From NCBI GenBank assembly GCA_964502615.1, contig CAZCXF010000001.1, positions 151,516 to 215,515 on the forward strand: 64,000 bases of DNA, given 5' to 3'. Source of the stretch: an uncultured Candidatus Saccharibacteria bacterium (GTDB lineage Bacteria; Patescibacteriota; Minisyncoccia; Phycocordibacterales; UBA9973). Within the stretch, counting starts at the first letter, position 1, and each line of letters opens with the position of its first letter. The translations under genes and the position numbers were made by a program. Shown one piece after another: positions 1 to 64,000 of this stretch. The notes beneath the pieces were generated by a model. It saw only the letters and a list, made by a program, of their open reading frames with translations. It did no database searches and was not told the DNA's origin.

Positions 1-188
1 TATTACTGGTGAATGCCAGAAGCTGTATTTACTTTTCTTCTTGAATTGTGCCATAAAATATGTATAATTATAACATGATTTTCAGCAAGAAGAGCCAAAA
101 GAGAATGAGAACAGCTTTTACTGTAATATCCATTATAGTTATAGTTAGTATGATTCTACTTTACATGCCAATATTCAATCAGTAAGGC

Positions 189-2003
189 TTAATTATCTTT
201 ACTTCTCATCATTTTCAAAAAGACATCATGCGAGATGTTTATTTTAGCGTTTGCTTGCATTCTCTTCTTACCCTTTTTCTGTTTTTCTAAAAGTTTTTTC
301 TTACGACTAATATCTCCTCCTCCGACAACTTTACTTCCATGCATTAAAACATCTTTACGGAAAGCTGATACAGCTTCCGATGCGATTATTCTACCTAGAG
401 CCTTACCTTGTATTTTAAAAGCAAATTGCTGGCGAGGTATAATCTTTTGAAGTTTTTCAACTTGATTACGTGCCTCTTCTTCAACTCTACGACGAGACAC
501 TACTCTACAAAATGCAACCATCGGCTCGTCAGCAACAATAATATCAAGCCTTACAACATCAGCTTCCTTGTACTCACCTATTTCATAAGAGATAGAAGCG
601 TAACCAGAAGTAATACTCTTCATATCGTCAAAAAAGTTACGCATAAGTTCTCGTAGAGGCATATCTAAAGTTATAGATGATCTATTGTCTCCAAAATTTT
701 CAGTTGAACTTACAACAGCTTCGTGGTCATAGAAAAACGGCATGAGAACACTTGTATATATAGACGGACTAATTATCTTTACATGAACCCATGGTTCAAA
801 AACTTTTACAATATTTCCATCATCTGGAAATAGATGCGGTGAGTATATCATCTCTTCCTTACCATTTCGCAAAACAACTTTGTAAGTTATAGAAGGCATG
901 GTAACAATTAGCTCCAAATCAAACTCTCGATTTAATCTCTCTGTAATTATTTCCAGGTGGAGCATTCCCAAAAAACCACACCTAAAACCGCGTCCAAGCG
1001 TACCAGAAGACTCTTCTTCATATGAAAAGGATGAATCAGACAATCTTAGTCGTCCTAAGGCTTGTTTGAGATCTGGAAAATCATCCTGACTCTCAGGATA
1101 GACACTAGCCCATACCACAGGTCTAGGATTCATATAACCAGGTAACGCCTCTAGAGGCTTTTTAGCATAAGTTATAGTATCTCCTACAGAAGCAATACCC
1201 GGCTTTTTAATACCAGTTACAATATAGCCAATCTCTCCAATTGAAATTTTATCTCTAGGCATTTCCTCTGGCGAAAAAGTCCCAACCTCAAGAGCTATAA
1301 ACTTTTCTGCAGATACTGCAAAAAGAAGTGATTCATTCCTTCTAAATTCACCGTCTATAACTCTCACATAGACAATAACTCCTCTATGGTTGTCATATTT
1401 AAAATCAAAAACAAGTGCTCTACCAGAACCTACAACAATTTCATTTTCTTTTGGAGATGGAACTCTTTTTGTAATTTCATCTAATAAATGCGCAACGCCT
1501 TCTCCAGTTTTACCAGAAACCAAAAGTATCGTATCTGGATCAATATTAAGAAGTAAAGCAACTTCCATTTTTACTTCATCTACACGCGCAAGCGGAGAAT
1601 CTATTTTTGATATCACTGGTATTATAACCAAGCCTGAATCGCGGGCCATCTGTAGAGTCGTAAGAGTTTGTGCTTGAACTCCTTGAGTACCATCTACCAA
1701 AAGTATAGATCCTTCTACGGCCTTAAGCGCTCTTGAAACTTCATATGAAAAATCTATATGCCCAGGAGTATCAATCAAATTAAGAATATAATTTTCACCA
1801 TCAACTTTATATTCCATCCTAACAGGTTGCATCTTAATAGTAATGCCCCGTTCACGCTCTAGTTCCATCGAATCTAAAACTTGGTCTTTCATTTTACGTT
1901 TTTCAATAGTACCTGTAACTTCAAGCATTCGATCTGCAAGAGTCGATTTTCCGTGGTCTATATGGGCAATAATACTAAAATTACGTATGTGTTTTATATC
2001 CAT
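189..2003 (-). CDS. lepA: Translation elongation factor 4 (LepA), GTPase
   Basis: N-terminal 'FSIIAHIDHGKSTLADR' G-domain and full-length LepA architecture (604 aa). The plus-strand ORFs inside it are antisense artefacts. Confidence 0.95.
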   Translation of the reverse strand: MDIKHIRNFSIIAHIDHGKSTLADRMLEVTGTIEKRKMKDQVLDSMELERERGITIKMQPVRMEYKVDGENYILNLIDTPGHIDFSYEVSRALKAVEGSILLVDGTQGVQAQTLTTLQMARDSGLVIIPVISKIDSPLARVDEVKMEVALLLNIDPDTILLVSGKTGEGVAHLLDEITKRVPSPKENEIVVGSGRALVFDFKYDNHRGVIVYVRVIDGEFRRNESLLFAVSAEKFIALEVGTFSPEEMPRDKISIGEIGYIVTGIKKPGIASVGDTITYAKKPLEALPGYMNPRPVVWASVYPESQDDFPDLKQALGRLRLSDSSFSYEEESSGTLGRGFRCGFLGMLHLEIITERLNREFDLELIVTMPSITYKVVLRNGKEEMIYSPHLFPDDGNIVKVFEPWVHVKIISPSIYTSVLMPFFYDHEAVVSSTENFGDNRSSITLDMPLRELMRNFFDDMKSITSGYASISYEIGEYKEADVVRLDIIVADEPMVAFCRVVSRRRVEEEARNQVEKLQKIIPRQQFAFKIQGKALGRIIASEAVSAFRKDVLMHGSKVVGGGDISRKKKLLEKQKKGKKRMQANAKINISHDVFLKMMRSKDN

Positions 2004-2045
2004 TACCTACCTATCCTATCAGAAAAGGCCTGAAAATAAAAGATA

Positions 2046-3734
2046 TTATAGCTCTCCTTGCTCAGGAGCAATAACGCGACTCTTCCAGAACTTATGACTA
2101 AGTGTTTTTATTAGATCAGCAAGTTCGCGATTTTTCATTAGATAAAGAGCTAGTCCTCCAAAACTAATACCTATTAGTCCTGAAAATAAACCTTGGAAAA
2201 ATATTCCTCTTCCTGTTGTTATGTTAAATACGTCATCAAATACACCAAGGAAAAAATAAGCAACTAGACCCATAATTATAGAACCGACAAAACTCTGTAT
2301 AAAAGTTTTAAATAATTTTGATGATTGGCCTTTTAAAAAATCTCTTTTGAATAAAAACCAAATTAAGAAAAAGTTTAGTATTGAGCCGCAAGCATATGCA
2401 AGCGGAAGTGCTAACATCATAGTTCCAGGAACACCATAGACACGCAACAACATTTCTAAGTTGTTCATTAGGTTTGAATTGTGGCCTAGTACATAAATAA
2501 AAAGATAAGCAAAAACAATAATCATTACCGAAGAAAAGATATTTATAATTAGGGGTTTTTTTGTGTTTGAAGCTGCATAGTAACCACGTACAAACAAAAG
2601 CACTAAAGATTGAGATGCAAGCGAAATAACAAACAAAGCAGCTGAAGCAGCGGTTAATCTTGTATCTGACCAAGAAAAAGAATTAGAACCAAGCACGACA
2701 CGAACAATTTGAGCTCGAAGAACTATCATTAAGACAATTACTGGGAATGACCAGAAAATAATATGCCTGGCAGCGTTTAAAATGTAGTTGGTATAACCAC
2801 TTATATCTTTGGTAGAAAAAGATTTAACAAGTACCGGAAAAGCTGCTACTGAATAAGAGATTCCGATAATACCGACTGGGACTGATTGTAGATTGTAAGC
2901 AAAAGTAAAAAGTGATATAGAGCCAGATTTTATGGTTGAAGCCATTGCTATAAGAGCAATAAATGCCAAGCTATTGCAAGACAATGTTAGAGTTCTTGGA
3001 GCTGAGAGTTTAACAACATCTAAAATTTCTTTCCAATTTATTTTAGGAATAATTCTAGGGAAAAATCCATGGCTAATTACTATTGGAACTTGAATAAACA
3101 AATGCATAATTGCACCTAAAACAACACCGATAGCAAGCCCATATACACCAAATTTTGGATATATAAAAACTATGCCAAATAAAATACCGATATTGTAGAA
3201 GATTGGCGATAAAGAGAAAACAAAAAAATTCTTAAACAACTGAGTAATGGTTCCAATTAAGTTAGACAATCCTATGAAAATTGGAGACAGGAGCATTATG
3301 CGACTCGTTGTGATTAGTAGGGCAAATTGCTCTTCACTAAAACCTGGTGCAATATAATGAGCAATGTAAGGCATAAATATTGCAACTAGGATACTTATTA
3401 GCACCATAAATAACATATATGCGCTAAATACATTATTTATAAACTTACGAGCCTTTTCTTTGCCATCACTATCAGAATTTATTTTATCAGCCAGAAATGG
3501 CATCAAGACTGTAACTGATGCGAGAGATGCTACAGAAATATAAAGAAAGTCTGGAATACGAAAAGCTGCATAATAAATATCGAGCGTTGGACCCGCTCCC
3601 ACAATGTGAGCTAAAGTTCTATCACGAACAAGACCAAGTAACTGAGACAGAAAAGCAAAGCCGCCAAGCATGAGGGCGGCTTCGTTTACTCCATGAAATT
3701 CTTTATTTAGGAATGTCAGAATACGCTTAACCAT
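2046..3734 (-). CDS. murJ: Lipid II flippase MurJ (MviN family)
   Basis: 562-aa polytopic membrane protein. N-terminus 'LMLGGFAFLSQLLGLVRDRTLAHIVGAG...YYAAFRIPDFLY' is typical of MurJ/MviN. Confidence 0.85.
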   Translation of the reverse strand: MVKRILTFLNKEFHGVNEAALMLGGFAFLSQLLGLVRDRTLAHIVGAGPTLDIYYAAFRIPDFLYISVASLASVTVLMPFLADKINSDSDGKEKARKFINNVFSAYMLFMVLISILVAIFMPYIAHYIAPGFSEEQFALLITTSRIMLLSPIFIGLSNLIGTITQLFKNFFVFSLSPIFYNIGILFGIVFIYPKFGVYGLAIGVVLGAIMHLFIQVPIVISHGFFPRIIPKINWKEILDVVKLSAPRTLTLSCNSLAFIALIAMASTIKSGSISLFTFAYNLQSVPVGIIGISYSVAAFPVLVKSFSTKDISGYTNYILNAARHIIFWSFPVIVLMIVLRAQIVRVVLGSNSFSWSDTRLTAASAALFVISLASQSLVLLFVRGYYAASNTKKPLIINIFSSVMIIVFAYLFIYVLGHNSNLMNNLEMLLRVYGVPGTMMLALPLAYACGSILNFFLIWFLFKRDFLKGQSSKLFKTFIQSFVGSIIMGLVAYFFLGVFDDVFNITTGRGIFFQGLFSGLIGISFGGLALYLMKNRELADLIKTLSHKFWKSRVIAPEQGEL

Positions 3735-3745
3735 TTAGATATGGA

Positions 3746-6109
3746 TTAATGCTGAGCTGGTAATGGAGGTTTTACTGTTTTTGTATTATTTGTCTTTGTA
3801 TTAGTGTCTGTAGCTTTTTTATCTGTAGATGATTGAGTTCCTGATAATGAACTTAAGGCATCTTTAACATCTTGGTTGTCTGGTAATACTTTTGCTATTG
3901 CATTAAATTGTGCACGGGCATCCTCAGTACGTCCGACTTTCTGATATGACTGACCTAGCAAGAAGTGAGCATTTAGATATTGTGGATCTAGAATCACAGC
4001 TCTCTCAAAAGCACTGATTGCTCCTGTGTAATCAGAGTTATTGTAACGTAGTAATCCAAGTCTAAAGAATACACTTGAATCATTTGGACTAAGGGAGCTT
4101 GCTTTCTCAGCTTGCTTTATAGCCCCAGCTAGATTCCCTTCACTTGTTTGAATCTGAGCAAGTAAGAAAATTGCATCAGTATAATCAGCTTTTAGTTCTA
4201 GAGCTTGATCAATGAATTTTTTCGCCTCATCGTTATTCTTTTTAGCGAACTCAAGTGTTGCGCGAGCAAGTATTATAGCTGGGTTGTTTGGAGCAAGAGC
4301 TTTAGCTTTATCATAAGCAGCAACCGCACTCTCGTAACTATTTGTAACTTGAAGTGGTACTAAAGAACTGTATATATTACCAAGGTTTAAGTAGTTCTGG
4401 TATTGTTTTGGATTCTGAGCAACAGCAGCATTGGCAGAAGTTTCTGCAGAGTTAACTAGTCTCTGAACACTTGTCTTTAATGTATCCTCTGAAACACTTT
4501 TATCATTGACTAATAAACCAATTTCAGCAATGTATATTTGAGAAAGAGTTCTGTAATAAATATCATTTTGATCGAGCAATAATGCATTTGACATCATTCT
4601 CTCTGACTTTGATAGAGATTCTAGTGAATTTGAACTAACTGAACCTTTTGAGAAATATATGATTGAAGCAAATTTTTCAGCGTACAAGTATGTTGTAGAA
4701 AGAGTTACAATCATTAGAACCATCAAACCTAGTATTGAGAAGAAGCTATTGCGAGGGTCTCCCAAGAAAGAAAAATGTTTAGATTGAACGCTTTGATTAT
4801 ATACAAGGATACCCAACAATAAACCAGTAGAAGTAAAAGCTATACTAAACATCAAGAAATTTGGAGTGTAAACAGCAACGACAACCCAAGAATATATTGA
4901 AGTGAGTAGCGTGGTTATTGTGAAGTAATTTGACATAGAGCTAGACAACGCCTTTCTCAATGACTTAATGACTCTTAAAACAAAATTGAATAAGAAGTAT
5001 AACCAAGCTAGGATTCCCAAAATACCAGTAGTTACTGCAAAGGTCATTAGAGAACTAAAGCCATTTGCAAAATCTACATTCCAGAAAACTGATTGTGCAA
5101 CTTCTTTTGGTTGCCACAAAGCCCAGTCAATATTGAAAGTATTTGGACCTGTACCAAAAAGTGGATTGTGCTTTATTGATTTCAAAGCAATTTGTGAAGT
5201 TGTAGATACTAGAGGATGCACATCTATGTTTTGAACACTCAAGTATCTAGCTATCAAATTACCAATAGAACTATTCCCAACTAGGAAAATCAAACATACA
5301 AAGATAACTATTAGAGAAGTAAATGGGAACTTTTTCTTACCTTCATCTGTGTGTACTACTTTAACTCCAGCTTGTTGGATAGATATACTGTAGACAAACA
5401 TAACAATAGAGAATAAAGCGACCAAAACCCAGACGAGTGGAATGTTTATAACTATCAAGAAAAATAAACCTGATACAATCAAGAAATATTGTATGAATAG
5501 TATATATCCTTTTGTTCTTAAAAATTCAACAGTAGCAAGAGATACAAGGACAAGTAAGCCAAATAGTATTGCGAAATCATTCCAAGATCCAACCAAGTTC
5601 CCAGAAGATACGCCTTTTAGTAGTCCTGGTGCAAAACGTCCAAAACCTATGAACATATTTATGATCTCAAACAAGGCAAGTATAGCTCCACCAATAAGTA
5701 ATGATAGGAAAAATGCCCAGATCCTCTTTTCAGTTTGGAAGTATATTGAAGATAGGAAGAATATTATAAATAGAACAAGCATTGAACCAAAAGTTCCTAG
5801 CTCAAATCCACTACCAAATAGAGATACGTATTTAGAAGAAGAGAAAAAAGACGAAAGCAAAAATACAACAGGAATAGCTGCACCTGCAACTATAAGTTTA
5901 TCTTTTGGAAAAGAAAACTTACCTTCTCCAAGTCTCGCAATCAACCAGAAGAATAGAGCAAGTGTTGCTCCAACTGAAATAAGAAATCCTTTACTTGCTT
6001 CGAGTGTAACTGGTACGTAAGGGATGAAGAAGAACAGACTTAAAAATATTGTGGCTAATAATGTAGTGAATGAGAGTTTATTAAAAAATTCAACTTTTTT
6101 TGATTCCAT
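3746..6109 (-). CDS. Polytopic membrane protein with an O-antigen-ligase-like (Wzy_C-type) N-terminal region and C-terminal TPR repeats
   Basis: About 12 predicted TM helices in the first roughly 480 aa. The C-terminal 300 aa hold repeated TPR-like 34-aa units (AxxYxxAxALAPNNP..., LGQSYQKVGRTEDA...) and a Thr/Lys-rich tail. Confidence 0.55.
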   Translation of the reverse strand: MESKKVEFFNKLSFTTLLATIFLSLFFFIPYVPVTLEASKGFLISVGATLALFFWLIARLGEGKFSFPKDKLIVAGAAIPVVFLLSSFFSSSKYVSLFGSGFELGTFGSMLVLFIIFFLSSIYFQTEKRIWAFFLSLLIGGAILALFEIINMFIGFGRFAPGLLKGVSSGNLVGSWNDFAILFGLLVLVSLATVEFLRTKGYILFIQYFLIVSGLFFLIVINIPLVWVLVALFSIVMFVYSISIQQAGVKVVHTDEGKKKFPFTSLIVIFVCLIFLVGNSSIGNLIARYLSVQNIDVHPLVSTTSQIALKSIKHNPLFGTGPNTFNIDWALWQPKEVAQSVFWNVDFANGFSSLMTFAVTTGILGILAWLYFLFNFVLRVIKSLRKALSSSMSNYFTITTLLTSIYSWVVVAVYTPNFLMFSIAFTSTGLLLGILVYNQSVQSKHFSFLGDPRNSFFSILGLMVLMIVTLSTTYLYAEKFASIIYFSKGSVSSNSLESLSKSERMMSNALLLDQNDIYYRTLSQIYIAEIGLLVNDKSVSEDTLKTSVQRLVNSAETSANAAVAQNPKQYQNYLNLGNIYSSLVPLQVTNSYESAVAAYDKAKALAPNNPAIILARATLEFAKKNNDEAKKFIDQALELKADYTDAIFLLAQIQTSEGNLAGAIKQAEKASSLSPNDSSVFFRLGLLRYNNSDYTGAISAFERAVILDPQYLNAHFLLGQSYQKVGRTEDARAQFNAIAKVLPDNQDVKDALSSLSGTQSSTDKKATDTNTKTNNTKTVKPPLPAQH

Positions 6110-6168
6110 ACTTGTCTTTTTTGCTTATATATTAATGTGATAATTATACACGACTTCCTTTTATAATA

Positions 6169-9027
6169 CTAGGCAACAATATTCACAAGTCTACCCTTTA
6201 CATATATGACTCTCTTAACCTCTTTCCCTTCTATCCAAGGCAGGACTGCTTTGTCTTTAATTGCCATAGATTTTAGAGATTCTTCGTCTATATCAGGATT
6301 TATCATAACCTCAGAACGAACCTTACCATTGACCTGAATGACTATTTTAATAGAGCTATCAACAATCTTCTTTTTGTCCCATTTAGGCCACTTGGATAGA
6401 TGAATAGATTTTTTCTCGCCAAGTTCTCTCCATATCTCCTCACTTATATGTGGAGCAAAAGGAGCGAGTATCTGTAAGAAAATTTTAAAATCTTTTTTTG
6501 AAATATTTTTTGATTTTTCTATTTCATTAACCAAAACCATCATAGAAGAAATTGCAGTATTGAAACTCATTGATTCTATATCTTCTGTTATTTTTTTTAT
6601 TGTTTTATGCAGCAAGGTTTCCAATTCTTTTTCTGAAGTTTTTGAAAATTCATTTTGAGCAATTCTCCAAACCTTCTCCAAGAAACGTCGTGATCCAATA
6701 ATACTCTCTGTACTCCAAGATACTGCCTGATCAAATGGTCCAATAAACATCTCATACACTCGCAAAGTATCTGCTCCATAGAGTTTAACTATATCTTTAG
6801 GATCGATAGTATTACCAAGTGATTTAGACATTTTAGCTCCACCTTCGGCAAGTATCATACCGTGGCTTGTTCGCTTCATATATGGCTCACTAGTTGGTAC
6901 AAGCTTCAAATCATATAAAAACTTATGCCAAAAGCGCGAATATAGTAAGTGTAGAGTTGTATGCTCCATTCCCCCGTTGTACCAATCTACTCCGTTTTTC
7001 ATCCAGTATTTCAATGCCTTTTTACTAGCAAACTCTTTATTGTTTTTTGGGTCGACATATCGCAAAAAGTACCAAGAAGAACCAGCCCAGTTTGGCATAG
7101 TGTCTGTTTCTCTTTTTGCTTTACCTTTACATTTTGGGCATTTAGTATTTACCCATTTATCTATGATAGCAAGCGGGCTCTCGCCGTTATCTGTAGGCAT
7201 GTAAGATTTTACTTTCGGTAAAGTTACTGGCAAATCTTTTTCTGGAACCGGAACATATCCACATTTTTCACAATGAACTATTGGAATAGGCTCACCCCAG
7301 TAACGCTGTCTTGAAAATACCCAATCACGAAGTTTGTATTTTGTTACAATTTTTCCACCAACAGCTTCAGTGATTTTCTTTTTAGCTTCCTCTGAAGTAA
7401 TACCGTTAAATTTTTCTGAATTTGAAAGAACGCCATAACCTGTATACACCTGATTTAAATTGTTTAATAAATCCCATATTCTTAAAGACGATTGCTCGTG
7501 AACAAAATTTTTTACTTCCTCTTTTTTTACCCAAAAAACATCATGCTTAGCTTTTTCTTCTTCAACCATTTCTTCTCTTTTATCACTTTGCAATTCAAAA
7601 TACATACCTTTAAAATGTGCGTATCTATTTAAATTTTTTGGTGTGTGGAAAAATTTACTATGATATTGTCCCCCAACCTGTTTTATAAATTTTAAATCTA
7701 AATAACCTGTCTCTTCTCGAACTTCCATTCGAGATGCTTCTTCAGCTGTCTGACCTTCTTCAATACCACCAGTAACAAAAGTTCTCCAATCAACCTTTTT
7801 CCATTTAAGACACAAGTATTTATCCTCACTCCAGTGTTTAACAATAACATCCACAACATTCCTTTCTATAAAAGGCAATCCGTCTTTGGGTTTTGAACTT
7901 TCTGAAGTATCAATGAAAAGAGGTTCAATAACTTCCTTGACTGGTAGTTTATATTTCTGTGCAAATACAAAATCCCTTTCATCATGAGCTGGTACTGCCA
8001 TTACAGCTCCTGTACCATAACTTGCAAGCACATAATCCGCAATCCATATAGGCACTTCCTCATTATTTGCAGGATTTATGGCTTTCAAACCCTTAACTTC
8101 AATACCAGTTTTCTCTTTTTCTTCTGAGGTACGATCAAGTTCGGATTTATTTTTGATTTCAGAAATATATTTTTCTATTTCTGTTTTATTTATAACACCT
8201 GAATCAAATGTTAAAATTGTTTTCTCTACAAGTGGATGCTCTGGTGCAAGTACAACGTAAGTAACACCAAAAAGAGTATCCGCGCGAGTTGTGAATACTT
8301 TTATTTTTTCATTTGTATTTTTTATTTTAAAATCTATTTCACTACCTTCACTTTTCCCTATCCAGTTCCTCTGTTGAATTTTTATCTTTTCTAGGTAGTC
8401 TACCTTATCAAGATCGCTATCTAGTCTATCTGCGTATTTTGTAATTGCGAGCATCCATTGCTCCTTTTCTTTCTTAACTACTTCAGTACCACAACGCTCA
8501 CAACACCCATTTACCACTTCTTCATTTGCAAGACCTATTTTATCTTTGGGACACCAGTTTATAACGCTCCTAGCCTTGTAAGCTAAGCCTTTTTTGTATA
8601 ATTGCAAAAATATCCATTGCGTCCATTTATAATATTCAGGGTCAGTTGTGTTTACTTCCCGAGACCAGTCAAATCCAAAGCCTATTTCTTTGAGTTGCTT
8701 ACGAAATACATCTGTATTTTGTTTAGTAACTTTTTCTGGTTGAATACCTGTCTTTATTGCATAGTTTTCCGTTGGCAATCCAAATGCGTCCCAACCTATT
8801 GGAAAAAGAGTATTATATCCTTCCATGCGACGCTTGCGAGTGATTATATCCATCGCAGTATTTGATCTAATATGCCCCACGTGAAGGCCAGCACCAGATG
8901 GATATGGGAATTCTATTAAGCCATAGAATTTTTTACCGCTAGTACTATTTTTTGCTTGGTAAATTTTCTTTTTATCCCATTCATTCTGCCATTTCTTTTC
9001 AATTTTTGAGTGATCGTAATTTTTCAT
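6169..9027 (-). CDS. leuS: Leucyl-tRNA synthetase with an in-frame Nudix hydrolase domain insertion
   Basis: HIGH ('AGLHVGHIRS') and KMSKS motifs, the editing-domain region 'AHDERDFVFAQKYKLP' and the C-terminal LeuRS region are all present. About 150 aa are inserted after the editing domain and carry a canonical Nudix box 'GGIEEGQTAEEASRMEVREETGY'. Confidence 0.95.
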   Translation of the reverse strand: MKNYDHSKIEKKWQNEWDKKKIYQAKNSTSGKKFYGLIEFPYPSGAGLHVGHIRSNTAMDIITRKRRMEGYNTLFPIGWDAFGLPTENYAIKTGIQPEKVTKQNTDVFRKQLKEIGFGFDWSREVNTTDPEYYKWTQWIFLQLYKKGLAYKARSVINWCPKDKIGLANEEVVNGCCERCGTEVVKKEKEQWMLAITKYADRLDSDLDKVDYLEKIKIQQRNWIGKSEGSEIDFKIKNTNEKIKVFTTRADTLFGVTYVVLAPEHPLVEKTILTFDSGVINKTEIEKYISEIKNKSELDRTSEEKEKTGIEVKGLKAINPANNEEVPIWIADYVLASYGTGAVMAVPAHDERDFVFAQKYKLPVKEVIEPLFIDTSESSKPKDGLPFIERNVVDVIVKHWSEDKYLCLKWKKVDWRTFVTGGIEEGQTAEEASRMEVREETGYLDLKFIKQVGGQYHSKFFHTPKNLNRYAHFKGMYFELQSDKREEMVEEEKAKHDVFWVKKEEVKNFVHEQSSLRIWDLLNNLNQVYTGYGVLSNSEKFNGITSEEAKKKITEAVGGKIVTKYKLRDWVFSRQRYWGEPIPIVHCEKCGYVPVPEKDLPVTLPKVKSYMPTDNGESPLAIIDKWVNTKCPKCKGKAKRETDTMPNWAGSSWYFLRYVDPKNNKEFASKKALKYWMKNGVDWYNGGMEHTTLHLLYSRFWHKFLYDLKLVPTSEPYMKRTSHGMILAEGGAKMSKSLGNTIDPKDIVKLYGADTLRVYEMFIGPFDQAVSWSTESIIGSRRFLEKVWRIAQNEFSKTSEKELETLLHKTIKKITEDIESMSFNTAISSMMVLVNEIEKSKNISKKDFKIFLQILAPFAPHISEEIWRELGEKKSIHLSKWPKWDKKKIVDSSIKIVIQVNGKVRSEVMINPDIDEESLKSMAIKDKAVLPWIEGKEVKRVIYVKGRLVNIVA

Positions 9028-9030
9028 TTT

Positions 9031-9600
9031 TTACTTTCCAAATTTCTTAACTGCAAGCCAGATCAGTGCAGCAAGTGCAGCTCCCAAGATAATAACTCTT
9101 ACTATACTATCCGCACTCCCCCAATACCTCATGGATGCAATGACTAATGAAAGTACTCCACTCCATGAAAATGCAATCGATAGAAGAGATACACCTATAA
9201 AGGCACCAGATAAAATAACAAGTACTCCAAGAGATACTAATATAACAAATACATTTCTACTGTAGATTTTTGAAGCATTGTCGTATTTTTTCTGACAAGT
9301 ATAAGTTGAATTGCAGTAGCCAGTTATTTCAGTTTTCTTTGCGTTTGTTATTTTTGTATCAACTGGAACAACTTGCTCACTCCACATACCACCATTTTCT
9401 AAACATTGACCCTTGTTGTCATATGCTCTGTTGTAAACATCTGCTGGGCAGTATTTATCGTAGCTTGGTTCTGTATAAACTAGAGATGTAGCATAATTGA
9501 AAAACAAGTTAGTAACAATAACAATAGCAATAATCAATGCCCACTTAAGGACATTTCCCTGCTTTTTTGGTTCTACTTTTATTTCATTTATATTATCCAT
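9031..9600 (-). CDS. Hypothetical membrane protein (N-terminal TM, Cys-containing extracytoplasmic segment, C-terminal TM pair)
   Basis: ORF with hydrophobic segments. It sits 4 nt downstream of leuS on the same strand. Confidence 0.5.
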   Translation of the reverse strand: MDNINEIKVEPKKQGNVLKWALIIAIVIVTNLFFNYATSLVYTEPSYDKYCPADVYNRAYDNKGQCLENGGMWSEQVVPVDTKITNAKKTEITGYCNSTYTCQKKYDNASKIYSRNVFVILVSLGVLVILSGAFIGVSLLSIAFSWSGVLSLVIASMRYWGSADSIVRVIILGAALAALIWLAVKKFGK

Positions 9601-9644
9601 AATTCCTTTATTATAACAGAAAAAGGTGTATAATATAAGGACTT

Positions 9645-10142
9645 ATGCAACGCCTTAGAAAAAAATCTGAAGAGAGACTCGGGCGCGCCGCAGCTAATGC
9701 GACGAGATGGATAGGGTCTACAAAATCGCTAATTGTACATACACTACTATTTATAGTGTCTTTTTCATTATATTTCTTTGGTTTTGAATTTGATAAGATC
9801 TTGCTTGTTGTTACTACAATAGTGTCTTTGGAGGCCATTTACTTATCAATATTTATTCAGATAAGTGTAAATAACCAAGCTAAGCACTTGGACGAAGTTG
9901 CTGAAGACCTTGGTGAAATTCAGGAAGATGTGGAAGGAATTGAAAAAGATATTGACGAGATTCAGGAAGATGTGGAAGAGATTCAGGAAGATGTGGATGA
10001 AATCCAAGAAGATGTGGGAGAAGTAGACGAGTTAGACCAAAAACGCGATGAAGCAATGCTCTCAAAAATTGAAGGAACCTTGCAAATGCTGATTGGAGAA
10101 ATAAACGCACTTAAAAAACAACAGGAAGATAAAAACAAGTAG
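9645..10142 (+). CDS. DUF1003-like membrane protein with an acidic heptad-repeat tail
   Basis: Two TM helices followed by 'SLEAIYLSIFIQISVNNQ', typical of DUF1003. The C-terminus is built from tandem 'EIQEDVE' repeats encoded by a 21-nt DNA tandem repeat. Confidence 0.6.
   Translation: MQRLRKKSEERLGRAAANATRWIGSTKSLIVHTLLFIVSFSLYFFGFEFDKILLVVTTIVSLEAIYLSIFIQISVNNQAKHLDEVAEDLGEIQEDVEGIEKDIDEIQEDVEEIQEDVDEIQEDVGEVDELDQKRDEAMLSKIEGTLQMLIGEINALKKQQEDKNK
9914..10027 (+). repeat. Imperfect tandem 21-nt repeat (about 5 copies of GAGATTCAGGAAGATGTGGAA) inside the DUF1003-like gene
   Basis: Read directly. It encodes 'EIQEDVE' heptads. Confidence 0.8.
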
Positions 10143-10146
10143 ATAA

Positions 10147-10731
10147 CTATCTACTTGTTTTTATCTTTACACTCCCTTGCCTTAATATTTCTATTTCGCC
10201 ATCTTTGAATCTTATTAGGGTTGAAGGTTTAGAAATTTTTGTTCCTCCGTTTATATAAAGATCGATTTTATTACCAAAGTATTTTTTGGCTTCTACAATA
10301 TTTTTTGCGGAAGGTAGCCCTTCAGGGTTAGCACTAGGAGCAGATAGTGGACCTGCTTTGCTAATAACCTTATATAAATTTTTATTTTTAGGCCCAACCA
10401 TACGAAAGGCAATTGTATCTGTACCTCTGTGTAAATATGAAAACTTTTTATTTTTACAATCTAGCACTACACTTACCTTTCCAGGCCAGAAAGCTTCTAG
10501 CGATTTTTTTTGTTCTTTTGATATTTTAATATCGAACTTTCCAAGCTGGCTAAAAGAAGATATTAGTACAATGCAAGGCTTGCCTTTGTCGCGAGCTCTT
10601 ACTTTATATATATTTTCTACAGTCTTTCTGTTTAAAGCACTTCCAAGAACCCCATATATAGTGTCAGTTGGGGCTACAATAATACCTCCTTGTTTCAATA
10701 TTTTTACAGTTTTATTTACATCAAAATTCAT
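10147..10731 (-). CDS. tsaC: L-threonylcarbamoyladenylate synthase (TsaC/YrdC/Sua5 family)
   Basis: YrdC-domain motifs 'VAPTDTIYGVLG' and 'KGKPCIVLISS'. The 194-aa length fits. Confidence 0.8.
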   Translation of the reverse strand: MNFDVNKTVKILKQGGIIVAPTDTIYGVLGSALNRKTVENIYKVRARDKGKPCIVLISSFSQLGKFDIKISKEQKKSLEAFWPGKVSVVLDCKNKKFSYLHRGTDTIAFRMVGPKNKNLYKVISKAGPLSAPSANPEGLPSAKNIVEAKKYFGNKIDLYINGGTKISKPSTLIRFKDGEIEILRQGSVKIKTSR

Positions 10732-10802
10732 ATACAGATAATATCATAAAAAATGGCATCCGCTGACTTGTGGTCTTTGGATGCCGTGAATGAGTTTGGT
10801 TT

Positions 10803-11120
10803 TCATAAGAAAATATTTATAAGTACTAAAAGTACAGTGAGTAATATTATAAATATAATCGTAGAAAACAGGTTTTTTAATCCTCTTCTTTTAAGTGCAG
10901 GGATTGGTGCACCTCTCTTTACCTCTACGGCTTCAAGAATGAAACCAGACAAAGAGAAACTTTGATCCCAAAGGAATGTTAACACCTTAGGGATAAAAGT
11001 GCCGATAAACCACTTAATGAATTGAAGTGATTTATCCAGGATCATGTTAATTAAAGCGGTTAGTGATGTGGTATTACTTTTCTGACTCATGATTGTTAAT
11101 TTGGGTATATTATACCACAA
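10803..11120 (-). CDS. Hypothetical small protein with a C-terminal TM helix
   Basis: ORF 19 nt downstream of the PCD gene on the same strand. It overlaps a plus-strand ORF (10753..10965) and only one of the two is likely real. Confidence 0.3.
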   Translation of the reverse strand: MWYNIPKLTIMSQKSNTTSLTALINMILDKSLQFIKWFIGTFIPKVLTFLWDQSFSLSGFILEAVEVKRGAPIPALKRRGLKNLFSTIIFIILLTVLLVLINIFL

Positions 11121-11139
11121 ACAATACCAAAAGTCAATG

Positions 11140-11481
11140 TTATATATTGTTTATTTTAGCCGCTACTATAAAGTCATTTTGGGAAAGTCCCCCAATAGCG
11201 TGAGTAGTAAGAGTAATATTTACTTTACCCCAACCTAGCTCAATATCTGGATGATGACCTTCGCTCTCAGCGATAGCTCCAACTTTATTTACAAAAGCTA
11301 ATGCTTCAGCAAAATTTTTAAATTCAAATTTTTTAGAAATGCTTTTCGCATCTTGTGAAAGTACCCAATCTTTTACATGAAATAGAAGCATTGCTTCCGC
11401 ATCTGCCTTTGTCATTGGGTCTACTCCCCCTTCGCACGGCACACATTTTTGTTCTAGTAAATTCATAAATAATTTTAACAA
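11140..11481 (-). CDS. Pterin-4-alpha-carbinolamine dehydratase (PCD/DCoH)
   Basis: Conserved 'EGHHPD' motif and a length of about 110 aa. Confidence 0.85.
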   Translation of the reverse strand: MLKLFMNLLEQKCVPCEGGVDPMTKADAEAMLLFHVKDWVLSQDAKSISKKFEFKNFAEALAFVNKVGAIAESEGHHPDIELGWGKVNITLTTHAIGGLSQNDFIVAAKINNI

Positions 11482-12368
11482 ACAGAAGTAAAATCTCTAT
11501 ATGCATCTGTGGAATGACCACTTCCATCAGTAACTCTATAATGTCTTGTAGTAACTGCCAAACAACCTCCACCGCCACCTATTGCTTCAGCTTTTTTATT
11601 TGTAAAAAAAGATTTTATATTTGCAAGGAAGCTAGGTTTAGGATTATAGGCGTGAGGTGTGTAAGTATCTGGAAAGATTATTTGAACATTAGCAGTTAAA
11701 TCACCATCTTCTGGATCGCTTGCAGTATAGCTTGGCTCAGCCCAACTTGAAGGTAGAACTCCAAAAACAGAGGATCCGTTATATGTAAAAACTCCAGTAT
11801 AAACAGTATAACCAACAACTGAAGGAGGGGTTAACACTATAGTAGGAGAAGCGCCACCTGAGCTTCCACGTGTCGCATTATTACAATTTTTAGTAGCACC
11901 AATAGCAAGAAGTCCTGAGACTTGAGTTGAAGATAATGTACTATCGATACACCAGTATTTATTGGAAATTGATTTTAATGGAAATATAACAACATACGAA
12001 CTAGAGTCTGATTGGTATTCGTATTTACTCCCATTATCAACCGCAGTATAACCTGCTCCCAATATCATCTGATCAAGAATTTGTTTTGCTTGTGTACCGT
12101 TATTAAATTCACTTGCATAACCAGCACCATTTGTTTCATTCTCAATAACACTTCTTAAATGAGATAGTTGTTCCTGACGCTTCCCATCTTCACCTTTATC
12201 ACGAGACTTAGAAAGTACGGTTATAATAATTGCTGTCATGATTGCAACTATTGCAATCACAACCATAATCTCAATTAAAGTAAAACCCATAAAAAACCTT
12301 TTTTTATGCTTACTATTATTTGATTTAGTTTTAGATTTCATTGTTAGTAAATTATATCTTAAACTCAA
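11475..12368 (-). CDS. Type IV pilin-like protein (prepilin-type N-terminal cleavage/methylation domain)
   Basis: Basic leader, then 'G|FTLIEIMVVIAIVAIMTAII', the class-III signal and hydrophobic helix. The true start is probably an internal Met, for example 'MKSKTKS...' near 12341. It has a large C-terminal globular part. Confidence 0.75.
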   Translation of the reverse strand: MSLRYNLLTMKSKTKSNNSKHKKRFFMGFTLIEIMVVIAIVAIMTAIIITVLSKSRDKGEDGKRQEQLSHLRSVIENETNGAGYASEFNNGTQAKQILDQMILGAGYTAVDNGSKYEYQSDSSSYVVIFPLKSISNKYWCIDSTLSSTQVSGLLAIGATKNCNNATRGSSGGASPTIVLTPPSVVGYTVYTGVFTYNGSSVFGVLPSSWAEPSYTASDPEDGDLTANVQIIFPDTYTPHAYNPKPSFLANIKSFFTNKKAEAIGGGGGCLAVTTRHYRVTDGSGHSTDAYRDFTSVC

Positions 12369-13473
12369 TCACATCGCCATCTTTGACTATATATTCTTTT
12401 CCTTCTGTGCGGACTTTTCCTTTCGCGCGTGCTTCGCCATAACTCCCTGCATCAAGTAAATCCTGGAAGTAGACTACTTCTGCACGGATAAATTTATCCT
12501 TAAAATCTGTATGGATTGCAGTACCTGCGATAGGCGCTGTTGAGCCGTGCTTTATAGTCCAAGCTCTAGTCTCATCTTCACCGGTAGTAAAATAGGTATC
12601 AAGGCCAAGAAGTTTGTAACCTTCTTTGATCAGATTATTTATTCCATCATCTTCTCCGCCGAGTTCTTTTCGGAATGTTTCTTTTTCTTCTCCTTCAAAA
12701 TCTTTCAATTCCTCTTCAATTTTTGCATCAAGCACTACATAGCGTGATCCAGATTTCTCTATATAGTCAGTAAGTTCTTTGAAAATTTCTGGATTCATTT
12801 CATCTAGGTTTTTAGTACCTCCTCTTTTATTTAATCCATATAGAAAAGGTTTTAGGGTGAGCAGATTTAGCATTTTTACTTTTTCCAATTCTTTCTCATC
12901 AAATTCCACAGTATTTGCAAGCATACCTCTCTCAAAAGCTTTTTCAAGTTTTACAAGTGCTCCTTCTTCTATGATTGCTTCTTTATCACCTTTTTTTATT
13001 TCTTTCTGAATATTATTTTTTCTTTTTGAAACAGTTTCAAGATCAGAAAGTATGAGCTCTAGGTTTATCACTTCGATATCACGAAGTGGATCGATATCGC
13101 CATATACGTGAATAATTTCTCCTCCCTTATCACTCTTTAATGGAAATATTCTTACCATCTCAAGTATCGCATCAACTTCGCGAATATTTGCCAAGAATTT
13201 ATTGCCAAGACCTTCACCTTTTGATGCTCCTTTTACAAGACCTGCAATATCTACGAATTCTATAACTGCTGGTACAGTTTTGGCTGATTTTGAAAATTCT
13301 GAAAGTTTCCAAAGTCTTTCATCTGGTACAGGAACAATCCCTACTGAAGGATCAATAGTACAAAATGGGTAGTTCTCTGCTGGTACACCTTTTTTGGTGA
13401 GTGCATTAAAAAGCGTCGACTTACCGACGTTTGGCAGACCTACAATTCCGATTGATAGCATACAATACGACAA
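12352..13473 (-). CDS. ychF: Ribosome-binding ATPase YchF (Obg-family GTPase)
   Basis: 'IGIVGLPNVGKSTLFNALT' G1 motif, a TGS domain at the C-terminus, 373 aa. Confidence 0.9.
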   Translation of the reverse strand: MSYCMLSIGIVGLPNVGKSTLFNALTKKGVPAENYPFCTIDPSVGIVPVPDERLWKLSEFSKSAKTVPAVIEFVDIAGLVKGASKGEGLGNKFLANIREVDAILEMVRIFPLKSDKGGEIIHVYGDIDPLRDIEVINLELILSDLETVSKRKNNIQKEIKKGDKEAIIEEGALVKLEKAFERGMLANTVEFDEKELEKVKMLNLLTLKPFLYGLNKRGGTKNLDEMNPEIFKELTDYIEKSGSRYVVLDAKIEEELKDFEGEEKETFRKELGGEDDGINNLIKEGYKLLGLDTYFTTGEDETRAWTIKHGSTAPIAGTAIHTDFKDKFIRAEVVYFQDLLDAGSYGEARAKGKVRTEGKEYIVKDGDVIEFKI

Positions 13474-13685
13474 ATTCCGCCCTTATTTTGTAAAGGTATT
13501 TTTGTAATTAAGCTTTTATGAGCCGACTTTTTCATAAAATCATCATAACTGATTATTGACGATTTTCAAAATCTTAAATTGTTGACCCTTTCGCAACTTT
13601 TCAGGTCGTAAGTAAATAATAGGAAAACTCTTAGTTGTTTGTAAGGGAGGGGATGTATTCGAAAATTTAGGTTTATTGATTTGTC

Positions 13686-14609
13686 TTAAAAAGAAGTATT
13701 CAACTTTTCATCAAATACGTGTTCGTATTTTTCTGGATTCCGAAACCCATTTTCATTAAAATCACCAATAAGGTCTTTAAAGTTAAATGCTTTTGAACCA
13801 TTTTTAAGTTTTATAAAAACTCTACATTCTTCTTTATTTCCAAAAAAATGTCTTTGCGGATGTGTTACATCTTCATGTACTAAATCCTCCTTGAAAATAC
13901 TTTTATTAAAGTAAGTCATTAGTTTTTTATGAACCAAATCCAGGTAATCCTTTCCTTGGTCACCAACATTAAAATATTCGCCATGAACTAATCTATGACG
14001 CAATCCAACACTCGAATTTTTCCTTGTTCCAAAAAGTTCTTTAGTTAAATTTTCTCCCAAAATTGTGTTTATTAGGTTCCAATCCTTTTTACCATCTTTT
14101 TTCACCAACGCTTCAATTGCTGAAAACATTAAAAGTAACTTGGGTGAGTAACCAATTGTATTAACTGCGTCATTCCAGTAATAGTAAAATGCTTCCGGTA
14201 TTTCGGTACTTTTTAAAAGTACTTTTAGAGCTTTTTGCTCTCCCTCCATAAACATTAAACCAACAGATCTAACATCTTTTGTATATCTAAAAAAGGCTAC
14301 ATCGCTATTGACTTTACTTATTAGAAAAGGTTCACCGTAGAATTCTATATAACTTTGAGAGATTAAAGCTATCCTTGGAATTATTTTCACCAATTTATCT
14401 CTAAAAAGTTTAAAAGCTTTATGAGAATCTTTAGCCTCTGTATTAAATTCTGCTATCCAGGCATCTGATAACCACCCATCTCTGTAATTAAAATCCCAAT
14501 GAGAAAAAGAAATTCCATCAACATCAAAAGAAGCTGGTTTTTCTTTATTTTCCATTACTGCACAATGTGCAAGAGTAAGTATCTTATGTTCAATTTTATA
14601 TTTATTCAT
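13686..14609 (-). CDS. Hypothetical protein with a possible HEPN-like R-x4-H motif ('GLRHRLVHGEY')
   Basis: No recognisable housekeeping homology. The R-x4-H motif sits in a predicted helical context. It is adjacent to another orphan ORF. Confidence 0.45.
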   Translation of the reverse strand: MNKYKIEHKILTLAHCAVMENKEKPASFDVDGISFSHWDFNYRDGWLSDAWIAEFNTEAKDSHKAFKLFRDKLVKIIPRIALISQSYIEFYGEPFLISKVNSDVAFFRYTKDVRSVGLMFMEGEQKALKVLLKSTEIPEAFYYYWNDAVNTIGYSPKLLLMFSAIEALVKKDGKKDWNLINTILGENLTKELFGTRKNSSVGLRHRLVHGEYFNVGDQGKDYLDLVHKKLMTYFNKSIFKEDLVHEDVTHPQRHFFGNKEECRVFIKLKNGSKAFNFKDLIGDFNENGFRNPEKYEHVFDEKLNTSF

Positions 14610-14658
14610 TGATTTCTTTAGAAACTGTTATGTGATCATAATTACTCCCATAATAATA

Positions 14659-15429
14659 TTATTTCAATTTACCAACTTCATCCGCCCATTTTTTCGACAT
14701 TCCTTCTAGTGTGTCTTCCAGGCCCCAGCTAAACCTTTTGTTTGCTTCTTTTGAAATATGGAAGAAACAATCAAATGCGACAACAAGCGTAGTTCGTGAC
14801 AAATCCAAATTTTCTCCTATATTCAGGATAGTACCTTCTTCTGTATGACTCATGTATTCGTTCATACTCCTCGCATTTGTATGTCCAATTGTGCATTGCA
14901 AACTATAAACAGTATTATAAAGATCTGATCTGCCTATTGTTTCAGACATGCCTTTTATACCTTTATCTGACCAACCGTTTGTATACTTATATTTTTCCAT
15001 CACCTTTTTATACTCCTCCTCAATTTCAGCAAGCGCACCTTCTTTATTATCTGACTTTATTGCTTTATTAAGACCCATCAAAAGTTCATCCTTAGTTATA
15101 ATATAGTCATACATTTTTTTACGGGTCACCCAGTCATAGCTCATATAACGCATGAGGGTATCTTCAGTCTCATCCTGAAGAACGTAAACGGCAGTAACCA
15201 TCAATTCCAGCAATGTACGTGCGAGCATGAATGCATCTTCACCATAACCACTCCGACACAGTAACCCTATGGCTTCATAAGTCTTAAAAGACTTGCCCAT
15301 TACAAATGCCATAAAAAAGTCTTTGTTGTCTCCATTAGTAATCTCTAGCTGGAGTTTAGACTCAATAAGATCGTGGAGTTGTTTATTAAAATTGAGGATG
15401 ATATTTATCTCTCCATTACTCATAAACAT
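14659..15429 (-). CDS. Hypothetical all-alpha protein (possibly DUF5677-like)
   Basis: ORF with no housekeeping match. It is paired head-to-tail with 13686..14609. Confidence 0.45.
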   Translation of the reverse strand: MFMSNGEINIILNFNKQLHDLIESKLQLEITNGDNKDFFMAFVMGKSFKTYEAIGLLCRSGYGEDAFMLARTLLELMVTAVYVLQDETEDTLMRYMSYDWVTRKKMYDYIITKDELLMGLNKAIKSDNKEGALAEIEEEYKKVMEKYKYTNGWSDKGIKGMSETIGRSDLYNTVYSLQCTIGHTNARSMNEYMSHTEEGTILNIGENLDLSRTTLVVAFDCFFHISKEANKRFSWGLEDTLEGMSKKWADEVGKLK

Positions 15430-15633
15430 ATTTTAACATTTTTAGCCGATACAAACTAAAAAGTCCCTGACATACTGCTAAATCAGATAAAGAGTAAAAT
15501 TGTTTGATTTTTAAACACTATGCCACTTGTTTATGGAATTCGTTATAAATCTTATCGTAGTCCTTTGGGACTCTCTGATACATGGGAGGTAGTTCTATCT
15601 CAAATTCAAATGGAATATAGGCCTCAAATTCAG

Positions 15634-15723
15634 GAAGTCGGATTGTGCTCTGACCATCGGGGAAAATTTCTAGGCTTTCGTTGAAAGGCTTATTTGACTG
15701 AAGTCGGATTGTGCTCTGACCAT
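15634..15723. repeat. Two perfect 24-bp direct repeats (GAAGTCGGATTGTGCTCTGACCAT) separated by a 42-bp spacer
   Basis: Exact identity read from the sequence at 15634..15657 and 15700..15723. Both copies lie in the same frame of a minus-strand stop-to-stop ORF, where each encodes 'GQSTIRL'. That ORF has no ATG start. Confidence 0.8.
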
Positions 15724-15766
15724 ACCAATTGAAAGACTCATAATACTCTTTAATATAGCAGAGTAT

Positions 15767-16210
15767 TTAATTATTGACTACATGCCAGATTATCACTATC
15801 AAACTTCCCCACCAACCTAGATCTGAAATAATCAGGCTAACCATTATTTTATTCTGCCAAGATTTTGGAAGTAATTCAGAAGACTTTCCCTGACGTTCAC
15901 GTTCAAGTAAAAACGGACTCACAGAAAATGAAAGAAATATTCCATTTAATATCAAAATAGCCGCAACATAAGCTAAATAAACCGGCGTCCCAACAAAAGG
16001 AGCATTGTAGAAATATATAAGCCCACCAATGATAGCAAGTACTGTGCCAGCCCAAATCATTGGTTTGGTAACCTTGTGCGTACGAGTCGTAGCTTCTGTC
16101 CAATAGTTAGACTTTCTGCCGAGAAATCCATGGATATCAATCACGGTTACGGCTCCGAGTCCGATTATATAACCCATAATTAAAATAAATAGTCCGATAA
16201 AATGTTGCAT
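15767..16210 (-). CDS. Hypothetical integral membrane protein (4 TM)
   Basis: Hydrophobic profile. It sits 4 nt downstream of the DUF559 gene. Confidence 0.5.
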   Translation of the reverse strand: MQHFIGLFILIMGYIIGLGAVTVIDIHGFLGRKSNYWTEATTRTHKVTKPMIWAGTVLAIIGGLIYFYNAPFVGTPVYLAYVAAILILNGIFLSFSVSPFLLERERQGKSSELLPKSWQNKIMVSLIISDLGWWGSLIVIIWHVVNN

Positions 16211-16213
16211 AGG

Positions 16214-16555
16214 TTATTTTGTTTTATGTAAATTATCTCCCATTTTATTCGAGGATTTATTTACAACTTTTGCAATCGCATTTGCAATAGTTTCCAAATG
16301 ATTTTCAATTTCTTGATTTGTAATATGTTTTGTAAAAAATCCTTCCTTAGCTGAAAAATAATCTCTATTAAAATCAGCAAATACTTGTTTTGGCCTCATA
16401 TCATGTTGGGCTCCATCAATTTCAATATATATTTTTGCTTTTGGTATAAATATATCAACATGTTTATGTCCATCCCAATGCTCGAGTTCAACAACAATTC
16501 CTCTTTGTTTTAAAGCTTGAGCTAGGAATACTGTTTGTGGTGTAGATTTTTTCAT
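16214..16555 (-). CDS. DUF559 / Vsr-like restriction-endonuclease-fold domain protein
   Basis: 'HVDIFIPKAKIYIEIDGAQH' matches the DUF559 core 'VDF....KL.IE.DG.QH', a PD-(D/E)xK-like fold. Confidence 0.6.
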   Translation of the reverse strand: MKKSTPQTVFLAQALKQRGIVVELEHWDGHKHVDIFIPKAKIYIEIDGAQHDMRPKQVFADFNRDYFSAKEGFFTKHITNQEIENHLETIANAIAKVVNKSSNKMGDNLHKTK

Positions 16556-16590
16556 TTAAATATTTTAGAAAGAAATTTCCAGTCATTTAA

Positions 16591-18171
16591 CTACTCCCAT
16601 TTTGTAATTGAAAAAATAAACTTATAATCATTCTTATTGATTTTTTGACCAAATGGTTTGTCTATTTTAACTTCCTTTAAGTAAACCTCGTTATTCCCAA
16701 TATTAATATTTCTTAATCCTAATGTGAAATCTAAATTGGCATTAATTTTTTTGTTATCTTCTGAAATCCAAGAATTAATTGCACGTATAGAAGTCGGACT
16801 AGTACAGTACTCTTTATATATATTAATGCAATTACCCTCATCCAAAATAGCAGACACTGTTAAACTAGAATTAGCAACATTTATAGGCTGACCAAATTTC
16901 GCCACAACTAATTTTTCAACATGCTGTGATGGTGGAAGTGGATAAACTGTTACAGGATAATTAGTATTGGGTATATAATATTTTCCGTAATTAAGAACGT
17001 TACCATTATTGTCTACCGGCTGTCCTAAAAAGTTAAATAATATTTTTTCACTTCTTGAAAATGATGCAGTAATTTCTATAATACTTTTAATATTATCAAT
17101 TAAAACGTAATCAGTAGGGCCACTGTAGATCATTTGTGTTTTACCTGTACTAATATCAACAATATAGGAAGGATAAGTTATTAACCCATTATTATCATGA
17201 CCTCCTCCAATAAAAATCTTATCAGAATTTAAAGTATTAAAATAAAAAGGGAAATTAAAAAGTTTATCAGTAACGTAAGAACTAGAATTATCTTTCAAAT
17301 TAAACTTAATTAACTTAAGAGGATCATCTTTTGTAGGATTATAGTTGATGGGATTTAATGGTTCATCATTAACATACATAAGAGCATATATAAAATCCTT
17401 GTTATTACTAAATATAAATGGTTTATCATGATCAAAAGGATTATCTTGTTCTTTAGAACTATTGTATAAATAGTTATACAATCTACCAACCTTAATGCTT
17501 GTGTGCTTTTGTATATCGCGTACATGTAGAACATTGTTCTGTGAGTAAGCTAGATAATTGTTAGAGCCAAATCTTATATAGTCAATATTATTACTTGGAT
17601 TAATTTCATCTATTACTTCATTTTTTGAAGCATCGTATATTAAATATTTATATATTTCTTTACCTTTACCATCATATGGTACTGCTTGATCCTGAATTGT
17701 TATTATAGAATCACCAATTGGATTTACCTCAAACAATGCATCATTTACATTTAAATCTGAAACAGTTTTATTTTGTGTATCTATCATATAATTCTGAAAA
17801 TTACAAAATTCAACACAATCATTTGGTCCAACCCTAAAGAACCAGAATCTATTATTATCGGTTTTAATTATGCCTTTATTGTCTTGATTACTTCCACTTA
17901 TATGTTTGTTTTTTAGACCAATTGTGTTCAAAAGTTTATCAGCGTTGTCTGGAACATCTGAAATATGCCTAGTATTTGAAATAATTTTTTTAGAATCTAT
18001 AGGATGAACGAGCAAGGATGATAATATGTTTGAAGTCTGAAAATATCCATTAAAAAGTATCTTGAGACCAAAAATTAGAACAAACAATATGAATATCCAA
18101 ATCAAAATAGATTTTATAAAGTTTTTATTTTTAGGAGGAAACTGCACATTGTTGTCTAATTCCTTTTCCAT
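16591..18171 (-). CDS. Hypothetical secreted/membrane-anchored Asn/Tyr-rich protein
   Basis: N-terminal TM or signal anchor. The 526-aa protein is low-complexity and N/Y/K-rich, and the gene is very AT-rich. Confidence 0.5.
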   Translation of the reverse strand: MEKELDNNVQFPPKNKNFIKSILIWIFILFVLIFGLKILFNGYFQTSNILSSLLVHPIDSKKIISNTRHISDVPDNADKLLNTIGLKNKHISGSNQDNKGIIKTDNNRFWFFRVGPNDCVEFCNFQNYMIDTQNKTVSDLNVNDALFEVNPIGDSIITIQDQAVPYDGKGKEIYKYLIYDASKNEVIDEINPSNNIDYIRFGSNNYLAYSQNNVLHVRDIQKHTSIKVGRLYNYLYNSSKEQDNPFDHDKPFIFSNNKDFIYALMYVNDEPLNPINYNPTKDDPLKLIKFNLKDNSSSYVTDKLFNFPFYFNTLNSDKIFIGGGHDNNGLITYPSYIVDISTGKTQMIYSGPTDYVLIDNIKSIIEITASFSRSEKILFNFLGQPVDNNGNVLNYGKYYIPNTNYPVTVYPLPPSQHVEKLVVAKFGQPINVANSSLTVSAILDEGNCINIYKEYCTSPTSIRAINSWISEDNKKINANLDFTLGLRNINIGNNEVYLKEVKIDKPFGQKINKNDYKFIFSITKWE

Positions 18172-18198
18172 TATATTAGATTATATCAAAATACTTTA

Positions 18199-18789
18199 TT
18201 AAAACATAGAACTTACTTTACTAGAAACAACTTTATTATAAATAAAACAATTTTTTACGTGTGCTCCAGATAGATACCCTGTACTCATTAAGAATTCATT
18301 TACAATCTCACCTCCAGTGAATTTAAAAGTTTTCTTGAATAGTTTTACCCACTCATCTTTGCTATTAGTCTTGTGATGATCGAGCCATTTTTTAAATGAA
18401 CCGAATTCTTTTTTAATACCTAATATCACATTTGCATTATGAATTGCTGCATCTATTTTTAATCGGTTGCGGATAATTCCAGGGTCAGAGAGTAGTCGCT
18501 TACGGTCGGAATTTTTATAAGAAGCAACTTTTTTAATATTGAAGTTATGAAATGCTTTTTTGAAATTTTTTTGTTTATTTAAAATAGTATTCCAGCTAAG
18601 TCCGGCTTGGTTTATCTCAAGCACTAAGCGCTCAAAAAGTTCATTGTCATTTTTAATCGGAAAACCATAATACTTGTCATGATAAACACGATGGACATTT
18701 TTCTTGTCCAAGGTTTGTACAAATTCGCAATATGATCTAGGCTTCGGTTGTGACGCCATCAAATTCTGCTTCGTTAGCTGCTGCTTCAT
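18199..18789 (-). CDS. tag: DNA-3-methyladenine glycosylase I (Tag)
   Basis: 'CEFV...YHDKYYGFP...ELFERLVLEINQAGLSWNTIL' Tag signature. The start is probably an internal Met, which would relieve the overlap with the cupin gene. Confidence 0.85.
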   Translation of the reverse strand: MKQQLTKQNLMASQPKPRSYCEFVQTLDKKNVHRVYHDKYYGFPIKNDNELFERLVLEINQAGLSWNTILNKQKNFKKAFHNFNIKKVASYKNSDRKRLLSDPGIIRNRLKIDAAIHNANVILGIKKEFGSFKKWLDHHKTNSKDEWVKLFKKTFKFTGGEIVNEFLMSTGYLSGAHVKNCFIYNKVVSSKVSSMF

Positions 18790-19138
18790 CTTTTGTCACT
18801 CGGACAATACCATCTTTATGGTGAGCTGGAGAATATATAGTATAGAGTTTTAGATCCTCCGTAGCTGAAGTATTCATAATGTTATGCTCTGCTCCTGCTG
18901 GCACTACAATAACATCCCCATCCTTGAGTTCATATTCAGTCTCATTTATTATGCATTTACCAGTACCCTTTTCAAAACGGAAAAATTGATCATTCTCAGG
19001 ATGAACTTCTGAGCCAATGTCTTCGAGTGGTTTTAAACTCATAAGGACTAATTGGCTATGCTTGCCCGTGTATAAAACTTTTCTAAAATTGTTATTCTCA
19101 ACTGTATCTTTTTCTATATTTGTGTGAAATCCTTTCAT
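18737..19138 (-). CDS. Cupin-domain protein
   Basis: 'GSEVHPENDQFFRFEKGTGKCIINETEYELKDGDVIVVPAGAEHNIMN' double-His cupin motifs. Confidence 0.7.
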   Translation of the reverse strand: MKGFHTNIEKDTVENNNFRKVLYTGKHSQLVLMSLKPLEDIGSEVHPENDQFFRFEKGTGKCIINETEYELKDGDVIVVPAGAEHNIMNTSATEDLKLYTIYSPAHHKDGIVRVTKDEAAANEAEFDGVTTEA

Positions 19139-19143
19139 ATATT

Positions 19144-19542
19144 TTATTTATTTAAGTAAGTAATAGTGATTTGTAAAACTGTTGCAAACGAAACCCAAAC
19201 TAAATAAGGAATATTTATATAAACTATCGACCGCATATATGGCCAGATCGTGTACATAGCCCATACTAGTGTTGCTAGGACAAGAAGTATATCTATCATA
19301 GCCAGGAGATTATTTTTAAGTCCAAACTGAAGTGGGGTAAAAGCGAAATTAAAAATAAGATTTAGAACAAAAGGTAGTGCAACGATGGCCGGCAAGTCAC
19401 CCTTTATGACTTTGTAAAACACAGTTCCAAAGCTATATGCAATAAGAATATAAAGTACAGTCCAAACTGGCCCGAATATCCAGCTTGGGGGTGACCAAGT
19501 TGGTCTGACTAATGTTGAATACCAATTGTAAGAATTAGACAT
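19144..19542 (-). CDS. TspO/MBR family (tryptophan-rich sensory protein)
   Basis: 'RPTWSPPSWIFGPVWTVLYILIAYS' and 5 TM helices, typical of TspO. Confidence 0.8.
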   Translation of the reverse strand: MSNSYNWYSTLVRPTWSPPSWIFGPVWTVLYILIAYSFGTVFYKVIKGDLPAIVALPFVLNLIFNFAFTPLQFGLKNNLLAMIDILLVLATLVWAMYTIWPYMRSIVYINIPYLVWVSFATVLQITITYLNK

Positions 19543-19547
19543 ATAGT

Positions 19548-20450
19548 TTATCTTATTCCTGTATCAATATTTATATCCATATGGAACGTAGCATTTTTCT
19601 GAATCGTAACTGTCGCAGGTACGCCGAGAACAGTCGTTGGACGGAAAACTGGATTTACCAACTCAACATAGTAAACTCCTGCTGGAAGCGTAGCAGAGAA
19701 TCTACCATTTTGGTCTGGAGTAAGAGTTTTGACTAATACTTTTGGATCGCCTTTATATACAGCAACTTTTCTCTCTGCAAACATTTGAGGTGTAGGTTTA
19801 CAAGGGTTATCTATCCTCTCCACAGGACAAATCGGACCGATAGTCATAGTCCCATCTAGAGTACCACTCGCGACTGCTTCTTTGGCATTATTTGAAACAG
19901 AAAATTCAAAAACATAATCTCCCTTATTTATTATCAAGTTTGAAATAGCGGGTGGGTTTACTGTAATCAGTGTTATCTTTTTATCTCCAAAAACTACTGA
20001 GTTTCCAAAAGATAATTCTGAAGTTCGAGTTGTGTTACCAGGACTCTCAAGTTTTACTTTTACTCTAACTGTACCCTTCCATATACAATTTACTCCCGAA
20101 GGACAACGACTATCCTCAACGACTTCAAGCGGAGTAACGCTCATTCCAGCTATAACAACTTTTTTGTTTATCGTAGTAAATTTGCTACCTAGAACTTCTT
20201 CTTTTTTTACAACAACTTCATCTTCTACTTTTGGTTGTGGAGCAGGAGGACATTCAGCAAATTGGCATTGTGCTCCAAACCTATATACAGAGCTACCGTC
20301 TGGGCAGAGTTTTGCCTCTTGTGTACAAGCTACGATTTTAGTCGACTGGTTCTTTTTGTTTTGAGTAAGGATGAGAGTGGCTATTATGATAAATAGAATA
20401 AGCGCCCCTACGTACATAAAAAGCCTTCTCATGTTTTTCTTGTCTTTCAT
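19548..20450 (-). CDS. Hypothetical secreted protein (N-terminal signal anchor, Cys-rich N-terminal segment)
   Basis: ORF with an N-terminal hydrophobic segment. Confidence 0.5.
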   Translation of the reverse strand: MKDKKNMRRLFMYVGALILFIIIATLILTQNKKNQSTKIVACTQEAKLCPDGSSVYRFGAQCQFAECPPAPQPKVEDEVVVKKEEVLGSKFTTINKKVVIAGMSVTPLEVVEDSRCPSGVNCIWKGTVRVKVKLESPGNTTRTSELSFGNSVVFGDKKITLITVNPPAISNLIINKGDYVFEFSVSNNAKEAVASGTLDGTMTIGPICPVERIDNPCKPTPQMFAERKVAVYKGDPKVLVKTLTPDQNGRFSATLPAGVYYVELVNPVFRPTTVLGVPATVTIQKNATFHMDINIDTGIR

Positions 20451-20549
20451 GAGTTTATTATACCATTTATAAAAATAGCATAAAGGACTTTGCTATCAAC
20501 GATAAATGAAGTACAATAGGCTTATTATAAAATAAACAATTTAAACAAA

Positions 20550-20678
20550 ATGGCAAAAAGAGCTACATCACTTCATCCTCACAAGAAATCTAAACATTCT
20601 CGAAAGACCAAGAAAAGACTTGCTATCAAGAAAGAAATGCTTGCAAAAAAGGCTGCTAGTAGAAAAAAGAAGAAGTAA
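20550..20678 (+). CDS. 42-aa highly basic small protein (Lys/Arg-rich), unannotated in the ORF track
   Basis: ATG at 20550 to TAA at 20676..20678, immediately followed by a strong hairpin plus T-run terminator. The protein is about 45% K/R/H. Confidence 0.35.
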   Translation: MAKRATSLHPHKKSKHSRKTKKRLAIKKEMLAKKAASRKKKK

Positions 20679-20680
20679 TC

Positions 20681-20709
20681 AAAATCCCCGACAAACGTCG
20701 GGGATTTTG
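20681..20709. terminator. Bidirectional rho-independent terminator
   Basis: AAAA-TCCCCGAC-aaac-GTCGGGGA-TTTT: an 8-bp GC-rich stem flanked by an A-run and a T-run. It terminates the small basic ORF on the plus strand and the 20717..20947 ORF on the minus strand. Confidence 0.8.
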
Positions 20710-20716
20710 ATTTTGG

Positions 20717-20947
20717 TTATCCAAGCATTGCCTTTTGAATCTCAGCTTGATATTTGCGCATGACTTGCATTGTAGCCGTCATTTCACTAGTACCACTCTT
20801 TGTTAGAACTTTGACCTCATCTCCAATCTTCTTGAAGAGCTCAGGATTTTCATTTATAAGCTTGATAAACATATCTTGCTGAGCTTTAGGCAAGTTTTTC
20901 ATCTTGGCACGTATTAATTTTTCAGTTAAAAAACTTTTGATTGACAT
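20717..20947 (-). CDS. Hypothetical small protein (76 aa)
   Basis: ORF whose stop is directly followed by the bidirectional terminator. Confidence 0.45.
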   Translation of the reverse strand: MSIKSFLTEKLIRAKMKNLPKAQQDMFIKLINENPELFKKIGDEVKVLTKSGTSEMTATMQVMRKYQAEIQKAMLG

Positions 20948-21045
20948 CCCTTTTTTATATCATAAAAAGTGCTATTATGCGAGTGTTGGGAAGCTTATGA
21001 AAATTAGCTTCTTTCAAAAAGCACACATAATTTACTGGTGAAAAT

Positions 21046-22029
21046 TTGCTCTGCTCGCGCCGTCGCGCTGCGCAAGACTTTTTTCAAGAACTAATTTTCA
21101 TGCGCTCAAATACTAAAATCAAATCTAAGATTATTGTTGTTCTCGGTCAAACTGCCACTGGTAAGAGCGATTTTGCAGTGGAATTGGCAAAGAAAGTAGG
21201 AGGCGAGATAATCTCTGCTGATTCAAGACAAGTATATAAAGGTATGGATCTAGGTACTGGAAAAATTACAAAGAAAGAGATGCGAGGTATTCCCCACTAT
21301 TTGCTTGATGTTGCTTCTCCAAAAAAAGTTTTCTCTGTGAGTGATTTTAAGAAACTAGCTGATAAAAAAATTGAAGATATTATTGCTCGAGGTAAAACTC
21401 CGATAATCTGTGGTGGCACAGGATTCTATATAGACGCAGTCGTTGATGGGAATATTCTTCCAGAAGTACCACCAAACAAAAAACTAAGATCAACACTAGA
21501 AAAAAAATCTCCTGAGAAACTTTTAGAAATATTAAAGAAATTTGATAAAAGTCGTGCAAAAAATATCGACGCTAAAAACAAAGTTAGGCTTATCCGTGCG
21601 ATCGAGATAGCAAAGGCTCTAGGAAAAGTCCCTAAAATAAAATCACAATCAAAATACGAAGTAACAAAAATAGGCCTAACTCTACCAGATGAAATACTAA
21701 AAGATAAAATCAAAAATCGCTTACTTGCTCGAATAAAAAAGGGAATGCTTCGGGAAATTAAAAAGCTACACGAGAGTGGTGTATCTTGGAAACGCATGGA
21801 GATGCTGGGACTCGAATACCGATACGGAGCACTGTATTTGCAAAGTAAAATATCTAAGCAAGAAATGATTGAGAAATTAAACACCGAAATCTGGCACTAC
21901 GCCAAACGCCAAAAGACATGGTTTAAAAGAGATAAAAATACAAATTGGATAGATGCAAGAAATTTAAAAACTATATATCAAACTCCCTTATTTCAACATT
22001 TTTTGCTGGTTCAAAAGGTCCACCTTTAA
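21046..22029 (+). CDS. miaA: tRNA dimethylallyltransferase (MiaA)
   Basis: 'IIVVLGQTATGKSDFAVELAKKVGGEIISADSRQVYKGMDLGTGK' P-loop and DMAPP-binding region. The likely true start is the internal Met near 21100. Confidence 0.9.
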   Translation: MLCSRRRAAQDFFQELIFMRSNTKIKSKIIVVLGQTATGKSDFAVELAKKVGGEIISADSRQVYKGMDLGTGKITKKEMRGIPHYLLDVASPKKVFSVSDFKKLADKKIEDIIARGKTPIICGGTGFYIDAVVDGNILPEVPPNKKLRSTLEKKSPEKLLEILKKFDKSRAKNIDAKNKVRLIRAIEIAKALGKVPKIKSQSKYEVTKIGLTLPDEILKDKIKNRLLARIKKGMLREIKKLHESGVSWKRMEMLGLEYRYGALYLQSKISKQEMIEKLNTEIWHYAKRQKTWFKRDKNTNWIDARNLKTIYQTPLFQHFLLVQKVHL

Positions 22030-22513
22030 AGTTGGAATGAAAAAATCTAATTATCCCCCCATGTGCAACTAAAAGTATAGAATCATCTTCCGAATGATCT
22101 TTTTTTATCTTTTCCAAAAATGATAAAACTCTTTCTTTTATATCTTCTACTCGTTCACCATTATATGGCCTAAAATCATAATTTTGATCAATATATGATT
22201 GCCATAAATGTTTTCCATATTTTTCATTATGTTCACTCCATGTTTTACCATTTAAATCACCAAAGTTAACTTCTCTTAACTCAGGATGATATGATATATC
22301 AAGCTTTAATTTTTCATTTAAAATATCTGCAGTTTGTCGTGTGCGTAACATATCAGAAGAATATATCCTAGATATATTTTTAGGTATTTTCTCGATTGCT
22401 TTTTTTATATCATCTATACCATCAGAAACTAGTGCCTCATCTCTACTTTGTCCATTTATTATCTTAAGTTGATTAGATGGTACTAATCCGTGCCGAATTA
22501 TATAAATTTTCAT
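21971..22513 (-). CDS. Histidine phosphatase family protein (phosphoglycerate-mutase-like)
   Basis: N-terminal 'IYIIRHG' RHG motif and a C-terminal 'LLVAHGG' region. Confidence 0.75.
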   Translation of the reverse strand: MKIYIIRHGLVPSNQLKIINGQSRDEALVSDGIDDIKKAIEKIPKNISRIYSSDMLRTRQTADILNEKLKLDISYHPELREVNFGDLNGKTWSEHNEKYGKHLWQSYIDQNYDFRPYNGERVEDIKERVLSFLEKIKKDHSEDDSILLVAHGGIIRFFHSNFKGGPFEPAKNVEIREFDI

Positions 22514-22515
22514 AG

Positions 22516-22586
22516 CGGGCGATGAAGGAATCGAACCCTCGCCAACGGTTTTGGAGACCGTTGTACTACCACTATACTAATCGCCC
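22516..22586 (-). tRNA. tRNA-Trp (anticodon CCA)
   Basis: Hand-folded cloverleaf: acceptor GGGCGAT/ATCGCCC, anticodon stem ACGGT/ACCGT with loop CUCCAAA, T-arm GAGGG-TTCGATT-CTTTC. Confidence 0.85.
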
Positions 22587-22621
22587 AATGTGGCTAGTAT
22601 ACACTTTTTAGCTTTATTTTC

Positions 22622-22656
22622 AATAAAAAATACCTCGTTATGAGGTATTTTTTATT
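22622..22656. terminator. Rho-independent terminator downstream of rpmG
   Basis: AAAAAATACCTC-gttat-GAGGTATTTTTT, a symmetric hairpin with T-runs on both strands. Confidence 0.75.
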
Positions 22657-22658
22657 GT

Positions 22659-22823
22659 TTATCCAGTTATTTTTGCTTCTTTGTGTTTCGTATTTTTCTT
22701 GCAAGTCTTGCAGAATTTCTTCATTTCAAGCTTTTTTGTAACGAGTTTTTTGTTCTTACTGGTAAAGTAATTGCCGTTTTTGCAGACAGTACATTTAAGT
22801 TTTAGTAAACGATCTTGTGACAT
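22659..22823 (-). CDS. rpmG: 50S ribosomal protein L33 (bL33), not present in the supplied ORF track
   Basis: Translation 'MSQDRLLKLKCTVCKNGNYFTSKNKKLVTKKLEMKKFCKTCKKNTKHKEAKITG' (54 aa). It has the CxxC...CxxC zinc ribbon and the 'KNK...LE.KK(F/Y)C..C.K...HKE.K' L33 signature. Confidence 0.85.
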   Translation of the reverse strand: MSQDRLLKLKCTVCKNGNYFTSKNKKLVTKKLEMKKFCKTCKKNTKHKEAKITG

Positions 22824-22862
22824 AGTGGGTATAGGATACTATAAAAGGGCTTAAATTGCAAG

Positions 22863-23996
22863 CTAAGCGACAACCTTGGGTAAAAGTGGACTTATCCTAG
22901 TGGTTACTTCGTAGTTTATAGTGCCAGTTTTACTAGCTATATCGCAAGCATCTATGGTAAGGCCTTTTTGGGTGCCTATAATTACCACTTCACTCCCCGG
23001 CTTTACTCCTTTTATATCTGTAATATCAACTACTATCATATTCATGGCTACTCTACCTATAATCTTTGCAAATTTGCCATTTATTAATACCTCTCCATTG
23101 TTTGAAGATGCACGAACAATACCATTTGAATATCCTTGAGGAATAACTGCTGTTGTTGTATTTTTTCTTGTTGTATATGAAGTCCCGTAACCAATAGATT
23201 CACCAATTGGGATATTTTTTACTTGAGCAACGTGAGTGATGTATTTCATTACTGGCTTGAGCTCTATTTTTCTTTTCCAAATTTTCTCAAGTTCTTTGCT
23301 TGGCCACATTCCGTATAATCCTACGCCAACTCGAACTATATTGTTGTATCCTTTCCACTTTTCATATGCGAGAACTCCAGATGTTGCGGAAATATGAGTC
23401 TTGATATTTTTGTAGCTATTGTCTTTGAAGAGCTTTACTACATCTTCATAATCTTTTATCTGCTTAGAAGCATAAGTAAAGTCAGTAGTATCTTCGATAT
23501 TTGCAAAATGAGCATAGACTCCATCGATAGATAAATTTTTCATAGTTTTAATTTCTTTCAAAAATGTAGGAATCTGAACTGGAAGTAGTCCTTCACGTCC
23601 TAAGTGTGAATCAATCGCAACATGAACTTTTTGTTTTATACCAAGTTTTCTCGCAAATTCATTTATAAGTAACGCGTGATGTAAATCAAACACAGTCAAA
23701 ATGCAACCGAGCTTGATAGCTTTTTTAATATCATCTTTTTGTACATATCCGAGCAAAAGTATTGGTTTTTTTGTAACCGGCTTAATTTTTTCTAATTCTT
23801 CAATGCTGTTTATTTGGAAGTAATCTACATATGAATTTAAAACTTTAACAACCTCCACATCACCATGGCCATATGCATTTGCCTTGACTACTCCTGCGAT
23901 CTTTGTACCCTTGTGAACAATACGCCTAAACTGCTTGATATTGTGTATCAAATTTTTCTTAGAAATTTCTATATAAGAAAGGGGTAAATTCTTCAT
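22863..23996 (-). CDS. alr: Alanine racemase
   Basis: 'AGVVKANAYGHG' PLP-lysine motif, 377 aa. Confidence 0.9.
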   Translation of the reverse strand: MKNLPLSYIEISKKNLIHNIKQFRRIVHKGTKIAGVVKANAYGHGDVEVVKVLNSYVDYFQINSIEELEKIKPVTKKPILLLGYVQKDDIKKAIKLGCILTVFDLHHALLINEFARKLGIKQKVHVAIDSHLGREGLLPVQIPTFLKEIKTMKNLSIDGVYAHFANIEDTTDFTYASKQIKDYEDVVKLFKDNSYKNIKTHISATSGVLAYEKWKGYNNIVRVGVGLYGMWPSKELEKIWKRKIELKPVMKYITHVAQVKNIPIGESIGYGTSYTTRKNTTTAVIPQGYSNGIVRASSNNGEVLINGKFAKIIGRVAMNMIVVDITDIKGVKPGSEVVIIGTQKGLTIDACDIASKTGTINYEVTTRISPLLPKVVA

Positions 23997-24050
23997 TATA
24001 GAGATTATTCTAGCATTTTAAGTATATTTTGGTATACTAGCCGAGTGTAT

Positions 24051-24132
24051 GCCGGAGTGGCGGAATTGGTAGACGCGCACGACTCAAAATCGTGTCTCGC
24101 AAGGGGTGAGAGTTCGATTCTCTCCTCCGGCA
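24051..24132 (+). tRNA. tRNA-Leu (anticodon CAA), type II with a long variable arm
   Basis: Acceptor GCCGGAG/CTCCGGC, anticodon stem CACGA/TCGTG with loop CUCAAAA, T-arm GAGAG-TTCGATT-CTCTC. Confidence 0.85.
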
Positions 24133-24137
24133 CAAAT

Positions 24138-25157
24138 TTAGACAAACTCAGGTTCGGGTTCAAGTGTGATCCCAAATTTTTCGTGTACTATTTTTATTAT
24201 TTCATCTTTTACTTTTGTTACATCCGCACGAGTTGCCTTACCATTGTTTACTAAAACTAGAGCGTTGTTTTTATATATGGAGATAGGGCCAAAATCTTTA
24301 CCTTTTAGTCCTGCAGTTTCAATAAGGAAACCTGCTGGTACTTTTACCAAATCCCCACTTGGAAACAAAGTAACGCTTGGATACTTTTTCTTTAGATCAC
24401 TTGCCACAGTTTTACTAACCATAGGATTTTTGAAAAATGATCCAGCATTTGATATTTCGTTTGGGTCTGGTAGTTTATTTTTCCTTATATCAATAATTGC
24501 TTCACGTATTTGAAGTAAAGTAGGATTATTTATATTTTTCTCTAAGAAATATTTTTTAACTCCTGGGTAGTTAGGTATAGATGGTGCTCGTTTTGAAAGC
24601 CTAAGAGTGACAGCTGTTATGACATATCGTCCTTTAGCCTCTCCTTTAAAGATACTATTCCTATACGAAAAACCACACTCGCTATTTGAAAGTGTTTTTA
24701 ATTTATTGTCTTTTGTATCAAAAACATCAACAGACACTAGGGTATCTTTTATCTCCTGTCCATAAGCTCCTACATTCTGTACTGGAGTTGCTCCAGTAGT
24801 ACCTGGAATAGCAGACATAGCTTCAATACCTGAGAGTCCTACTGCGACAGCACAACTAACAGCATAATCCCAACTCTCCCCTGCTCCAATTTTTAAATCA
24901 GCATATTCCTCTGTTTCGTTTACAAGTTCAAAATTACAAAATTCAATCTTTACAACAACACATTCAAATACTCCGTCAGGAAAAACCATATTTGATCCTC
25001 CACCCAATATATGTACGGGTAAATTTTTTTCTTTAGCAAAACTATAAACTTCTGGAAGTTCTTCTGGTACAGAAACTTCTATAAAATATCTAAACTTACC
25101 TCCAACTTTAAAAGTAGTGTGTTCTCTGATATCCACATGTTCCTGTACTTCAATCAT
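24138..25157 (-). CDS. murB: UDP-N-acetylenolpyruvoylglucosamine reductase (MurB)
   Basis: FAD-binding N-terminus 'EHTTFKVGGKFRYFIEV...LGGGSNMVF' and a MurB C-terminal domain. Confidence 0.9.
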   Translation of the reverse strand: MIEVQEHVDIREHTTFKVGGKFRYFIEVSVPEELPEVYSFAKEKNLPVHILGGGSNMVFPDGVFECVVVKIEFCNFELVNETEEYADLKIGAGESWDYAVSCAVAVGLSGIEAMSAIPGTTGATPVQNVGAYGQEIKDTLVSVDVFDTKDNKLKTLSNSECGFSYRNSIFKGEAKGRYVITAVTLRLSKRAPSIPNYPGVKKYFLEKNINNPTLLQIREAIIDIRKNKLPDPNEISNAGSFFKNPMVSKTVASDLKKKYPSVTLFPSGDLVKVPAGFLIETAGLKGKDFGPISIYKNNALVLVNNGKATRADVTKVKDEIIKIVHEKFGITLEPEPEFV

Positions 25158-25165
25158 ATTGCAAT

Positions 25166-25183
25166 TATATCATATATGATATA
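25166..25183. promoter_or_regulatory. Perfect 18-bp palindrome TATATCATA|TATGATATA in the divergent murB/HTH-murA promoter region
   Basis: Read directly from the sequence. It lies 42 nt upstream of the HTH-murA ATG. Confidence 0.4.
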
Positions 25184-25224
25184 TAGTGAGCAAATAATAG
25201 CCTAGTGGATTATTAGCAAACAAT

Positions 25225-26736
25225 ATGAAAAAGCAAAAGGAGCAGGAAAAAATAGGGTTTTTTATAAAAGAGCTACGTGAGAGGCGTGGGCTCACCCAAG
25301 GTGCATTTGCAAAAGAATTAGGTACATCTCAGAGTGCTGTAGCACGTATGGAAAAAGGAGACCAAAATTTCAGCACTGAACTATTATCAAAAATCAGTGA
25401 TATTCTTGAACATCAAATAGTTTCAATAAATAATTCGATAGATTTTCAAATTGTCGGTGGTAAAAAATTGCACGGTAGTATTACAACAAACTTTTCTAAA
25501 AATGGTTCAGTTGGACTTCTTTGCGCATCCCTACTAAACAAAGGCAAAACTACTCTTCATGGAATTGCTCGTATTGAAGAAGTTTATAGAGTAATTGAAA
25601 TACTAGAGAGTATTGGGGTAAGCGTTAAATGGATTGATAGAAATTCTGTCCAGATAGTTCCACCTAAAAAGCTAACTCTTGATAAAATAAACGTAGAATC
25701 TGCTATAAAAACCCGCTCTGTGATTATGCTTATTGGGCCACTTATTCATTTACTTCCGACATTCTCTATCCCCCATGCATCTGGTTGCAAGCTTGGCAAA
25801 CGCACAATTTCAGCTCATACATATGCATTGGAAGATATTGGTGTAAAAATTAAAACAACAAACTCAACTTATGAGATAGGAGCTCAAAAATTGAATCCAG
25901 CAAATATTGTAATGTATGAAGCTGGTGACACTGCATGTGAAAATATTCTTACAGCTGTTGCTAAAGTACCTGGAAAAACAACTATATCATTTGCTAGTGG
26001 TAACTATATGGTTCAAGAGATCTGTTTCTTCATTGAAAAACTAGGGATAAAAATCGAAGGCATTGGTACAAGCACTATGATAGTACATGGGGTAAAAGAT
26101 ATAGATATGGATGTAGAATACTCAAATAGTGAAGACCCTATTGAATCCATGATGTTTATATCGGCAGCTATTGCCACAGATTCAGAGTTAACTATTACAA
26201 GATGTCCCATTGATTTCTTGTCGCTTGAACTTGAAAAACTAAAGAGAATGAATCTAAAATATAAAATACTAAAAAGTTATAAATCATATAATGGACGTAC
26301 TAACTTAATAGATATAAAAATAATGCCATCAAAACTAATCGCGCTTGATGATAAAATTCATGCTAACCCTTACCCTGGAATAAACATGGATAACCTTCCC
26401 TTCTTTGTACCTATTGCAATAAAAGCAAAAGGCCAAACTATGATACATGACTGGGTGTATGAGAACAGAGCAATATACTTTACAGAATTAAATAGGCTTG
26501 GAGCAGATGTTACCCTCGCTGATCCACACAGAGTATATATTCAAGGTGGTACACAATTGAAAGGAGCTCAGGTTGTTTGCCCTCCTGCCCTTCGTCCTGC
26601 GATGATCATATTGATTGGAATGCTTGGAGCACATGGAACTTCTGTATTACGTAACGTATATATGATCAGCCGAGGATATGAGGAAATAGCTGACAGACTT
26701 AACAAAATTGGTGCAGATATTACAATACTTAAGTAA
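25225..26736 (+). CDS. murA: HTH-XRE domain fused to UDP-N-acetylglucosamine 1-carboxyvinyltransferase (MurA)
   Basis: The first 75 aa or so, 'IKELRERRGLTQGAFAKELGTSQSAVARMEKGDQNFSTELLSKISDIL', form a classic HTH_3 domain. The rest aligns to MurA, including the catalytic Cys loop 'SGCKLGKRTISAH' and the C-terminal 'RNVYMISRGYEEIADRLNKIGADITILK'. Confidence 0.85.
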   Translation: MKKQKEQEKIGFFIKELRERRGLTQGAFAKELGTSQSAVARMEKGDQNFSTELLSKISDILEHQIVSINNSIDFQIVGGKKLHGSITTNFSKNGSVGLLCASLLNKGKTTLHGIARIEEVYRVIEILESIGVSVKWIDRNSVQIVPPKKLTLDKINVESAIKTRSVIMLIGPLIHLLPTFSIPHASGCKLGKRTISAHTYALEDIGVKIKTTNSTYEIGAQKLNPANIVMYEAGDTACENILTAVAKVPGKTTISFASGNYMVQEICFFIEKLGIKIEGIGTSTMIVHGVKDIDMDVEYSNSEDPIESMMFISAAIATDSELTITRCPIDFLSLELEKLKRMNLKYKILKSYKSYNGRTNLIDIKIMPSKLIALDDKIHANPYPGINMDNLPFFVPIAIKAKGQTMIHDWVYENRAIYFTELNRLGADVTLADPHRVYIQGGTQLKGAQVVCPPALRPAMIILIGMLGAHGTSVLRNVYMISRGYEEIADRLNKIGADITILK

Positions 26737-27320
26737 TGAACAAAAAAGAGAAATTGGATGAGCTAAATAACTACTGGAAAGAACACTGCTCATGTGAATT
26801 AAAAAAAACTGCAACTCAAGCGGTTTTTGGAAACGGTAATGCAAGTAGTGATATTGTATTTATAGGTGAAGCTCCTGGGAAAAATGAGGATATTGAGGGT
26901 ATCCCATTTGTCGGAGCTGCGGGAAAGTTCTTAAATGAAATGCTTGCAGATATAGGGATGAAACGTGAAGATATCTACATAACAAATATTGTAAAATACC
27001 GACCCCCGAACAACCGTGATCCAGAACCAGAAGAAAAGGAGGCATGTAATGAATGGCTCATAAATGAACTAAAAATAATAAATCCAAAACTTATTATATT
27101 TTTAGGTAGGCACTCTATGCTACGATTTTTCCCTACAGATAAGATATCTGAAGTACATGGAAAACTTTTAATAAAAAGTATAACTGAGCTTGGCAAGAAG
27201 CAAGCCTTTCTCCCCCTTTACCATCCTGCAGCTGCACTTTATAACGGTGGTATGCGAGAAACACTAAAGAAAGATTTCAAAAAAATTCCAAAAGCCTTAG
27301 AAAAAATTAAATCTTCTTAA
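26736..27320 (+). CDS. Uracil-DNA glycosylase, family 4
   Basis: 'GEAPGKNEDIEGIPFVGAAGKFLNEML' UDG-family-4 motif. Its start codon overlaps the murA stop (TAATG). Confidence 0.8.
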   Translation: MNKKEKLDELNNYWKEHCSCELKKTATQAVFGNGNASSDIVFIGEAPGKNEDIEGIPFVGAAGKFLNEMLADIGMKREDIYITNIVKYRPPNNRDPEPEEKEACNEWLINELKIINPKLIIFLGRHSMLRFFPTDKISEVHGKLLIKSITELGKKQAFLPLYHPAAALYNGGMRETLKKDFKKIPKALEKIKSS

Positions 27321-28089
27321 CTTCTAGACACATAAACATAGGTATTTCTTTACGAGCTATGTCTTCAGCTTTTTGGCGAGGACCTGTTTGGCTCTTTTTG
27401 TGAGATATCCATTCTTCGAGTCGTGTTATTGCAAAACCATTCTTTGAAAGTAATTTTACATAATATTGAAGTGGTCTATGGAAAGATATAGTTTTTATCT
27501 TCTTATGAGGATTTTTCTCGCCTGGTGTCATGTCAATAGAAATTTTTGATTCAGATAAATATTGTCCTACTTTTCTGTATTGAACTCCATTTTCAAAAAG
27601 CCAGTCACTCCCCTGGGGAATCCTAAAGCTAGGATGATTTAAAACTAAAACAATACGGCCGTTATTTTTCAAAATTCTTTTACATTCTGCAAAAACATCA
27701 CTAACATTTTCAATATTTTGGATTGCTAAGATTATAACAATAACATCTACTGATAAATCCTTTAAAAATGAGGCTTTTTCAGCTTTTGAATTATAAAATC
27801 TAATTTCTTTAGGAGAGTTTTTAATAGCTGTTTCAATAAGCCTCTTTGATAAATCCGATCCTATTACTTGCGCTCCGCTTTTATAAAAAATATTTGAAAA
27901 ATACCCTTGCCCACAAGCAAGGTCATATACTAACTCTCCTTTTTTCAAATCAAGAATCCTGAGAATATTTGGTGCGATAACTTTTGTTTGATAGCTATCA
28001 CTATCTGTAGTAAGTAATTCGTCATACCAACTTGCAACTCTGTTCCAAGATGTGTCTGTCGGTTTTTTTGATGTTTTGTTTTTTTTCAT
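27307..28089 (-). CDS. Class I SAM-dependent methyltransferase
   Basis: 'VYDLACGQGYFSNIF...VIGSDLS' SAM-binding motif I. Confidence 0.75.
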   Translation of the reverse strand: MKKNKTSKKPTDTSWNRVASWYDELLTTDSDSYQTKVIAPNILRILDLKKGELVYDLACGQGYFSNIFYKSGAQVIGSDLSKRLIETAIKNSPKEIRFYNSKAEKASFLKDLSVDVIVIILAIQNIENVSDVFAECKRILKNNGRIVLVLNHPSFRIPQGSDWLFENGVQYRKVGQYLSESKISIDMTPGEKNPHKKIKTISFHRPLQYYVKLLSKNGFAITRLEEWISHKKSQTGPRQKAEDIARKEIPMFMCLEVKKI

Positions 28090-28104
28090 ATTCTTTAATT
28101 ATAT

Positions 28105-29541
28105 CTACTCCATTATAGTAATATCAGAAGCTTTTATATTGTTATCTATTTCATCAGAAAAATGATTTTTCCTAACTAGAAGAACAGTAATTATACCGAT
28201 AAGTATTATTAAAGCAAGGCCTATAATACTCATTGATTTATTCGATATTGAGGTTATAGAGTTTCCTGCACTTGCACTTATATTGTTCAAGTCAATAATA
28301 TTTGAATCTCTATTTTTCGAATTAAGATTTGCCTTTTCACTATAATCACTTACCATACTAGATTTCTTATAATTTGGATAAGTATTTAGTATCTTTCCAG
28401 TTATATCTTCTAGAGTTAAATATTTTACATCTTCGTAATCAAAACCAGTTAGCTTAGAAGAGATTTTTACCTTGCTATTAGGAAGTATTATAGTGCCAGT
28501 TGGTATATCGAAAGATTTTAAGTAACTCCTTAAAACCCAGTGAGATATGTCTAACTCATAATTTGATTTATTGTAAAGTTCGATATAAGGATCTGATGCA
28601 TCACCCACAGAACTAATAGATATTTCTGAAGATAGAACTTTGAGAATAAGTCTATCTGTGGCTTGCGGTTCCTTCTCAAATGGATTTGAATAGTAAGACA
28701 AGGAAAGAACATAATCCCCTGGATATAAATAAATATGTTCAAACTTCTTTTGTTCGCTCATAGAGAAACTTGTACCGTCGCCAAAATTCCAAGCAAATCT
28801 ACCAGAAACAATTGGTTCTTTTCTTAAACCCGTAGTGCGAAAATCAATTTCAAGGGGTAAACCAGCAAACGTAGTATTTTTAGCTAAAATATTTGTGGTT
28901 ATTTTAGTAACTTCAATTTCCTTTTTTGTATTTGATCTTATATCTGTGTTCGTAGAATTCCCTCCAGTACCTGTATCCACACCACCCCCTGAACCACCTC
29001 CGCCATTTCCTCCACCACCCCCACCACTTGTTTGATTCTGAACACCTGGTGTAGGAGTTGCACCTCCCCATGAACTATTTATTTTTTGGAGAGAACTACC
29101 ATCTCCAGCTCCACCTTGACTTGAAGTAAAAGATACCTGGCTTACTATATTTAAATCTGGATCTTTTAAAGCAATAGTTTCTCCGTCGTTACTTAATCCC
29201 GTCCAACTACTATCAAAAAGTAGTCCTGAGTAATTTGGCCAATCAACTCGAAACTTTGCTGAATCTTGAGTTATAACTGCATAGCCACCTGCAGGAATAC
29301 TTGAATTACCTTGTGGAACAAGTGAGTGCTTAGTATTGTCAGAGAAGAAATACCAATGCGAAAAATCAGTGCTTTCATTACCATTGTTGTAAACCTCTAC
29401 CCATTCGCGACCAGTATCAGTACCGTCGAGATCATACATTATTTCTGTAATCTCAAAAGAAGCGCTTGCAAGATGAGACCAAGATAAGAATAAAAATATA
29501 GTTATTAATATAATTTTTGAAATTCTTCCAAAAACTTTCAT
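28105..29541 (-). CDS. Secreted lamin-tail-domain (LTD) protein with a Gly-rich linker and a C-terminal TM anchor
   Basis: Signal peptide, then 'ITEIMYDLDGTDTGREWVEVYNNGNESTDFSHWYF', the LTD signature. A poly-Gly stretch follows and a hydrophobic helix sits near the C-terminus. Confidence 0.65.
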   Translation of the reverse strand: MKVFGRISKIILITIFLFLSWSHLASASFEITEIMYDLDGTDTGREWVEVYNNGNESTDFSHWYFFSDNTKHSLVPQGNSSIPAGGYAVITQDSAKFRVDWPNYSGLLFDSSWTGLSNDGETIALKDPDLNIVSQVSFTSSQGGAGDGSSLQKINSSWGGATPTPGVQNQTSGGGGGGNGGGGSGGGVDTGTGGNSTNTDIRSNTKKEIEVTKITTNILAKNTTFAGLPLEIDFRTTGLRKEPIVSGRFAWNFGDGTSFSMSEQKKFEHIYLYPGDYVLSLSYYSNPFEKEPQATDRLILKVLSSEISISSVGDASDPYIELYNKSNYELDISHWVLRSYLKSFDIPTGTIILPNSKVKISSKLTGFDYEDVKYLTLEDITGKILNTYPNYKKSSMVSDYSEKANLNSKNRDSNIIDLNNISASAGNSITSISNKSMSIIGLALIILIGIITVLLVRKNHFSDEIDNNIKASDITIME

Positions 29542-29545
29542 AAAA

Positions 29546-31939
29546 TTATTCTTCTAATATTTTTCTTAAAACTTCTTCGGGAACCTCTTTTTTAGGCTGA
29601 GGTTTCTGCCAAGAATTATTATTTGCAGGAATATTATTAGGAACTACCTGATCAGTATTTTGTGGTTGTGATGAATTTACTGGCTTAGATTCAATTTTTT
29701 GAATTATGGGAACCTCTATTTTAGGTGGCATTGGTACCTCTGGTTTCGGGGGAATCTGTACTTCAACTTTTGGAGGAACAGGGATTAGTGGTTCTACTTT
29801 TGTCTCAACCTTTGGTTCTATTTTTGGCTCTTCTACAACTATTTTCGATTCTTTTATAGGTTCAGGAATAGTATTACTGATAGAAATAGACTCTGGAGCC
29901 CTTACTTCAGGTATTTTTATAACCGGTTGTTCAACTTTTGGTTTAATCTCTTCTAGAATAGGTTTTACTTCCACTGGTTTAACTTCAACTTTAGTAACCT
30001 CTGCGGGTTTTGTTTGAGGTGGAGCAACTTTGGCCAATAAATCTTTAAGTGAAGCTTTTTTCTCTTCAGAAGCTTCTTTGGTTGGTACAGATACAGTTGG
30101 AATATTAGTTTCTGGTTTTTTTAAAGTTGAAAGTGATACCGGAGTAGGAGTTTCTTTTTTTATTTCAACGACAGGTGGATTAGTAGGTTGTTTTTGAGAT
30201 CTATCCCCGCCAATTTTTTCTAGCAATCCTTTCAGTAGTGGAGATGGACCAGAATGTTTCTTTTCAGTTTGATTATTATTTCTCTGAAAATTATTGGTGT
30301 TATTGTTTTTGTTAAATGGTGGTCGTCCTTGCCCAGACTGGTTTTGGTTGGGAGTAAATCCGTTTTTATTAGGGGCCTTATTACCACCAGCATCAGTAAA
30401 CTCAATACCTAGCATTGCAAGAGGTGAAGTAGAATTCTTTTCTTCTTGACGTGCAGAGCGAGAAGCTACGAATCCAGTCTGTGGCTTTAACTCACCACTT
30501 TTAATTTTAAACATACAGTCTTTACAATACACTGGCCTACCCTCTTTAGGCTCAAAAGGGACCATTATAGACTTACCACAATTTGAACAATCTGCTTTAT
30601 ATTTTGCTTCACCTTCAACAGTCTGAAGTGTTCCACTCCATTTATTTATTTCGGCTTCAACTTCTTCACGTGGACGAGCATAGAGTTTCCTTGATGACTC
30701 TATTATTTTTTCTTTGACTCCTGCTGAAGGATCAATCTTAAGAGGTGGTAATGTACTTGCAGAAAAAGGTCTACTTGTAACACCATCAATCATGAGCTTT
30801 AGATATATGTGGTAGTTTGGAAGATTAACTAGATCCTGAGCGGTAAATTCTGGTTCAAATTCTTTTTCAATAAATTCTGCATCATCAGCACCAACTCGAA
30901 AAATTATCATAGTTCCAACGTTTCCGAAAACTGCATCTCTTACGGCTGTACCATTTTCATTTGAAAGCTGAGCCGTGTATTGGTGAGCAATTATAAGATT
31001 TAGGCGGTATTTACGAGCTTCGGAAAGAATATTTGCAAAAGAATCAGTTGCAAAGTTTTGGAACTCATCCACATATAGGTAGAAATCTTTACGTTCATTT
31101 TCTGGTATACGCACACGTTCCATCGCAGCAAGCTGGATCTTGGTAATAATCATACCTCCAAGAAGCGCAGAGTTGTCTTCACCTACACGTCCTTTTGAAA
31201 CATTTACAAGGAAAATCTTCCCTTCGTTCATTATCTTGAAAATATCAATTGTAGATTTAGATTGACCAACTACGTTACGGATGATTGAAGTTGATAGGAA
31301 TTGTCCAACTTTGTTTTGAATCGGGGCAATTGCTTCATTTCTAAACTGTTCACGCCATTGTTCGTACTCATGAACCCAAAAGGCTTTGACCACGGGGTCT
31401 TTTAAGTTGCCAATAATCATTTGACGATAGTCTTTGTCTACGAGAAGTCTTGGAATACCTAGGAGTGTTGTACCTGGAGTATCAAGAAGTGCCAAGATTG
31501 CGTTATTTAGAATGTATTCCATACGAGAACTCCAAGCATTAGCCCAAATCTTGGTAAATATTCCCATAAGTCCAGAAGCGACTAAGTGTTTGTATTTTGG
31601 ATCATCTAGTGCAATAACATTGAAACCAACATTGAAATCAATATCTGCTGGGTTAAAGTATATTACGTCTTTGGCACGATGGTCAGGAATAAGGTGAAGA
31701 ATTTCTTCAACCAACTCTCCGTGTGGATCAACCACACAAACACCTTCCCCATTATTTATATTTTGAACTATTAGATTAGATAGGAGTACAGACTTACCGG
31801 TACCAGATTTACCGAGCACATACATATGTTGCCTTCTGTCTTTCCTCTTGATACCAAATATATTATTGGTACTGCGAAAATTGGTCTTAGCGAAGTAAGT
31901 TATATCTCGATTGTGTGGAATTTGGTTGTTCGGATCCAT
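29546..31939 (-). CDS. TraD/VirD4-like (FtsK/HerA superfamily) soluble P-loop ATPase with an internal Zn-ribbon and a long Pro/Lys/Glu-rich disordered C-terminal tail
   Basis: Walker A 'VLGKSGTGKS', Walker B 'FYLYVDEFQNFAT', coupling-protein-like 'SEARKYRLNLIIAHQYTAQL...GNVGTMIIFRVG'. There is a CxxC-x19-CxxC ribbon 'CSNCGKSIMVPFEPKEGRPVYCKDCMF' and about 300 aa of low-complexity PK/E-rich tail. It is a paralog of 38563..40041. Confidence 0.7.
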   Translation of the reverse strand: MDPNNQIPHNRDITYFAKTNFRSTNNIFGIKRKDRRQHMYVLGKSGTGKSVLLSNLIVQNINNGEGVCVVDPHGELVEEILHLIPDHRAKDVIYFNPADIDFNVGFNVIALDDPKYKHLVASGLMGIFTKIWANAWSSRMEYILNNAILALLDTPGTTLLGIPRLLVDKDYRQMIIGNLKDPVVKAFWVHEYEQWREQFRNEAIAPIQNKVGQFLSTSIIRNVVGQSKSTIDIFKIMNEGKIFLVNVSKGRVGEDNSALLGGMIITKIQLAAMERVRIPENERKDFYLYVDEFQNFATDSFANILSEARKYRLNLIIAHQYTAQLSNENGTAVRDAVFGNVGTMIIFRVGADDAEFIEKEFEPEFTAQDLVNLPNYHIYLKLMIDGVTSRPFSASTLPPLKIDPSAGVKEKIIESSRKLYARPREEVEAEINKWSGTLQTVEGEAKYKADCSNCGKSIMVPFEPKEGRPVYCKDCMFKIKSGELKPQTGFVASRSARQEEKNSTSPLAMLGIEFTDAGGNKAPNKNGFTPNQNQSGQGRPPFNKNNNTNNFQRNNNQTEKKHSGPSPLLKGLLEKIGGDRSQKQPTNPPVVEIKKETPTPVSLSTLKKPETNIPTVSVPTKEASEEKKASLKDLLAKVAPPQTKPAEVTKVEVKPVEVKPILEEIKPKVEQPVIKIPEVRAPESISISNTIPEPIKESKIVVEEPKIEPKVETKVEPLIPVPPKVEVQIPPKPEVPMPPKIEVPIIQKIESKPVNSSQPQNTDQVVPNNIPANNNSWQKPQPKKEVPEEVLRKILEE

Positions 31940-31982
31940 AGATTACCCTCATTATAACCTATTTATATATATAAAAGGAATA

Positions 31983-32561
31983 CTATTTACTATTGTGAGT
32001 AAGTCTATATTCTACAATCTGGCTAAATAAAATACCTGTTGAAAGTATAAGAGCATAGAACATTATAGAAACTGGATATGAGGTAGGAATAGATTTAAGC
32101 ATCCCTAGTATAAATGCCAATAACCAAGAACTTAGTGATATAGCCCCAAAAGCAAATGATAGTTTTCTAAGCTTTACGTATTTATGACGTGTATTGATAT
32201 CAGTGAAATTTATCTTTCTAAGAGCTGGGTGAACAACCCTTTGAAACATATAACCATTTACGATAATAACTGTTACTACAGTCATCTTTATTAAGAATTT
32301 AACTGAGTGTGAGTATTTTTCTGGATCAGAAAGAAAAAGAGTAATCCCACTTATAAAAATAAAAAATAAGCTAAACCAGATGACCTTAGATAAAATACTC
32401 AGTGTTTTATCTTCGTGAATATTTATCTTTTTATCTTTTATATAAATATTGAATAGAATATCAGATACTAAAGCAGCACCCATGCCTACAATCACAGAAA
32501 AGACATGAGCTATGATAGATATATATTTATACTCATTAAAAAATGCTATTGTTTCTTCCAT
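31983..32561 (-). CDS. Hypothetical polytopic membrane protein (4-5 TM)
   Basis: Hydrophobicity pattern. It lies between the Cys-rich paralogs and ATPase-1 with gaps of only 27 and 43 nt. Confidence 0.5.
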   Translation of the reverse strand: MEETIAFFNEYKYISIIAHVFSVIVGMGAALVSDILFNIYIKDKKINIHEDKTLSILSKVIWFSLFFIFISGITLFLSDPEKYSHSVKFLIKMTVVTVIIVNGYMFQRVVHPALRKINFTDINTRHKYVKLRKLSFAFGAISLSSWLLAFILGMLKSIPTSYPVSIMFYALILSTGILFSQIVEYRLTHNSK

Positions 32562-32588
32562 ATTTAATTAGTATACACGATTTTTTAA

Positions 32589-34283
32589 TTAATTCACTTC
32601 CTGTTGATAGCAGGATTCGCAATAAACTATATCGGGTTGATTCGGTTCGTAACTAGTTTGAAACTCATTTTTACAACCTTCTTTCATACATGAACGATTG
32701 TAAAGTTTTGGTTTATTTATAAATTTATAACGGTCTAAAAACCTACAGTTATGACATTTATGAGGCAGAGGTAACCCAATCCGTTTATAAAATTGCAATT
32801 CAATCGGAACTATTCTATATGCTTTTTTACAATTTACGCATGCAATAATTTCTTTTGTAATATCTTCTGAGACTTCAGTAATTGAATCTGGCAAATCGTT
32901 ACCGCTTATAGTAGTCTGAAATTCACGTGCATTTGGCTCGCGCCACAAGAAACCTTTCTGCAATGCTTCTTCTTTGCTTATTGGGACATAATCTTGTGCC
33001 AAACTTTCGTTGTATGCCAAGGGTGAAAAGGAAGATGGGAAGAAGTCCCCATATGTATATACTTTTCCTTGCTCATCGACATATGGCATATCTTTCATAT
33101 GCTGTACTATCTTTGGAACAAGCGCTTCGTATTCTTCCTTTGAATACTGTTTATTTAAAATGCAGTATTGTTTTTTCTTTAGACTAACACAACCAAATGA
33201 ATTTGATGCACCAAAACAATAACCACAGTATTCTAGATCTCGGACATTCCCAAAACAATTGAAACAGTATTTTAATCCATAAGCTCCATCTCCACATGTC
33301 ATGCATTCGTAGGCATTTTCTATTCCCATAAAAAGTTGGCAGGAATCATAGGAGTTAGCGGCTTTCAAAACACTTATCTGTACATAACGTAAGTTCTCAG
33401 CATTCTCTACAGAAAAAGAGTCTCTTACATTTTTTGAATCACTAACCCTATCCCCTGTACAATTTAAATTTCTTGAACCATGATAGTATTTTACTGGGAA
33501 TTTTTGCCAAAAATCTGGAATAGTATCATTTAATTGTTTAATTGATTCATAGGAACTTAGATTTATTTCAGATATTCTTTTCTCATATTCTTCTCTAGAG
33601 AGCGGCTCATTAAAAAAATAATAAGATTTACCACGTAGATTTACGCAACCAAAACAATTTGTACATCCACGAAGCCCTTTGCTAAACCATACATCCACAC
33701 AACTTTCACAATCAACAGAAAACATAGTTTGGTAAGATTTGTACACCATTACACATTCATAGCATAGCTCGTCATCTATCATTTCATGGGAATCAAATGA
33801 ATTTTTTACATTAGTTACCTTTACTAAATATCCAGAATCTTCTATAAAATCTGCATCAAAACATAGATATGCATTCTTTAGCCTCCCTGCCTCATTGCAA
33901 TAGTCTGAATTTATCATAAATCCAGCAGAAGACTTTGCCATAATAGGTACACGGTTGAGTAGTGATTGGAATTGTTTGAAGAATGGTACTGAGAAATCGT
34001 ATTCTACCCCGTAATCCAATGCTTCCCATTCGTCACCATACCAATAAGTGGTTTCATATGTTTGCATAGGTGCTTCGGCTGGAATACCTGAAAAGGAGTC
34101 ATTACCAGTATGAGCATCTTTTCTTCGAAATAAATTGCGTTCATTTCTCCAAGTCAACCGACGAACCATACGACACTCCGGACACCAAGTAGGTACTGGA
34201 ACCTTCATCTTTTCGTAGAAAGAAAAATCATCCGGTTCGATATTGAAATCTTTTTTACAATTTTGGCAGTTTTTTGTTTCCAT
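32589..34283 (-). CDS. Cysteine-rich multi-zinc-ribbon protein, paralog C (564 aa)
   Basis: N-terminal CxxC-x22-CxxC ribbon ('NCQNCKKDFNIEPDDFSFYEKMKVPVPTWCPECR'), internal CxxCxGC modules and C-terminal ribbons ('CVNCKKAYRIVPIELQFYKRIGLPLPHKCHNCR', '...VYCESCYQQEVN'). The 2nd ribbon is lost relative to paralogs A and B. Confidence 0.8.
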   Translation of the reverse strand: METKNCQNCKKDFNIEPDDFSFYEKMKVPVPTWCPECRMVRRLTWRNERNLFRRKDAHTGNDSFSGIPAEAPMQTYETTYWYGDEWEALDYGVEYDFSVPFFKQFQSLLNRVPIMAKSSAGFMINSDYCNEAGRLKNAYLCFDADFIEDSGYLVKVTNVKNSFDSHEMIDDELCYECVMVYKSYQTMFSVDCESCVDVWFSKGLRGCTNCFGCVNLRGKSYYFFNEPLSREEYEKRISEINLSSYESIKQLNDTIPDFWQKFPVKYYHGSRNLNCTGDRVSDSKNVRDSFSVENAENLRYVQISVLKAANSYDSCQLFMGIENAYECMTCGDGAYGLKYCFNCFGNVRDLEYCGYCFGASNSFGCVSLKKKQYCILNKQYSKEEYEALVPKIVQHMKDMPYVDEQGKVYTYGDFFPSSFSPLAYNESLAQDYVPISKEEALQKGFLWREPNAREFQTTISGNDLPDSITEVSEDITKEIIACVNCKKAYRIVPIELQFYKRIGLPLPHKCHNCRFLDRYKFINKPKLYNRSCMKEGCKNEFQTSYEPNQPDIVYCESCYQQEVN

Positions 34284-34284
34284 A

Positions 34285-35979
34285 TTAATTTACTTCTTTT
34301 AAATAGCAAGACTCACAATAAATAATCTCTGGCCGACCTGGGGCGTAACTTGTATCAAATTCATTATGACAGCCACCCTTCATACAATTCCTATGCCAGA
34401 GTTTGAAAGGATTTCTTCTAGCAACACGTCTAGAATGTCGACAATGGAAACATCTTCTAGGTATTGGGATTTCCATTTTCCTATATAGTGTAAGTTCATC
34501 TCCGACAATTTTATAATTCCTATTACAATCAATACATTTTAAAACCTCACTTGTTATAGAGTCTGGGACATCAAAAATACTCTCTGGAATATTTTCTGGC
34601 ACTAACGTCTCGCGACCGACTGTACGCTGTATATTATCTTGCCATTTATAGCCTAATGAAATTGCCTCTTCTTTATTTAGTGGGAAATGTTCCATAGCTA
34701 TAGTTTCATTGTACCCAAAAGGAGCAATCTCAACTGGGTAAAATTCTCCATATTTATACACTAATCCACGTTGATCTATATAAGGCATTGTATTCATATG
34801 CTCTATAATCTTAGGCAATATTTCTTCATATTCTTCTTTGGTATATTCTTTATTTAGGATGCAATACTTTGCATTGCGTAAAGAAACACATCCAAAAATA
34901 TTTTTTGAAGAATGGCAATGTTGAGAATATTGAATGTTTTGGCTCTTTACAGAAAAAACACCAAAAAAATTATTAAATGAGTGATCGCACACTACAGAAT
35001 CGTAACATTCTTCAATCTCGCCAGACATGGTTATATCATAAGAACCTTTGTTGTCATTTGAATACTCAGCATATTTACAATTCTCTAATTTTTTTACTAA
35101 AAAAGAATTCTTAGTGTTTTTACTATAAGAAACGATATCTCCAGTACAGTCAAAATTCTGCTTCATCCAAGCATATCTTCTAGGATAATGCAGAATAAAT
35201 TCATCATATTCTTTTTGAGCTTTTTCTACTCCACTGAAAGTGTCTAATCTATATTCCTTCAAAATATTTTCATATTCCTCTTTTTCGTATTGTTTATTCC
35301 TAAAATGGTATCTTTTGTTTCTAAGACCAGTACACATGAAGCAATCGGAGCAGTTCTGACAATCGTAAAGAAATTGTGAGTTTATACAAGATCTACTAAA
35401 AAATGAGTGCTTAAGCATGTAGCCATGCGAACAATTTATACATTCATATAAATACTCAGCTTCTGCCATATTTATCATCCCGTCTATAATATTTTTTCCA
35501 GCAAGAATATAGAAGCTATACATTATGTTCTCTATATGCCAACCTGAAAAAACCATATAACAGTTCTTAGCAAACCATATGTCGTGAGTATATTCACAAT
35601 TTAAACTAGCTATTCCATCGTCATTTACAACCGCCATCTGTGGAACTCTATAAAGTAATTCTTTGAATTGTTCAAAAAATGGTTTTGAAAAATCATAGTC
35701 CTGTGCATAATCTTTTGGGTCCCATTTGTCACTCCACCAGCATTTATTGCAATAAACTATAACTCCAGAATCAGGAGAATAAATTGATACGACAGACTTT
35801 TGGCAAAGTTCACAAGTGCGTGAATAAAGAGATAAACTGTTGCGCCAAGCATGACGCCTCTGACTTCGACATTCTGGGCAAAAGGTAGGCGCTGGAACTT
35901 TTATCTTTCCATAGAAAGAAAAATCATCCGGTTCAATGGTAAAATTATTTTTACAATTTTGGCAGTTTCGGGTTTCCAT
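34285..35979 (-). CDS. Cysteine-rich multi-zinc-ribbon protein, paralog B (564 aa)
   Basis: Same architecture and collinear with A and C, separated from C by 1 nt and from A by 2 nt. It has the second ribbon 'CELCQKSVVSIYSPDSGVIVYCNKCWW'. Confidence 0.8.
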   Translation of the reverse strand: METRNCQNCKNNFTIEPDDFSFYGKIKVPAPTFCPECRSQRRHAWRNSLSLYSRTCELCQKSVVSIYSPDSGVIVYCNKCWWSDKWDPKDYAQDYDFSKPFFEQFKELLYRVPQMAVVNDDGIASLNCEYTHDIWFAKNCYMVFSGWHIENIMYSFYILAGKNIIDGMINMAEAEYLYECINCSHGYMLKHSFFSRSCINSQFLYDCQNCSDCFMCTGLRNKRYHFRNKQYEKEEYENILKEYRLDTFSGVEKAQKEYDEFILHYPRRYAWMKQNFDCTGDIVSYSKNTKNSFLVKKLENCKYAEYSNDNKGSYDITMSGEIEECYDSVVCDHSFNNFFGVFSVKSQNIQYSQHCHSSKNIFGCVSLRNAKYCILNKEYTKEEYEEILPKIIEHMNTMPYIDQRGLVYKYGEFYPVEIAPFGYNETIAMEHFPLNKEEAISLGYKWQDNIQRTVGRETLVPENIPESIFDVPDSITSEVLKCIDCNRNYKIVGDELTLYRKMEIPIPRRCFHCRHSRRVARRNPFKLWHRNCMKGGCHNEFDTSYAPGRPEIIYCESCYLKEVN

Positions 35980-35981
35980 GA

Positions 35982-37682
35982 TTAATTAAACTCTTGTTGG
36001 TAGCATTTTTCACAATAAACTATTTCAGGTCTATCTTTGGAAAAAGCAGTAGTAATATTACTATTACATTTAGCACAGTTCCTTGACCATAAGTGTATTG
36101 GATTGAGGCGAGAAAAATGAGCTTTTTGCCTACACTGCGGACAGTTATGTGGAACTGGGAGATTCATTTTTTTTAATAAATTAAGTTCAAGTGGTCCAAT
36201 TTTATATCCACGACCACATTTTTCACATTTTATAATTTCACTAAGAATAGATTCAGTAATTTGGTTAATGGTATTAAATAGTTCTGTGGCATTTATTGTT
36301 GTTTTATATTCCAATTGATCAGCTTCATGCCACATATATCCCATAGAAAGGGCTTCTTCTTTTGTTTTTGGGAAAAACTTCATTACATCAGATTCGTTAT
36401 AGCCAAATAAATTAAATTTAATAGGATAAAATTCGCCATAACTCCACACACGACCCAACTCATCTACATAAGGATTTTTTTTCATATCTTCAACAATTTG
36501 AACTTTGAGTTTCTCGTATTCTTCCTTTGAATATTCTTTATTCAAAATACAGTAGGATTTGCGTTTTAGATTTACGCATCCGAAGACATTTTTACAAGCA
36601 GAGCTCCACATAGAATATTCAATATTCATACTATCTGGGTAGCAACTATTAGAAAATTTTATATTACTTGCTTTCTCGCCAGTCGAGTGAGCCTCATATA
36701 TGAGGTCAACATTTGCACCCCACCCAGAGTAATCGTAGCAATCACGAGCCGTAGGAACTGTCACGAACTGAACATATCTAGAGTCTTCCACACTAGTACA
36801 AAGGTATAAATCTTGTGAATTTTTTGATTCAAATACATACTCGCCAGTAATATTCAAATTCATTGAATTGCCGGTGTAAGATCGATAAGGTTTTGTGAGC
36901 CAAAATGCGCGAGAACTTTCAATTAAGCCTTGTAGAGTATTCCATGAATTCAGGCCTAATTCTTTTACTTTAAGATCATAATCTTCCTTTGAATACTTTT
37001 CATTAAAAATACAATATGATTCTCCTCGTAAATTTGCACATCCTATACAATTTGTACAATTGTAACAATTACGAGAAAACCAAACATCTGTACATGCATC
37101 ACATTCTTCTGAAAAAAAAGTTTGGTAACATTTATTAATCCCTAGTGAGTTATAGCAAAGTTCCGATTCGCGAGCTCTCATACAATCAGAGGAATCTTTC
37201 AGTTGTAAAATAATTGAGGAGTGAGTAACGTTTTCAGCGTAATCTGCCCAAAAAGTAAGATAACAATTTCTTAACCAAGATGCTCCATTGCAGTATTCAG
37301 AATTTATCATTGAAGGACCGAGTGTTTCTGTCGCAACCCATGGTGTCTTTCTTGAAAGTTCATAAAGTTGTTCGAAAAAGTTTCTATTAGGATCATAATC
37401 CATAGCATACTCAGTACCATCCCAATCATCTGCCCACCAACATTCTGAACAGTAAACTATAATAGGGTTATCTTTATGATACATAGAGAGTGTTCTTTTT
37501 TTACATTTATCACAATCACGAAAATATACCGTCCAAACAGTTTTTGAAGCATTCCTCCGAATAATTCTACATTCTGGACACCATGTAGGATGAGGCACAT
37601 TGATTTTTTGATAGTAGAGTTTATCCCTCTCATCAATAATAAAATCTGTTTTGCAATTTTGGCAGTTTCTAGTTTCGTTCAT
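35982..37682 (-). CDS. Cysteine-rich multi-zinc-ribbon protein, paralog A (566 aa)
   Basis: Same architecture. It includes a CxxCxxCxxC module 'CYNCTNCIGCANLRGESYCIFNEKYSKEDYD' and the repeat 'GCVNLKRKSYCILNKEYSKEEYE'. It overlaps the upstream nucleotidyltransferase gene by 14 nt. Confidence 0.8.
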   Translation of the reverse strand: MNETRNCQNCKTDFIIDERDKLYYQKINVPHPTWCPECRIIRRNASKTVWTVYFRDCDKCKKRTLSMYHKDNPIIVYCSECWWADDWDGTEYAMDYDPNRNFFEQLYELSRKTPWVATETLGPSMINSEYCNGASWLRNCYLTFWADYAENVTHSSIILQLKDSSDCMRARESELCYNSLGINKCYQTFFSEECDACTDVWFSRNCYNCTNCIGCANLRGESYCIFNEKYSKEDYDLKVKELGLNSWNTLQGLIESSRAFWLTKPYRSYTGNSMNLNITGEYVFESKNSQDLYLCTSVEDSRYVQFVTVPTARDCYDYSGWGANVDLIYEAHSTGEKASNIKFSNSCYPDSMNIEYSMWSSACKNVFGCVNLKRKSYCILNKEYSKEEYEKLKVQIVEDMKKNPYVDELGRVWSYGEFYPIKFNLFGYNESDVMKFFPKTKEEALSMGYMWHEADQLEYKTTINATELFNTINQITESILSEIIKCEKCGRGYKIGPLELNLLKKMNLPVPHNCPQCRQKAHFSRLNPIHLWSRNCAKCNSNITTAFSKDRPEIVYCEKCYQQEFN

Positions 37683-38118
37683 TTTTATTCAGAATAGACG
37701 ATTTAAATTTCTCTGGTTTATAAGCTTCTCCTGTTTTAATTTCAATTTTAGGAATAATCTTCTTTTTTATCGCTTTACTTATACTATCAAATAGAGCTTG
37801 CTGGTCATAGCCTAAAAATATTAAATCTGGTTTAACTTCTTTTAAAATATTGTAAGTATCTTCGTTGGGATCACCAAGATAAGCAATATCAATATCTGGA
37901 GTATCCATAATAGATTTAATTCTAAAAGCTTCATCGTTTACTGGCATTTTCCCTTTTAGTTTTAAAACTACTTCATCCCTGGCAACTATAGCAACAAGCC
38001 TATCTGCGTATTTTTTAGCTTCACGTATAAAAGCAAGGTGACCTTCGTGAATCCCATCAAAAGTACCAAATATTGTTACTGTTTTATAATTCATTACTGT
38101 ATTTCTTGAGCCATCCAT
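37669..38118 (-). CDS. Cytidylyltransferase-like (HxGH) nucleotidyltransferase, RibL/TagD/HldE-domain-II-like
   Basis: 'TIFGTFDGIHEGHLAFIREAKKYADRLVAIVARDEVVLKLKG', the (T/H)xGH nucleotidyltransferase motif. The 149-aa size fits. Confidence 0.65.
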   Translation of the reverse strand: MDGSRNTVMNYKTVTIFGTFDGIHEGHLAFIREAKKYADRLVAIVARDEVVLKLKGKMPVNDEAFRIKSIMDTPDIDIAYLGDPNEDTYNILKEVKPDLIFLGYDQQALFDSISKAIKKKIIPKIEIKTGEAYKPEKFKSSILNKNERN

Positions 38119-38399
38119 TCTTTATAATCATGATTCATCCGACGGATATCAACTCCCGCAATAAGGGGCACACTGTAAGTATGATTGTCATTTATAAGTT
38201 GGGATACTGGATCGAGCTTTGATTCGAGTGTAGTCACTAATAACATTGCTTGGGTTACACATTGCATTCCACCCTCCCAGTTATAGCAAGATTTGATGGG
38301 CCAAAAATCCACACAGGCACCTATTTTGGCTTGTATTATAAGTGATCCGAGCTTCTCGGCTTCATCCATATCCTTACATGTTGTATATATAAAAACCAT
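38094..38399 (-). CDS. cutA: CutA1 divalent-cation-tolerance family protein
   Basis: 'KIGACVDFWPIKSCYNWEGGMQ...HTYSVPLIAGVDIRRMNHDYKEWM' matches the CutA fold signature. It overlaps the downstream nucleotidyltransferase gene by 25 nt. Confidence 0.75.
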   Translation of the reverse strand: MVFIYTTCKDMDEAEKLGSLIIQAKIGACVDFWPIKSCYNWEGGMQCVTQAMLLVTTLESKLDPVSQLINDNHTYSVPLIAGVDIRRMNHDYKEWMAQEIQ

Positions 38400-38562
38400 A
38401 AAATATAAGGGTTTTTAGACTACGACCTTTACTCTTTAAGTTTAGCACTAAACCAGCAAAAAGAAAGTCCTGAGAAAGATGAAAAATATACAAATTATAA
38501 GCGGTGTCGGAGCCCCCGTAGAGAGGGTAAAGCGTGAATAATTTGTATAATCTTTTGTTTTA

Positions 38563-40041
38563 TTATATTAATGGTTCACTAGCTTTTTCTTCAACAACTT
38601 TTTTCTCTTCTTTGTCGCCATAAACAGAATTTTTACCACCAGTAATAGCAGCTTTTTCTTGAGCTGAGCGAATAATTGTAGACTCTTCTTCTGCAATTAG
38701 GCGCTGTGCTTCCCCTGCAGGAATAGCATAAGTATTTCGAGACGCTTCAATAACACGATCACGATAAGATGGATGAGTCGCAGGTAGAACGCGAAGAGTT
38801 TCAGCAGAGAATGGATCATATGATTCCCCGTCGATTGTCATCTTCACATAAAATTCCCCTACTCCTAAGTTGATCATATCTTTCACATCAAATATTGGAG
38901 AAAATTCTGGCTTGAGTTTTACAGCATCATCACCTCCCACGCGGAAAGAAATAATAGAACCTACGTTACCGAGCACTGCTGCTTCAACTTTTGCTGGAAT
39001 CTGCCCTACGTACTGGTGAGCCATTGTTAAGTTGATTGCATACTTACGAGCCTCGGAAAGCAAGTTTTCAAATGTATCTGTTACTACGTTTTGGAACTCA
39101 TCCACATATAAATAAAAATCTTTGCGGAGATGTGCTTCCATTTTGGCACGAGCCATTCCAGCTTGTTTAATCTTAGTCAAAAACATCGCTCCAAAGAAAG
39201 ATGAATTCTCTTCTCCGATTTTTCCTTTTGATAGATTAATCAAAAGAATTTTTTGATCATTCATGATTTGCTCTATATCAATTTTATTTTCTTTTTGTCC
39301 GAAAATATTTCGAAGCATTGGATCAGATAGAAATTGACCGAGCTTGTTAACAAGCGGGATGATAGCATCAGTATCAAATTTCTCAGACCAGTCAGCAAAT
39401 TCGATAGCCCAGAATCTTTTAACCATGTCGTCCTCGATATATTCCACCACCTTCTGACGATAGTTACGATCAGTAAGCATAGATATCATTCCTCGCATAG
39501 TAGCGTAAGGATAGTCTAGAAGCGCAAGTGTGGTAAAACGAAAAACGTGCTCAAGACGAGGAGTCCAGTTTGCTCCGAATTGTTTACGGAGAACTTCAAT
39601 CAGACCTTGGGTAAGCTGATGTTTAAATGTTGGGTCAACATTTGCGAGAGGATTGAAAGATGATGGAAAATCTATATCTCCAGGATCAATAATACAGACA
39701 TCGTTTATACGATTCTCAGGGATAAAACCTAAAATATCATCAATAAATTCCCCGTGAGGATCTATGACGCAAACTCCGTGTCCATATGCAATATCTTGGC
39801 GAACCATGAGCTCTTGGAGTTTTGATTTACCTACCCCAGACTTACCGATAATATACAAATGTCTTCTACGATCTACACGCTTTATACCGAAAACGAACTT
39901 CTTTTCTTCAAGAGCTGCAACGTAATTTGTTCTACCAATAAAAGAAACCTCATTAGGATCAACTTGTCCAAGTACAGGTAAATCCGGAGGCGGCGGAGCA
40001 TATTTAATTATTTGAATCTTGTTGGGCTTGTTGAGTGCCAT
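38563..40041 (-). CDS. TraD/VirD4-like (FtsK/HerA superfamily) soluble P-loop ATPase, paralog of 29546..31939 without the Zn-ribbon and tail
   Basis: Shared N-terminal 'FGIKRVDRRRHLYIIGKSGVGKS', 'VCVIDPHGE', 'FYLYVDEFQNVVT' and 'SEARKYAINLTMAHQYVGQI...GNVGSIISFRVG'. Confidence 0.7.
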   Translation of the reverse strand: MALNKPNKIQIIKYAPPPPDLPVLGQVDPNEVSFIGRTNYVAALEEKKFVFGIKRVDRRRHLYIIGKSGVGKSKLQELMVRQDIAYGHGVCVIDPHGEFIDDILGFIPENRINDVCIIDPGDIDFPSSFNPLANVDPTFKHQLTQGLIEVLRKQFGANWTPRLEHVFRFTTLALLDYPYATMRGMISMLTDRNYRQKVVEYIEDDMVKRFWAIEFADWSEKFDTDAIIPLVNKLGQFLSDPMLRNIFGQKENKIDIEQIMNDQKILLINLSKGKIGEENSSFFGAMFLTKIKQAGMARAKMEAHLRKDFYLYVDEFQNVVTDTFENLLSEARKYAINLTMAHQYVGQIPAKVEAAVLGNVGSIISFRVGGDDAVKLKPEFSPIFDVKDMINLGVGEFYVKMTIDGESYDPFSAETLRVLPATHPSYRDRVIEASRNTYAIPAGEAQRLIAEEESTIIRSAQEKAAITGGKNSVYGDKEEKKVVEEKASEPLI

Positions 40042-40089
40042 GTGTTTTAAATTGTATCAAATTACAATAAAATAGTATAATGATTTTAC

Positions 40090-41370
40090 ATGGCAAAAGC
40101 TAAAGAATCTATCTTAAAAGAAGGTGAAGAATACATTGAGAAGCTCGGTCCAGGTCTGATAACGGGTGCGGCAGATGACGACCCTTCTGGAATTGCTACA
40201 TATTCACAAACTGGTGCTCAGTATGGCACTACTCTCCTTTGGCTCGCTGCATGGACTCTGCCACTTATGGCAATAGTTCAAGAAATGTGTGGACGTATTG
40301 CACTTGTTACTGGGCAAGGACTTGCTTCAAATATAAAAAGAGTTTATTCAAAGAAGGTTTTATACTTTTGTACTATTCTTTTATTTATCGCAAATACTTT
40401 AAACATCGGAGCAGACCTTGGAGCTATTGCAAAATCTATCCAACTCATCACGCCTTCTGCTTCTTTTGTTTTTACTATTGTAGTCGTTGGACTCATATGC
40501 TTATTACTACAAATATACATTCCATATAAAAAATACGCTCGAGTACTAAAGTGGCTAGTGATAAGTTTATTTGCATATATTGCTACTGGACTAATAATTC
40601 ATATGGACTGGTCACAGCTTATGTATGATGGACTGATACCGAGCATTGAATTCTCAAAGACTCAGATACTTTTAATAACAGCAATTTTAGGAACAACAAT
40701 CTCACCTTACCTTTTCTTTTGGGAAACATCACAAGAAGTTGAGGAGCAGATTGCTGAAGGTCTCGTTACTGATGAATCTCGTCTAGGTACAACAAAAAAA
40801 GAAATTAAAAAAATGCGCATAGATATTTGGAGTGGAATGATATTTTCAAATCTTGTAATGTTCTTCATTATCGCAGTTTGTGCCAACACATTATTCACTC
40901 ATGGAATTACAAATATAAATACAGCAAGCGATGCTGCTCTTGCTCTTGCACCGTTTGCTGGCAAATGGGCAACTTATTTATTTGCTATTGGTATTATAGG
41001 GACTGGAATGCTAGCAATACCTATACTCGCGGGATCTACCTCTTATGCTATATCTGAGAGTTTTGGCTGGAAGGAAGGTCTATATCGTAAACTATCTGAA
41101 GCAAAAGCTTTCTACGCGATTATAAGTGTTTCTATTGCTATTGGGATACTTATAAACTTCATTGGTATAGACCCTATAAAAGCCTTAATATACTCCGCTA
41201 TTGCAAATGGAATAGTGGCTCCTGTCATTATTATCTTTATTGTTCACATAAGTGGAAGCAAGAAAATCATGGGCCACTTCAAAAACTCAAGACCGATAAA
41301 TATAATAGGCTGGATAATAACAATACTCATGAGTATTACAGCTCTAGCTGCTATCTATTCCCTATTTTAG
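40090..41370 (+). CDS. mntH: NRAMP-family divalent metal (Mn2+/Fe2+) transporter
   Basis: 'GPGLITGAADDDPSGIATYSQTGAQYGTTLLW' NRAMP consensus and about 11 TM helices. Confidence 0.85.
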   Translation: MAKAKESILKEGEEYIEKLGPGLITGAADDDPSGIATYSQTGAQYGTTLLWLAAWTLPLMAIVQEMCGRIALVTGQGLASNIKRVYSKKVLYFCTILLFIANTLNIGADLGAIAKSIQLITPSASFVFTIVVVGLICLLLQIYIPYKKYARVLKWLVISLFAYIATGLIIHMDWSQLMYDGLIPSIEFSKTQILLITAILGTTISPYLFFWETSQEVEEQIAEGLVTDESRLGTTKKEIKKMRIDIWSGMIFSNLVMFFIIAVCANTLFTHGITNINTASDAALALAPFAGKWATYLFAIGIIGTGMLAIPILAGSTSYAISESFGWKEGLYRKLSEAKAFYAIISVSIAIGILINFIGIDPIKALIYSAIANGIVAPVIIIFIVHISGSKKIMGHFKNSRPINIIGWIITILMSITALAAIYSLF

Positions 41371-41411
41371 AGTCTTGCAAAAAGATAAAAATACGGTAAT
41401 ATAGGTGAATT

Positions 41412-41484
41412 GGGCCGTTAGCTCATCTGGTAGAGCACCTCATTTGCAATGAGGGGGTGGCAGGTTCGAGTCCTGTACGGTCCA
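41412..41484 (+). tRNA. tRNA-Ala (anticodon UGC)
   Basis: Acceptor GGGCCGT/ACGGTCC with a G3:U70 pair, anticodon stem CCTCA/TGAGG with loop UUUGCAA, T-arm GGCAG-GTTCGAG-TCCTG. Confidence 0.85.
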
Positions 41485-41491
41485 CTCGTAT

Positions 41492-41522
41492 AAAAAAGAG
41501 TCATCGCAAGATGGCCTTTTTG
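41492..41522 (+). terminator. Rho-independent terminator after tRNA-Ala (GNRA-loop hairpin)
   Basis: AAAAAAGA-GTCATC-GCAA-GATGGC-CTTTTTG. Confidence 0.7.
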
Positions 41523-41789
41523 TTGCGTGGACCGTAAGCAAAGTATCTGCATACTTTGCGTCAGGACGAGAAAGACTTTTCTGTGATTTTTTTTATAAAT
41601 CCAGAAAAGTACCCGCGGCCGTAGGCCGAGAGATTCCTGTATCCTACACAAACTTGACTTTTATAAATTTTTGTGCTACTTTGAAAAAAAAGTATGATTT
41701 TTTGATATGTGTTTTAGGAGTGTTTATGTTTTCCCTGTTTCTTTATGGAGATAGAGATAACATAAACATTAACAACTAAAACTATATTC

Positions 41790-42347
41790 ATGGAAACAAA
41801 ACCTTCAATTGACCTTTTCCTGATAAATAAGTTTCAAAAAATATCTGACTGGTCACAAGACTGGTTTGGTGTTGACTGCTTCGGAATCGCAAGGTTATTC
41901 AGAGACCTGCTAATATTAATATGTATAACTGAAACAATATTGGGCATTATAGCTGGCGTTAGCGCTATCAGTCTATCCTTTAGCTTATTCTTCAATTTTT
42001 TCTTTGTATTTATTGTGTCCAGTTCAATACGTTATATAGAAAAACATTTAAGAGAAAACCCTGCGTTCTCAAACCCAGTTGCGATTCATTTATCTTTTAC
42101 AAGAACAATTTGGGGACTTATAACAATAATGTCACTTACTATGTTTTGTGAAGACATTTTCTCTAGAAGATGGGCACATACAATATATCATTCTAATGAC
42201 ATTGTTATTCTATTTATATTATACTTTGCTTCCTGCACGCCTAAGCCGCATAAACCGAGTAAAGCAAGGAAATTGATTGAGAAAGCAAAAGAATCCATAA
42301 GTAGATTGAGGAGCCCAGTATTGAAACCTGCATATATATCAGGATAA
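41790..42347 (+). CDS. Hypothetical membrane protein
   Basis: Hydrophobic segments. It is followed by two hairpin plus T-run elements at about 42371..42398 and 42427..42460. Confidence 0.5.
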   Translation: METKPSIDLFLINKFQKISDWSQDWFGVDCFGIARLFRDLLILICITETILGIIAGVSAISLSFSLFFNFFFVFIVSSSIRYIEKHLRENPAFSNPVAIHLSFTRTIWGLITIMSLTMFCEDIFSRRWAHTIYHSNDIVILFILYFASCTPKPHKPSKARKLIEKAKESISRLRSPVLKPAYISG

Positions 42348-42426
42348 AATTTGTGAAAGTAATTGTTATAGCACCCGTCCTTATGGCGGGGCTTTTTTAT
42401 TCCATTTGCTTATTTTAATCCACAAA

Positions 42427-42460
42427 ATAAAAAACGGCTCCACTGGGAGCCTTTTTGTTT
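42427..42460. terminator. Bidirectional rho-independent terminator
   Basis: AAAAAAC-GGCTCC-actg-GGAGCC-TTTTTGTTT. It serves the plus-strand gene upstream and the minus-strand gene 42480..42869. Confidence 0.8.
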
Positions 42461-42479
42461 AGCATTTATAATGCCTAAT

Positions 42480-42869
42480 CTAATTACTCATTTCAACGAG
42501 CTTTATCTCAACTGCTTCTTTAAACGAAACCTGGCCGTCCTTGTTTTCCCAAAATGCTTTGGGGTTAATAAACAGTGTATCGTTCCGGGAAGATACCATA
42601 TTTACTCCGTAGAGTGTATCCACGGTCTCAATAGGATTGTTTGCCTCGCCATAACAAAATTTTATTACTTCAGGGAGTTCAAGATCCTCCCCTATATCGT
42701 TTGCTATCTTGTGAACGACAAGGTCCATATCCGCCGGTAGATCCATTTCAACGGAAATGTTAACTTCTTTTTGGGGGCTTTCTTTTTCATCGGTAGTATT
42801 TTCCTGGCCGATAATGCTGAAAGTGAAAAGACAAAGGACTACGATTGTCAAAATTACGAAGGTTCTCAT
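42480..42869 (-). CDS. Small secreted hypothetical protein (signal peptide)
   Basis: N-terminal 'MRTFVILTIVVLCLFTFSIIG' signal peptide. A palindrome abuts its start codon. Confidence 0.5.
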   Translation of the reverse strand: MRTFVILTIVVLCLFTFSIIGQENTTDEKESPQKEVNISVEMDLPADMDLVVHKIANDIGEDLELPEVIKFCYGEANNPIETVDTLYGVNMVSSRNDTLFINPKAFWENKDGQVSFKEAVEIKLVEMSN

Positions 42870-42895
42870 GTTAATGTTTTTCTCAACATTAACAT
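42868..42895. promoter_or_regulatory. Perfect 11-bp inverted repeat ATGTTAATGTT-n6-AACATTAACAT abutting the start codon of 42480..42869
   Basis: Read directly. It would form a 5'-UTR hairpin covering the RBS region, or act as an operator. Confidence 0.45.
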
Positions 42896-42971
42896 CTATA
42901 AAAAAGAAGTCAAACTGAAATTTTGACTATATAAGAAAATGTGTTAATATCACTGAAAACCAAAAAAGATT

Positions 42972-43436
42972 ATGGAAGCAAAAATTATGTCTGGGGTAGG
43001 AGTTTTAATACACACCATCCTAAAAACCGCAATCGGAAAGAAATCGCACCATCCGGACCATGAGTGTGATAAATATTTTCATTACCTTCAAGGGAAGGTG
43101 GAAATGTTTAAATTCCAAAACAGAAACACTTTAGGGGTCCACATCCCCGAAAATGAAGATGCTGAGGGACACATCTTCATAATTCATGAGCATTTAAAGA
43201 ATGTTCTGATTGCAATTGAAAGTGGACATCCTTATGCGCCAGATGTAGTAGTGGCGTTTAAAATCAAGAAGAACGGCACTATAATCCCTATCCTCAGAGG
43301 AGAAGGTGCCCGCGGTATAAACATGCTAAAGTTTGACCACGGACTTAAAGAAATGCTCTTTAAACTTGAGGAAGAAATTCCAAGAGCTGTTGCAGAATAC
43401 AATCTGAGAAAATTAAAGTCCATCAGAAAAAAATAA
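42972..43436 (+). CDS. Hypothetical protein (154 aa)
   Basis: ORF with no recognisable motif. Confidence 0.45.
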   Translation: MEAKIMSGVGVLIHTILKTAIGKKSHHPDHECDKYFHYLQGKVEMFKFQNRNTLGVHIPENEDAEGHIFIIHEHLKNVLIAIESGHPYAPDVVVAFKIKKNGTIIPILRGEGARGINMLKFDHGLKEMLFKLEEEIPRAVAEYNLRKLKSIRKK

Positions 43437-43486
43437 AAAAGTAAAATATACAAGGTGAGCTCGTTTCTACGGGTTCACCAATTTTT

Positions 43487-44011
43487 TTACCCAAAAAGTG
43501 ATTTAATTTTTTCCCATGGTACAGATACGAGAAGCGTGCCGAGAAAAACCATAGCAAGTCCAATTATTGCTTGAACTGTAATCCCCTCTGCCAAGACAAC
43601 GGTTGCAAATATAGCAGTAAGAACAACAGAGAGCTTATCTATTACAGTTACAGTTACCGTGGGACCACCAGCAAGTGCTTGGTAGAAAAATATCCAAGAG
43701 AGTGCCCCACCAAGACCAGAAAGTATTACAAAAAGCCATTGCTTTTGAGAAAGAGAATGGATTGCTGTTATTGAAAGTTTACCAAATGAAAGTGCTGCAA
43801 TACATACAACTACTGCCATAACAATCCCTCTTATAGCAGTGAGCAAATTAGCATCGACACCTTTAAGTCCGAGCTTTGCAAAAATAGTGCCCATACTTGC
43901 CATTACAGCCCCTAGTAACGCGTAAATAATATACATGATTCCATTATACCAAAAGAAACCCCTTTCGGGGTCTCTTTTGCTATAATAACTAATCTTCTTT
44001 TTTTGGAGCAA
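43487..44011 (-). CDS. Single-EamA-domain (DMT superfamily) small membrane transporter-like protein
   Basis: 4 TM helices with 'ALSWIFFYQAL...' typical of EamA. The start is probably an internal Met (near 43936), which removes the overlap with the upstream gene. Confidence 0.55.
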   Translation of the reverse strand: MLQKKKISYYSKRDPERGFFWYNGIMYIIYALLGAVMASMGTIFAKLGLKGVDANLLTAIRGIVMAVVVCIAALSFGKLSITAIHSLSQKQWLFVILSGLGGALSWIFFYQALAGGPTVTVTVIDKLSVVLTAIFATVVLAEGITVQAIIGLAMVFLGTLLVSVPWEKIKSLFG

Positions 44012-47000
44012 GAGGATTTAATTCTATAGGAGTAAGTGTGGGGATTGTAAGTTTAAGATCTGGACACATAATATTATTCACCTCTGTTTGAGTAGTGATA
44101 TAGAATATACCTGTTGGAACCTTGAATCCCCATGGACTTAGAACTGTATCCGCATGCTTTAATTGGAATTTCTTTAGATATTTCTCTGTATTTAAACCAA
44201 ATTTACCATCTTCTTTGATTCCTGCTTCCATAGTATCGTTTAAGAATTTTTGTAGTTTCTTTACTGCTTCTACATCATTCTTATAACCTCGGCGCAAGAA
44301 TTTATCCACGTATATTCCACAAGATGTTGAGGCGCCAAGAACCTGACCTTGCGGTTTTAGAAATCCTCCTCCACCCCTACCTCCACTTCCTGAAGTAGTA
44401 ACTGGATCTGTCTCATCATTATCATTTGGATTCCATGAGTTATCTTCACCAGATTTACATCCTGGATCAAGAGAATCAACTAGACCATCGTTATCATTAC
44501 TTATACCATCAGAGCATTGAGCACCTTGGTATACTTCAGAATCAATATTTCCATCGTATGATCCTGGATTATTTACATTATGATCTGTGTGACAAGCTGG
44601 ATCTTTATCATCTTTTAATCCATCATCATCATTGTCTTGTCCATCTGAACATACTGGTGTGTGTTCATCTATAACAACTTTTGTATTTGTTACAGTACAC
44701 ATTGCAGTGCCATTCTCAGTAATATTTACTGAAGAACAATTGTCATAAGTTGTATTGTATCCTGAAGCTGAAACTTCTGTAACAGTATGAGTACCCACAC
44801 TTACAGTAACATCGTTTTGTCCATCAGATTCAAAGGCTACTGGATCACCTCCATCAATTTTGAAACTAAAGTTTGAAGGGTTTGCTTCCTGATCCCCAAC
44901 TATTACCTTCTTTACTTGTAAAATTCCAGTTTTTGGAGTTTCAGGACAATCATTACTTACAACGTGAAGTTTGTATATAAGACCTGCTGGGTTACTCTCA
45001 AATGTTGAACCTTCAACTGCAAAATTAGTGACGTCAAAAGATATGCTATTTAAGCCTGATGTTATGTAAGAAACTACATCAAAAGTTTTTGCAGGATTAT
45101 AGTTAAACTCTGTAGGATCTGCTATAACACCACTACCATTTCCATTAATTGATCCAACAAAAGAATTGTCTGCAGCGACATCAAGAGATGCTGAGACTGG
45201 ATTACCAACTACAGTAAATGATTTACTAAATGATTTTGTTTGTTGGGTTCCTCCTAGGAAATCATTTAAATTATTCCATATCCATGTAGCACCAGGGATA
45301 CTCGTCCAAGCTCCATGTGGTGAAGCAATTGGTGTTGCAGAAACTCCATCTACAGTATTTGTATCGTCACTTACAACATCGAGAACTTTATCTCCGCATT
45401 GATTCTGTTCACAAGTTTGTGTATCTACATTCCATGTACCACCTCCACCTGTACAAATATTGTTAGCACAAGGACCTTCTGTTTGTATTCCGTTTACTTG
45501 TGGGCAAACATCTATAACTTCATCTACACATTTCTTATTCCAAACAATTATAGTGGAATCGCCATCTATAGTGACCGTTGGTATGGTTAAACTCCTAACA
45601 CCGTTTTGAGCTTCCTGTAATGTTTTACCCGTTGTGTATCCAACAAGTTCGTAAGATGGTTTATTTTGATTTGAACAACTTGATCCAACAAGTGTTGTAG
45701 TTAGATCTTCAGCTGCTGAGTATGATTCACCACCAATCATATTGTATGTAGACGATTCATAATGTATGTCTCCTGCTCCTTCATCACTATTTGGACCTAG
45801 GTAAAATGGATATCCTGGTGCATCAGGTTTATACATCGGGAAAGATACAGAGTTTGCATTTTCATCTGTTGCTTGTACACCATCTATATATTTGTAGATA
45901 TGAACTTTACCATCTGCTTTTGTTGGCTTTAAAGTATTAAACCCAACACAGTAGTAATTAGCATTTGCAACTACTGGGCTTATGTAATCATAGTTGTCGT
46001 AGTTTAAAACATCTGAATTACAGTAGAATTCAGCAGATCTCTTTGCATTTGTTCCATCTAGATCTGTTGTAGCGCCTGAGAATTGATGATAAGTATTAGG
46101 TAATTGTTCACGTAGCCAAACTAAATTGCCTACAGGAACTTGAACCGTACCACTTGAAAATGGTACCCATGATCCTCCACCGACTGTAACATTATCTCCA
46201 GGATTTCCTGTTCCTTCTGGTGCCCATTCAAATATCCAAGGTATAATGTGACAACTTGAATTATGAGCTACATAATCTGTTGCTGTTGTAGCAGTGATAT
46301 CTGCCCCACCTGAACCCCAATTGGGTAGATCAAATTCATTATCACAAACTACTTTTGTAGCATGAACTGTAGCAGTATCTGGAACACACTGATTCTGTTC
46401 ATTTAAGTGCATACCTTCAGGGACAGTTGTTTGTTTACCGGAAATATTCGGACATACATCTATTTGAACATTGAAAGATATACAGTGATATAAATGATTC
46501 TTTTGAATAGAACTAATACTGTCGTAGTTGTCGTAATTTTGTACATCAGTATTACAGTACATTTCTGCAGAATTCTTTGCGTTTGTACTGTTTAGATTTG
46601 AAGTAGCTCCAGAGAATGGTATATATCCATTTTGCATTTGCTCACGAACCCAAACCTTTTTACCTTCAGGAACTTCAGGTAAATCATTTTGGTCGAATGG
46701 ATGCCACGCACTACCAGCAGGACCTACTATATTATTACCAGGATTTGCTGTACCATCTAACGCCCATTCAAACACCCAATGAGATTCATGACAGTCTGGG
46801 TGAGAATTTAAGAAACTTTGAGCAGTCCCAGCTGTTATAGATGGGCCATTGTTACCCCAGTTTGGTAAATCAGATTCATTATCACAGATTATTTTTGTTG
46901 GTGAGATCTGTCCAGTTCCAGGAATGTGAGTCTTACACCAGTTGTCAGCAGTATTGTTTTTGTTATCTGGCTTACCATCTTTTGTAGGACCATCATATAA

Positions 47001-47198
47001 AAAATCACCGTGATCAAGATGGTTTGATAGAGCGCTATTATCAATTTGAATCCCATTCCACGGGTTATTTTGAGAACCAGTAGTATGGCAAATATTTACT
47101 TTTCCTTCATTTTCAGCAAAGGCAAATTGTACTTGTGTATTTAAACTAACAAAAGATAGGACAAAGAAAAACGATAGAAACTTTTTAAAATTTTTCAT
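43989..47198 (-). CDS. Large secreted surface protein (1069 aa) with an internal roughly 150-aa tandem duplication and a C-terminal peptidoglycan-binding (PG_binding_1-like) domain
   Basis: Signal peptide. Duplicated block 'K(V/I)(V/I)CDNE.DLPNWG..G..IT..TA......H..CH...W(V/I)FEWA..GT.NPG.N...'. C-terminal 'VKKLQKFLN...IKEDGKFGLNTEKYLKKFQLKHA'. Confidence 0.7.
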   Translation of the reverse strand: MKNFKKFLSFFFVLSFVSLNTQVQFAFAENEGKVNICHTTGSQNNPWNGIQIDNSALSNHLDHGDFLYDGPTKDGKPDNKNNTADNWCKTHIPGTGQISPTKIICDNESDLPNWGNNGPSITAGTAQSFLNSHPDCHESHWVFEWALDGTANPGNNIVGPAGSAWHPFDQNDLPEVPEGKKVWVREQMQNGYIPFSGATSNLNSTNAKNSAEMYCNTDVQNYDNYDSISSIQKNHLYHCISFNVQIDVCPNISGKQTTVPEGMHLNEQNQCVPDTATVHATKVVCDNEFDLPNWGSGGADITATTATDYVAHNSSCHIIPWIFEWAPEGTGNPGDNVTVGGGSWVPFSSGTVQVPVGNLVWLREQLPNTYHQFSGATTDLDGTNAKRSAEFYCNSDVLNYDNYDYISPVVANANYYCVGFNTLKPTKADGKVHIYKYIDGVQATDENANSVSFPMYKPDAPGYPFYLGPNSDEGAGDIHYESSTYNMIGGESYSAAEDLTTTLVGSSCSNQNKPSYELVGYTTGKTLQEAQNGVRSLTIPTVTIDGDSTIIVWNKKCVDEVIDVCPQVNGIQTEGPCANNICTGGGGTWNVDTQTCEQNQCGDKVLDVVSDDTNTVDGVSATPIASPHGAWTSIPGATWIWNNLNDFLGGTQQTKSFSKSFTVVGNPVSASLDVAADNSFVGSINGNGSGVIADPTEFNYNPAKTFDVVSYITSGLNSISFDVTNFAVEGSTFESNPAGLIYKLHVVSNDCPETPKTGILQVKKVIVGDQEANPSNFSFKIDGGDPVAFESDGQNDVTVSVGTHTVTEVSASGYNTTYDNCSSVNITENGTAMCTVTNTKVVIDEHTPVCSDGQDNDDDGLKDDKDPACHTDHNVNNPGSYDGNIDSEVYQGAQCSDGISNDNDGLVDSLDPGCKSGEDNSWNPNDNDETDPVTTSGSGGRGGGGFLKPQGQVLGASTSCGIYVDKFLRRGYKNDVEAVKKLQKFLNDTMEAGIKEDGKFGLNTEKYLKKFQLKHADTVLSPWGFKVPTGIFYITTQTEVNNIMCPDLKLTIPTLTPIELNPLAPKKED

Positions 47199-47399
47199 AA
47201 AAATATATTAATGAATAAAAAAATAATTAACAAAACAAATAAGAGCATTTGTTACAATTGGCCAAAAACTTGACAGATCGTAGATTAAACCAAATTCTAC
47301 TCTATTTCTCAAATGTGTCAATGGTGTAAAGTGTATAAAGATGTGCATAAAAAAGCACCTTTTATAGGTGCTTTTTTATGGTTTTAATTTAGAGATTTA

Positions 47400-48440
47400 T
47401 TAGAATAACCTACCCATGAACAGTGAACCATTCATGTAAATAAATGAAGTCATTATTATTATGAGAAGTATTCCATAAGCTATATTTTTAGGATGTTGAA
47501 TCTTTATCTCAACGATAGACATTATCAATAGCGAAGTGAAAACTATCAAGATAAGTATGTGATAAATTGAATCAATATATGATGGTATCAAAAATATTAA
47601 TCTTTCTTTCCAATTTGAGTACTTACTTTCTTGCGATATTAGTGCTTTGTCAGCGTTTGTTTCTACGCTGTTATTTTTAACAGAAACAAAACTTTTGGTC
47701 TCTGTAATAGTCTCTAAATCTTCTAATCTAGCAACGGATTCTCCTTTAACATTTGATGATGTTTCGGTCTTTAAGTTAGAGGGTGCCTCGCCTGATACAA
47801 CCTCTTTTATTGGTTTAGTAGCAATAGCTAACTCTTTATTTGATAGTTCTTTTTTAGGAGTCATAGCTGGAGTACCGAAGGATTGAACAACAAAAGTAGT
47901 AGGAATACCTTGATAAACAGCGTCTATTGTAGCAATACCTATCTCTGTAAAATGGCTATTTAGGATATTGGCTTTATGAGTTGGTGAAGCAAGCCAAGCA
48001 TTTTCAACATCTGCAGATTCAGTAAAGTTTATGGCTAGGTTCTCCCCTGCATATTTAAAGGAATATCCAGCTTCGTCAAACCAATGCCATGGTGTTACCC
48101 CAGTTGGACTATTGTGAGCAAAATACCCTAGTCTTGCCATATCTTCAGCTTTCATTTTCGCAACTTTGTCTAATGTTGGATTTCTAGTTAAAACTTTTTG
48201 ACTATTGGATATGCGTGCGCTATTTGTAAGATCTAGAATTACAGCAGGTAAAACAGTAGCAGTAAGATTATTCTTTTTTATGTAAGAGATTGTTCCAGCT
48301 GAAATTGAAAGCAATACAATTGCAAGAACGGATATAAAAATAACAGAAGCTTCACGCAAAATGTGTGGCTTGTAGTTATTGTGCTCGTGAGGGACAAAAA
48401 GGTGTTTTAGCGATTTTATAACCTTATTCATGTCTATCAA
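47400..48440 (-). CDS. CAP/SCP (PR-1-like, YkwD-type) domain protein with N- and C-terminal TM anchors
   Basis: 'GYFAHNSPTGVTPWHWF...YAGENLAINF...AWLASPTHKANIL' CAP motifs. Confidence 0.75.
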   Translation of the reverse strand: MIDMNKVIKSLKHLFVPHEHNNYKPHILREASVIFISVLAIVLLSISAGTISYIKKNNLTATVLPAVILDLTNSARISNSQKVLTRNPTLDKVAKMKAEDMARLGYFAHNSPTGVTPWHWFDEAGYSFKYAGENLAINFTESADVENAWLASPTHKANILNSHFTEIGIATIDAVYQGIPTTFVVQSFGTPAMTPKKELSNKELAIATKPIKEVVSGEAPSNLKTETSSNVKGESVARLEDLETITETKSFVSVKNNSVETNADKALISQESKYSNWKERLIFLIPSYIDSIYHILILIVFTSLLIMSIVEIKIQHPKNIAYGILLIIIMTSFIYMNGSLFMGRLF

Positions 48441-48520
48441 TTATACCATATAATGGTGAATTGTACAAATATCCAACAAAATAAGCACCAATTTGGTGCT
48501 TATTTTGTTTAATTCCTAGA

Positions 48521-49834
48521 TTAATGATCTTTTTTACCTCCTCTATTGTCGTCATGGTCATGGTCTTTGCTGTCTTGATCTTTGTCATAATTACTGTGTC
48601 CATGATTACCATAGTAGTGGCCATGTTGATCATCGCGATTATCGTCTTTATCATCATCCTCTTTATCTTTCTTTTGTTTGACTGCGTTTCCAAAATTTAC
48701 ATCAGTTACATTAGAACCTCCGACTATCACAATGTCTTTTGGATTTTTACTCATACGCTTCCAACCTTTTTGATGAACCTCACGGACATCATATGTACCT
48801 GGTGCAATGTTGTTGAAAGTATAACTACCATCAGCATTTGTAATTGCTGAAACAATGAATTCATCTTTGCCTGAAACTGATACTTCGTCATCTAAAAGAA
48901 GTCTAATAGTCCAACCAGCAAGACCTGGCTCCCCTTCATCTTTTTTACCGTTACGATTCAAGTCATTGTATTTCATTCCATGGATACTTCCTGTTGTAGG
49001 AGTGTTTGGATTACATGGATAAATATCAACAGTAAAATTGCCAGTATTATTTGGATAATAAACATCGTAAGAAAGGAAAGATGCTAGAGAACCATCTCCA
49101 GTTGCAAGATATTTGTATTCATGTGAACCATTGTAAAATCCCCATGGAGTTGAACCATTAAATAACAAGTCTAATAGTTTAGGAGTATATGATTCATAAG
49201 TAGAAACTGAATCAGTCCATCCAACAGATGTTGGTGTTCTAAATGAATAGCGAGCGTCGTAATTTATTCCATCACCTGCATTTGCTACACCAGATGCTTT
49301 CAAAATATATTTCATCCCATTTGCTAGAGGATTAACTGACATAGTATTAGTAGATTTATCTGCAGGGACTATTACCGTTTCCATTGGTGAAACTGATTGT
49401 GTTGTTCCTTCTGGGCAAGATACCTCGACATCTTGTTTGGCTACTCCACCAGTAAAACTCCAATCCCAAGGGGATGTTCCACTTATTGAACCATCTGGAG
49501 CTATAGTTCCAGTCATATTCCAAACTGAACCAGTAGCATATGGACCTGTATATGTAACAGTAAAAGCAATATTGTTACCTGTTACTGATCCAGTAATTAT
49601 CTCACCTGTCTGCTCTAGACCTCCTGATGGCCAGCTACCAGTTCCAGTGAAAGTACCATCTAAACTATTTTGAGTAAGATTTATATCATGGAAGTAAGAG
49701 CCGAAAACATCCCATACATAGCTACCTGAAACATTCCAATTTGGAGATGTCGCATGAGTAATACTTGGAGAAAAAACCATAAACTGAGCTAATACAAACA
49801 TGCCGACACTAAACTTTTTTAAAAACTTTTTCAT
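48521..49834 (-). CDS. Secreted protein with an SdrD-B-like (Cna-B-type) domain and a His/Asp-rich C-terminal tail
   Basis: Signal peptide. 'GSIHGMKYNDLNRNGKKDEGEPGLAGWTIRLL...TNADGSYTFNNIAPGTYDVREV'. Tail 'DKEDDDKDDNRDDQHGHYYGNHGHSNYDKDQDSKDHDHDD'. Confidence 0.65.
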   Translation of the reverse strand: MKKFLKKFSVGMFVLAQFMVFSPSITHATSPNWNVSGSYVWDVFGSYFHDINLTQNSLDGTFTGTGSWPSGGLEQTGEIITGSVTGNNIAFTVTYTGPYATGSVWNMTGTIAPDGSISGTSPWDWSFTGGVAKQDVEVSCPEGTTQSVSPMETVIVPADKSTNTMSVNPLANGMKYILKASGVANAGDGINYDARYSFRTPTSVGWTDSVSTYESYTPKLLDLLFNGSTPWGFYNGSHEYKYLATGDGSLASFLSYDVYYPNNTGNFTVDIYPCNPNTPTTGSIHGMKYNDLNRNGKKDEGEPGLAGWTIRLLLDDEVSVSGKDEFIVSAITNADGSYTFNNIAPGTYDVREVHQKGWKRMSKNPKDIVIVGGSNVTDVNFGNAVKQKKDKEDDDKDDNRDDQHGHYYGNHGHSNYDKDQDSKDHDHDDNRGGKKDH

Positions 49835-49939
49835 AAGTCGTCTAGGCTTTTTAGCCTATAAATTAATTGATTAATAGAAACTCTTTAAATTAAGTATATG
49901 CTCTTTGGGCCATTTGTCTAATATAGATTGTGGACAACA

Positions 49940-49972
49940 AAAAAAGCCCCGATTAATCGGGACTTTTTTTGT
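49940..49972. terminator. Rho-independent terminator (palindromic hairpin)
   Basis: AAAAAAAG-CCCCGATT|AATCGGG-ACTTTTTTTG, downstream of the minus-strand gene 49980..50783. Confidence 0.75.
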
Positions 49973-49979
49973 ATAGATT

Positions 49980-50783
49980 TTATCTATCACCGTCACGGCC
50001 TTTACCACGACCCTCACCTTTTCCATTTTCACGATCACCTCCGAAAAAGTCTTTCATCATTCCTTTGAAACTACCATCCATTTTACCGTTGTCTTTCCAA
50101 TCATCTTCACGGTCTTTACGGTCACCCATATTTCTAATGTTTGTATTACTTACTTTTCTTGCATTAATAGTAGGTGAACTAGCAGTAGGGTCCATCATAC
50201 CTTTAACTTCTACCCAATCCCCTGCTTTATACAAACTTACGTCTTGAGCAAGTGAACCAAACTTTGCATTAGTAGTGTTTACATTGAATGTCAAACCCCA
50301 TACTTTTACAACCAGGTTATTACCGTTGATAGAATCGATAGTACCTTGGAGGTTTACTTGTCCTCTTGGATTTATCTCAAGCTTCATCTTTGTGTTGTTA
50401 ATAACAGGAAGCGGATTTTGATTCATATTAACTGTGATGCTAGTAGAAGTATCAGCAGAGAATGCTGTAGGAGTAGCGTTATCTGTGGCAACTAATTTGA
50501 AGTTATAAACTCCTGGTGAAGTTAGTCCAGTAACAGACGTAGTCACTGAGCTAGGAGAAACTATAACTGGTGTAACTGGACCACCTGTGAATGTCCAAGC
50601 ATAAGTTGCTATTGCTGTAGCTGGGCTTGAGAATGTTGCAGAGCCAGATAGAGTGGCTGTGTTTGTTGGTAATGTTATTGTTTGAGATGCACCAGCACTA
50701 ACAGTGGGAGCTGCTGCTTGAGCAACTGCTACGATACCTAAAACAGCTAGAACCATAGAACCTAATACTAATATTTTTTTCAT
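49980..50783 (-). CDS. Secreted hypothetical protein with a Gly/Arg/Asp/Lys-rich C-terminal tail
   Basis: 'MKKILVLGSMVLAVLGIVAVAQA' signal peptide. Confidence 0.5.
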   Translation of the reverse strand: MKKILVLGSMVLAVLGIVAVAQAAAPTVSAGASQTITLPTNTATLSGSATFSSPATAIATYAWTFTGGPVTPVIVSPSSVTTSVTGLTSPGVYNFKLVATDNATPTAFSADTSTSITVNMNQNPLPVINNTKMKLEINPRGQVNLQGTIDSINGNNLVVKVWGLTFNVNTTNAKFGSLAQDVSLYKAGDWVEVKGMMDPTASSPTINARKVSNTNIRNMGDRKDREDDWKDNGKMDGSFKGMMKDFFGGDRENGKGEGRGKGRDGDR

Positions 50784-50888
50784 AATTAAACTTATATTTT
50801 AAATTAATAAATAAGGAATGCCATCGATTTAGCACTCCTACTACATTATAACGTATTCAATTTGAAGACGTGACACTAAAGATGTGGT

Positions 50889-51905
50889 CTAATTTTTATG
50901 TCTATTTATAGCCATTGATAATAAATGATCTATAAACTCAGGCATTGAAGCACCAACTACACCTAAAGCCTTTGGAGTAAGAGAAGCATCAGATAAACCC
51001 GGTAGAGTATTGACCTCAAGTGCATATATACCCTTCTTAGGATGAACAATAAAATCACTTCTTGAATAATGATCGAGGTTGAGTCCTGTATGGATAAGTG
51101 AGGCAAGCCGAATAAGTTCTTCTTTTTCTTCTTTACTAAAATTGCCAGGACAAATTTCTGCTTCTGTTGAACTTGTACCATACTTAACTTCGTAGTCAAA
51201 AAAATCCTTTCCTTTTGGAACTCTTATTTCGATAGGAGGCAATGCATAGATGGGTTGATTCCTAAATTTTTCTATAATAGGAACAGTTGCTTCTTTACCT
51301 TCTATCATCTCTTCTATCAACATATCAACACCGTCATTAATACAAGTCATTATTGCTTCCTCTAATTGAGGGAATGTTTTACAAATGCTGACACCGACAG
51401 AGGAACCAGAAGATATAGGCTTCACAACCCAAGGTGGTGAAATCTTACTCCAAACAAATTGTGCTTGTTCTTTGCCAAGTACTCTTATGTCTTTACTTTT
51501 ATCAATACTATCAATAGTTATAATTACAGATTGTGGGGTTTTGATACCTAAGGCTTTAAATCTTTCTTTAGCTAAGGCCTTGTTGTAACCTAGAGCCGAA
51601 GCAAAAGCACCACTTCCTGTGTAGGGAATCTTCCACTGATCAAGCATTTGTTGAACTTTACCATCTTCTCCGTAGTCACCATGCAGAGCGTTGAAAATAA
51701 CATCTACATGATTTGAAATATGCTCAAGTGTAGTAGGTTTACCACCAACATGCCAAGCACCATTTTTATCTATCAAGATATCGATGGGTTTATATTTTTC
51801 ATTTAATTTATCTCCTCGCAAATGAGAAAGTACATTGCCACCAGTATTGAGTGACACTTCGTATTCAGAACTAGGACCTCCTCGAATAACTCCAACTCTG
51901 ATCAT
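50889..51905 (-). CDS. ddl: D-alanine--D-alanine ligase
   Basis: 'IRVGVIRGGPSSEYEVSL' N-terminus and an ATP-grasp domain. Confidence 0.9.
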   Translation of the reverse strand: MIRVGVIRGGPSSEYEVSLNTGGNVLSHLRGDKLNEKYKPIDILIDKNGAWHVGGKPTTLEHISNHVDVIFNALHGDYGEDGKVQQMLDQWKIPYTGSGAFASALGYNKALAKERFKALGIKTPQSVIITIDSIDKSKDIRVLGKEQAQFVWSKISPPWVVKPISSGSSVGVSICKTFPQLEEAIMTCINDGVDMLIEEMIEGKEATVPIIEKFRNQPIYALPPIEIRVPKGKDFFDYEVKYGTSSTEAEICPGNFSKEEKEELIRLASLIHTGLNLDHYSRSDFIVHPKKGIYALEVNTLPGLSDASLTPKALGVVGASMPEFIDHLLSMAINRHKN

Positions 51906-51956
51906 ATAAACTGATTATACCAAAATTAAAATGCTAAAAATAGCTCTTCTCAAAAA

Positions 51957-53135
51957 CTATTTTAAGAAACTTTTTCCCCTCCTGTTTTTATGGAAAGTGA
52001 TGGCAAACCTATGAGCTTCGCTATTTGAAAGTAGTACTGATTTTTTATGTTTTTTTATAAGTTCTTCATTGCCTACTAAAGCCCGAGCTTTATGTCTATC
52101 ATCTTTCACTACTGCTATTATTGGAATATCTAATTGGTATCTATCCAATACTCTTTTGGCAACATTTATCTGTGCAGTGCTACCATCAACTACAACAATG
52201 TTTGGAAAGCCCCACTCAGTATGGCGAAACCTTCTAGACAATACTTCTTCAAGAGCTCCAGTATCATTTGAACCAGTCTGAGTTTTTATTATAAATTTTT
52301 TGTATTCATTTTTTGCTACCTCACCATCTTGAACCACAGTCATAACTCCTACCATATTCAAACCCCCCATATGAGCAATATCGTAAGCTTCAATTCTGGT
52401 GCTTATATTCTTAATAGTGTTATCTTCTTTTATAAGCGCAACATCATTTATATGTTCTAGGGCAAATATCCTTTTCTTTATTTCACCAGCCCTTTCAAAT
52501 TCTCTATTCTTAGCAAAGAGCATCATATCTTTTTTAAGATTTAAAATAATTTTTTTCTTCTTACCTTCGAAGAATAGGATTAAATTCTTAATATTATTCT
52601 GATAATCCCCCTCTGGTATCAAAGCTAGTTGTTTGTAAAATTGATAATTTTGTTTTTTATCTGAATTATTATCAAAATAAGGAAAAATTTTACGAATAAT
52701 TCTCATACCTTCACGGAGTTGTAAACCATTTGGAAAAGGTCCAAGTACTTTTTTGTAATCAGATTTTTTTAATTTTCTTCCTCGAAGAACTAATACTTTA
52801 GATATTTTATCTTTAGTTATACATACATAATTAAAGCTCTTATTGTCTTTTTCTTTTGTATTGTATTTAGGTTGATGTTTCTTGATAAGCTCAGCCTCAA
52901 GTATTAATGCCTCAAGTACACTATCTGTCTCTTGCCACTTGAGCTTATCTGCTTGAACAGTCATATCTAAAATAAGTGGCCCGCGAGTCACGATTAAGTC
53001 TTTACCAAAATAACTCTTTACGCGAGAGCGAAGTGAGGTAGCCTTACCAATATAAAGCAGTTTTTTACCTTTATAGAAAAAATAAACCCCTGGTTTTTCA
53101 GGTATATTGAGTTTTTTCAGAAATTGACTTTTCAT
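51957..53135 (-). CDS. uvrC: Excinuclease ABC subunit C, short form (GIY-YIG, UVR and RNase-H-like domains, no C-terminal (HhH)2)
   Basis: 'PEKPGVYFFYKGKKLLYIGKATSLRSRVKSYF' GIY-YIG. UVR motif 'LFAKNREFERAGEIKKRIFALEHI'. RNase-H-like 'IEAYDIAHMGG...VVVDGSTAQ'. At 392 aa it ends before any HhH region. Confidence 0.8.
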   Translation of the reverse strand: MKSQFLKKLNIPEKPGVYFFYKGKKLLYIGKATSLRSRVKSYFGKDLIVTRGPLILDMTVQADKLKWQETDSVLEALILEAELIKKHQPKYNTKEKDNKSFNYVCITKDKISKVLVLRGRKLKKSDYKKVLGPFPNGLQLREGMRIIRKIFPYFDNNSDKKQNYQFYKQLALIPEGDYQNNIKNLILFFEGKKKKIILNLKKDMMLFAKNREFERAGEIKKRIFALEHINDVALIKEDNTIKNISTRIEAYDIAHMGGLNMVGVMTVVQDGEVAKNEYKKFIIKTQTGSNDTGALEEVLSRRFRHTEWGFPNIVVVDGSTAQINVAKRVLDRYQLDIPIIAVVKDDRHKARALVGNEELIKKHKKSVLLSNSEAHRFAITFHKNRRGKSFLK

Positions 53136-53577
53136 GACCTTAATATATGATAAATATAAACAAACTCCAAGAGATATGAAAAATAGACTCCTTGGATGGA
53201 CACATGAATTCTCTTCAATATGTCCTCCTGAAAAAAAGAAAGAGCTAAAAACTAAAGCAAGTTCAATAAAAGTAATTCACCCACAAGATCTTTTTAGTTT
53301 TTTAAAAAAATTCTTCAAAGAGGTAAAGCCATTCAAATCTGCAACAATATGGTTTAGGCCATCACCTCAACAAGATGATGATGGTAAGAAATTAAAATTC
53401 TTTAAACAGACCTATGTGCTATTAATGGATGGTGAGGGTAAAAATATTGAATTAAAAAAAGACTACGCAGAAACTATCCTGCACCTGAGGAAAAATATTA
53501 AAGGCAATTACGATTCTATTGTTGAATGTGGAGAAGGATATTCTGCAATAAAATGTCTACTAAAAGAATTGTTTTAA
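53134..53577 (+). CDS. Hypothetical protein (147 aa; start uncertain)
   Basis: The ORF is followed by a plus-strand-specific hairpin plus T-run terminator (GAGCC-ggctcata-GGCTC-ATTTTTT at about 53594..53619), which supports expression. Its annotated ATG overlaps the uvrC ATG on the opposite strand (CATG), so an internal Met near 53176 is plausible. Confidence 0.4.
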   Translation: MTLIYDKYKQTPRDMKNRLLGWTHEFSSICPPEKKKELKTKASSIKVIHPQDLFSFLKKFFKEVKPFKSATIWFRPSPQQDDDGKKLKFFKQTYVLLMDGEGKNIELKKDYAETILHLRKNIKGNYDSIVECGEGYSAIKCLLKELF

Positions 53578-53616
53578 ATGAAGTTACAAGCACGAGCCGG
53601 CTCATAGGCTCATTTT

Positions 53617-56214
53617 TTATTTCTTTTTTAGAACTTTCTTCAAGTATTTTCCAGTATAGCTTCCTTGAGTATTTGCAACTTCCTCGGGTGTACCTTTAGC
53701 AACTATTTTTCCACCACCTACTCCCCCCTCAGGACCAATATCGATAATATAATCAGAGCATTTTATTATATCCATATTGTGTTCAATCAAGACAACAGTA
53801 TTGCCTTTATCAACTAATTTATTTAAAACTTCTAGGAGCTTTGCTACGTCATCATAATGAAGTCCAACTGTTGGTTCATCTAAAAGATATATAGTCTTTT
53901 CTAAATGTGGTCGATATAGTTCTGAAGAAATTTTTACACGTTGAGCTTCACCTCCAGAGAGTGTTGTAGCAGACTGGCCAAGCTTTATGTACCCAAGACC
54001 CACGTCCATCAAAGTTTTCAATCTATCATAAACATTTGGAATATCCTCAAAAAAAGTTACTGCTTCTTCAATAGACATTTCAAGAACCTCGTGAATATTC
54101 TTTTTCTTATATTTGATTGTAAGAGTTTCTTTATCAAATCTTTTACCAAGACATACATCACAAGTAACATAGACAGTCGGTAAGAAGTGCATTTCAACCG
54201 CAATTTCCCCGTTTCCTTCACAAGCTTCACATCGTCCTCCTTTAACATTGAAAGAAAAACGGTTTGGTTTCCACCCTCGTAATCGAGCTTCTTCACTTGT
54301 AGCAAATAAATCACGTATGTGAGTAAAAGCTCCTGTGTAGGTTGCAATATTTGAGCGTGGAGTGCGACCGATTGGTGATTGATCAATTAGTATTGAGCGA
54401 GATAAATACTCAGTTCCTGTAAATGAAGCACAGTTAAAAACCTGAGCGCTTCGATATTTTCTTTCATACCTCGCCTGAAGATTTTTATATAAAATCTCAT
54501 ACATAAAAGAACTTTTACCTGAACCAGAAACACCTGTAATCGTAACCATTTTACCAAGAGGTACTTCAGCATTTAGATTTTCAATATTAAAAACCTTTCC
54601 ACCAACTATTTTTAGGGTTCCTTTGTCACTAGTGCGTCTTTTTTCTGGAATTTCTATCCGTGCTTCATTTCTAAGATAAGAAAGTGTTCTAGATTTAGAA
54701 GAGTTTGTTTTTGCATCAAGAAGTGGTGCTAGATAGTCTGCAACTATAACTTGACCTCCGTGAACACCTGCTTTAGGACCAATATCAACAATAAAGTCAG
54801 AAGCAAAAATAGTATCTTCGTCATGCTCAACAACTAGGATAGTATTACCAAGATCTCGTAAATCTTCGAGAGTCTTAATTAAGCGCTCATTGTCACGCTG
54901 ATGAAGACCAATTGTTGGCTCATCAAGTACATAAAGAGCTCCGACAAGACGAGAGCCTAGCTGTGATGCTAAACGAATACGTTGAGCTTCACCACCAGAG
55001 AGAGTATTTGCCTTACGATCAAGTGATAAATATTCAAGTCCAACATTTAAAAGAAATTGTAACCGTGCTTCAATCTCTTTGATAACTACCTTTGAAATTT
55101 CTTTTTCTTGTTCATTCAACTCAAGTTCAATAAAGTAATCCGTTACTTGTTGTATAGAGAGTTGAGTTATTTTTACGATATTTATACCTTTTGTTTTACC
55201 TAGGAAAACATTTAAAGCCTCTCTACGTAAACGTGCTCCACCGCAAACATCACAAGGTTCTGTACCTCCGAAATATTTTGTACCTAGACCATTACATTCA
55301 GGACATGCTCCGTATGGAGAGTTGAAAGAAAAAAGTCTTGGTTCAATTTCTGGAAACGAAAAACCATCACGAGGGCAAGCAAATTTGGAAGACATTAGAA
55401 ACTCTTCCTCAGCAATTGAAATAGTAACAAGACCTTCAGATTCAAGTAAGGCTCTCTCTATCGCTTCAGAGAGACGCATACGAGCATCGTCGGGGCTGTC
55501 TTTGAATTCATGAATTGCAAATGAATCTACAAGTACATCAATATCATGCTTTTTAGTTTTTGAAATATCAATCCGCTCACGAAGATTGCGTATTTCTCCA
55601 TCCATTCTTACTTTGGAAAATCCTTTGTTCAATAAATCATATAAGAGCTGGTAGTACTCACCCTTTCTTCCGCGAACAACTGGAGAATATATTGTGATTG
55701 GAGTTTCATCCCACTCGACACCCATTACTTTTTTCTTTCCAGCCGGTTTTTGGTGGTTCTTTATTTTCTTTAGCACAAAATTCATTATCTCTTCATTTGA
55801 GAGTTTCTTGATTTCATCTCCACATTCTGGACAATGCGGTCTACCAATACGCGCGTAAAGCACACGAAGATAATCATATATCTCAGTTATGGTTGCAACT
55901 GTTGAACGAGGATTATTTGAACGAGATTTTTGATCAATAGATATCGCTGGAGAGAGGCCTGTAATTTCGTCTACGTCTGGTTTTGGCATCTGGTTTAAGA
56001 ATTGTCTAGCATATGCAGAAAGAGATTCCACATATCGACGCTGACCCTCAGCAAAGATAGTATCGAAGGCAAGTGAAGATTTACCAGAACCAGACATACC
56101 AGTAATAACCACCATCTTATTTCTTGGCATTTCAAGGCTGATATTCTTTAGATTGTGGGTCCTGGCACCCTTTATTACGATTTTATCGTGTACATCTTTC
56201 TTCATAAAAGTCAT
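53617..56214 (-). CDS. uvrA: Excinuclease ABC subunit A (865 aa, compact form)
   Basis: Two ABC ATPase modules: 'VVITGMSGSGKSSLAFDT' and 'VTITGVSGSGKSS', with 'LSGGEAQR' signatures twice. Zn-finger Cys pairs are present. Confidence 0.95.
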   Translation of the reverse strand: MTFMKKDVHDKIVIKGARTHNLKNISLEMPRNKMVVITGMSGSGKSSLAFDTIFAEGQRRYVESLSAYARQFLNQMPKPDVDEITGLSPAISIDQKSRSNNPRSTVATITEIYDYLRVLYARIGRPHCPECGDEIKKLSNEEIMNFVLKKIKNHQKPAGKKKVMGVEWDETPITIYSPVVRGRKGEYYQLLYDLLNKGFSKVRMDGEIRNLRERIDISKTKKHDIDVLVDSFAIHEFKDSPDDARMRLSEAIERALLESEGLVTISIAEEEFLMSSKFACPRDGFSFPEIEPRLFSFNSPYGACPECNGLGTKYFGGTEPCDVCGGARLRREALNVFLGKTKGINIVKITQLSIQQVTDYFIELELNEQEKEISKVVIKEIEARLQFLLNVGLEYLSLDRKANTLSGGEAQRIRLASQLGSRLVGALYVLDEPTIGLHQRDNERLIKTLEDLRDLGNTILVVEHDEDTIFASDFIVDIGPKAGVHGGQVIVADYLAPLLDAKTNSSKSRTLSYLRNEARIEIPEKRRTSDKGTLKIVGGKVFNIENLNAEVPLGKMVTITGVSGSGKSSFMYEILYKNLQARYERKYRSAQVFNCASFTGTEYLSRSILIDQSPIGRTPRSNIATYTGAFTHIRDLFATSEEARLRGWKPNRFSFNVKGGRCEACEGNGEIAVEMHFLPTVYVTCDVCLGKRFDKETLTIKYKKKNIHEVLEMSIEEAVTFFEDIPNVYDRLKTLMDVGLGYIKLGQSATTLSGGEAQRVKISSELYRPHLEKTIYLLDEPTVGLHYDDVAKLLEVLNKLVDKGNTVVLIEHNMDIIKCSDYIIDIGPEGGVGGGKIVAKGTPEEVANTQGSYTGKYLKKVLKKK

Positions 56215-56234
56215 TCAGTATAACACTTTTTGAA

Positions 56235-58346
56235 CTATTTTTCCATTCTACGTTTAAGTACCATTATCTCATCGCGGAGAATTGCTGCTGTTTCGAAGTC
56301 GAGAGTTTTCACTGCGCTATTCATCTCTTTTTCTTTTATTTTAATTATTTTTTCGTAGACTGTTTTATTGCGTTCTTCATCTGAAATAAGTAAGTTCTTT
56401 ACTGAATCTTTTTCTGTCTTTCCTTTTTTTTTCTTATCTTTTGTAAATGCTTTCTTAAATAATTCTACATCAAGATCAAGCTCGGCATTCACAGCCTTCT
56501 CGTGTTTATTCTCAAGCTCTTCGGTAATATCCTTAATCTTTTTTAAAATAGTCTTTGGAGTAATACCATGCTTCTTGTTATAAGCTACTTGTATCGCACG
56601 ACGACGATTTGTTTCTCCTATTGCACGCTCAAGCGAACCCGTCATAATATCTGCATAAAGAATTACTTTACCTTCTACGTTTCTTGCTGCACGACCTATA
56701 GTCTGGATAAGTGAAGTTTCTGAACGAAGAAAACCTTCCTTGTCTGCATCAAGAATCCCAATAAGTGCAACCTCTGGCAAATCTAAACCTTCACGAAGAA
56801 GATTAACTCCAACCAAAATATCCATGTCGCCTTTTCTAAATGCAGTTAATATTTGAATTCTTTCAATAGTTTTTATTTCACTATGAAGGTATTCTGCTTT
56901 GATTCCCTTATCTTTCAAATAAATAGATAAATCTTCAGCCATGCGCTTTGTAAGTGTTGTCGCTAAAACTCGGAAACCTTTCTTTATAGTTTTTTCTGCT
57001 TCAGCTATAAAATCTTGGATTTGACCTGGATATTCTCCTCCTGCAGAAACTTTTCTAACTATTACTTCTGGGTCGATAAGTCCTGTTGGGCGAATAATCT
57101 GTTCGACAATCTGCTGGCTTGATTCTCTCTCTAAAGTCGAAGGGGTTGCGGATACATATACTACTTGCCCAATGCGCTCTTCAAATTCAGGATACTTAAG
57201 TGGTCTATTATCTTTAGCGCTTGGTAAACGGAAGCCGAACTCGACAAGTGTATTCTTGCGTGAGGCATCGCCTGCGTACATACCATTTAGTTGAGGAAGT
57301 GTAACATGAGATTCATCAATGATAGTGAGGAAATCGATCTCTCCATTTTCAGTTCTTGGAAAATACGAAAGAAGCGTCTCTGGCGCTTCCCCTTCTTTTT
57401 TACCAGATAGATGACGAGAGTAATTTTCAATACCGTTACAATAACCAATTTCTTTTATCATTGCCAAGTCGTATGACGTACGACGCTTAATACGCTCTGC
57501 TTCAAGAAGCTTTCCTTCTTTTTCAAATTTTTTTATTTGTGATGCAAGTTCGGCTTTAATATTTTTTATTGCTTTCTCTACTTGGTCTTTCTCGGTAATA
57601 AAGTGCTTTGTAGGAAACAAGAAAATATTCTCTTCTTCTTTTAATATATGGGATGACACAGGATCAACTTTAGCAATTCTTGCAATCTTTCCATCAGCAA
57701 ATTCTATTTGATATACAAATGTCTCAGACACTGGCATCACTTCAACTTTTGCACCAATCGAGCGAAATTGACCTGAATTAATATCTGCATTTGTACGCTC
57801 AAAGTGTACTTCGATAAGTTTTTTCATAAGTGTAGTTCTGTCCATCTTCATACCCACTGCAAGTTTTAAATTTACTTTTTCGTACTCTTCAGGAGAACCT
57901 AAACCATAAATACACGAAACTGAAGCGACAATAATAACATCCTTGCGTGTCAAAAGTGCTTGGGTGGACGCATGGCGAAGTCGGTCTATTTCTTTATTAA
58001 TCTGTGCATCTTTTTCAATATAGGTATCGGTAACTGGCATATATGCCTCAGGTTGATAGTAATCGTAGTAAGAAACAAAGTAATGCACCGCTGCGTCTGG
58101 AAAAAATTCGCGAAACTCTTGGGCAAGCTGTGCAGCTAATGTCTTGTTGTGAGCGATGACTAGAGTTGGCTTGTTCCATTTCTCGATAACATTGGCCATA
58201 GTGAAAGTCTTCCCTGTACCAGTTGCCCCCAAAAGTGTCTGCTTTTGCATTCCCTTCTCAAGCCCTTTGAGCAACTCTGAAATAGCCTTTGGCTGGTCAC
58301 CATCAGGCTTGTAGTCGCTTTTTAATTTAAATACTTTTTCTTTCAT
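56235..58346 (-). CDS. uvrB: Excinuclease ABC subunit B
   Basis: 'LLGATGTGKTFTMANVI' helicase motif I, a C-terminal UVR domain, 703 aa. Confidence 0.95.
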   Translation of the reverse strand: MKEKVFKLKSDYKPDGDQPKAISELLKGLEKGMQKQTLLGATGTGKTFTMANVIEKWNKPTLVIAHNKTLAAQLAQEFREFFPDAAVHYFVSYYDYYQPEAYMPVTDTYIEKDAQINKEIDRLRHASTQALLTRKDVIIVASVSCIYGLGSPEEYEKVNLKLAVGMKMDRTTLMKKLIEVHFERTNADINSGQFRSIGAKVEVMPVSETFVYQIEFADGKIARIAKVDPVSSHILKEEENIFLFPTKHFITEKDQVEKAIKNIKAELASQIKKFEKEGKLLEAERIKRRTSYDLAMIKEIGYCNGIENYSRHLSGKKEGEAPETLLSYFPRTENGEIDFLTIIDESHVTLPQLNGMYAGDASRKNTLVEFGFRLPSAKDNRPLKYPEFEERIGQVVYVSATPSTLERESSQQIVEQIIRPTGLIDPEVIVRKVSAGGEYPGQIQDFIAEAEKTIKKGFRVLATTLTKRMAEDLSIYLKDKGIKAEYLHSEIKTIERIQILTAFRKGDMDILVGVNLLREGLDLPEVALIGILDADKEGFLRSETSLIQTIGRAARNVEGKVILYADIMTGSLERAIGETNRRRAIQVAYNKKHGITPKTILKKIKDITEELENKHEKAVNAELDLDVELFKKAFTKDKKKKGKTEKDSVKNLLISDEERNKTVYEKIIKIKEKEMNSAVKTLDFETAAILRDEIMVLKRRMEK

Positions 58347-58429
58347 TTGTACTTCAAGATTAACTTATTTTTAGAAATAAAAAAAGCTGGCATTCTTGCC
58401 AGCATTATTCATAAATGAATCTTAGCCTC

Positions 58430-59041
58430 TTAATCATCAGGATTCATCAATTCAAGAACTCTTGCAGTTTGAAGCTCCCGATACTTATACACCTTGGGCA
58501 ATTGTGTTAATGCACAATTTAATGGAATAGCACTTGCTACTACTCCAGTACCAATCAAGGCGTCATACATATCTTTATCGTAAACGTACAACACTGTTGT
58601 TTTGTATGTTTTTACGAGGCCTTCAATATTGTTCACGGTGGCTTTGTATTTAACACCAGCATGGCCACCACCGATGAGTACACAAGCAATAACTTCAGTA
58701 CTTGGTACCGGTAACAAATTTAGACACTCTTCAATAAGTGCAGGGGCCTCTTCCCATCCGCCTTCTTCATTTGTATGAACGGGCAGAGCATGAAAAAACT
58801 TTCCTTTAATTTTTTTAGTAATTGGCTTACCTTTTTCAAATTCTAAGGTAGCTAGCTCTGGCCATCCATATTCAGCAACCTGGCCAGCAAAACCACCATT
58901 TGAGTTATCAAGGTAACCCTTTTTATTACGCCAATGTACACCGAATGCTATGTGGTCAGCAATGGTATTAAAAATACTGTCCTGGATAGCAATCAAAGGC
59001 TTTTGTAAGCTATTGCCATAAAGAAATTCTTGCAAATTCAT
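58430..59041 (-). CDS. Hypothetical protein (203 aa) with a Gly-rich 'LIGGGHAGVKY' loop
   Basis: ORF whose family I could not confidently assign. Confidence 0.45.
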   Translation of the reverse strand: MNLQEFLYGNSLQKPLIAIQDSIFNTIADHIAFGVHWRNKKGYLDNSNGGFAGQVAEYGWPELATLEFEKGKPITKKIKGKFFHALPVHTNEEGGWEEAPALIEECLNLLPVPSTEVIACVLIGGGHAGVKYKATVNNIEGLVKTYKTTVLYVYDKDMYDALIGTGVVASAIPLNCALTQLPKVYKYRELQTARVLELMNPDD

Positions 59042-59099
59042 ATTGATTTATTTTTATGGTTCAATAATAGAAAATTGAACTAATTCAACCACAAAAAGA

Positions 59100-60410
59100 C
59101 TATTTGTGCAAATATGAGTTTAAGAAGCTTTCTTTAAATTCAAAAAATTTATTGTTTAAAATTGCTTCGCGCATTTGATCTACAAGGTGAGTTATGAAAT
59201 AAATATTGTGAATTGAAGCAAGAGTTGCAGCTTCCATCTCTTTTGCACGAAATAAATGTGATACATACGCAAGTGTATAACTCTTACAAGTATAACACTG
59301 ACAATCTTTTTCTATCGGTTCAAAGTTATTTATGAATTGAGCATTAAATAAATTTATTTTTCCACTTTTTGTAAAAACTGTTCCGTTGCGAGCAATACGT
59401 GTAGGGCCAACACAATCAAAAAGATCTACCCCATTCTCAACCCCCATAAATAAATCCTCTGGCTCTCCTATTCCAAGTAAATGACGAGGTTTATTCTCAG
59501 GCAAAATTTCATTGACCCACTTCACAGCGGTACTCATATCTTCTTTTGCAAATGAACCACAAATATCAAAACCATCAAAATCCATTCCACTAATAGCTTT
59601 AGCTGATTTTTTTCTTAATTCTTCAGATCGCCCACCTTGAACGATTCCAAATAGAGCTTGAGGTAGAAAATCAGAGACAGCAAAATCTCGCCGCTTTACC
59701 CTCTCTTCGGGGGCTCCGACACGGACAAGATTTTCCTGTTTCTGCTTTTCTAATTCCTTATGTCTTTCTAAACTTCTTTTAGCCCAAGCATGTGTACGAG
59801 ACAATGCTTCATCTTGATATAAATCAGTTTCAGTTGGTGAAGTACATTCATCAAATGCAAAAATAATATCAGCTCCTAGATTGTGCTGGATCTCGATTGA
59901 TTTCTCTGGAGTAATATAGTGGAGTGATCCATCTAAATGTGATTTAAAAGATACTCCGTCATTACTAATTTTTGCAAGTGGAACTACGCTGTCTATAGAT
60001 CGCTCAGGAATAAGAAAATTAGGGTCAGTTATAGTTGTAACTTTTGAAATCTCTTTACCATATGCAGCACCCAGAGAAAATACTTGGAAACCTCCTGAAT
60101 CAGTCATCAAAGGCCCTTGCCAGTTCATAAACTTATGTAGTCCACCAGCATCACGAATTAGCTCATCCCCAGGCTGAAGATATAAGTGGTAGGTGTTGGC
60201 TAGTATTACTTGTGAACCAGTACTTTGAATTTGTTCTGGAGTAAGAGCTTTAACACTTGCTTTAGTACCAACAGTTACAAAAGCTGGGGTTTTAATTTCT
60301 CCATGTGGTGTATTTAAAATAGCTGCTCGACCGAGATATCCTTCGATCTTTTTCTCAATTTTAAAATCAAAAATATTCATAACATCTAATTCCTTTTGAT
60401 TTGTACCCAT
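59100..60410 (-). CDS. tgt: Queuine tRNA-ribosyltransferase (Tgt), with a roughly 40-aa insertion
   Basis: 'GPLMTDSGGFQVFSL' catalytic Asp motif and the C-terminal Zn site 'CQCYTCKSYTLAYVSHL'. Confidence 0.9.
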   Translation of the reverse strand: MGTNQKELDVMNIFDFKIEKKIEGYLGRAAILNTPHGEIKTPAFVTVGTKASVKALTPEQIQSTGSQVILANTYHLYLQPGDELIRDAGGLHKFMNWQGPLMTDSGGFQVFSLGAAYGKEISKVTTITDPNFLIPERSIDSVVPLAKISNDGVSFKSHLDGSLHYITPEKSIEIQHNLGADIIFAFDECTSPTETDLYQDEALSRTHAWAKRSLERHKELEKQKQENLVRVGAPEERVKRRDFAVSDFLPQALFGIVQGGRSEELRKKSAKAISGMDFDGFDICGSFAKEDMSTAVKWVNEILPENKPRHLLGIGEPEDLFMGVENGVDLFDCVGPTRIARNGTVFTKSGKINLFNAQFINNFEPIEKDCQCYTCKSYTLAYVSHLFRAKEMEAATLASIHNIYFITHLVDQMREAILNNKFFEFKESFLNSYLHK

Positions 60411-61183
60411 TTCAAACTTTGTATATTTACAGGTGAGTGTAGAATGACTTTCTTAACTGGATCTGTAGGCCGAGAAATAATTCCATCAATAACTGCTATT
60501 ACTTCGGATTTACTACTTGGCAATACGACCGTCAGACCATTATCAGTTGCTAGCTCATTCGGCACAGTCATTTCAAAATTTCCACCACCACGTCCAACAA
60601 GCTCTACATTTGCATTTGATCCTTCAAGCATAGCGTCAGTCGTCTGCCCAGGATTAGAATATAAAATAACAAGTGAATTATTTGCATATACCTTACCAAT
60701 CTCACCTATTGGAATATTACTGTTTGCAAAAACTTTTTCACCTTCTAAAACGTCTAGATCTTTTCCAATATCTATAATAATAGTGTCATAAGGGGAACGA
60801 TTTGGCTTAGCTAAAATATTAGCTAGTGTAAAATTTTCTTTTTGTGGCAATCTTCCGAGTAATTCTTTTAGTGAATCATTCTCTTTTTTAAGAGTATCAT
60901 AATCAATCATGGAAAGTTTTAAATCAGCGTTTTCTTTTTTTATAGACTCATTTTCTTTGAATACAGAAGATTTAGTTCTAATTAAATAGCCCATACCACT
61001 CACGCCTTCTACTACAGTGTTTTGCGCTTTCCAAATAGGTCTGCCAATAAAATTAAAAAGTTTACCTAAAAACCCTAAAGCTCCAGATAAAGATATAAAC
61101 AAAAATAGTCCTATAATTACAACATTACGGGTTATAATTTTCTTTCTATTAATTCTTTTTTTATCGCGGAGTTGATGTATCAT
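60386..61183 (-). CDS. mreC: Rod shape-determining protein MreC
   Basis: N-terminal TM, coiled-coil and beta-domain with 'VELVGRGGGNF...LTVVLPSS'. It sits immediately downstream of mreB and overlaps it. Confidence 0.75.
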   Translation of the reverse strand: MIHQLRDKKRINRKKIITRNVVIIGLFLFISLSGALGFLGKLFNFIGRPIWKAQNTVVEGVSGMGYLIRTKSSVFKENESIKKENADLKLSMIDYDTLKKENDSLKELLGRLPQKENFTLANILAKPNRSPYDTIIIDIGKDLDVLEGEKVFANSNIPIGEIGKVYANNSLVILYSNPGQTTDAMLEGSNANVELVGRGGGNFEMTVPNELATDNGLTVVLPSSKSEVIAVIDGIISRPTDPVKKVILHSPVNIQSLKWVQIKRN

Positions 61184-62207
61184 CTGTATTTACTAAAACT
61201 TCTTGAAAATTTTCAAAATCATCTAATATAACTCCTGTGCCACGAGCAACTGCTGTGAGAGGATCCTCAGCAATATAAATAGGTATTTTAAGTGAACTTT
61301 TCAAAAGAATATCTAAACCTCGCAATAGAGCTCCGCCTCCAGATAAAACTAACCCTCTGTGCATAATATCGGAAAGTAATTCTGGTGGTGTAGTCTCTAA
61401 AACTTCTTTGATACCATCAACCAAACTAATCACAGATGGCATTATAGCTTCGCGAACATCAGCGTCAGTAATAATAACCTGACGTGGTAAACCAGTCACC
61501 AAATCCCTGCCTCTGACTTCTGCTTCCATTGGCTCACCTTCTATAACTTGCCCAATTGCGATTTTTACATTTTCAGCAGTTTTTTCACCTATTAGTAATT
61601 TGAATTCATCCTTCATGTAGTTAACAATACTTGAATTCAAAAGATCTCCTGCTATTTTTAAATTTTTTGATCTAACAACTCCGGAGAGTGATATTACAGC
61701 GATATCTGTTGTTCCTCCTCCAATATCAACGATAACTGATCCGACAGCGTCTTTAACAGGAAGTCGTATGCCAACAGAAGCTGCCATTGGTTCTTCCACA
61801 ATGTAAACTTCGCGAGCCCCAGCAGAACGAGCTGCATCTTCTACCGCTCTAATTTCAACGTTAGTTATACCAGTAGGAACACCTACCAATACACGTGGTC
61901 GAATAAATTTTTTAGACATTTTTTCAGCTTTACCGATTAGGTATGAAAGCATTTCTTCTGTTACTTCAAAATCAGAAATAACTCCATCAACTATTGGTCT
62001 AACAGCGCGAATATGCCCCGGAGTTCGTCCTAACATTTGTTTCGCCTCAGCTCCTACGGCTACAATCTGTCCAGTCTTTTGATTTACAACCACCACCGAT
62101 GGCTCATTGATAACGATGCCATGACCTTTCAAATAAACCAGAGTATTAGCTGTGCCTAAATCTATTCCAATATCGTTTGAAAATGTATTGTAAAGTTTTT
62201 TAAACAT
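61161..62207 (-). CDS. mreB: Rod shape-determining protein MreB (actin homolog)
   Basis: 'IGIDLGTANTLVY', 'VIVDIGGGTTDIAVIS' and 'GLVLSGGGALLRGLD' actin-fold motifs. Confidence 0.95.
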   Translation of the reverse strand: MFKKLYNTFSNDIGIDLGTANTLVYLKGHGIVINEPSVVVVNQKTGQIVAVGAEAKQMLGRTPGHIRAVRPIVDGVISDFEVTEEMLSYLIGKAEKMSKKFIRPRVLVGVPTGITNVEIRAVEDAARSAGAREVYIVEEPMAASVGIRLPVKDAVGSVIVDIGGGTTDIAVISLSGVVRSKNLKIAGDLLNSSIVNYMKDEFKLLIGEKTAENVKIAIGQVIEGEPMEAEVRGRDLVTGLPRQVIITDADVREAIMPSVISLVDGIKEVLETTPPELLSDIMHRGLVLSGGGALLRGLDILLKSSLKIPIYIAEDPLTAVARGTGVILDDFENFQEVLVNTDDTSTPR

Positions 62208-63465
62208 TTTTTAATTCATTTAATAATTGTTCTTTTGGAACAATTTTTCCAGTCTCTTCTGTACGTTTTTTTATTTCATATCCACCGGAAGCATTACTAC
62301 GTTTTGATACAACCACTCTATAAGGTATTCCAATCAAATCTGAATCAGCAAACTTTTCTCCTGCACTAACATCGGTGCGATCATCAAATAAAACTTCAAT
62401 ATTATTTTCTAATAAATATTTATAAATATTTTCTGCTTCAGATTTGGTGTTGTCTTCATTGCCCAGTAGTAGTAAGTGTACTTTAAAAGGAGCAATAGAT
62501 TCGGGCCATATAATGCCTTTATCATCAGATAGAACCTCAACAACCGTACCCATTAACCTTCCTGGCCCTATACCATAAGAACCCATAAATACTGATTTGG
62601 ATTCACCTGTATCGGTTTGATACTTTAATTCAAGAGCGTCAGAGAAACGAGTACCTAATGTGAATATGTTTCCAACTTCTACTGCTCTATTTTCAACCAA
62701 AGTATCTTTTGAAAGTCCTAGGCTTTCAATAACTTCATCATTATAAACCTCTTTGTTTATAGCTATACCTTTATTTTCATCTACATAAATAGTATCTTCC
62801 CCTGCACCCGTTAATGTTTGAAATTCATGAGAAAACTTTGAGAACATACCTCCAGAAGCAAAGGTTAGATAAGTTAGGTGACCAATACCAACTCTTTTAA
62901 AAACATTTTTATAAGCTTCTTTAGCTTTTTCATAAAACTCATTATGCTCATTTTCATCTCTTGAAAAAGAATATAGATCTTTCATTATAAATTCCCTAGT
63001 ACGCATTATCCCACTCTTAGCACGAGTTTCATTTCTAAATTTAGTTTGAAATTGATAAAGAGAAAAAGGCAAATCGCGATAAGAATTTACAAATCCTTTT
63101 AACATTTTAGTTATTGGAGCCTCGTGAGTCACAGCAAGACCTAACTCAGTCTCACTTTTTAATTTAGTCTTAAACCAGACATCTACCTGTTCATCACTCC
63201 ATTGATTTGTAGGTTCCCATGTTGAACGCTCTTGGAGTGCTGTCATTACTATCTCTTGTCCACCAATTGCATTCATTTCTTCACGAATAATATTCTGTAT
63301 CTTATTTAAAACACGAAGACCTAGTGGTAAATATGCATAAACCCCAGCCATTTCCTTGTTTATAAAGCCAGCTTTTATCAGAAGTTCAGCATTAAGAGAT
63401 ACTTCATCTGCTGGAGACTCCTTCTTAGTTTTTGTAAATAGTTGTGATTGCTTCATACCAATCAT
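62200..63465 (-). CDS. proS: Prolyl-tRNA synthetase, bacterial-type but lacking the INS editing domain (421 aa)
   Basis: N-terminal 'SQLFTKTKKESPADEVSLNAELLIKAGFI', motif 2 'FRNETRAKSGIMRTREFIMKD', motif 3 region 'GSYGIGPGRLMGTVVE'. The motif 2-to-3 spacing is too short for an INS domain. Confidence 0.9.
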   Translation of the reverse strand: MIGMKQSQLFTKTKKESPADEVSLNAELLIKAGFINKEMAGVYAYLPLGLRVLNKIQNIIREEMNAIGGQEIVMTALQERSTWEPTNQWSDEQVDVWFKTKLKSETELGLAVTHEAPITKMLKGFVNSYRDLPFSLYQFQTKFRNETRAKSGIMRTREFIMKDLYSFSRDENEHNEFYEKAKEAYKNVFKRVGIGHLTYLTFASGGMFSKFSHEFQTLTGAGEDTIYVDENKGIAINKEVYNDEVIESLGLSKDTLVENRAVEVGNIFTLGTRFSDALELKYQTDTGESKSVFMGSYGIGPGRLMGTVVEVLSDDKGIIWPESIAPFKVHLLLLGNEDNTKSEAENIYKYLLENNIEVLFDDRTDVSAGEKFADSDLIGIPYRVVVSKRSNASGGYEIKKRTEETGKIVPKEQLLNELKNV

Positions 63466-63641
63466 ACTACCTTAAAATAGGCTTCTGGTCAAAAAGAGGG
63501 GTTGCTAAATAATGGTTTTTCTGCTATTATGATTCCACGTTCCGTGAGGAGCTTTTTTATATAAAGCCACCTTGTAAACAAGCTGAGATGCTTAAAAACG
63601 GACGTTTATAAATTAATTAACCCTAAAATAGGGATATAAAT

Positions 63642-64000
63642 ATGAGTACACAAAATACGTTAGTGGAAAAAATGTTTCAAGCAGGTGCTCACTACGGCTA
63701 TTCAAAAAGTCGTCGTCACCCATCAACAAGTGCATACATTTTTGCAACAAAAAATGGTGTTGATATTATAAATATTGAAAAATCATACGAACTTCTAGAA
63801 AAAGCACTAGATGAAGTAAAGAAATTAGCTTCTAGTGGTAAAACAATTCTTTTTGTTGGTACAAAGCCAGAGGCTCGCCAACAAATAACAGAACTCGCCC
63901 TTTCTCTTGGTATGCCATATGTTAGTGAGAGATGGGTTGGTGGTTCACTTACGAATTTCCCAGAAATAAAGAAAAGAATCGCAAAACTGCTTGACCTACG
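63642..64000 (+). CDS. rpsB: 30S ribosomal protein S2, partial (runs off the window end)
   Basis: 'MFQAGAHYGYSKSRRHPSTSAYIFATKNGVDIINIEKSYELLEKAL...ILFVGTK' S2 N-terminus. No stop before position 64000. Confidence 0.85.
   Translation, partial: MSTQNTLVEKMFQAGAHYGYSKSRRHPSTSAYIFATKNGVDIINIEKSYELLEKALDEVKKLASSGKTILFVGTKPEARQQITELALSLGMPYVSERWVGGSLTNFPEIKKRIAKLLDL

Follow-up and report, generated by a model that had tools for sequence, protein, structure and literature searches.

Among the accessory proteins of VirD4/TraD-type coupling ATPases, DotN is a zinc protein, and TraM binds the tail of TraD. Coupling-protein ATPases work with dedicated adaptor subunits, as in the Legionella DotL complex (PMC7280309). 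Type IV secretion system (T4SS) genes are widespread in Patescibacteria, and their genomes contain about two VirD4 homologues each, of which only 148 of 5,713 are located near virB4 (PMC12102498). Two finger families are also relevant to the locus described here, zf_Tbcl (PF13451) and zf_Tbcl_2 (PF23477), the latter being equivalent to TIGR04272, the CxxC-x17-CxxC domain. Zinc was found by ICP-MS to be bound in two small M. mazei proteins with this domain (PMC12704099).

We have analysed a window of 64,000 nucleotides from an uncultured member of the Patescibacteria which contains an array of three genes encoding Cys-rich proteins. The anatomy of these proteins, the age of the paralogues and the selection acting on them, the size and distribution of the family and its reciprocal gene linkage are established in this study. 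The principal new finding concerns genome organisation: arrays of paralogues are located beside, and often between, the genes of two soluble VirD4/TraD-like ATPases.

Three paralogues and their domain plan

Positions 32589–37682 of the window are exactly occupied by three minus-strand open reading frames, encoding paralogues A (35982..37682, 566 aa), B (34285..35979, 564 aa) and C (32589..34283, 564 aa), with gaps of 2 and 1 bp between them. Since the coordinates fill the interval exactly, the length of 565 aa ascribed to each protein in the earlier note has to be corrected; its description of three related Cys-rich proteins with modular fingers was confirmed by the ORF listing, the alignment and the Cys map. 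The proteins are ~40% identical in pairs over their full length, contain 5.5–6.0% cysteine and are acidic (pI 5.3–6.3). Hydropathy showed neither a hydrophobic N-terminus nor a TM-like segment in A, B or C; they are soluble cytoplasmic proteins and, as already claimed, have no signal peptide. All four terminal Cys4 fingers are present in A and B, and central repeat 1 of A also contains a cluster of six Cys. In C, finger 2 is devoid of cysteines and central repeat 2 contains an additional Cys cluster.

The plan shared by the three proteins is pseudo-symmetric: an N-terminal double Cys4 finger, two central repeats, an aromatic-rich linker and a C-terminal double finger. In B, the N-terminal double finger (residues 1–95; 35695..35979, minus strand, like all features given below) consists of a zf_Tbcl-like CxxC-x24-CxxC finger and a zf_Tbcl_2-like CxxC-x17-CxxC finger followed by a WWxDxW motif. 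Central repeat 1 (residues 96–245; 35245..35694) is composed of 12-residue units and ends with the cluster C198...C207xxC210xxC213xxC216 and a 'SKEEYE' helix. Central repeat 2 (residues 246–400; 34780..35244) is its Cys-poor copy which retains FGC364, YC373ILNKxY and the helix. The linker domain (residues 401–476; 34552..34779), with the conserved elements PYxDxxGxxYxYGEFFP...YNE...GYxW, is the most confidently modelled part of B (pLDDT 92–98). The C-terminal double finger (residues 477–564; 34288..34551) begins with a strongly basic finger (pI 10.1, net charge +8).

Profile-profile comparison of the N-terminal (1–82) and C-terminal (479–560) double fingers gave a probability of 99.8% (E 1.6e-28), which bears out the proposal that the terminal ribbons are internal repeats of each other, and fingers 1 and 2 proved to be unrelated by the same method (probability 5.6%). 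Similarly, hhalign matched central repeat 1 (95–245) to repeat 2 (265–400) with a probability of 99.9% (E 2.5e-33). The two short 'C..C.GC..L' modules seen previously in each protein are thus indeed duplicated, but each is only the tail of a repeat of ~150 residues. The repeats are statistically significant, and the shared motifs are not a low-complexity coincidence. The autocorrelation of conservation at lag 12 was 0.55 in repeat 1 and 0.49 in repeat 2, matched by 0 of 2000 permutations in either case, and the AF2 model of C shows strands at intervals of 12 and then of 6 residues. The central repeats of A, B and C are best explained as solenoid-like and built from 12-residue units. The AF2 models of B (pLDDT 87.3, pTM 0.87) and C (pLDDT 85.2, pTM 0.88) are least confident at the Cys cluster of repeat 1 (pLDDT ~70).

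The spacing of finger 1 is CxxC-x24-CxxC (C6, C9, C34, C37) and not x22 as first reported, and finger 3 is spaced in the same way (C482xxC485-x24-C510xxC513). Finger 2 of A and B has the spacing CxxC-x17-CxxC exactly, as has the last finger of A, whereas the last finger of B and C reads Cx4C-x17-CxxC. The CxxCxxCxxC motif noticed earlier in A and B was found at residues 206–215 and 207–216, respectively, in the Cys map. Fingers 1, 3 and 4 are conserved in 87–100% of 260 diverse family members, and conserved arginines (R38, R41, R42, R514, R518 and R530) follow the second knuckle. Structural zinc is the most probable metal bound by the cysteines, with four to six putative sites in A and B and a different set in C.

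The loss of all cysteines from the second ribbon of C, pointed out before, was confirmed, although it is not peculiar to this gene: they are absent from all four positions in 118 of 118 C-type orthologues, and finger-2 loss was found in ~43% of the 260 diverse members. The remaining segment (C residues 51–95; 33999..34133), a zinc-less 'fossil' of finger 2, is nevertheless predicted to fold, with strands and a helix as in B (pLDDT 90–93 in the AF2 model), and its dN/dS is 0.013. In central repeat 2, the additional cluster specific to the C lineage (C residues 327–365; 33189..33305) comprises three CxxC pairs together with C362 and C365; Cys frequencies at these positions are 0.81–0.98 in C-type orthologues and low in the A and B types.

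Relation to known families

The family of A, B and C is very large (thousands of sequence clusters), undescribed and present almost only in Patescibacteria MAGs, mostly of the Paceibacteria type. Literature searches found neither a description nor a functional characterisation of it. PF13451, which has two CxxC knuckles forming one Cys4 site, aligns to fingers 1 and 3, where the same elements are found, with scores of 12.2 (C), 14.8 (B) and 18.9 bits (A), below the gathering cut-off of 24 bits. PF23477 aligns to fingers 2 and 4 with 11.1 (B) and 16.3 bits (A), below its cut-off of 27 bits, and A has the spacing that defines PF23477/TIGR04272 in both of these fingers, B in finger 2 only. Precomputed matches to PF13451 exist in a few orthologues (P0240, P0261, P0268, P0272 and P0285) and to PF23477 in many A-type orthologues; the precomputed Pfam annotation contained these two finger families only. 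As the scores lie below the cut-offs while a few orthologues do match, we regard the window proteins as divergent zf_Tbcl relatives and not as scored members. Both Pfam families are single small fingers, whereas the family proteins are long and multi-fingered, and residues 96–476 (~380 residues, about two thirds of each protein) matched no Pfam model.

The LIM consensus is C-x2-C-x16-23-H-x2-C-x2-C-x2-C-x16-21-C-x2-(C/H/D), with fingers 2 residues apart. The family resembles LIM domains in having two consecutive treble-clef-type fingers per module. A PDB search with the family profile yielded weak LIM matches only (CRP1, CRP2, PINCH and MLP; E 0.0036–0.23), which are not significant given the search space, including the LIM-like match of the C-terminal double finger at E 0.0036; a single sequence gave no PDB match. 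In contrast to the LIM consensus, finger 1 has x24 spacing, the fingers are separated by ~18 residues and a His ligand is absent. The beetle antifreeze helix is another case of 12-residue units, forming Cys-rich beta-solenoid coils. Scores against beta-solenoids with short coils (curli CsgA and the ryegrass ice-binding protein) were all below significance, and unlike these proteins the family is cytoplasmic, its cysteines are clustered and each repeat ends in an alpha-helix.

NCBIfam yielded no match for A, B or C, and no meaningful hits for the family came from the PADLOC defence models or PHROGs. As tblastn against phage and plasmid collections produced no match, we reject the idea that the family is cargo of known mobile elements.

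Age of the paralogues and selection

Each of A, B and C has its own set of orthologues with 55–93% identity in many genomes (56–91% for paralogue A), and adjacent family copies elsewhere are 28–60% identical, with no recent duplicates among the 90 pairs. These two observations rule out a recent local tandem triplication, and the arrays, which contain 1–10 deeply diverged paralogues, are assemblies of ancient ones. The triplication that gave rise to A, B and C is thus ancient. The dN/dS values were 0.032 for B and 0.037 for C at a dS of 1.2–2.3, which is near saturation; at the scale that can be tested, diversifying selection is rejected. The earlier note had proposed tandem triplication leading to sub-functionalisation; specialisation fits the purifying selection and long retention, but a local tandem event is contradicted by the separate orthologue sets. 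Even a close relative whose flanks are identical has an array of different order and content. An obligate A-B-C hetero-complex seems unlikely, because related genomes carry different subsets at the locus.

Linkage to VirD4/TraD-like ATPases

The array is located between two genes for soluble VirD4/TraD-like ATPases, a linkage which does not appear in the earlier note. The short ATPase (38563..40041, minus strand, 492 aa) is encoded upstream in the same strand run and the long one (29546..31939, minus strand, 797 aa) downstream; the window intergenic gaps are 1–43 bp. The short ATPase matches the Pfam families DUF87, T4SS-DNA_transf, TrwB_AAD_bind and TraG-D_C, and its NCBIfam matches to TraD and VirD4-like models are all sub-threshold. 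The long ATPase has a low-complexity tail and a CxxC-x17-CxxC finger (residues 446–478; 30506..30604; PF23477, 50.4 bits; TIGR04272, 53 bits, above the cut-off of 36) of the same type as family fingers 2 and 4. Motifs of the form CxxC-x15-26-CxxC are found in the window only in the three paralogues, the long ATPase and UvrA. The flexible tails of both ATPases terminate in short conserved peptide motifs, ...AEPLI in the short ATPase and ...EVPEEVLRKILEE in the long one; 22 of 24 short ATPases have AEP(L/M)I, and 12 of 16 long ones have EVPE(D/E)VLRK(I/V)LE.

The maximum 19-residue hydropathy of the ATPases was 1.2, so they have no TM segment or N-terminal membrane anchor. Their best scores with curated T4CP models were 40–51 bits against cut-offs of 250–650, and in comparison with canonical T4CPs only the nucleotide-binding and TraG-D_C regions match. 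They correspond to the 'orphan' coupling-protein homologues left unexplained by the 2025 survey (PMC12102498).

The ATPase family was the commonest neighbour of the finger family, at 30 of 85 family-anchored loci, the next family reaching 13. The ATPase gene lay 0–2 ORFs from a family gene and shared its strand in 46 of 48 cases, and frequently there was one ATPase on each side. Linkage was found at 26 of 80 family-anchored loci versus 2–3.5 expected (P ~1e-16 or lower). Reciprocally, the family was present at 57 of 80 ATPase-anchored loci, and at 27 of the 32 that were flanked by 4 kb or more in both directions. The finger proteins are thus encoded with VirD4/TraD-type ATPases in a reciprocal, strand-consistent adjacency. 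Within the DNA examined around each locus, 55 of 85 family-anchored loci had no ATPase, and some copies occur in other contexts, such as beside mraY-ftsW-murG (L001). The ATPase-anchored loci come from a rather narrow lineage whose housekeeping neighbours show synteny as well (DnaJ at 30, CutA1 at 31 and Nramp at 28 of 81 loci), so that inherited gene order may account for some of the linkage.

CutA1 and Nramp genes are also found in the neighbourhood of the paralogues in the window. Between C and the long ATPase, a hydrophobic 192-aa membrane protein with a weak DUF2214 match is encoded (31983..32561, minus strand). Genes of the same length were found, by comparing length and position, just upstream of the long ATPase on the same strand (L084) and just upstream of a family gene on the opposite strand (L082), and it is uncertain whether this protein is part of the system.

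Discussion

We infer zinc binding, physical interaction and an adaptor role for the finger proteins, which in our reading are interchangeable adaptor or specificity subunits of the ATPase pair; we assign this a probability of roughly 0.4. The arrays consist of non-identical paralogues, co-oriented with the two soluble ATPases and in most cases bracketed by them. According to the proposal, the finger proteins would dock on these ATPases and present a nucleic acid or a protein as substrate, and different paralogues would confer different specificities. The finger type common to the long ATPase, the conserved C-terminal motifs of the ATPases and the basic first C-terminal finger count in favour of this role; the incomplete linkage and the missing membrane anchor of ATPases scoring far below T4CP cut-offs count against it. 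The arrangement is like that of Legionella DotL with DotM, DotN, IcmSW and LvgA and of the F-plasmid TraD tail with TraM, in that accessory genes lie beside a VirD4/TraD-type ATPase, and the window ATPases also carry a TraG-D_C region and conserved tail motifs. In the DotL and TraD systems the accessory proteins work on the ATPase, as they would here; in contrast to those systems the window ATPases are soluble and do not adjoin a T4SS. No sequence or fold similarity to known T4CP adaptors (DotM, DotN, IcmS/W, LvgA or TraM) was found. A more far-reaching and doubtful proposal is that the arrays and the two ATPases together constitute an unrecognised Patescibacteria-specific cytoplasmic machine, with the ATPase pair as its motor and a genome-specific set of finger subunits picking the target, which might be scavenged nucleic acids or host-bound proteins.

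The same adjacency to coupling-protein-like ATPases would be expected if the finger proteins were a repertoire of cargo or effectors recognised by the ATPases and exported into a host cell, for example via the Patescibacteria type IV secretion system. The variable copy number (0–10), the shuffling of array content between related genomes, the basic C-terminal region and the wide occurrence of T4SS genes in Patescibacteria (PMC12102498) agree with export, but the very strong purifying selection and the high orthologue identity (60–93%) across many genomes differ from typical fast-evolving effectors, and metal-stabilised domains at both ends would probably resist unfolding for type IV export. 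Moreover, the ATPases lack a membrane anchor, such homologues are rarely near virB4 (PMC12102498) and no T4SS component is among the annotated recurrent neighbour families, so we consider export unlikely.

Nucleic-acid-binding proteins often contain treble-clef and CxxC-x17-CxxC fingers, and the family could consist of independent regulators or DNA/RNA-handling factors whose position beside the ATPases is inherited order in a housekeeping neighbourhood. The arginines behind the second knuckle, the basic first C-terminal finger, the recurrence of dnaK, dnaJ, cysS, recR and dnaB nearby and the copies away from any ATPase are in agreement with this. The whole proteins are acidic, however, Pfam and NCBIfam gave no DNA- or RNA-binding family beyond generic fingers, and the ATPase link, which has at least double the frequency of any other neighbour whichever family serves as anchor, survives rearrangements of order and side; such independence is improbable to a similar degree as export.

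Three closely spaced cysteines and a remote one are the classical ligands of a 4Fe-4S cluster, and C198 with C210xxC213xxC216 in central repeat 1, whose conservation is at least 0.89 in each of the three orthologue groups and which lie exactly where AF2 is least confident, could hold a [4Fe-4S] cluster in a redox protein; Fe-S sites had been raised as a possibility in the earlier note. This is quite improbable: Pfam and NCBIfam showed no Fe-S family, neither the ferredoxin-type CxxCxxCxxxCP motif nor a Fer4 match is found in A, B or C, where CxxCxxCxxC lacks the CxxxCP ending, most cysteines are missing from the homologous position of repeat 2 in A and B, and no redox partner genes recur nearby. 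A role in buffering or storage of zinc or another divalent cation, to which the 22–49 cysteines per protein and the CutA1 and Nramp genes near the family in the window and at about one third of ATPase-anchored loci might point, is very improbable, since cysteine makes up just ~6% of residues and is arranged in discrete structural fingers, the long non-Cys regions are strongly conserved and CutA1 is near the family at only 6 of 85 diverse loci.

The adaptor role thus remains our preferred reading. The family has had no name and its central fold no solved relative, and some tiny Patescibacteria genomes maintain up to ten 1.7-kb copies. The linkage offers the thousands of 'orphan' coupling-protein homologues unplaced by the 2025 survey (PMC12102498) a concrete partner that can be tested, together with a well-defined panel of proteins and peptide motifs for binding and structural work. 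A cytoplasmic machine of the kind outlined above, if it exists, would explain why about two such homologues per genome are kept away from secretion systems. If the link is functional, it would represent a new lineage-specific module in organisms whose biology is mostly inferred from sequence.

Architecture of the paralogues

Three ORFs on the minus strand, A (35982-37682, 566 aa), B (34285-35979, 564 aa) and C (32589-34283, 564 aa), together account exactly for the region 32589-37682; they are separated by spacers of 2 and 1 bp and are about 40% identical in alignments covering their full length. The proteins contain 31-34 cysteines each, are acidic overall (pI 5.3-6.3) and show no hydrophobic N-terminus or membrane-like segment. 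The window represents ordinary chromosomal DNA; it comes from a small-genome bacterium, has a low GC content (~35%) and carries genes such as lepA, murJ, leuS, uvrA, uvrB, alr and tRNA genes. In the leucyl-tRNA synthetase (6169-9027, 952 aa), a NUDIX domain match (residues 413-508) follows an editing-domain match (220-370), and an EPSP-synthase/MurA-type enzyme (25225-26736) carries an N-terminal helix-turn-helix (HTH_3), a fusion also found at the edge of L084, the locus most closely related to the window. The ORFs 43989-47198 (1069 aa) and 16591-18171 (526 aa) gave no Pfam match at E ≤1e-5.

The earlier note described A, B and C as three diverged proteins with internal repeats, an observation that was confirmed. 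Profile-profile comparison showed that residues 1-82 are homologous to residues 479-560 (probability 99.8%, E 1.6e-28) and residues 95-245 to residues 265-400 (probability 99.9%, E 2.5e-33); fingers 1 and 2 proved unrelated. The proteins follow a five-part plan: a double finger (fingers 1 and 2), central repeat 1, central repeat 2, a conserved aromatic-rich linker (residues 401-476) and a second double finger (fingers 3 and 4). Within the first double finger, CxxC-x24-CxxC precedes CxxC-x17-CxxC; the x22 spacing previously given for the former motif was wrong. The short 'C..C.GC..L...EEYE' module noted before does exist, but as the tail of a repeat of ~150 residues and not as a free-standing unit.

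Conservation has a sharp 12-residue period in both central repeats (lag-12 autocorrelation 0.55 and 0.49; neither value was reached in 2000 permutations). The AlphaFold2 models of B (pLDDT 87.3, pTM 0.87) and C (pLDDT 85.2, pTM 0.88) exhibit confidence above 90 in the fingers and the linker and about 70 in the Cys-rich, solenoid-like parts, and short strands at every 12, later every 6, residues are predicted in C. No resembling solved structure was found: the best Foldseek E value against the PDB was 0.49, with left-handed beta-helix enzymes at the top, and likeness to viral models was confined to 40-residue finger matches. Pfam matches were sub-threshold and likewise confined to the fingers (PF13451 for finger 1, PF23477 for fingers 2 and 4), and the C-terminal double finger gave weak family-profile matches to the LIM domain (E 0.0036). 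The CxxC-x17-CxxC domain of two small M. mazei proteins was shown to bind zinc (PMC12704099).

The loss of every finger-2 cysteine noted in paralogue C was borne out; each of 118 C-type orthologues examined (118 of 118) likewise lacks all four. Among 260 diverse members of the family (A, B, C and their relatives), ~43% keep at most one of the finger-2 cysteines, whereas ~99% have intact fingers 1 and 4 and ~87% an intact finger 3. The Cys-less segment of C showed the strongest constraint measured (dN/dS 0.013) and is modelled with pLDDT 90-93 and with the strands and helix seen in B; the C lineage has its own cluster of ~8 cysteines in central repeat 2. Taken together, these data show that the finger was lost long ago and that its loss is fixed and compensated, and not a case of decay.

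Distribution and age of the family

Each paralogue retrieved thousands of relatives, all of ~550-600 aa and nearly all unnamed or 'hypothetical', the labelled ones belonging to Paceibacteria-type candidate groups (Nomura-, Azam-, Giovannoni-, Lipton-, Staskawicz-, Jorgensen- and Niyogibacteria). An exhaustive profile search yielded 4,660 clusters (50% identity) at E ≤0.001 and 2,036 at E ≤1e-30, and at least 573 loci in species-representative genomes encode a relative. There were no family matches in phage and plasmid collections, and literature searches found no description of the family. It is thus undescribed, as opposed to already characterised: a large, old family whose soluble multi-finger proteins have a new central architecture and which occurs almost only in Patescibacteria MAGs. 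A 267-kb contig labelled Burkholderiales (L039) carries four family copies and both ATPases described below, and a 1.8-kb contig labelled Bacteroidales (L030) carries a family member; mis-binning or mislabelling is likely in these cases, horizontal transfer being a conceivable alternative.

The matches of A, B and C fall into three separate sets, each showing 55-93% identity with the query that retrieved it and ~40% with the other two (margins of 13-27 points). The 260 full-length members, from 165 loci, form 83 clusters at 50% identity. Adjacent gene pairs (n=90) are 28-60% identical (median 40.5%) and share a cluster in only three cases, so that the arrays are old paralogue collections; these identities and the separate orthologue sets rule out fresh duplication. 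The dN/dS comparison suggested in the earlier note, run for B and C against L084, gave 0.032 and 0.037, respectively, which are approximate values because dS is 1.2-2.3. The non-identical paralogue arrays are maintained under purifying selection. Copy number in other genomes ranges from 1 to 10. In L084 (3991-9079) the flanking genes are identical to those of the window, and the array is permuted and its content partly replaced: instead of A-B-C, the order is a C-type gene (92%), a gene just 49.5% identical to A and a B-type gene (88%). An additional 207-aa gene on the opposite strand follows the L084 array.

Genomic neighbourhood

The main interest lies outside the region treated in the earlier note, in the linkage to ATPases. 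A same-strand run comprises a short soluble VirD4/TraD-like ATPase (38563-40041, minus strand, 492 aa), CutA1 (38094-38399), a cytidylyltransferase-like gene overlapping A by 14 bp, A, B and C, a small membrane protein, a long VirD4/TraD-like ATPase with a CxxC-x17-CxxC finger (29546-31939, minus strand, 797 aa) and a lamin-tail-domain (LTD)/PKD protein (28105-29541). Between the cytidylyltransferase-like gene and the long ATPase the gaps are 1-43 bp, and 4 bp separate the ATPase from the LTD/PKD gene. The LTD/PKD gene directly follows the long ATPase also in L084 and in another comparison locus, L082, and may therefore belong to the same transcription unit.

Clustering the neighbours at 85 family loci (80 from distinct species-representative genomes) showed that the VirD4-like ATPase family is the commonest (30/85), followed by DnaK and DnaJ (13/85 each). 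The ATPase is encoded 0-2 ORFs from the array, often closer than 100 bp, and shares its strand in 46 of 48 cases. About half of the ATPase-bearing loci have a short (~490 aa) as well as a long (~700-870 aa) ATPase no more than two ORFs from the array; in most of them one ATPase is found on each side, the order being variable. An ATPase was observed in 26 of 80 family-anchored loci against 2-3.5 expected by chance if a Patescibacteria genome encodes about two of these ATPases (PMC12102498); P is ~1e-16 or lower under independence. Reciprocally, 57 of 80 metagenome loci picked solely by similarity to the short ATPase contained the family, twice as frequently as any other neighbour, although this sample represents a rather narrow lineage, where synteny with CutA1, Nramp and DnaJ is likewise seen in about a third of the loci. 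Where at least 4 kb was available on both sides (n=32), the family was present in 27 loci and within 2.5 kb in 23. The paralogue arrays and the two soluble VirD4-like ATPases are reciprocally linked.

DnaJ occurs in 30 of 81 ATPase-anchored loci, and dnaK/dnaJ genes accompany family and ATPase in, for example, L043 (766-2697), L044 (2511-3638) and L129 (7385-8503); this recurrence could stem from conservation of gene order or from a link with chaperones. CutA1, a divalent-cation tolerance protein, and the metal transporter Nramp (40090-41370) stand beside the zinc-finger gene cluster in the window. CutA1 was found in just 6 of 85 diverse family loci, for which the list of neighbour families did not include Nramp.

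Conservation of the short ATPase is extreme (80% mean column identity in the sampled genomes, dN/dS 0.014). Neither ATPase has a membrane anchor or reached any curated coupling-protein model, and 14 of 16 long ATPases carry the finger. In the window and loci L007-L084, 22 of 24 short ATPases terminate in the peptide ...AEP(L/M)I after a variable low-complexity tail, and 12 of 16 long ATPases terminate in ...EVPE(D/E)VLRK(I/V)LE(E) after such a tail; the window has ...AEPLI (38566-38577) and ...EVPEEVLRKILEE (29549-29587), respectively. These peptides look like docking motifs. A survey of type IV secretion in Patescibacteria, published in 2025, listed 5,713 VirD4 homologues in 2,918 genomes, just 148 of them near virB4 (PMC12102498).

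Discussion

The earlier interpretation, sub-functionalisation toward different substrates or partners with multiple Zn or possibly Fe-S sites, is supported in part only. We favour, with a probability of roughly 0.4, the reading that the multi-finger proteins may act as exchangeable adaptor or specificity subunits of the ATPase pair. In the Legionella DotL complex, a coupling-protein ATPase works with dedicated adaptor subunits (PMC7280309). The family proteins, in contrast, have no homology to those adaptors, and the proposal is therefore one of working alike and not of membership.

Export of the multi-finger proteins as cargo seems improbable, and it is similarly doubtful that they are stand-alone nucleic-acid binders whose adjacency to the ATPases is inherited gene order. 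Fe-S proteins, suggested by C198 and the CxxCxxC motif in repeat 1, are a distinctly improbable reading. Metal buffering is very improbable.

That the finger-protein arrays and ATPases form a new lineage-specific machine as a whole module is possible, if rather unlikely. In the favoured reading, the cysteines of A, B and C would bind structural zinc, and the proteins would dock on the ATPases, perhaps via the conserved tail peptides or the common finger type.
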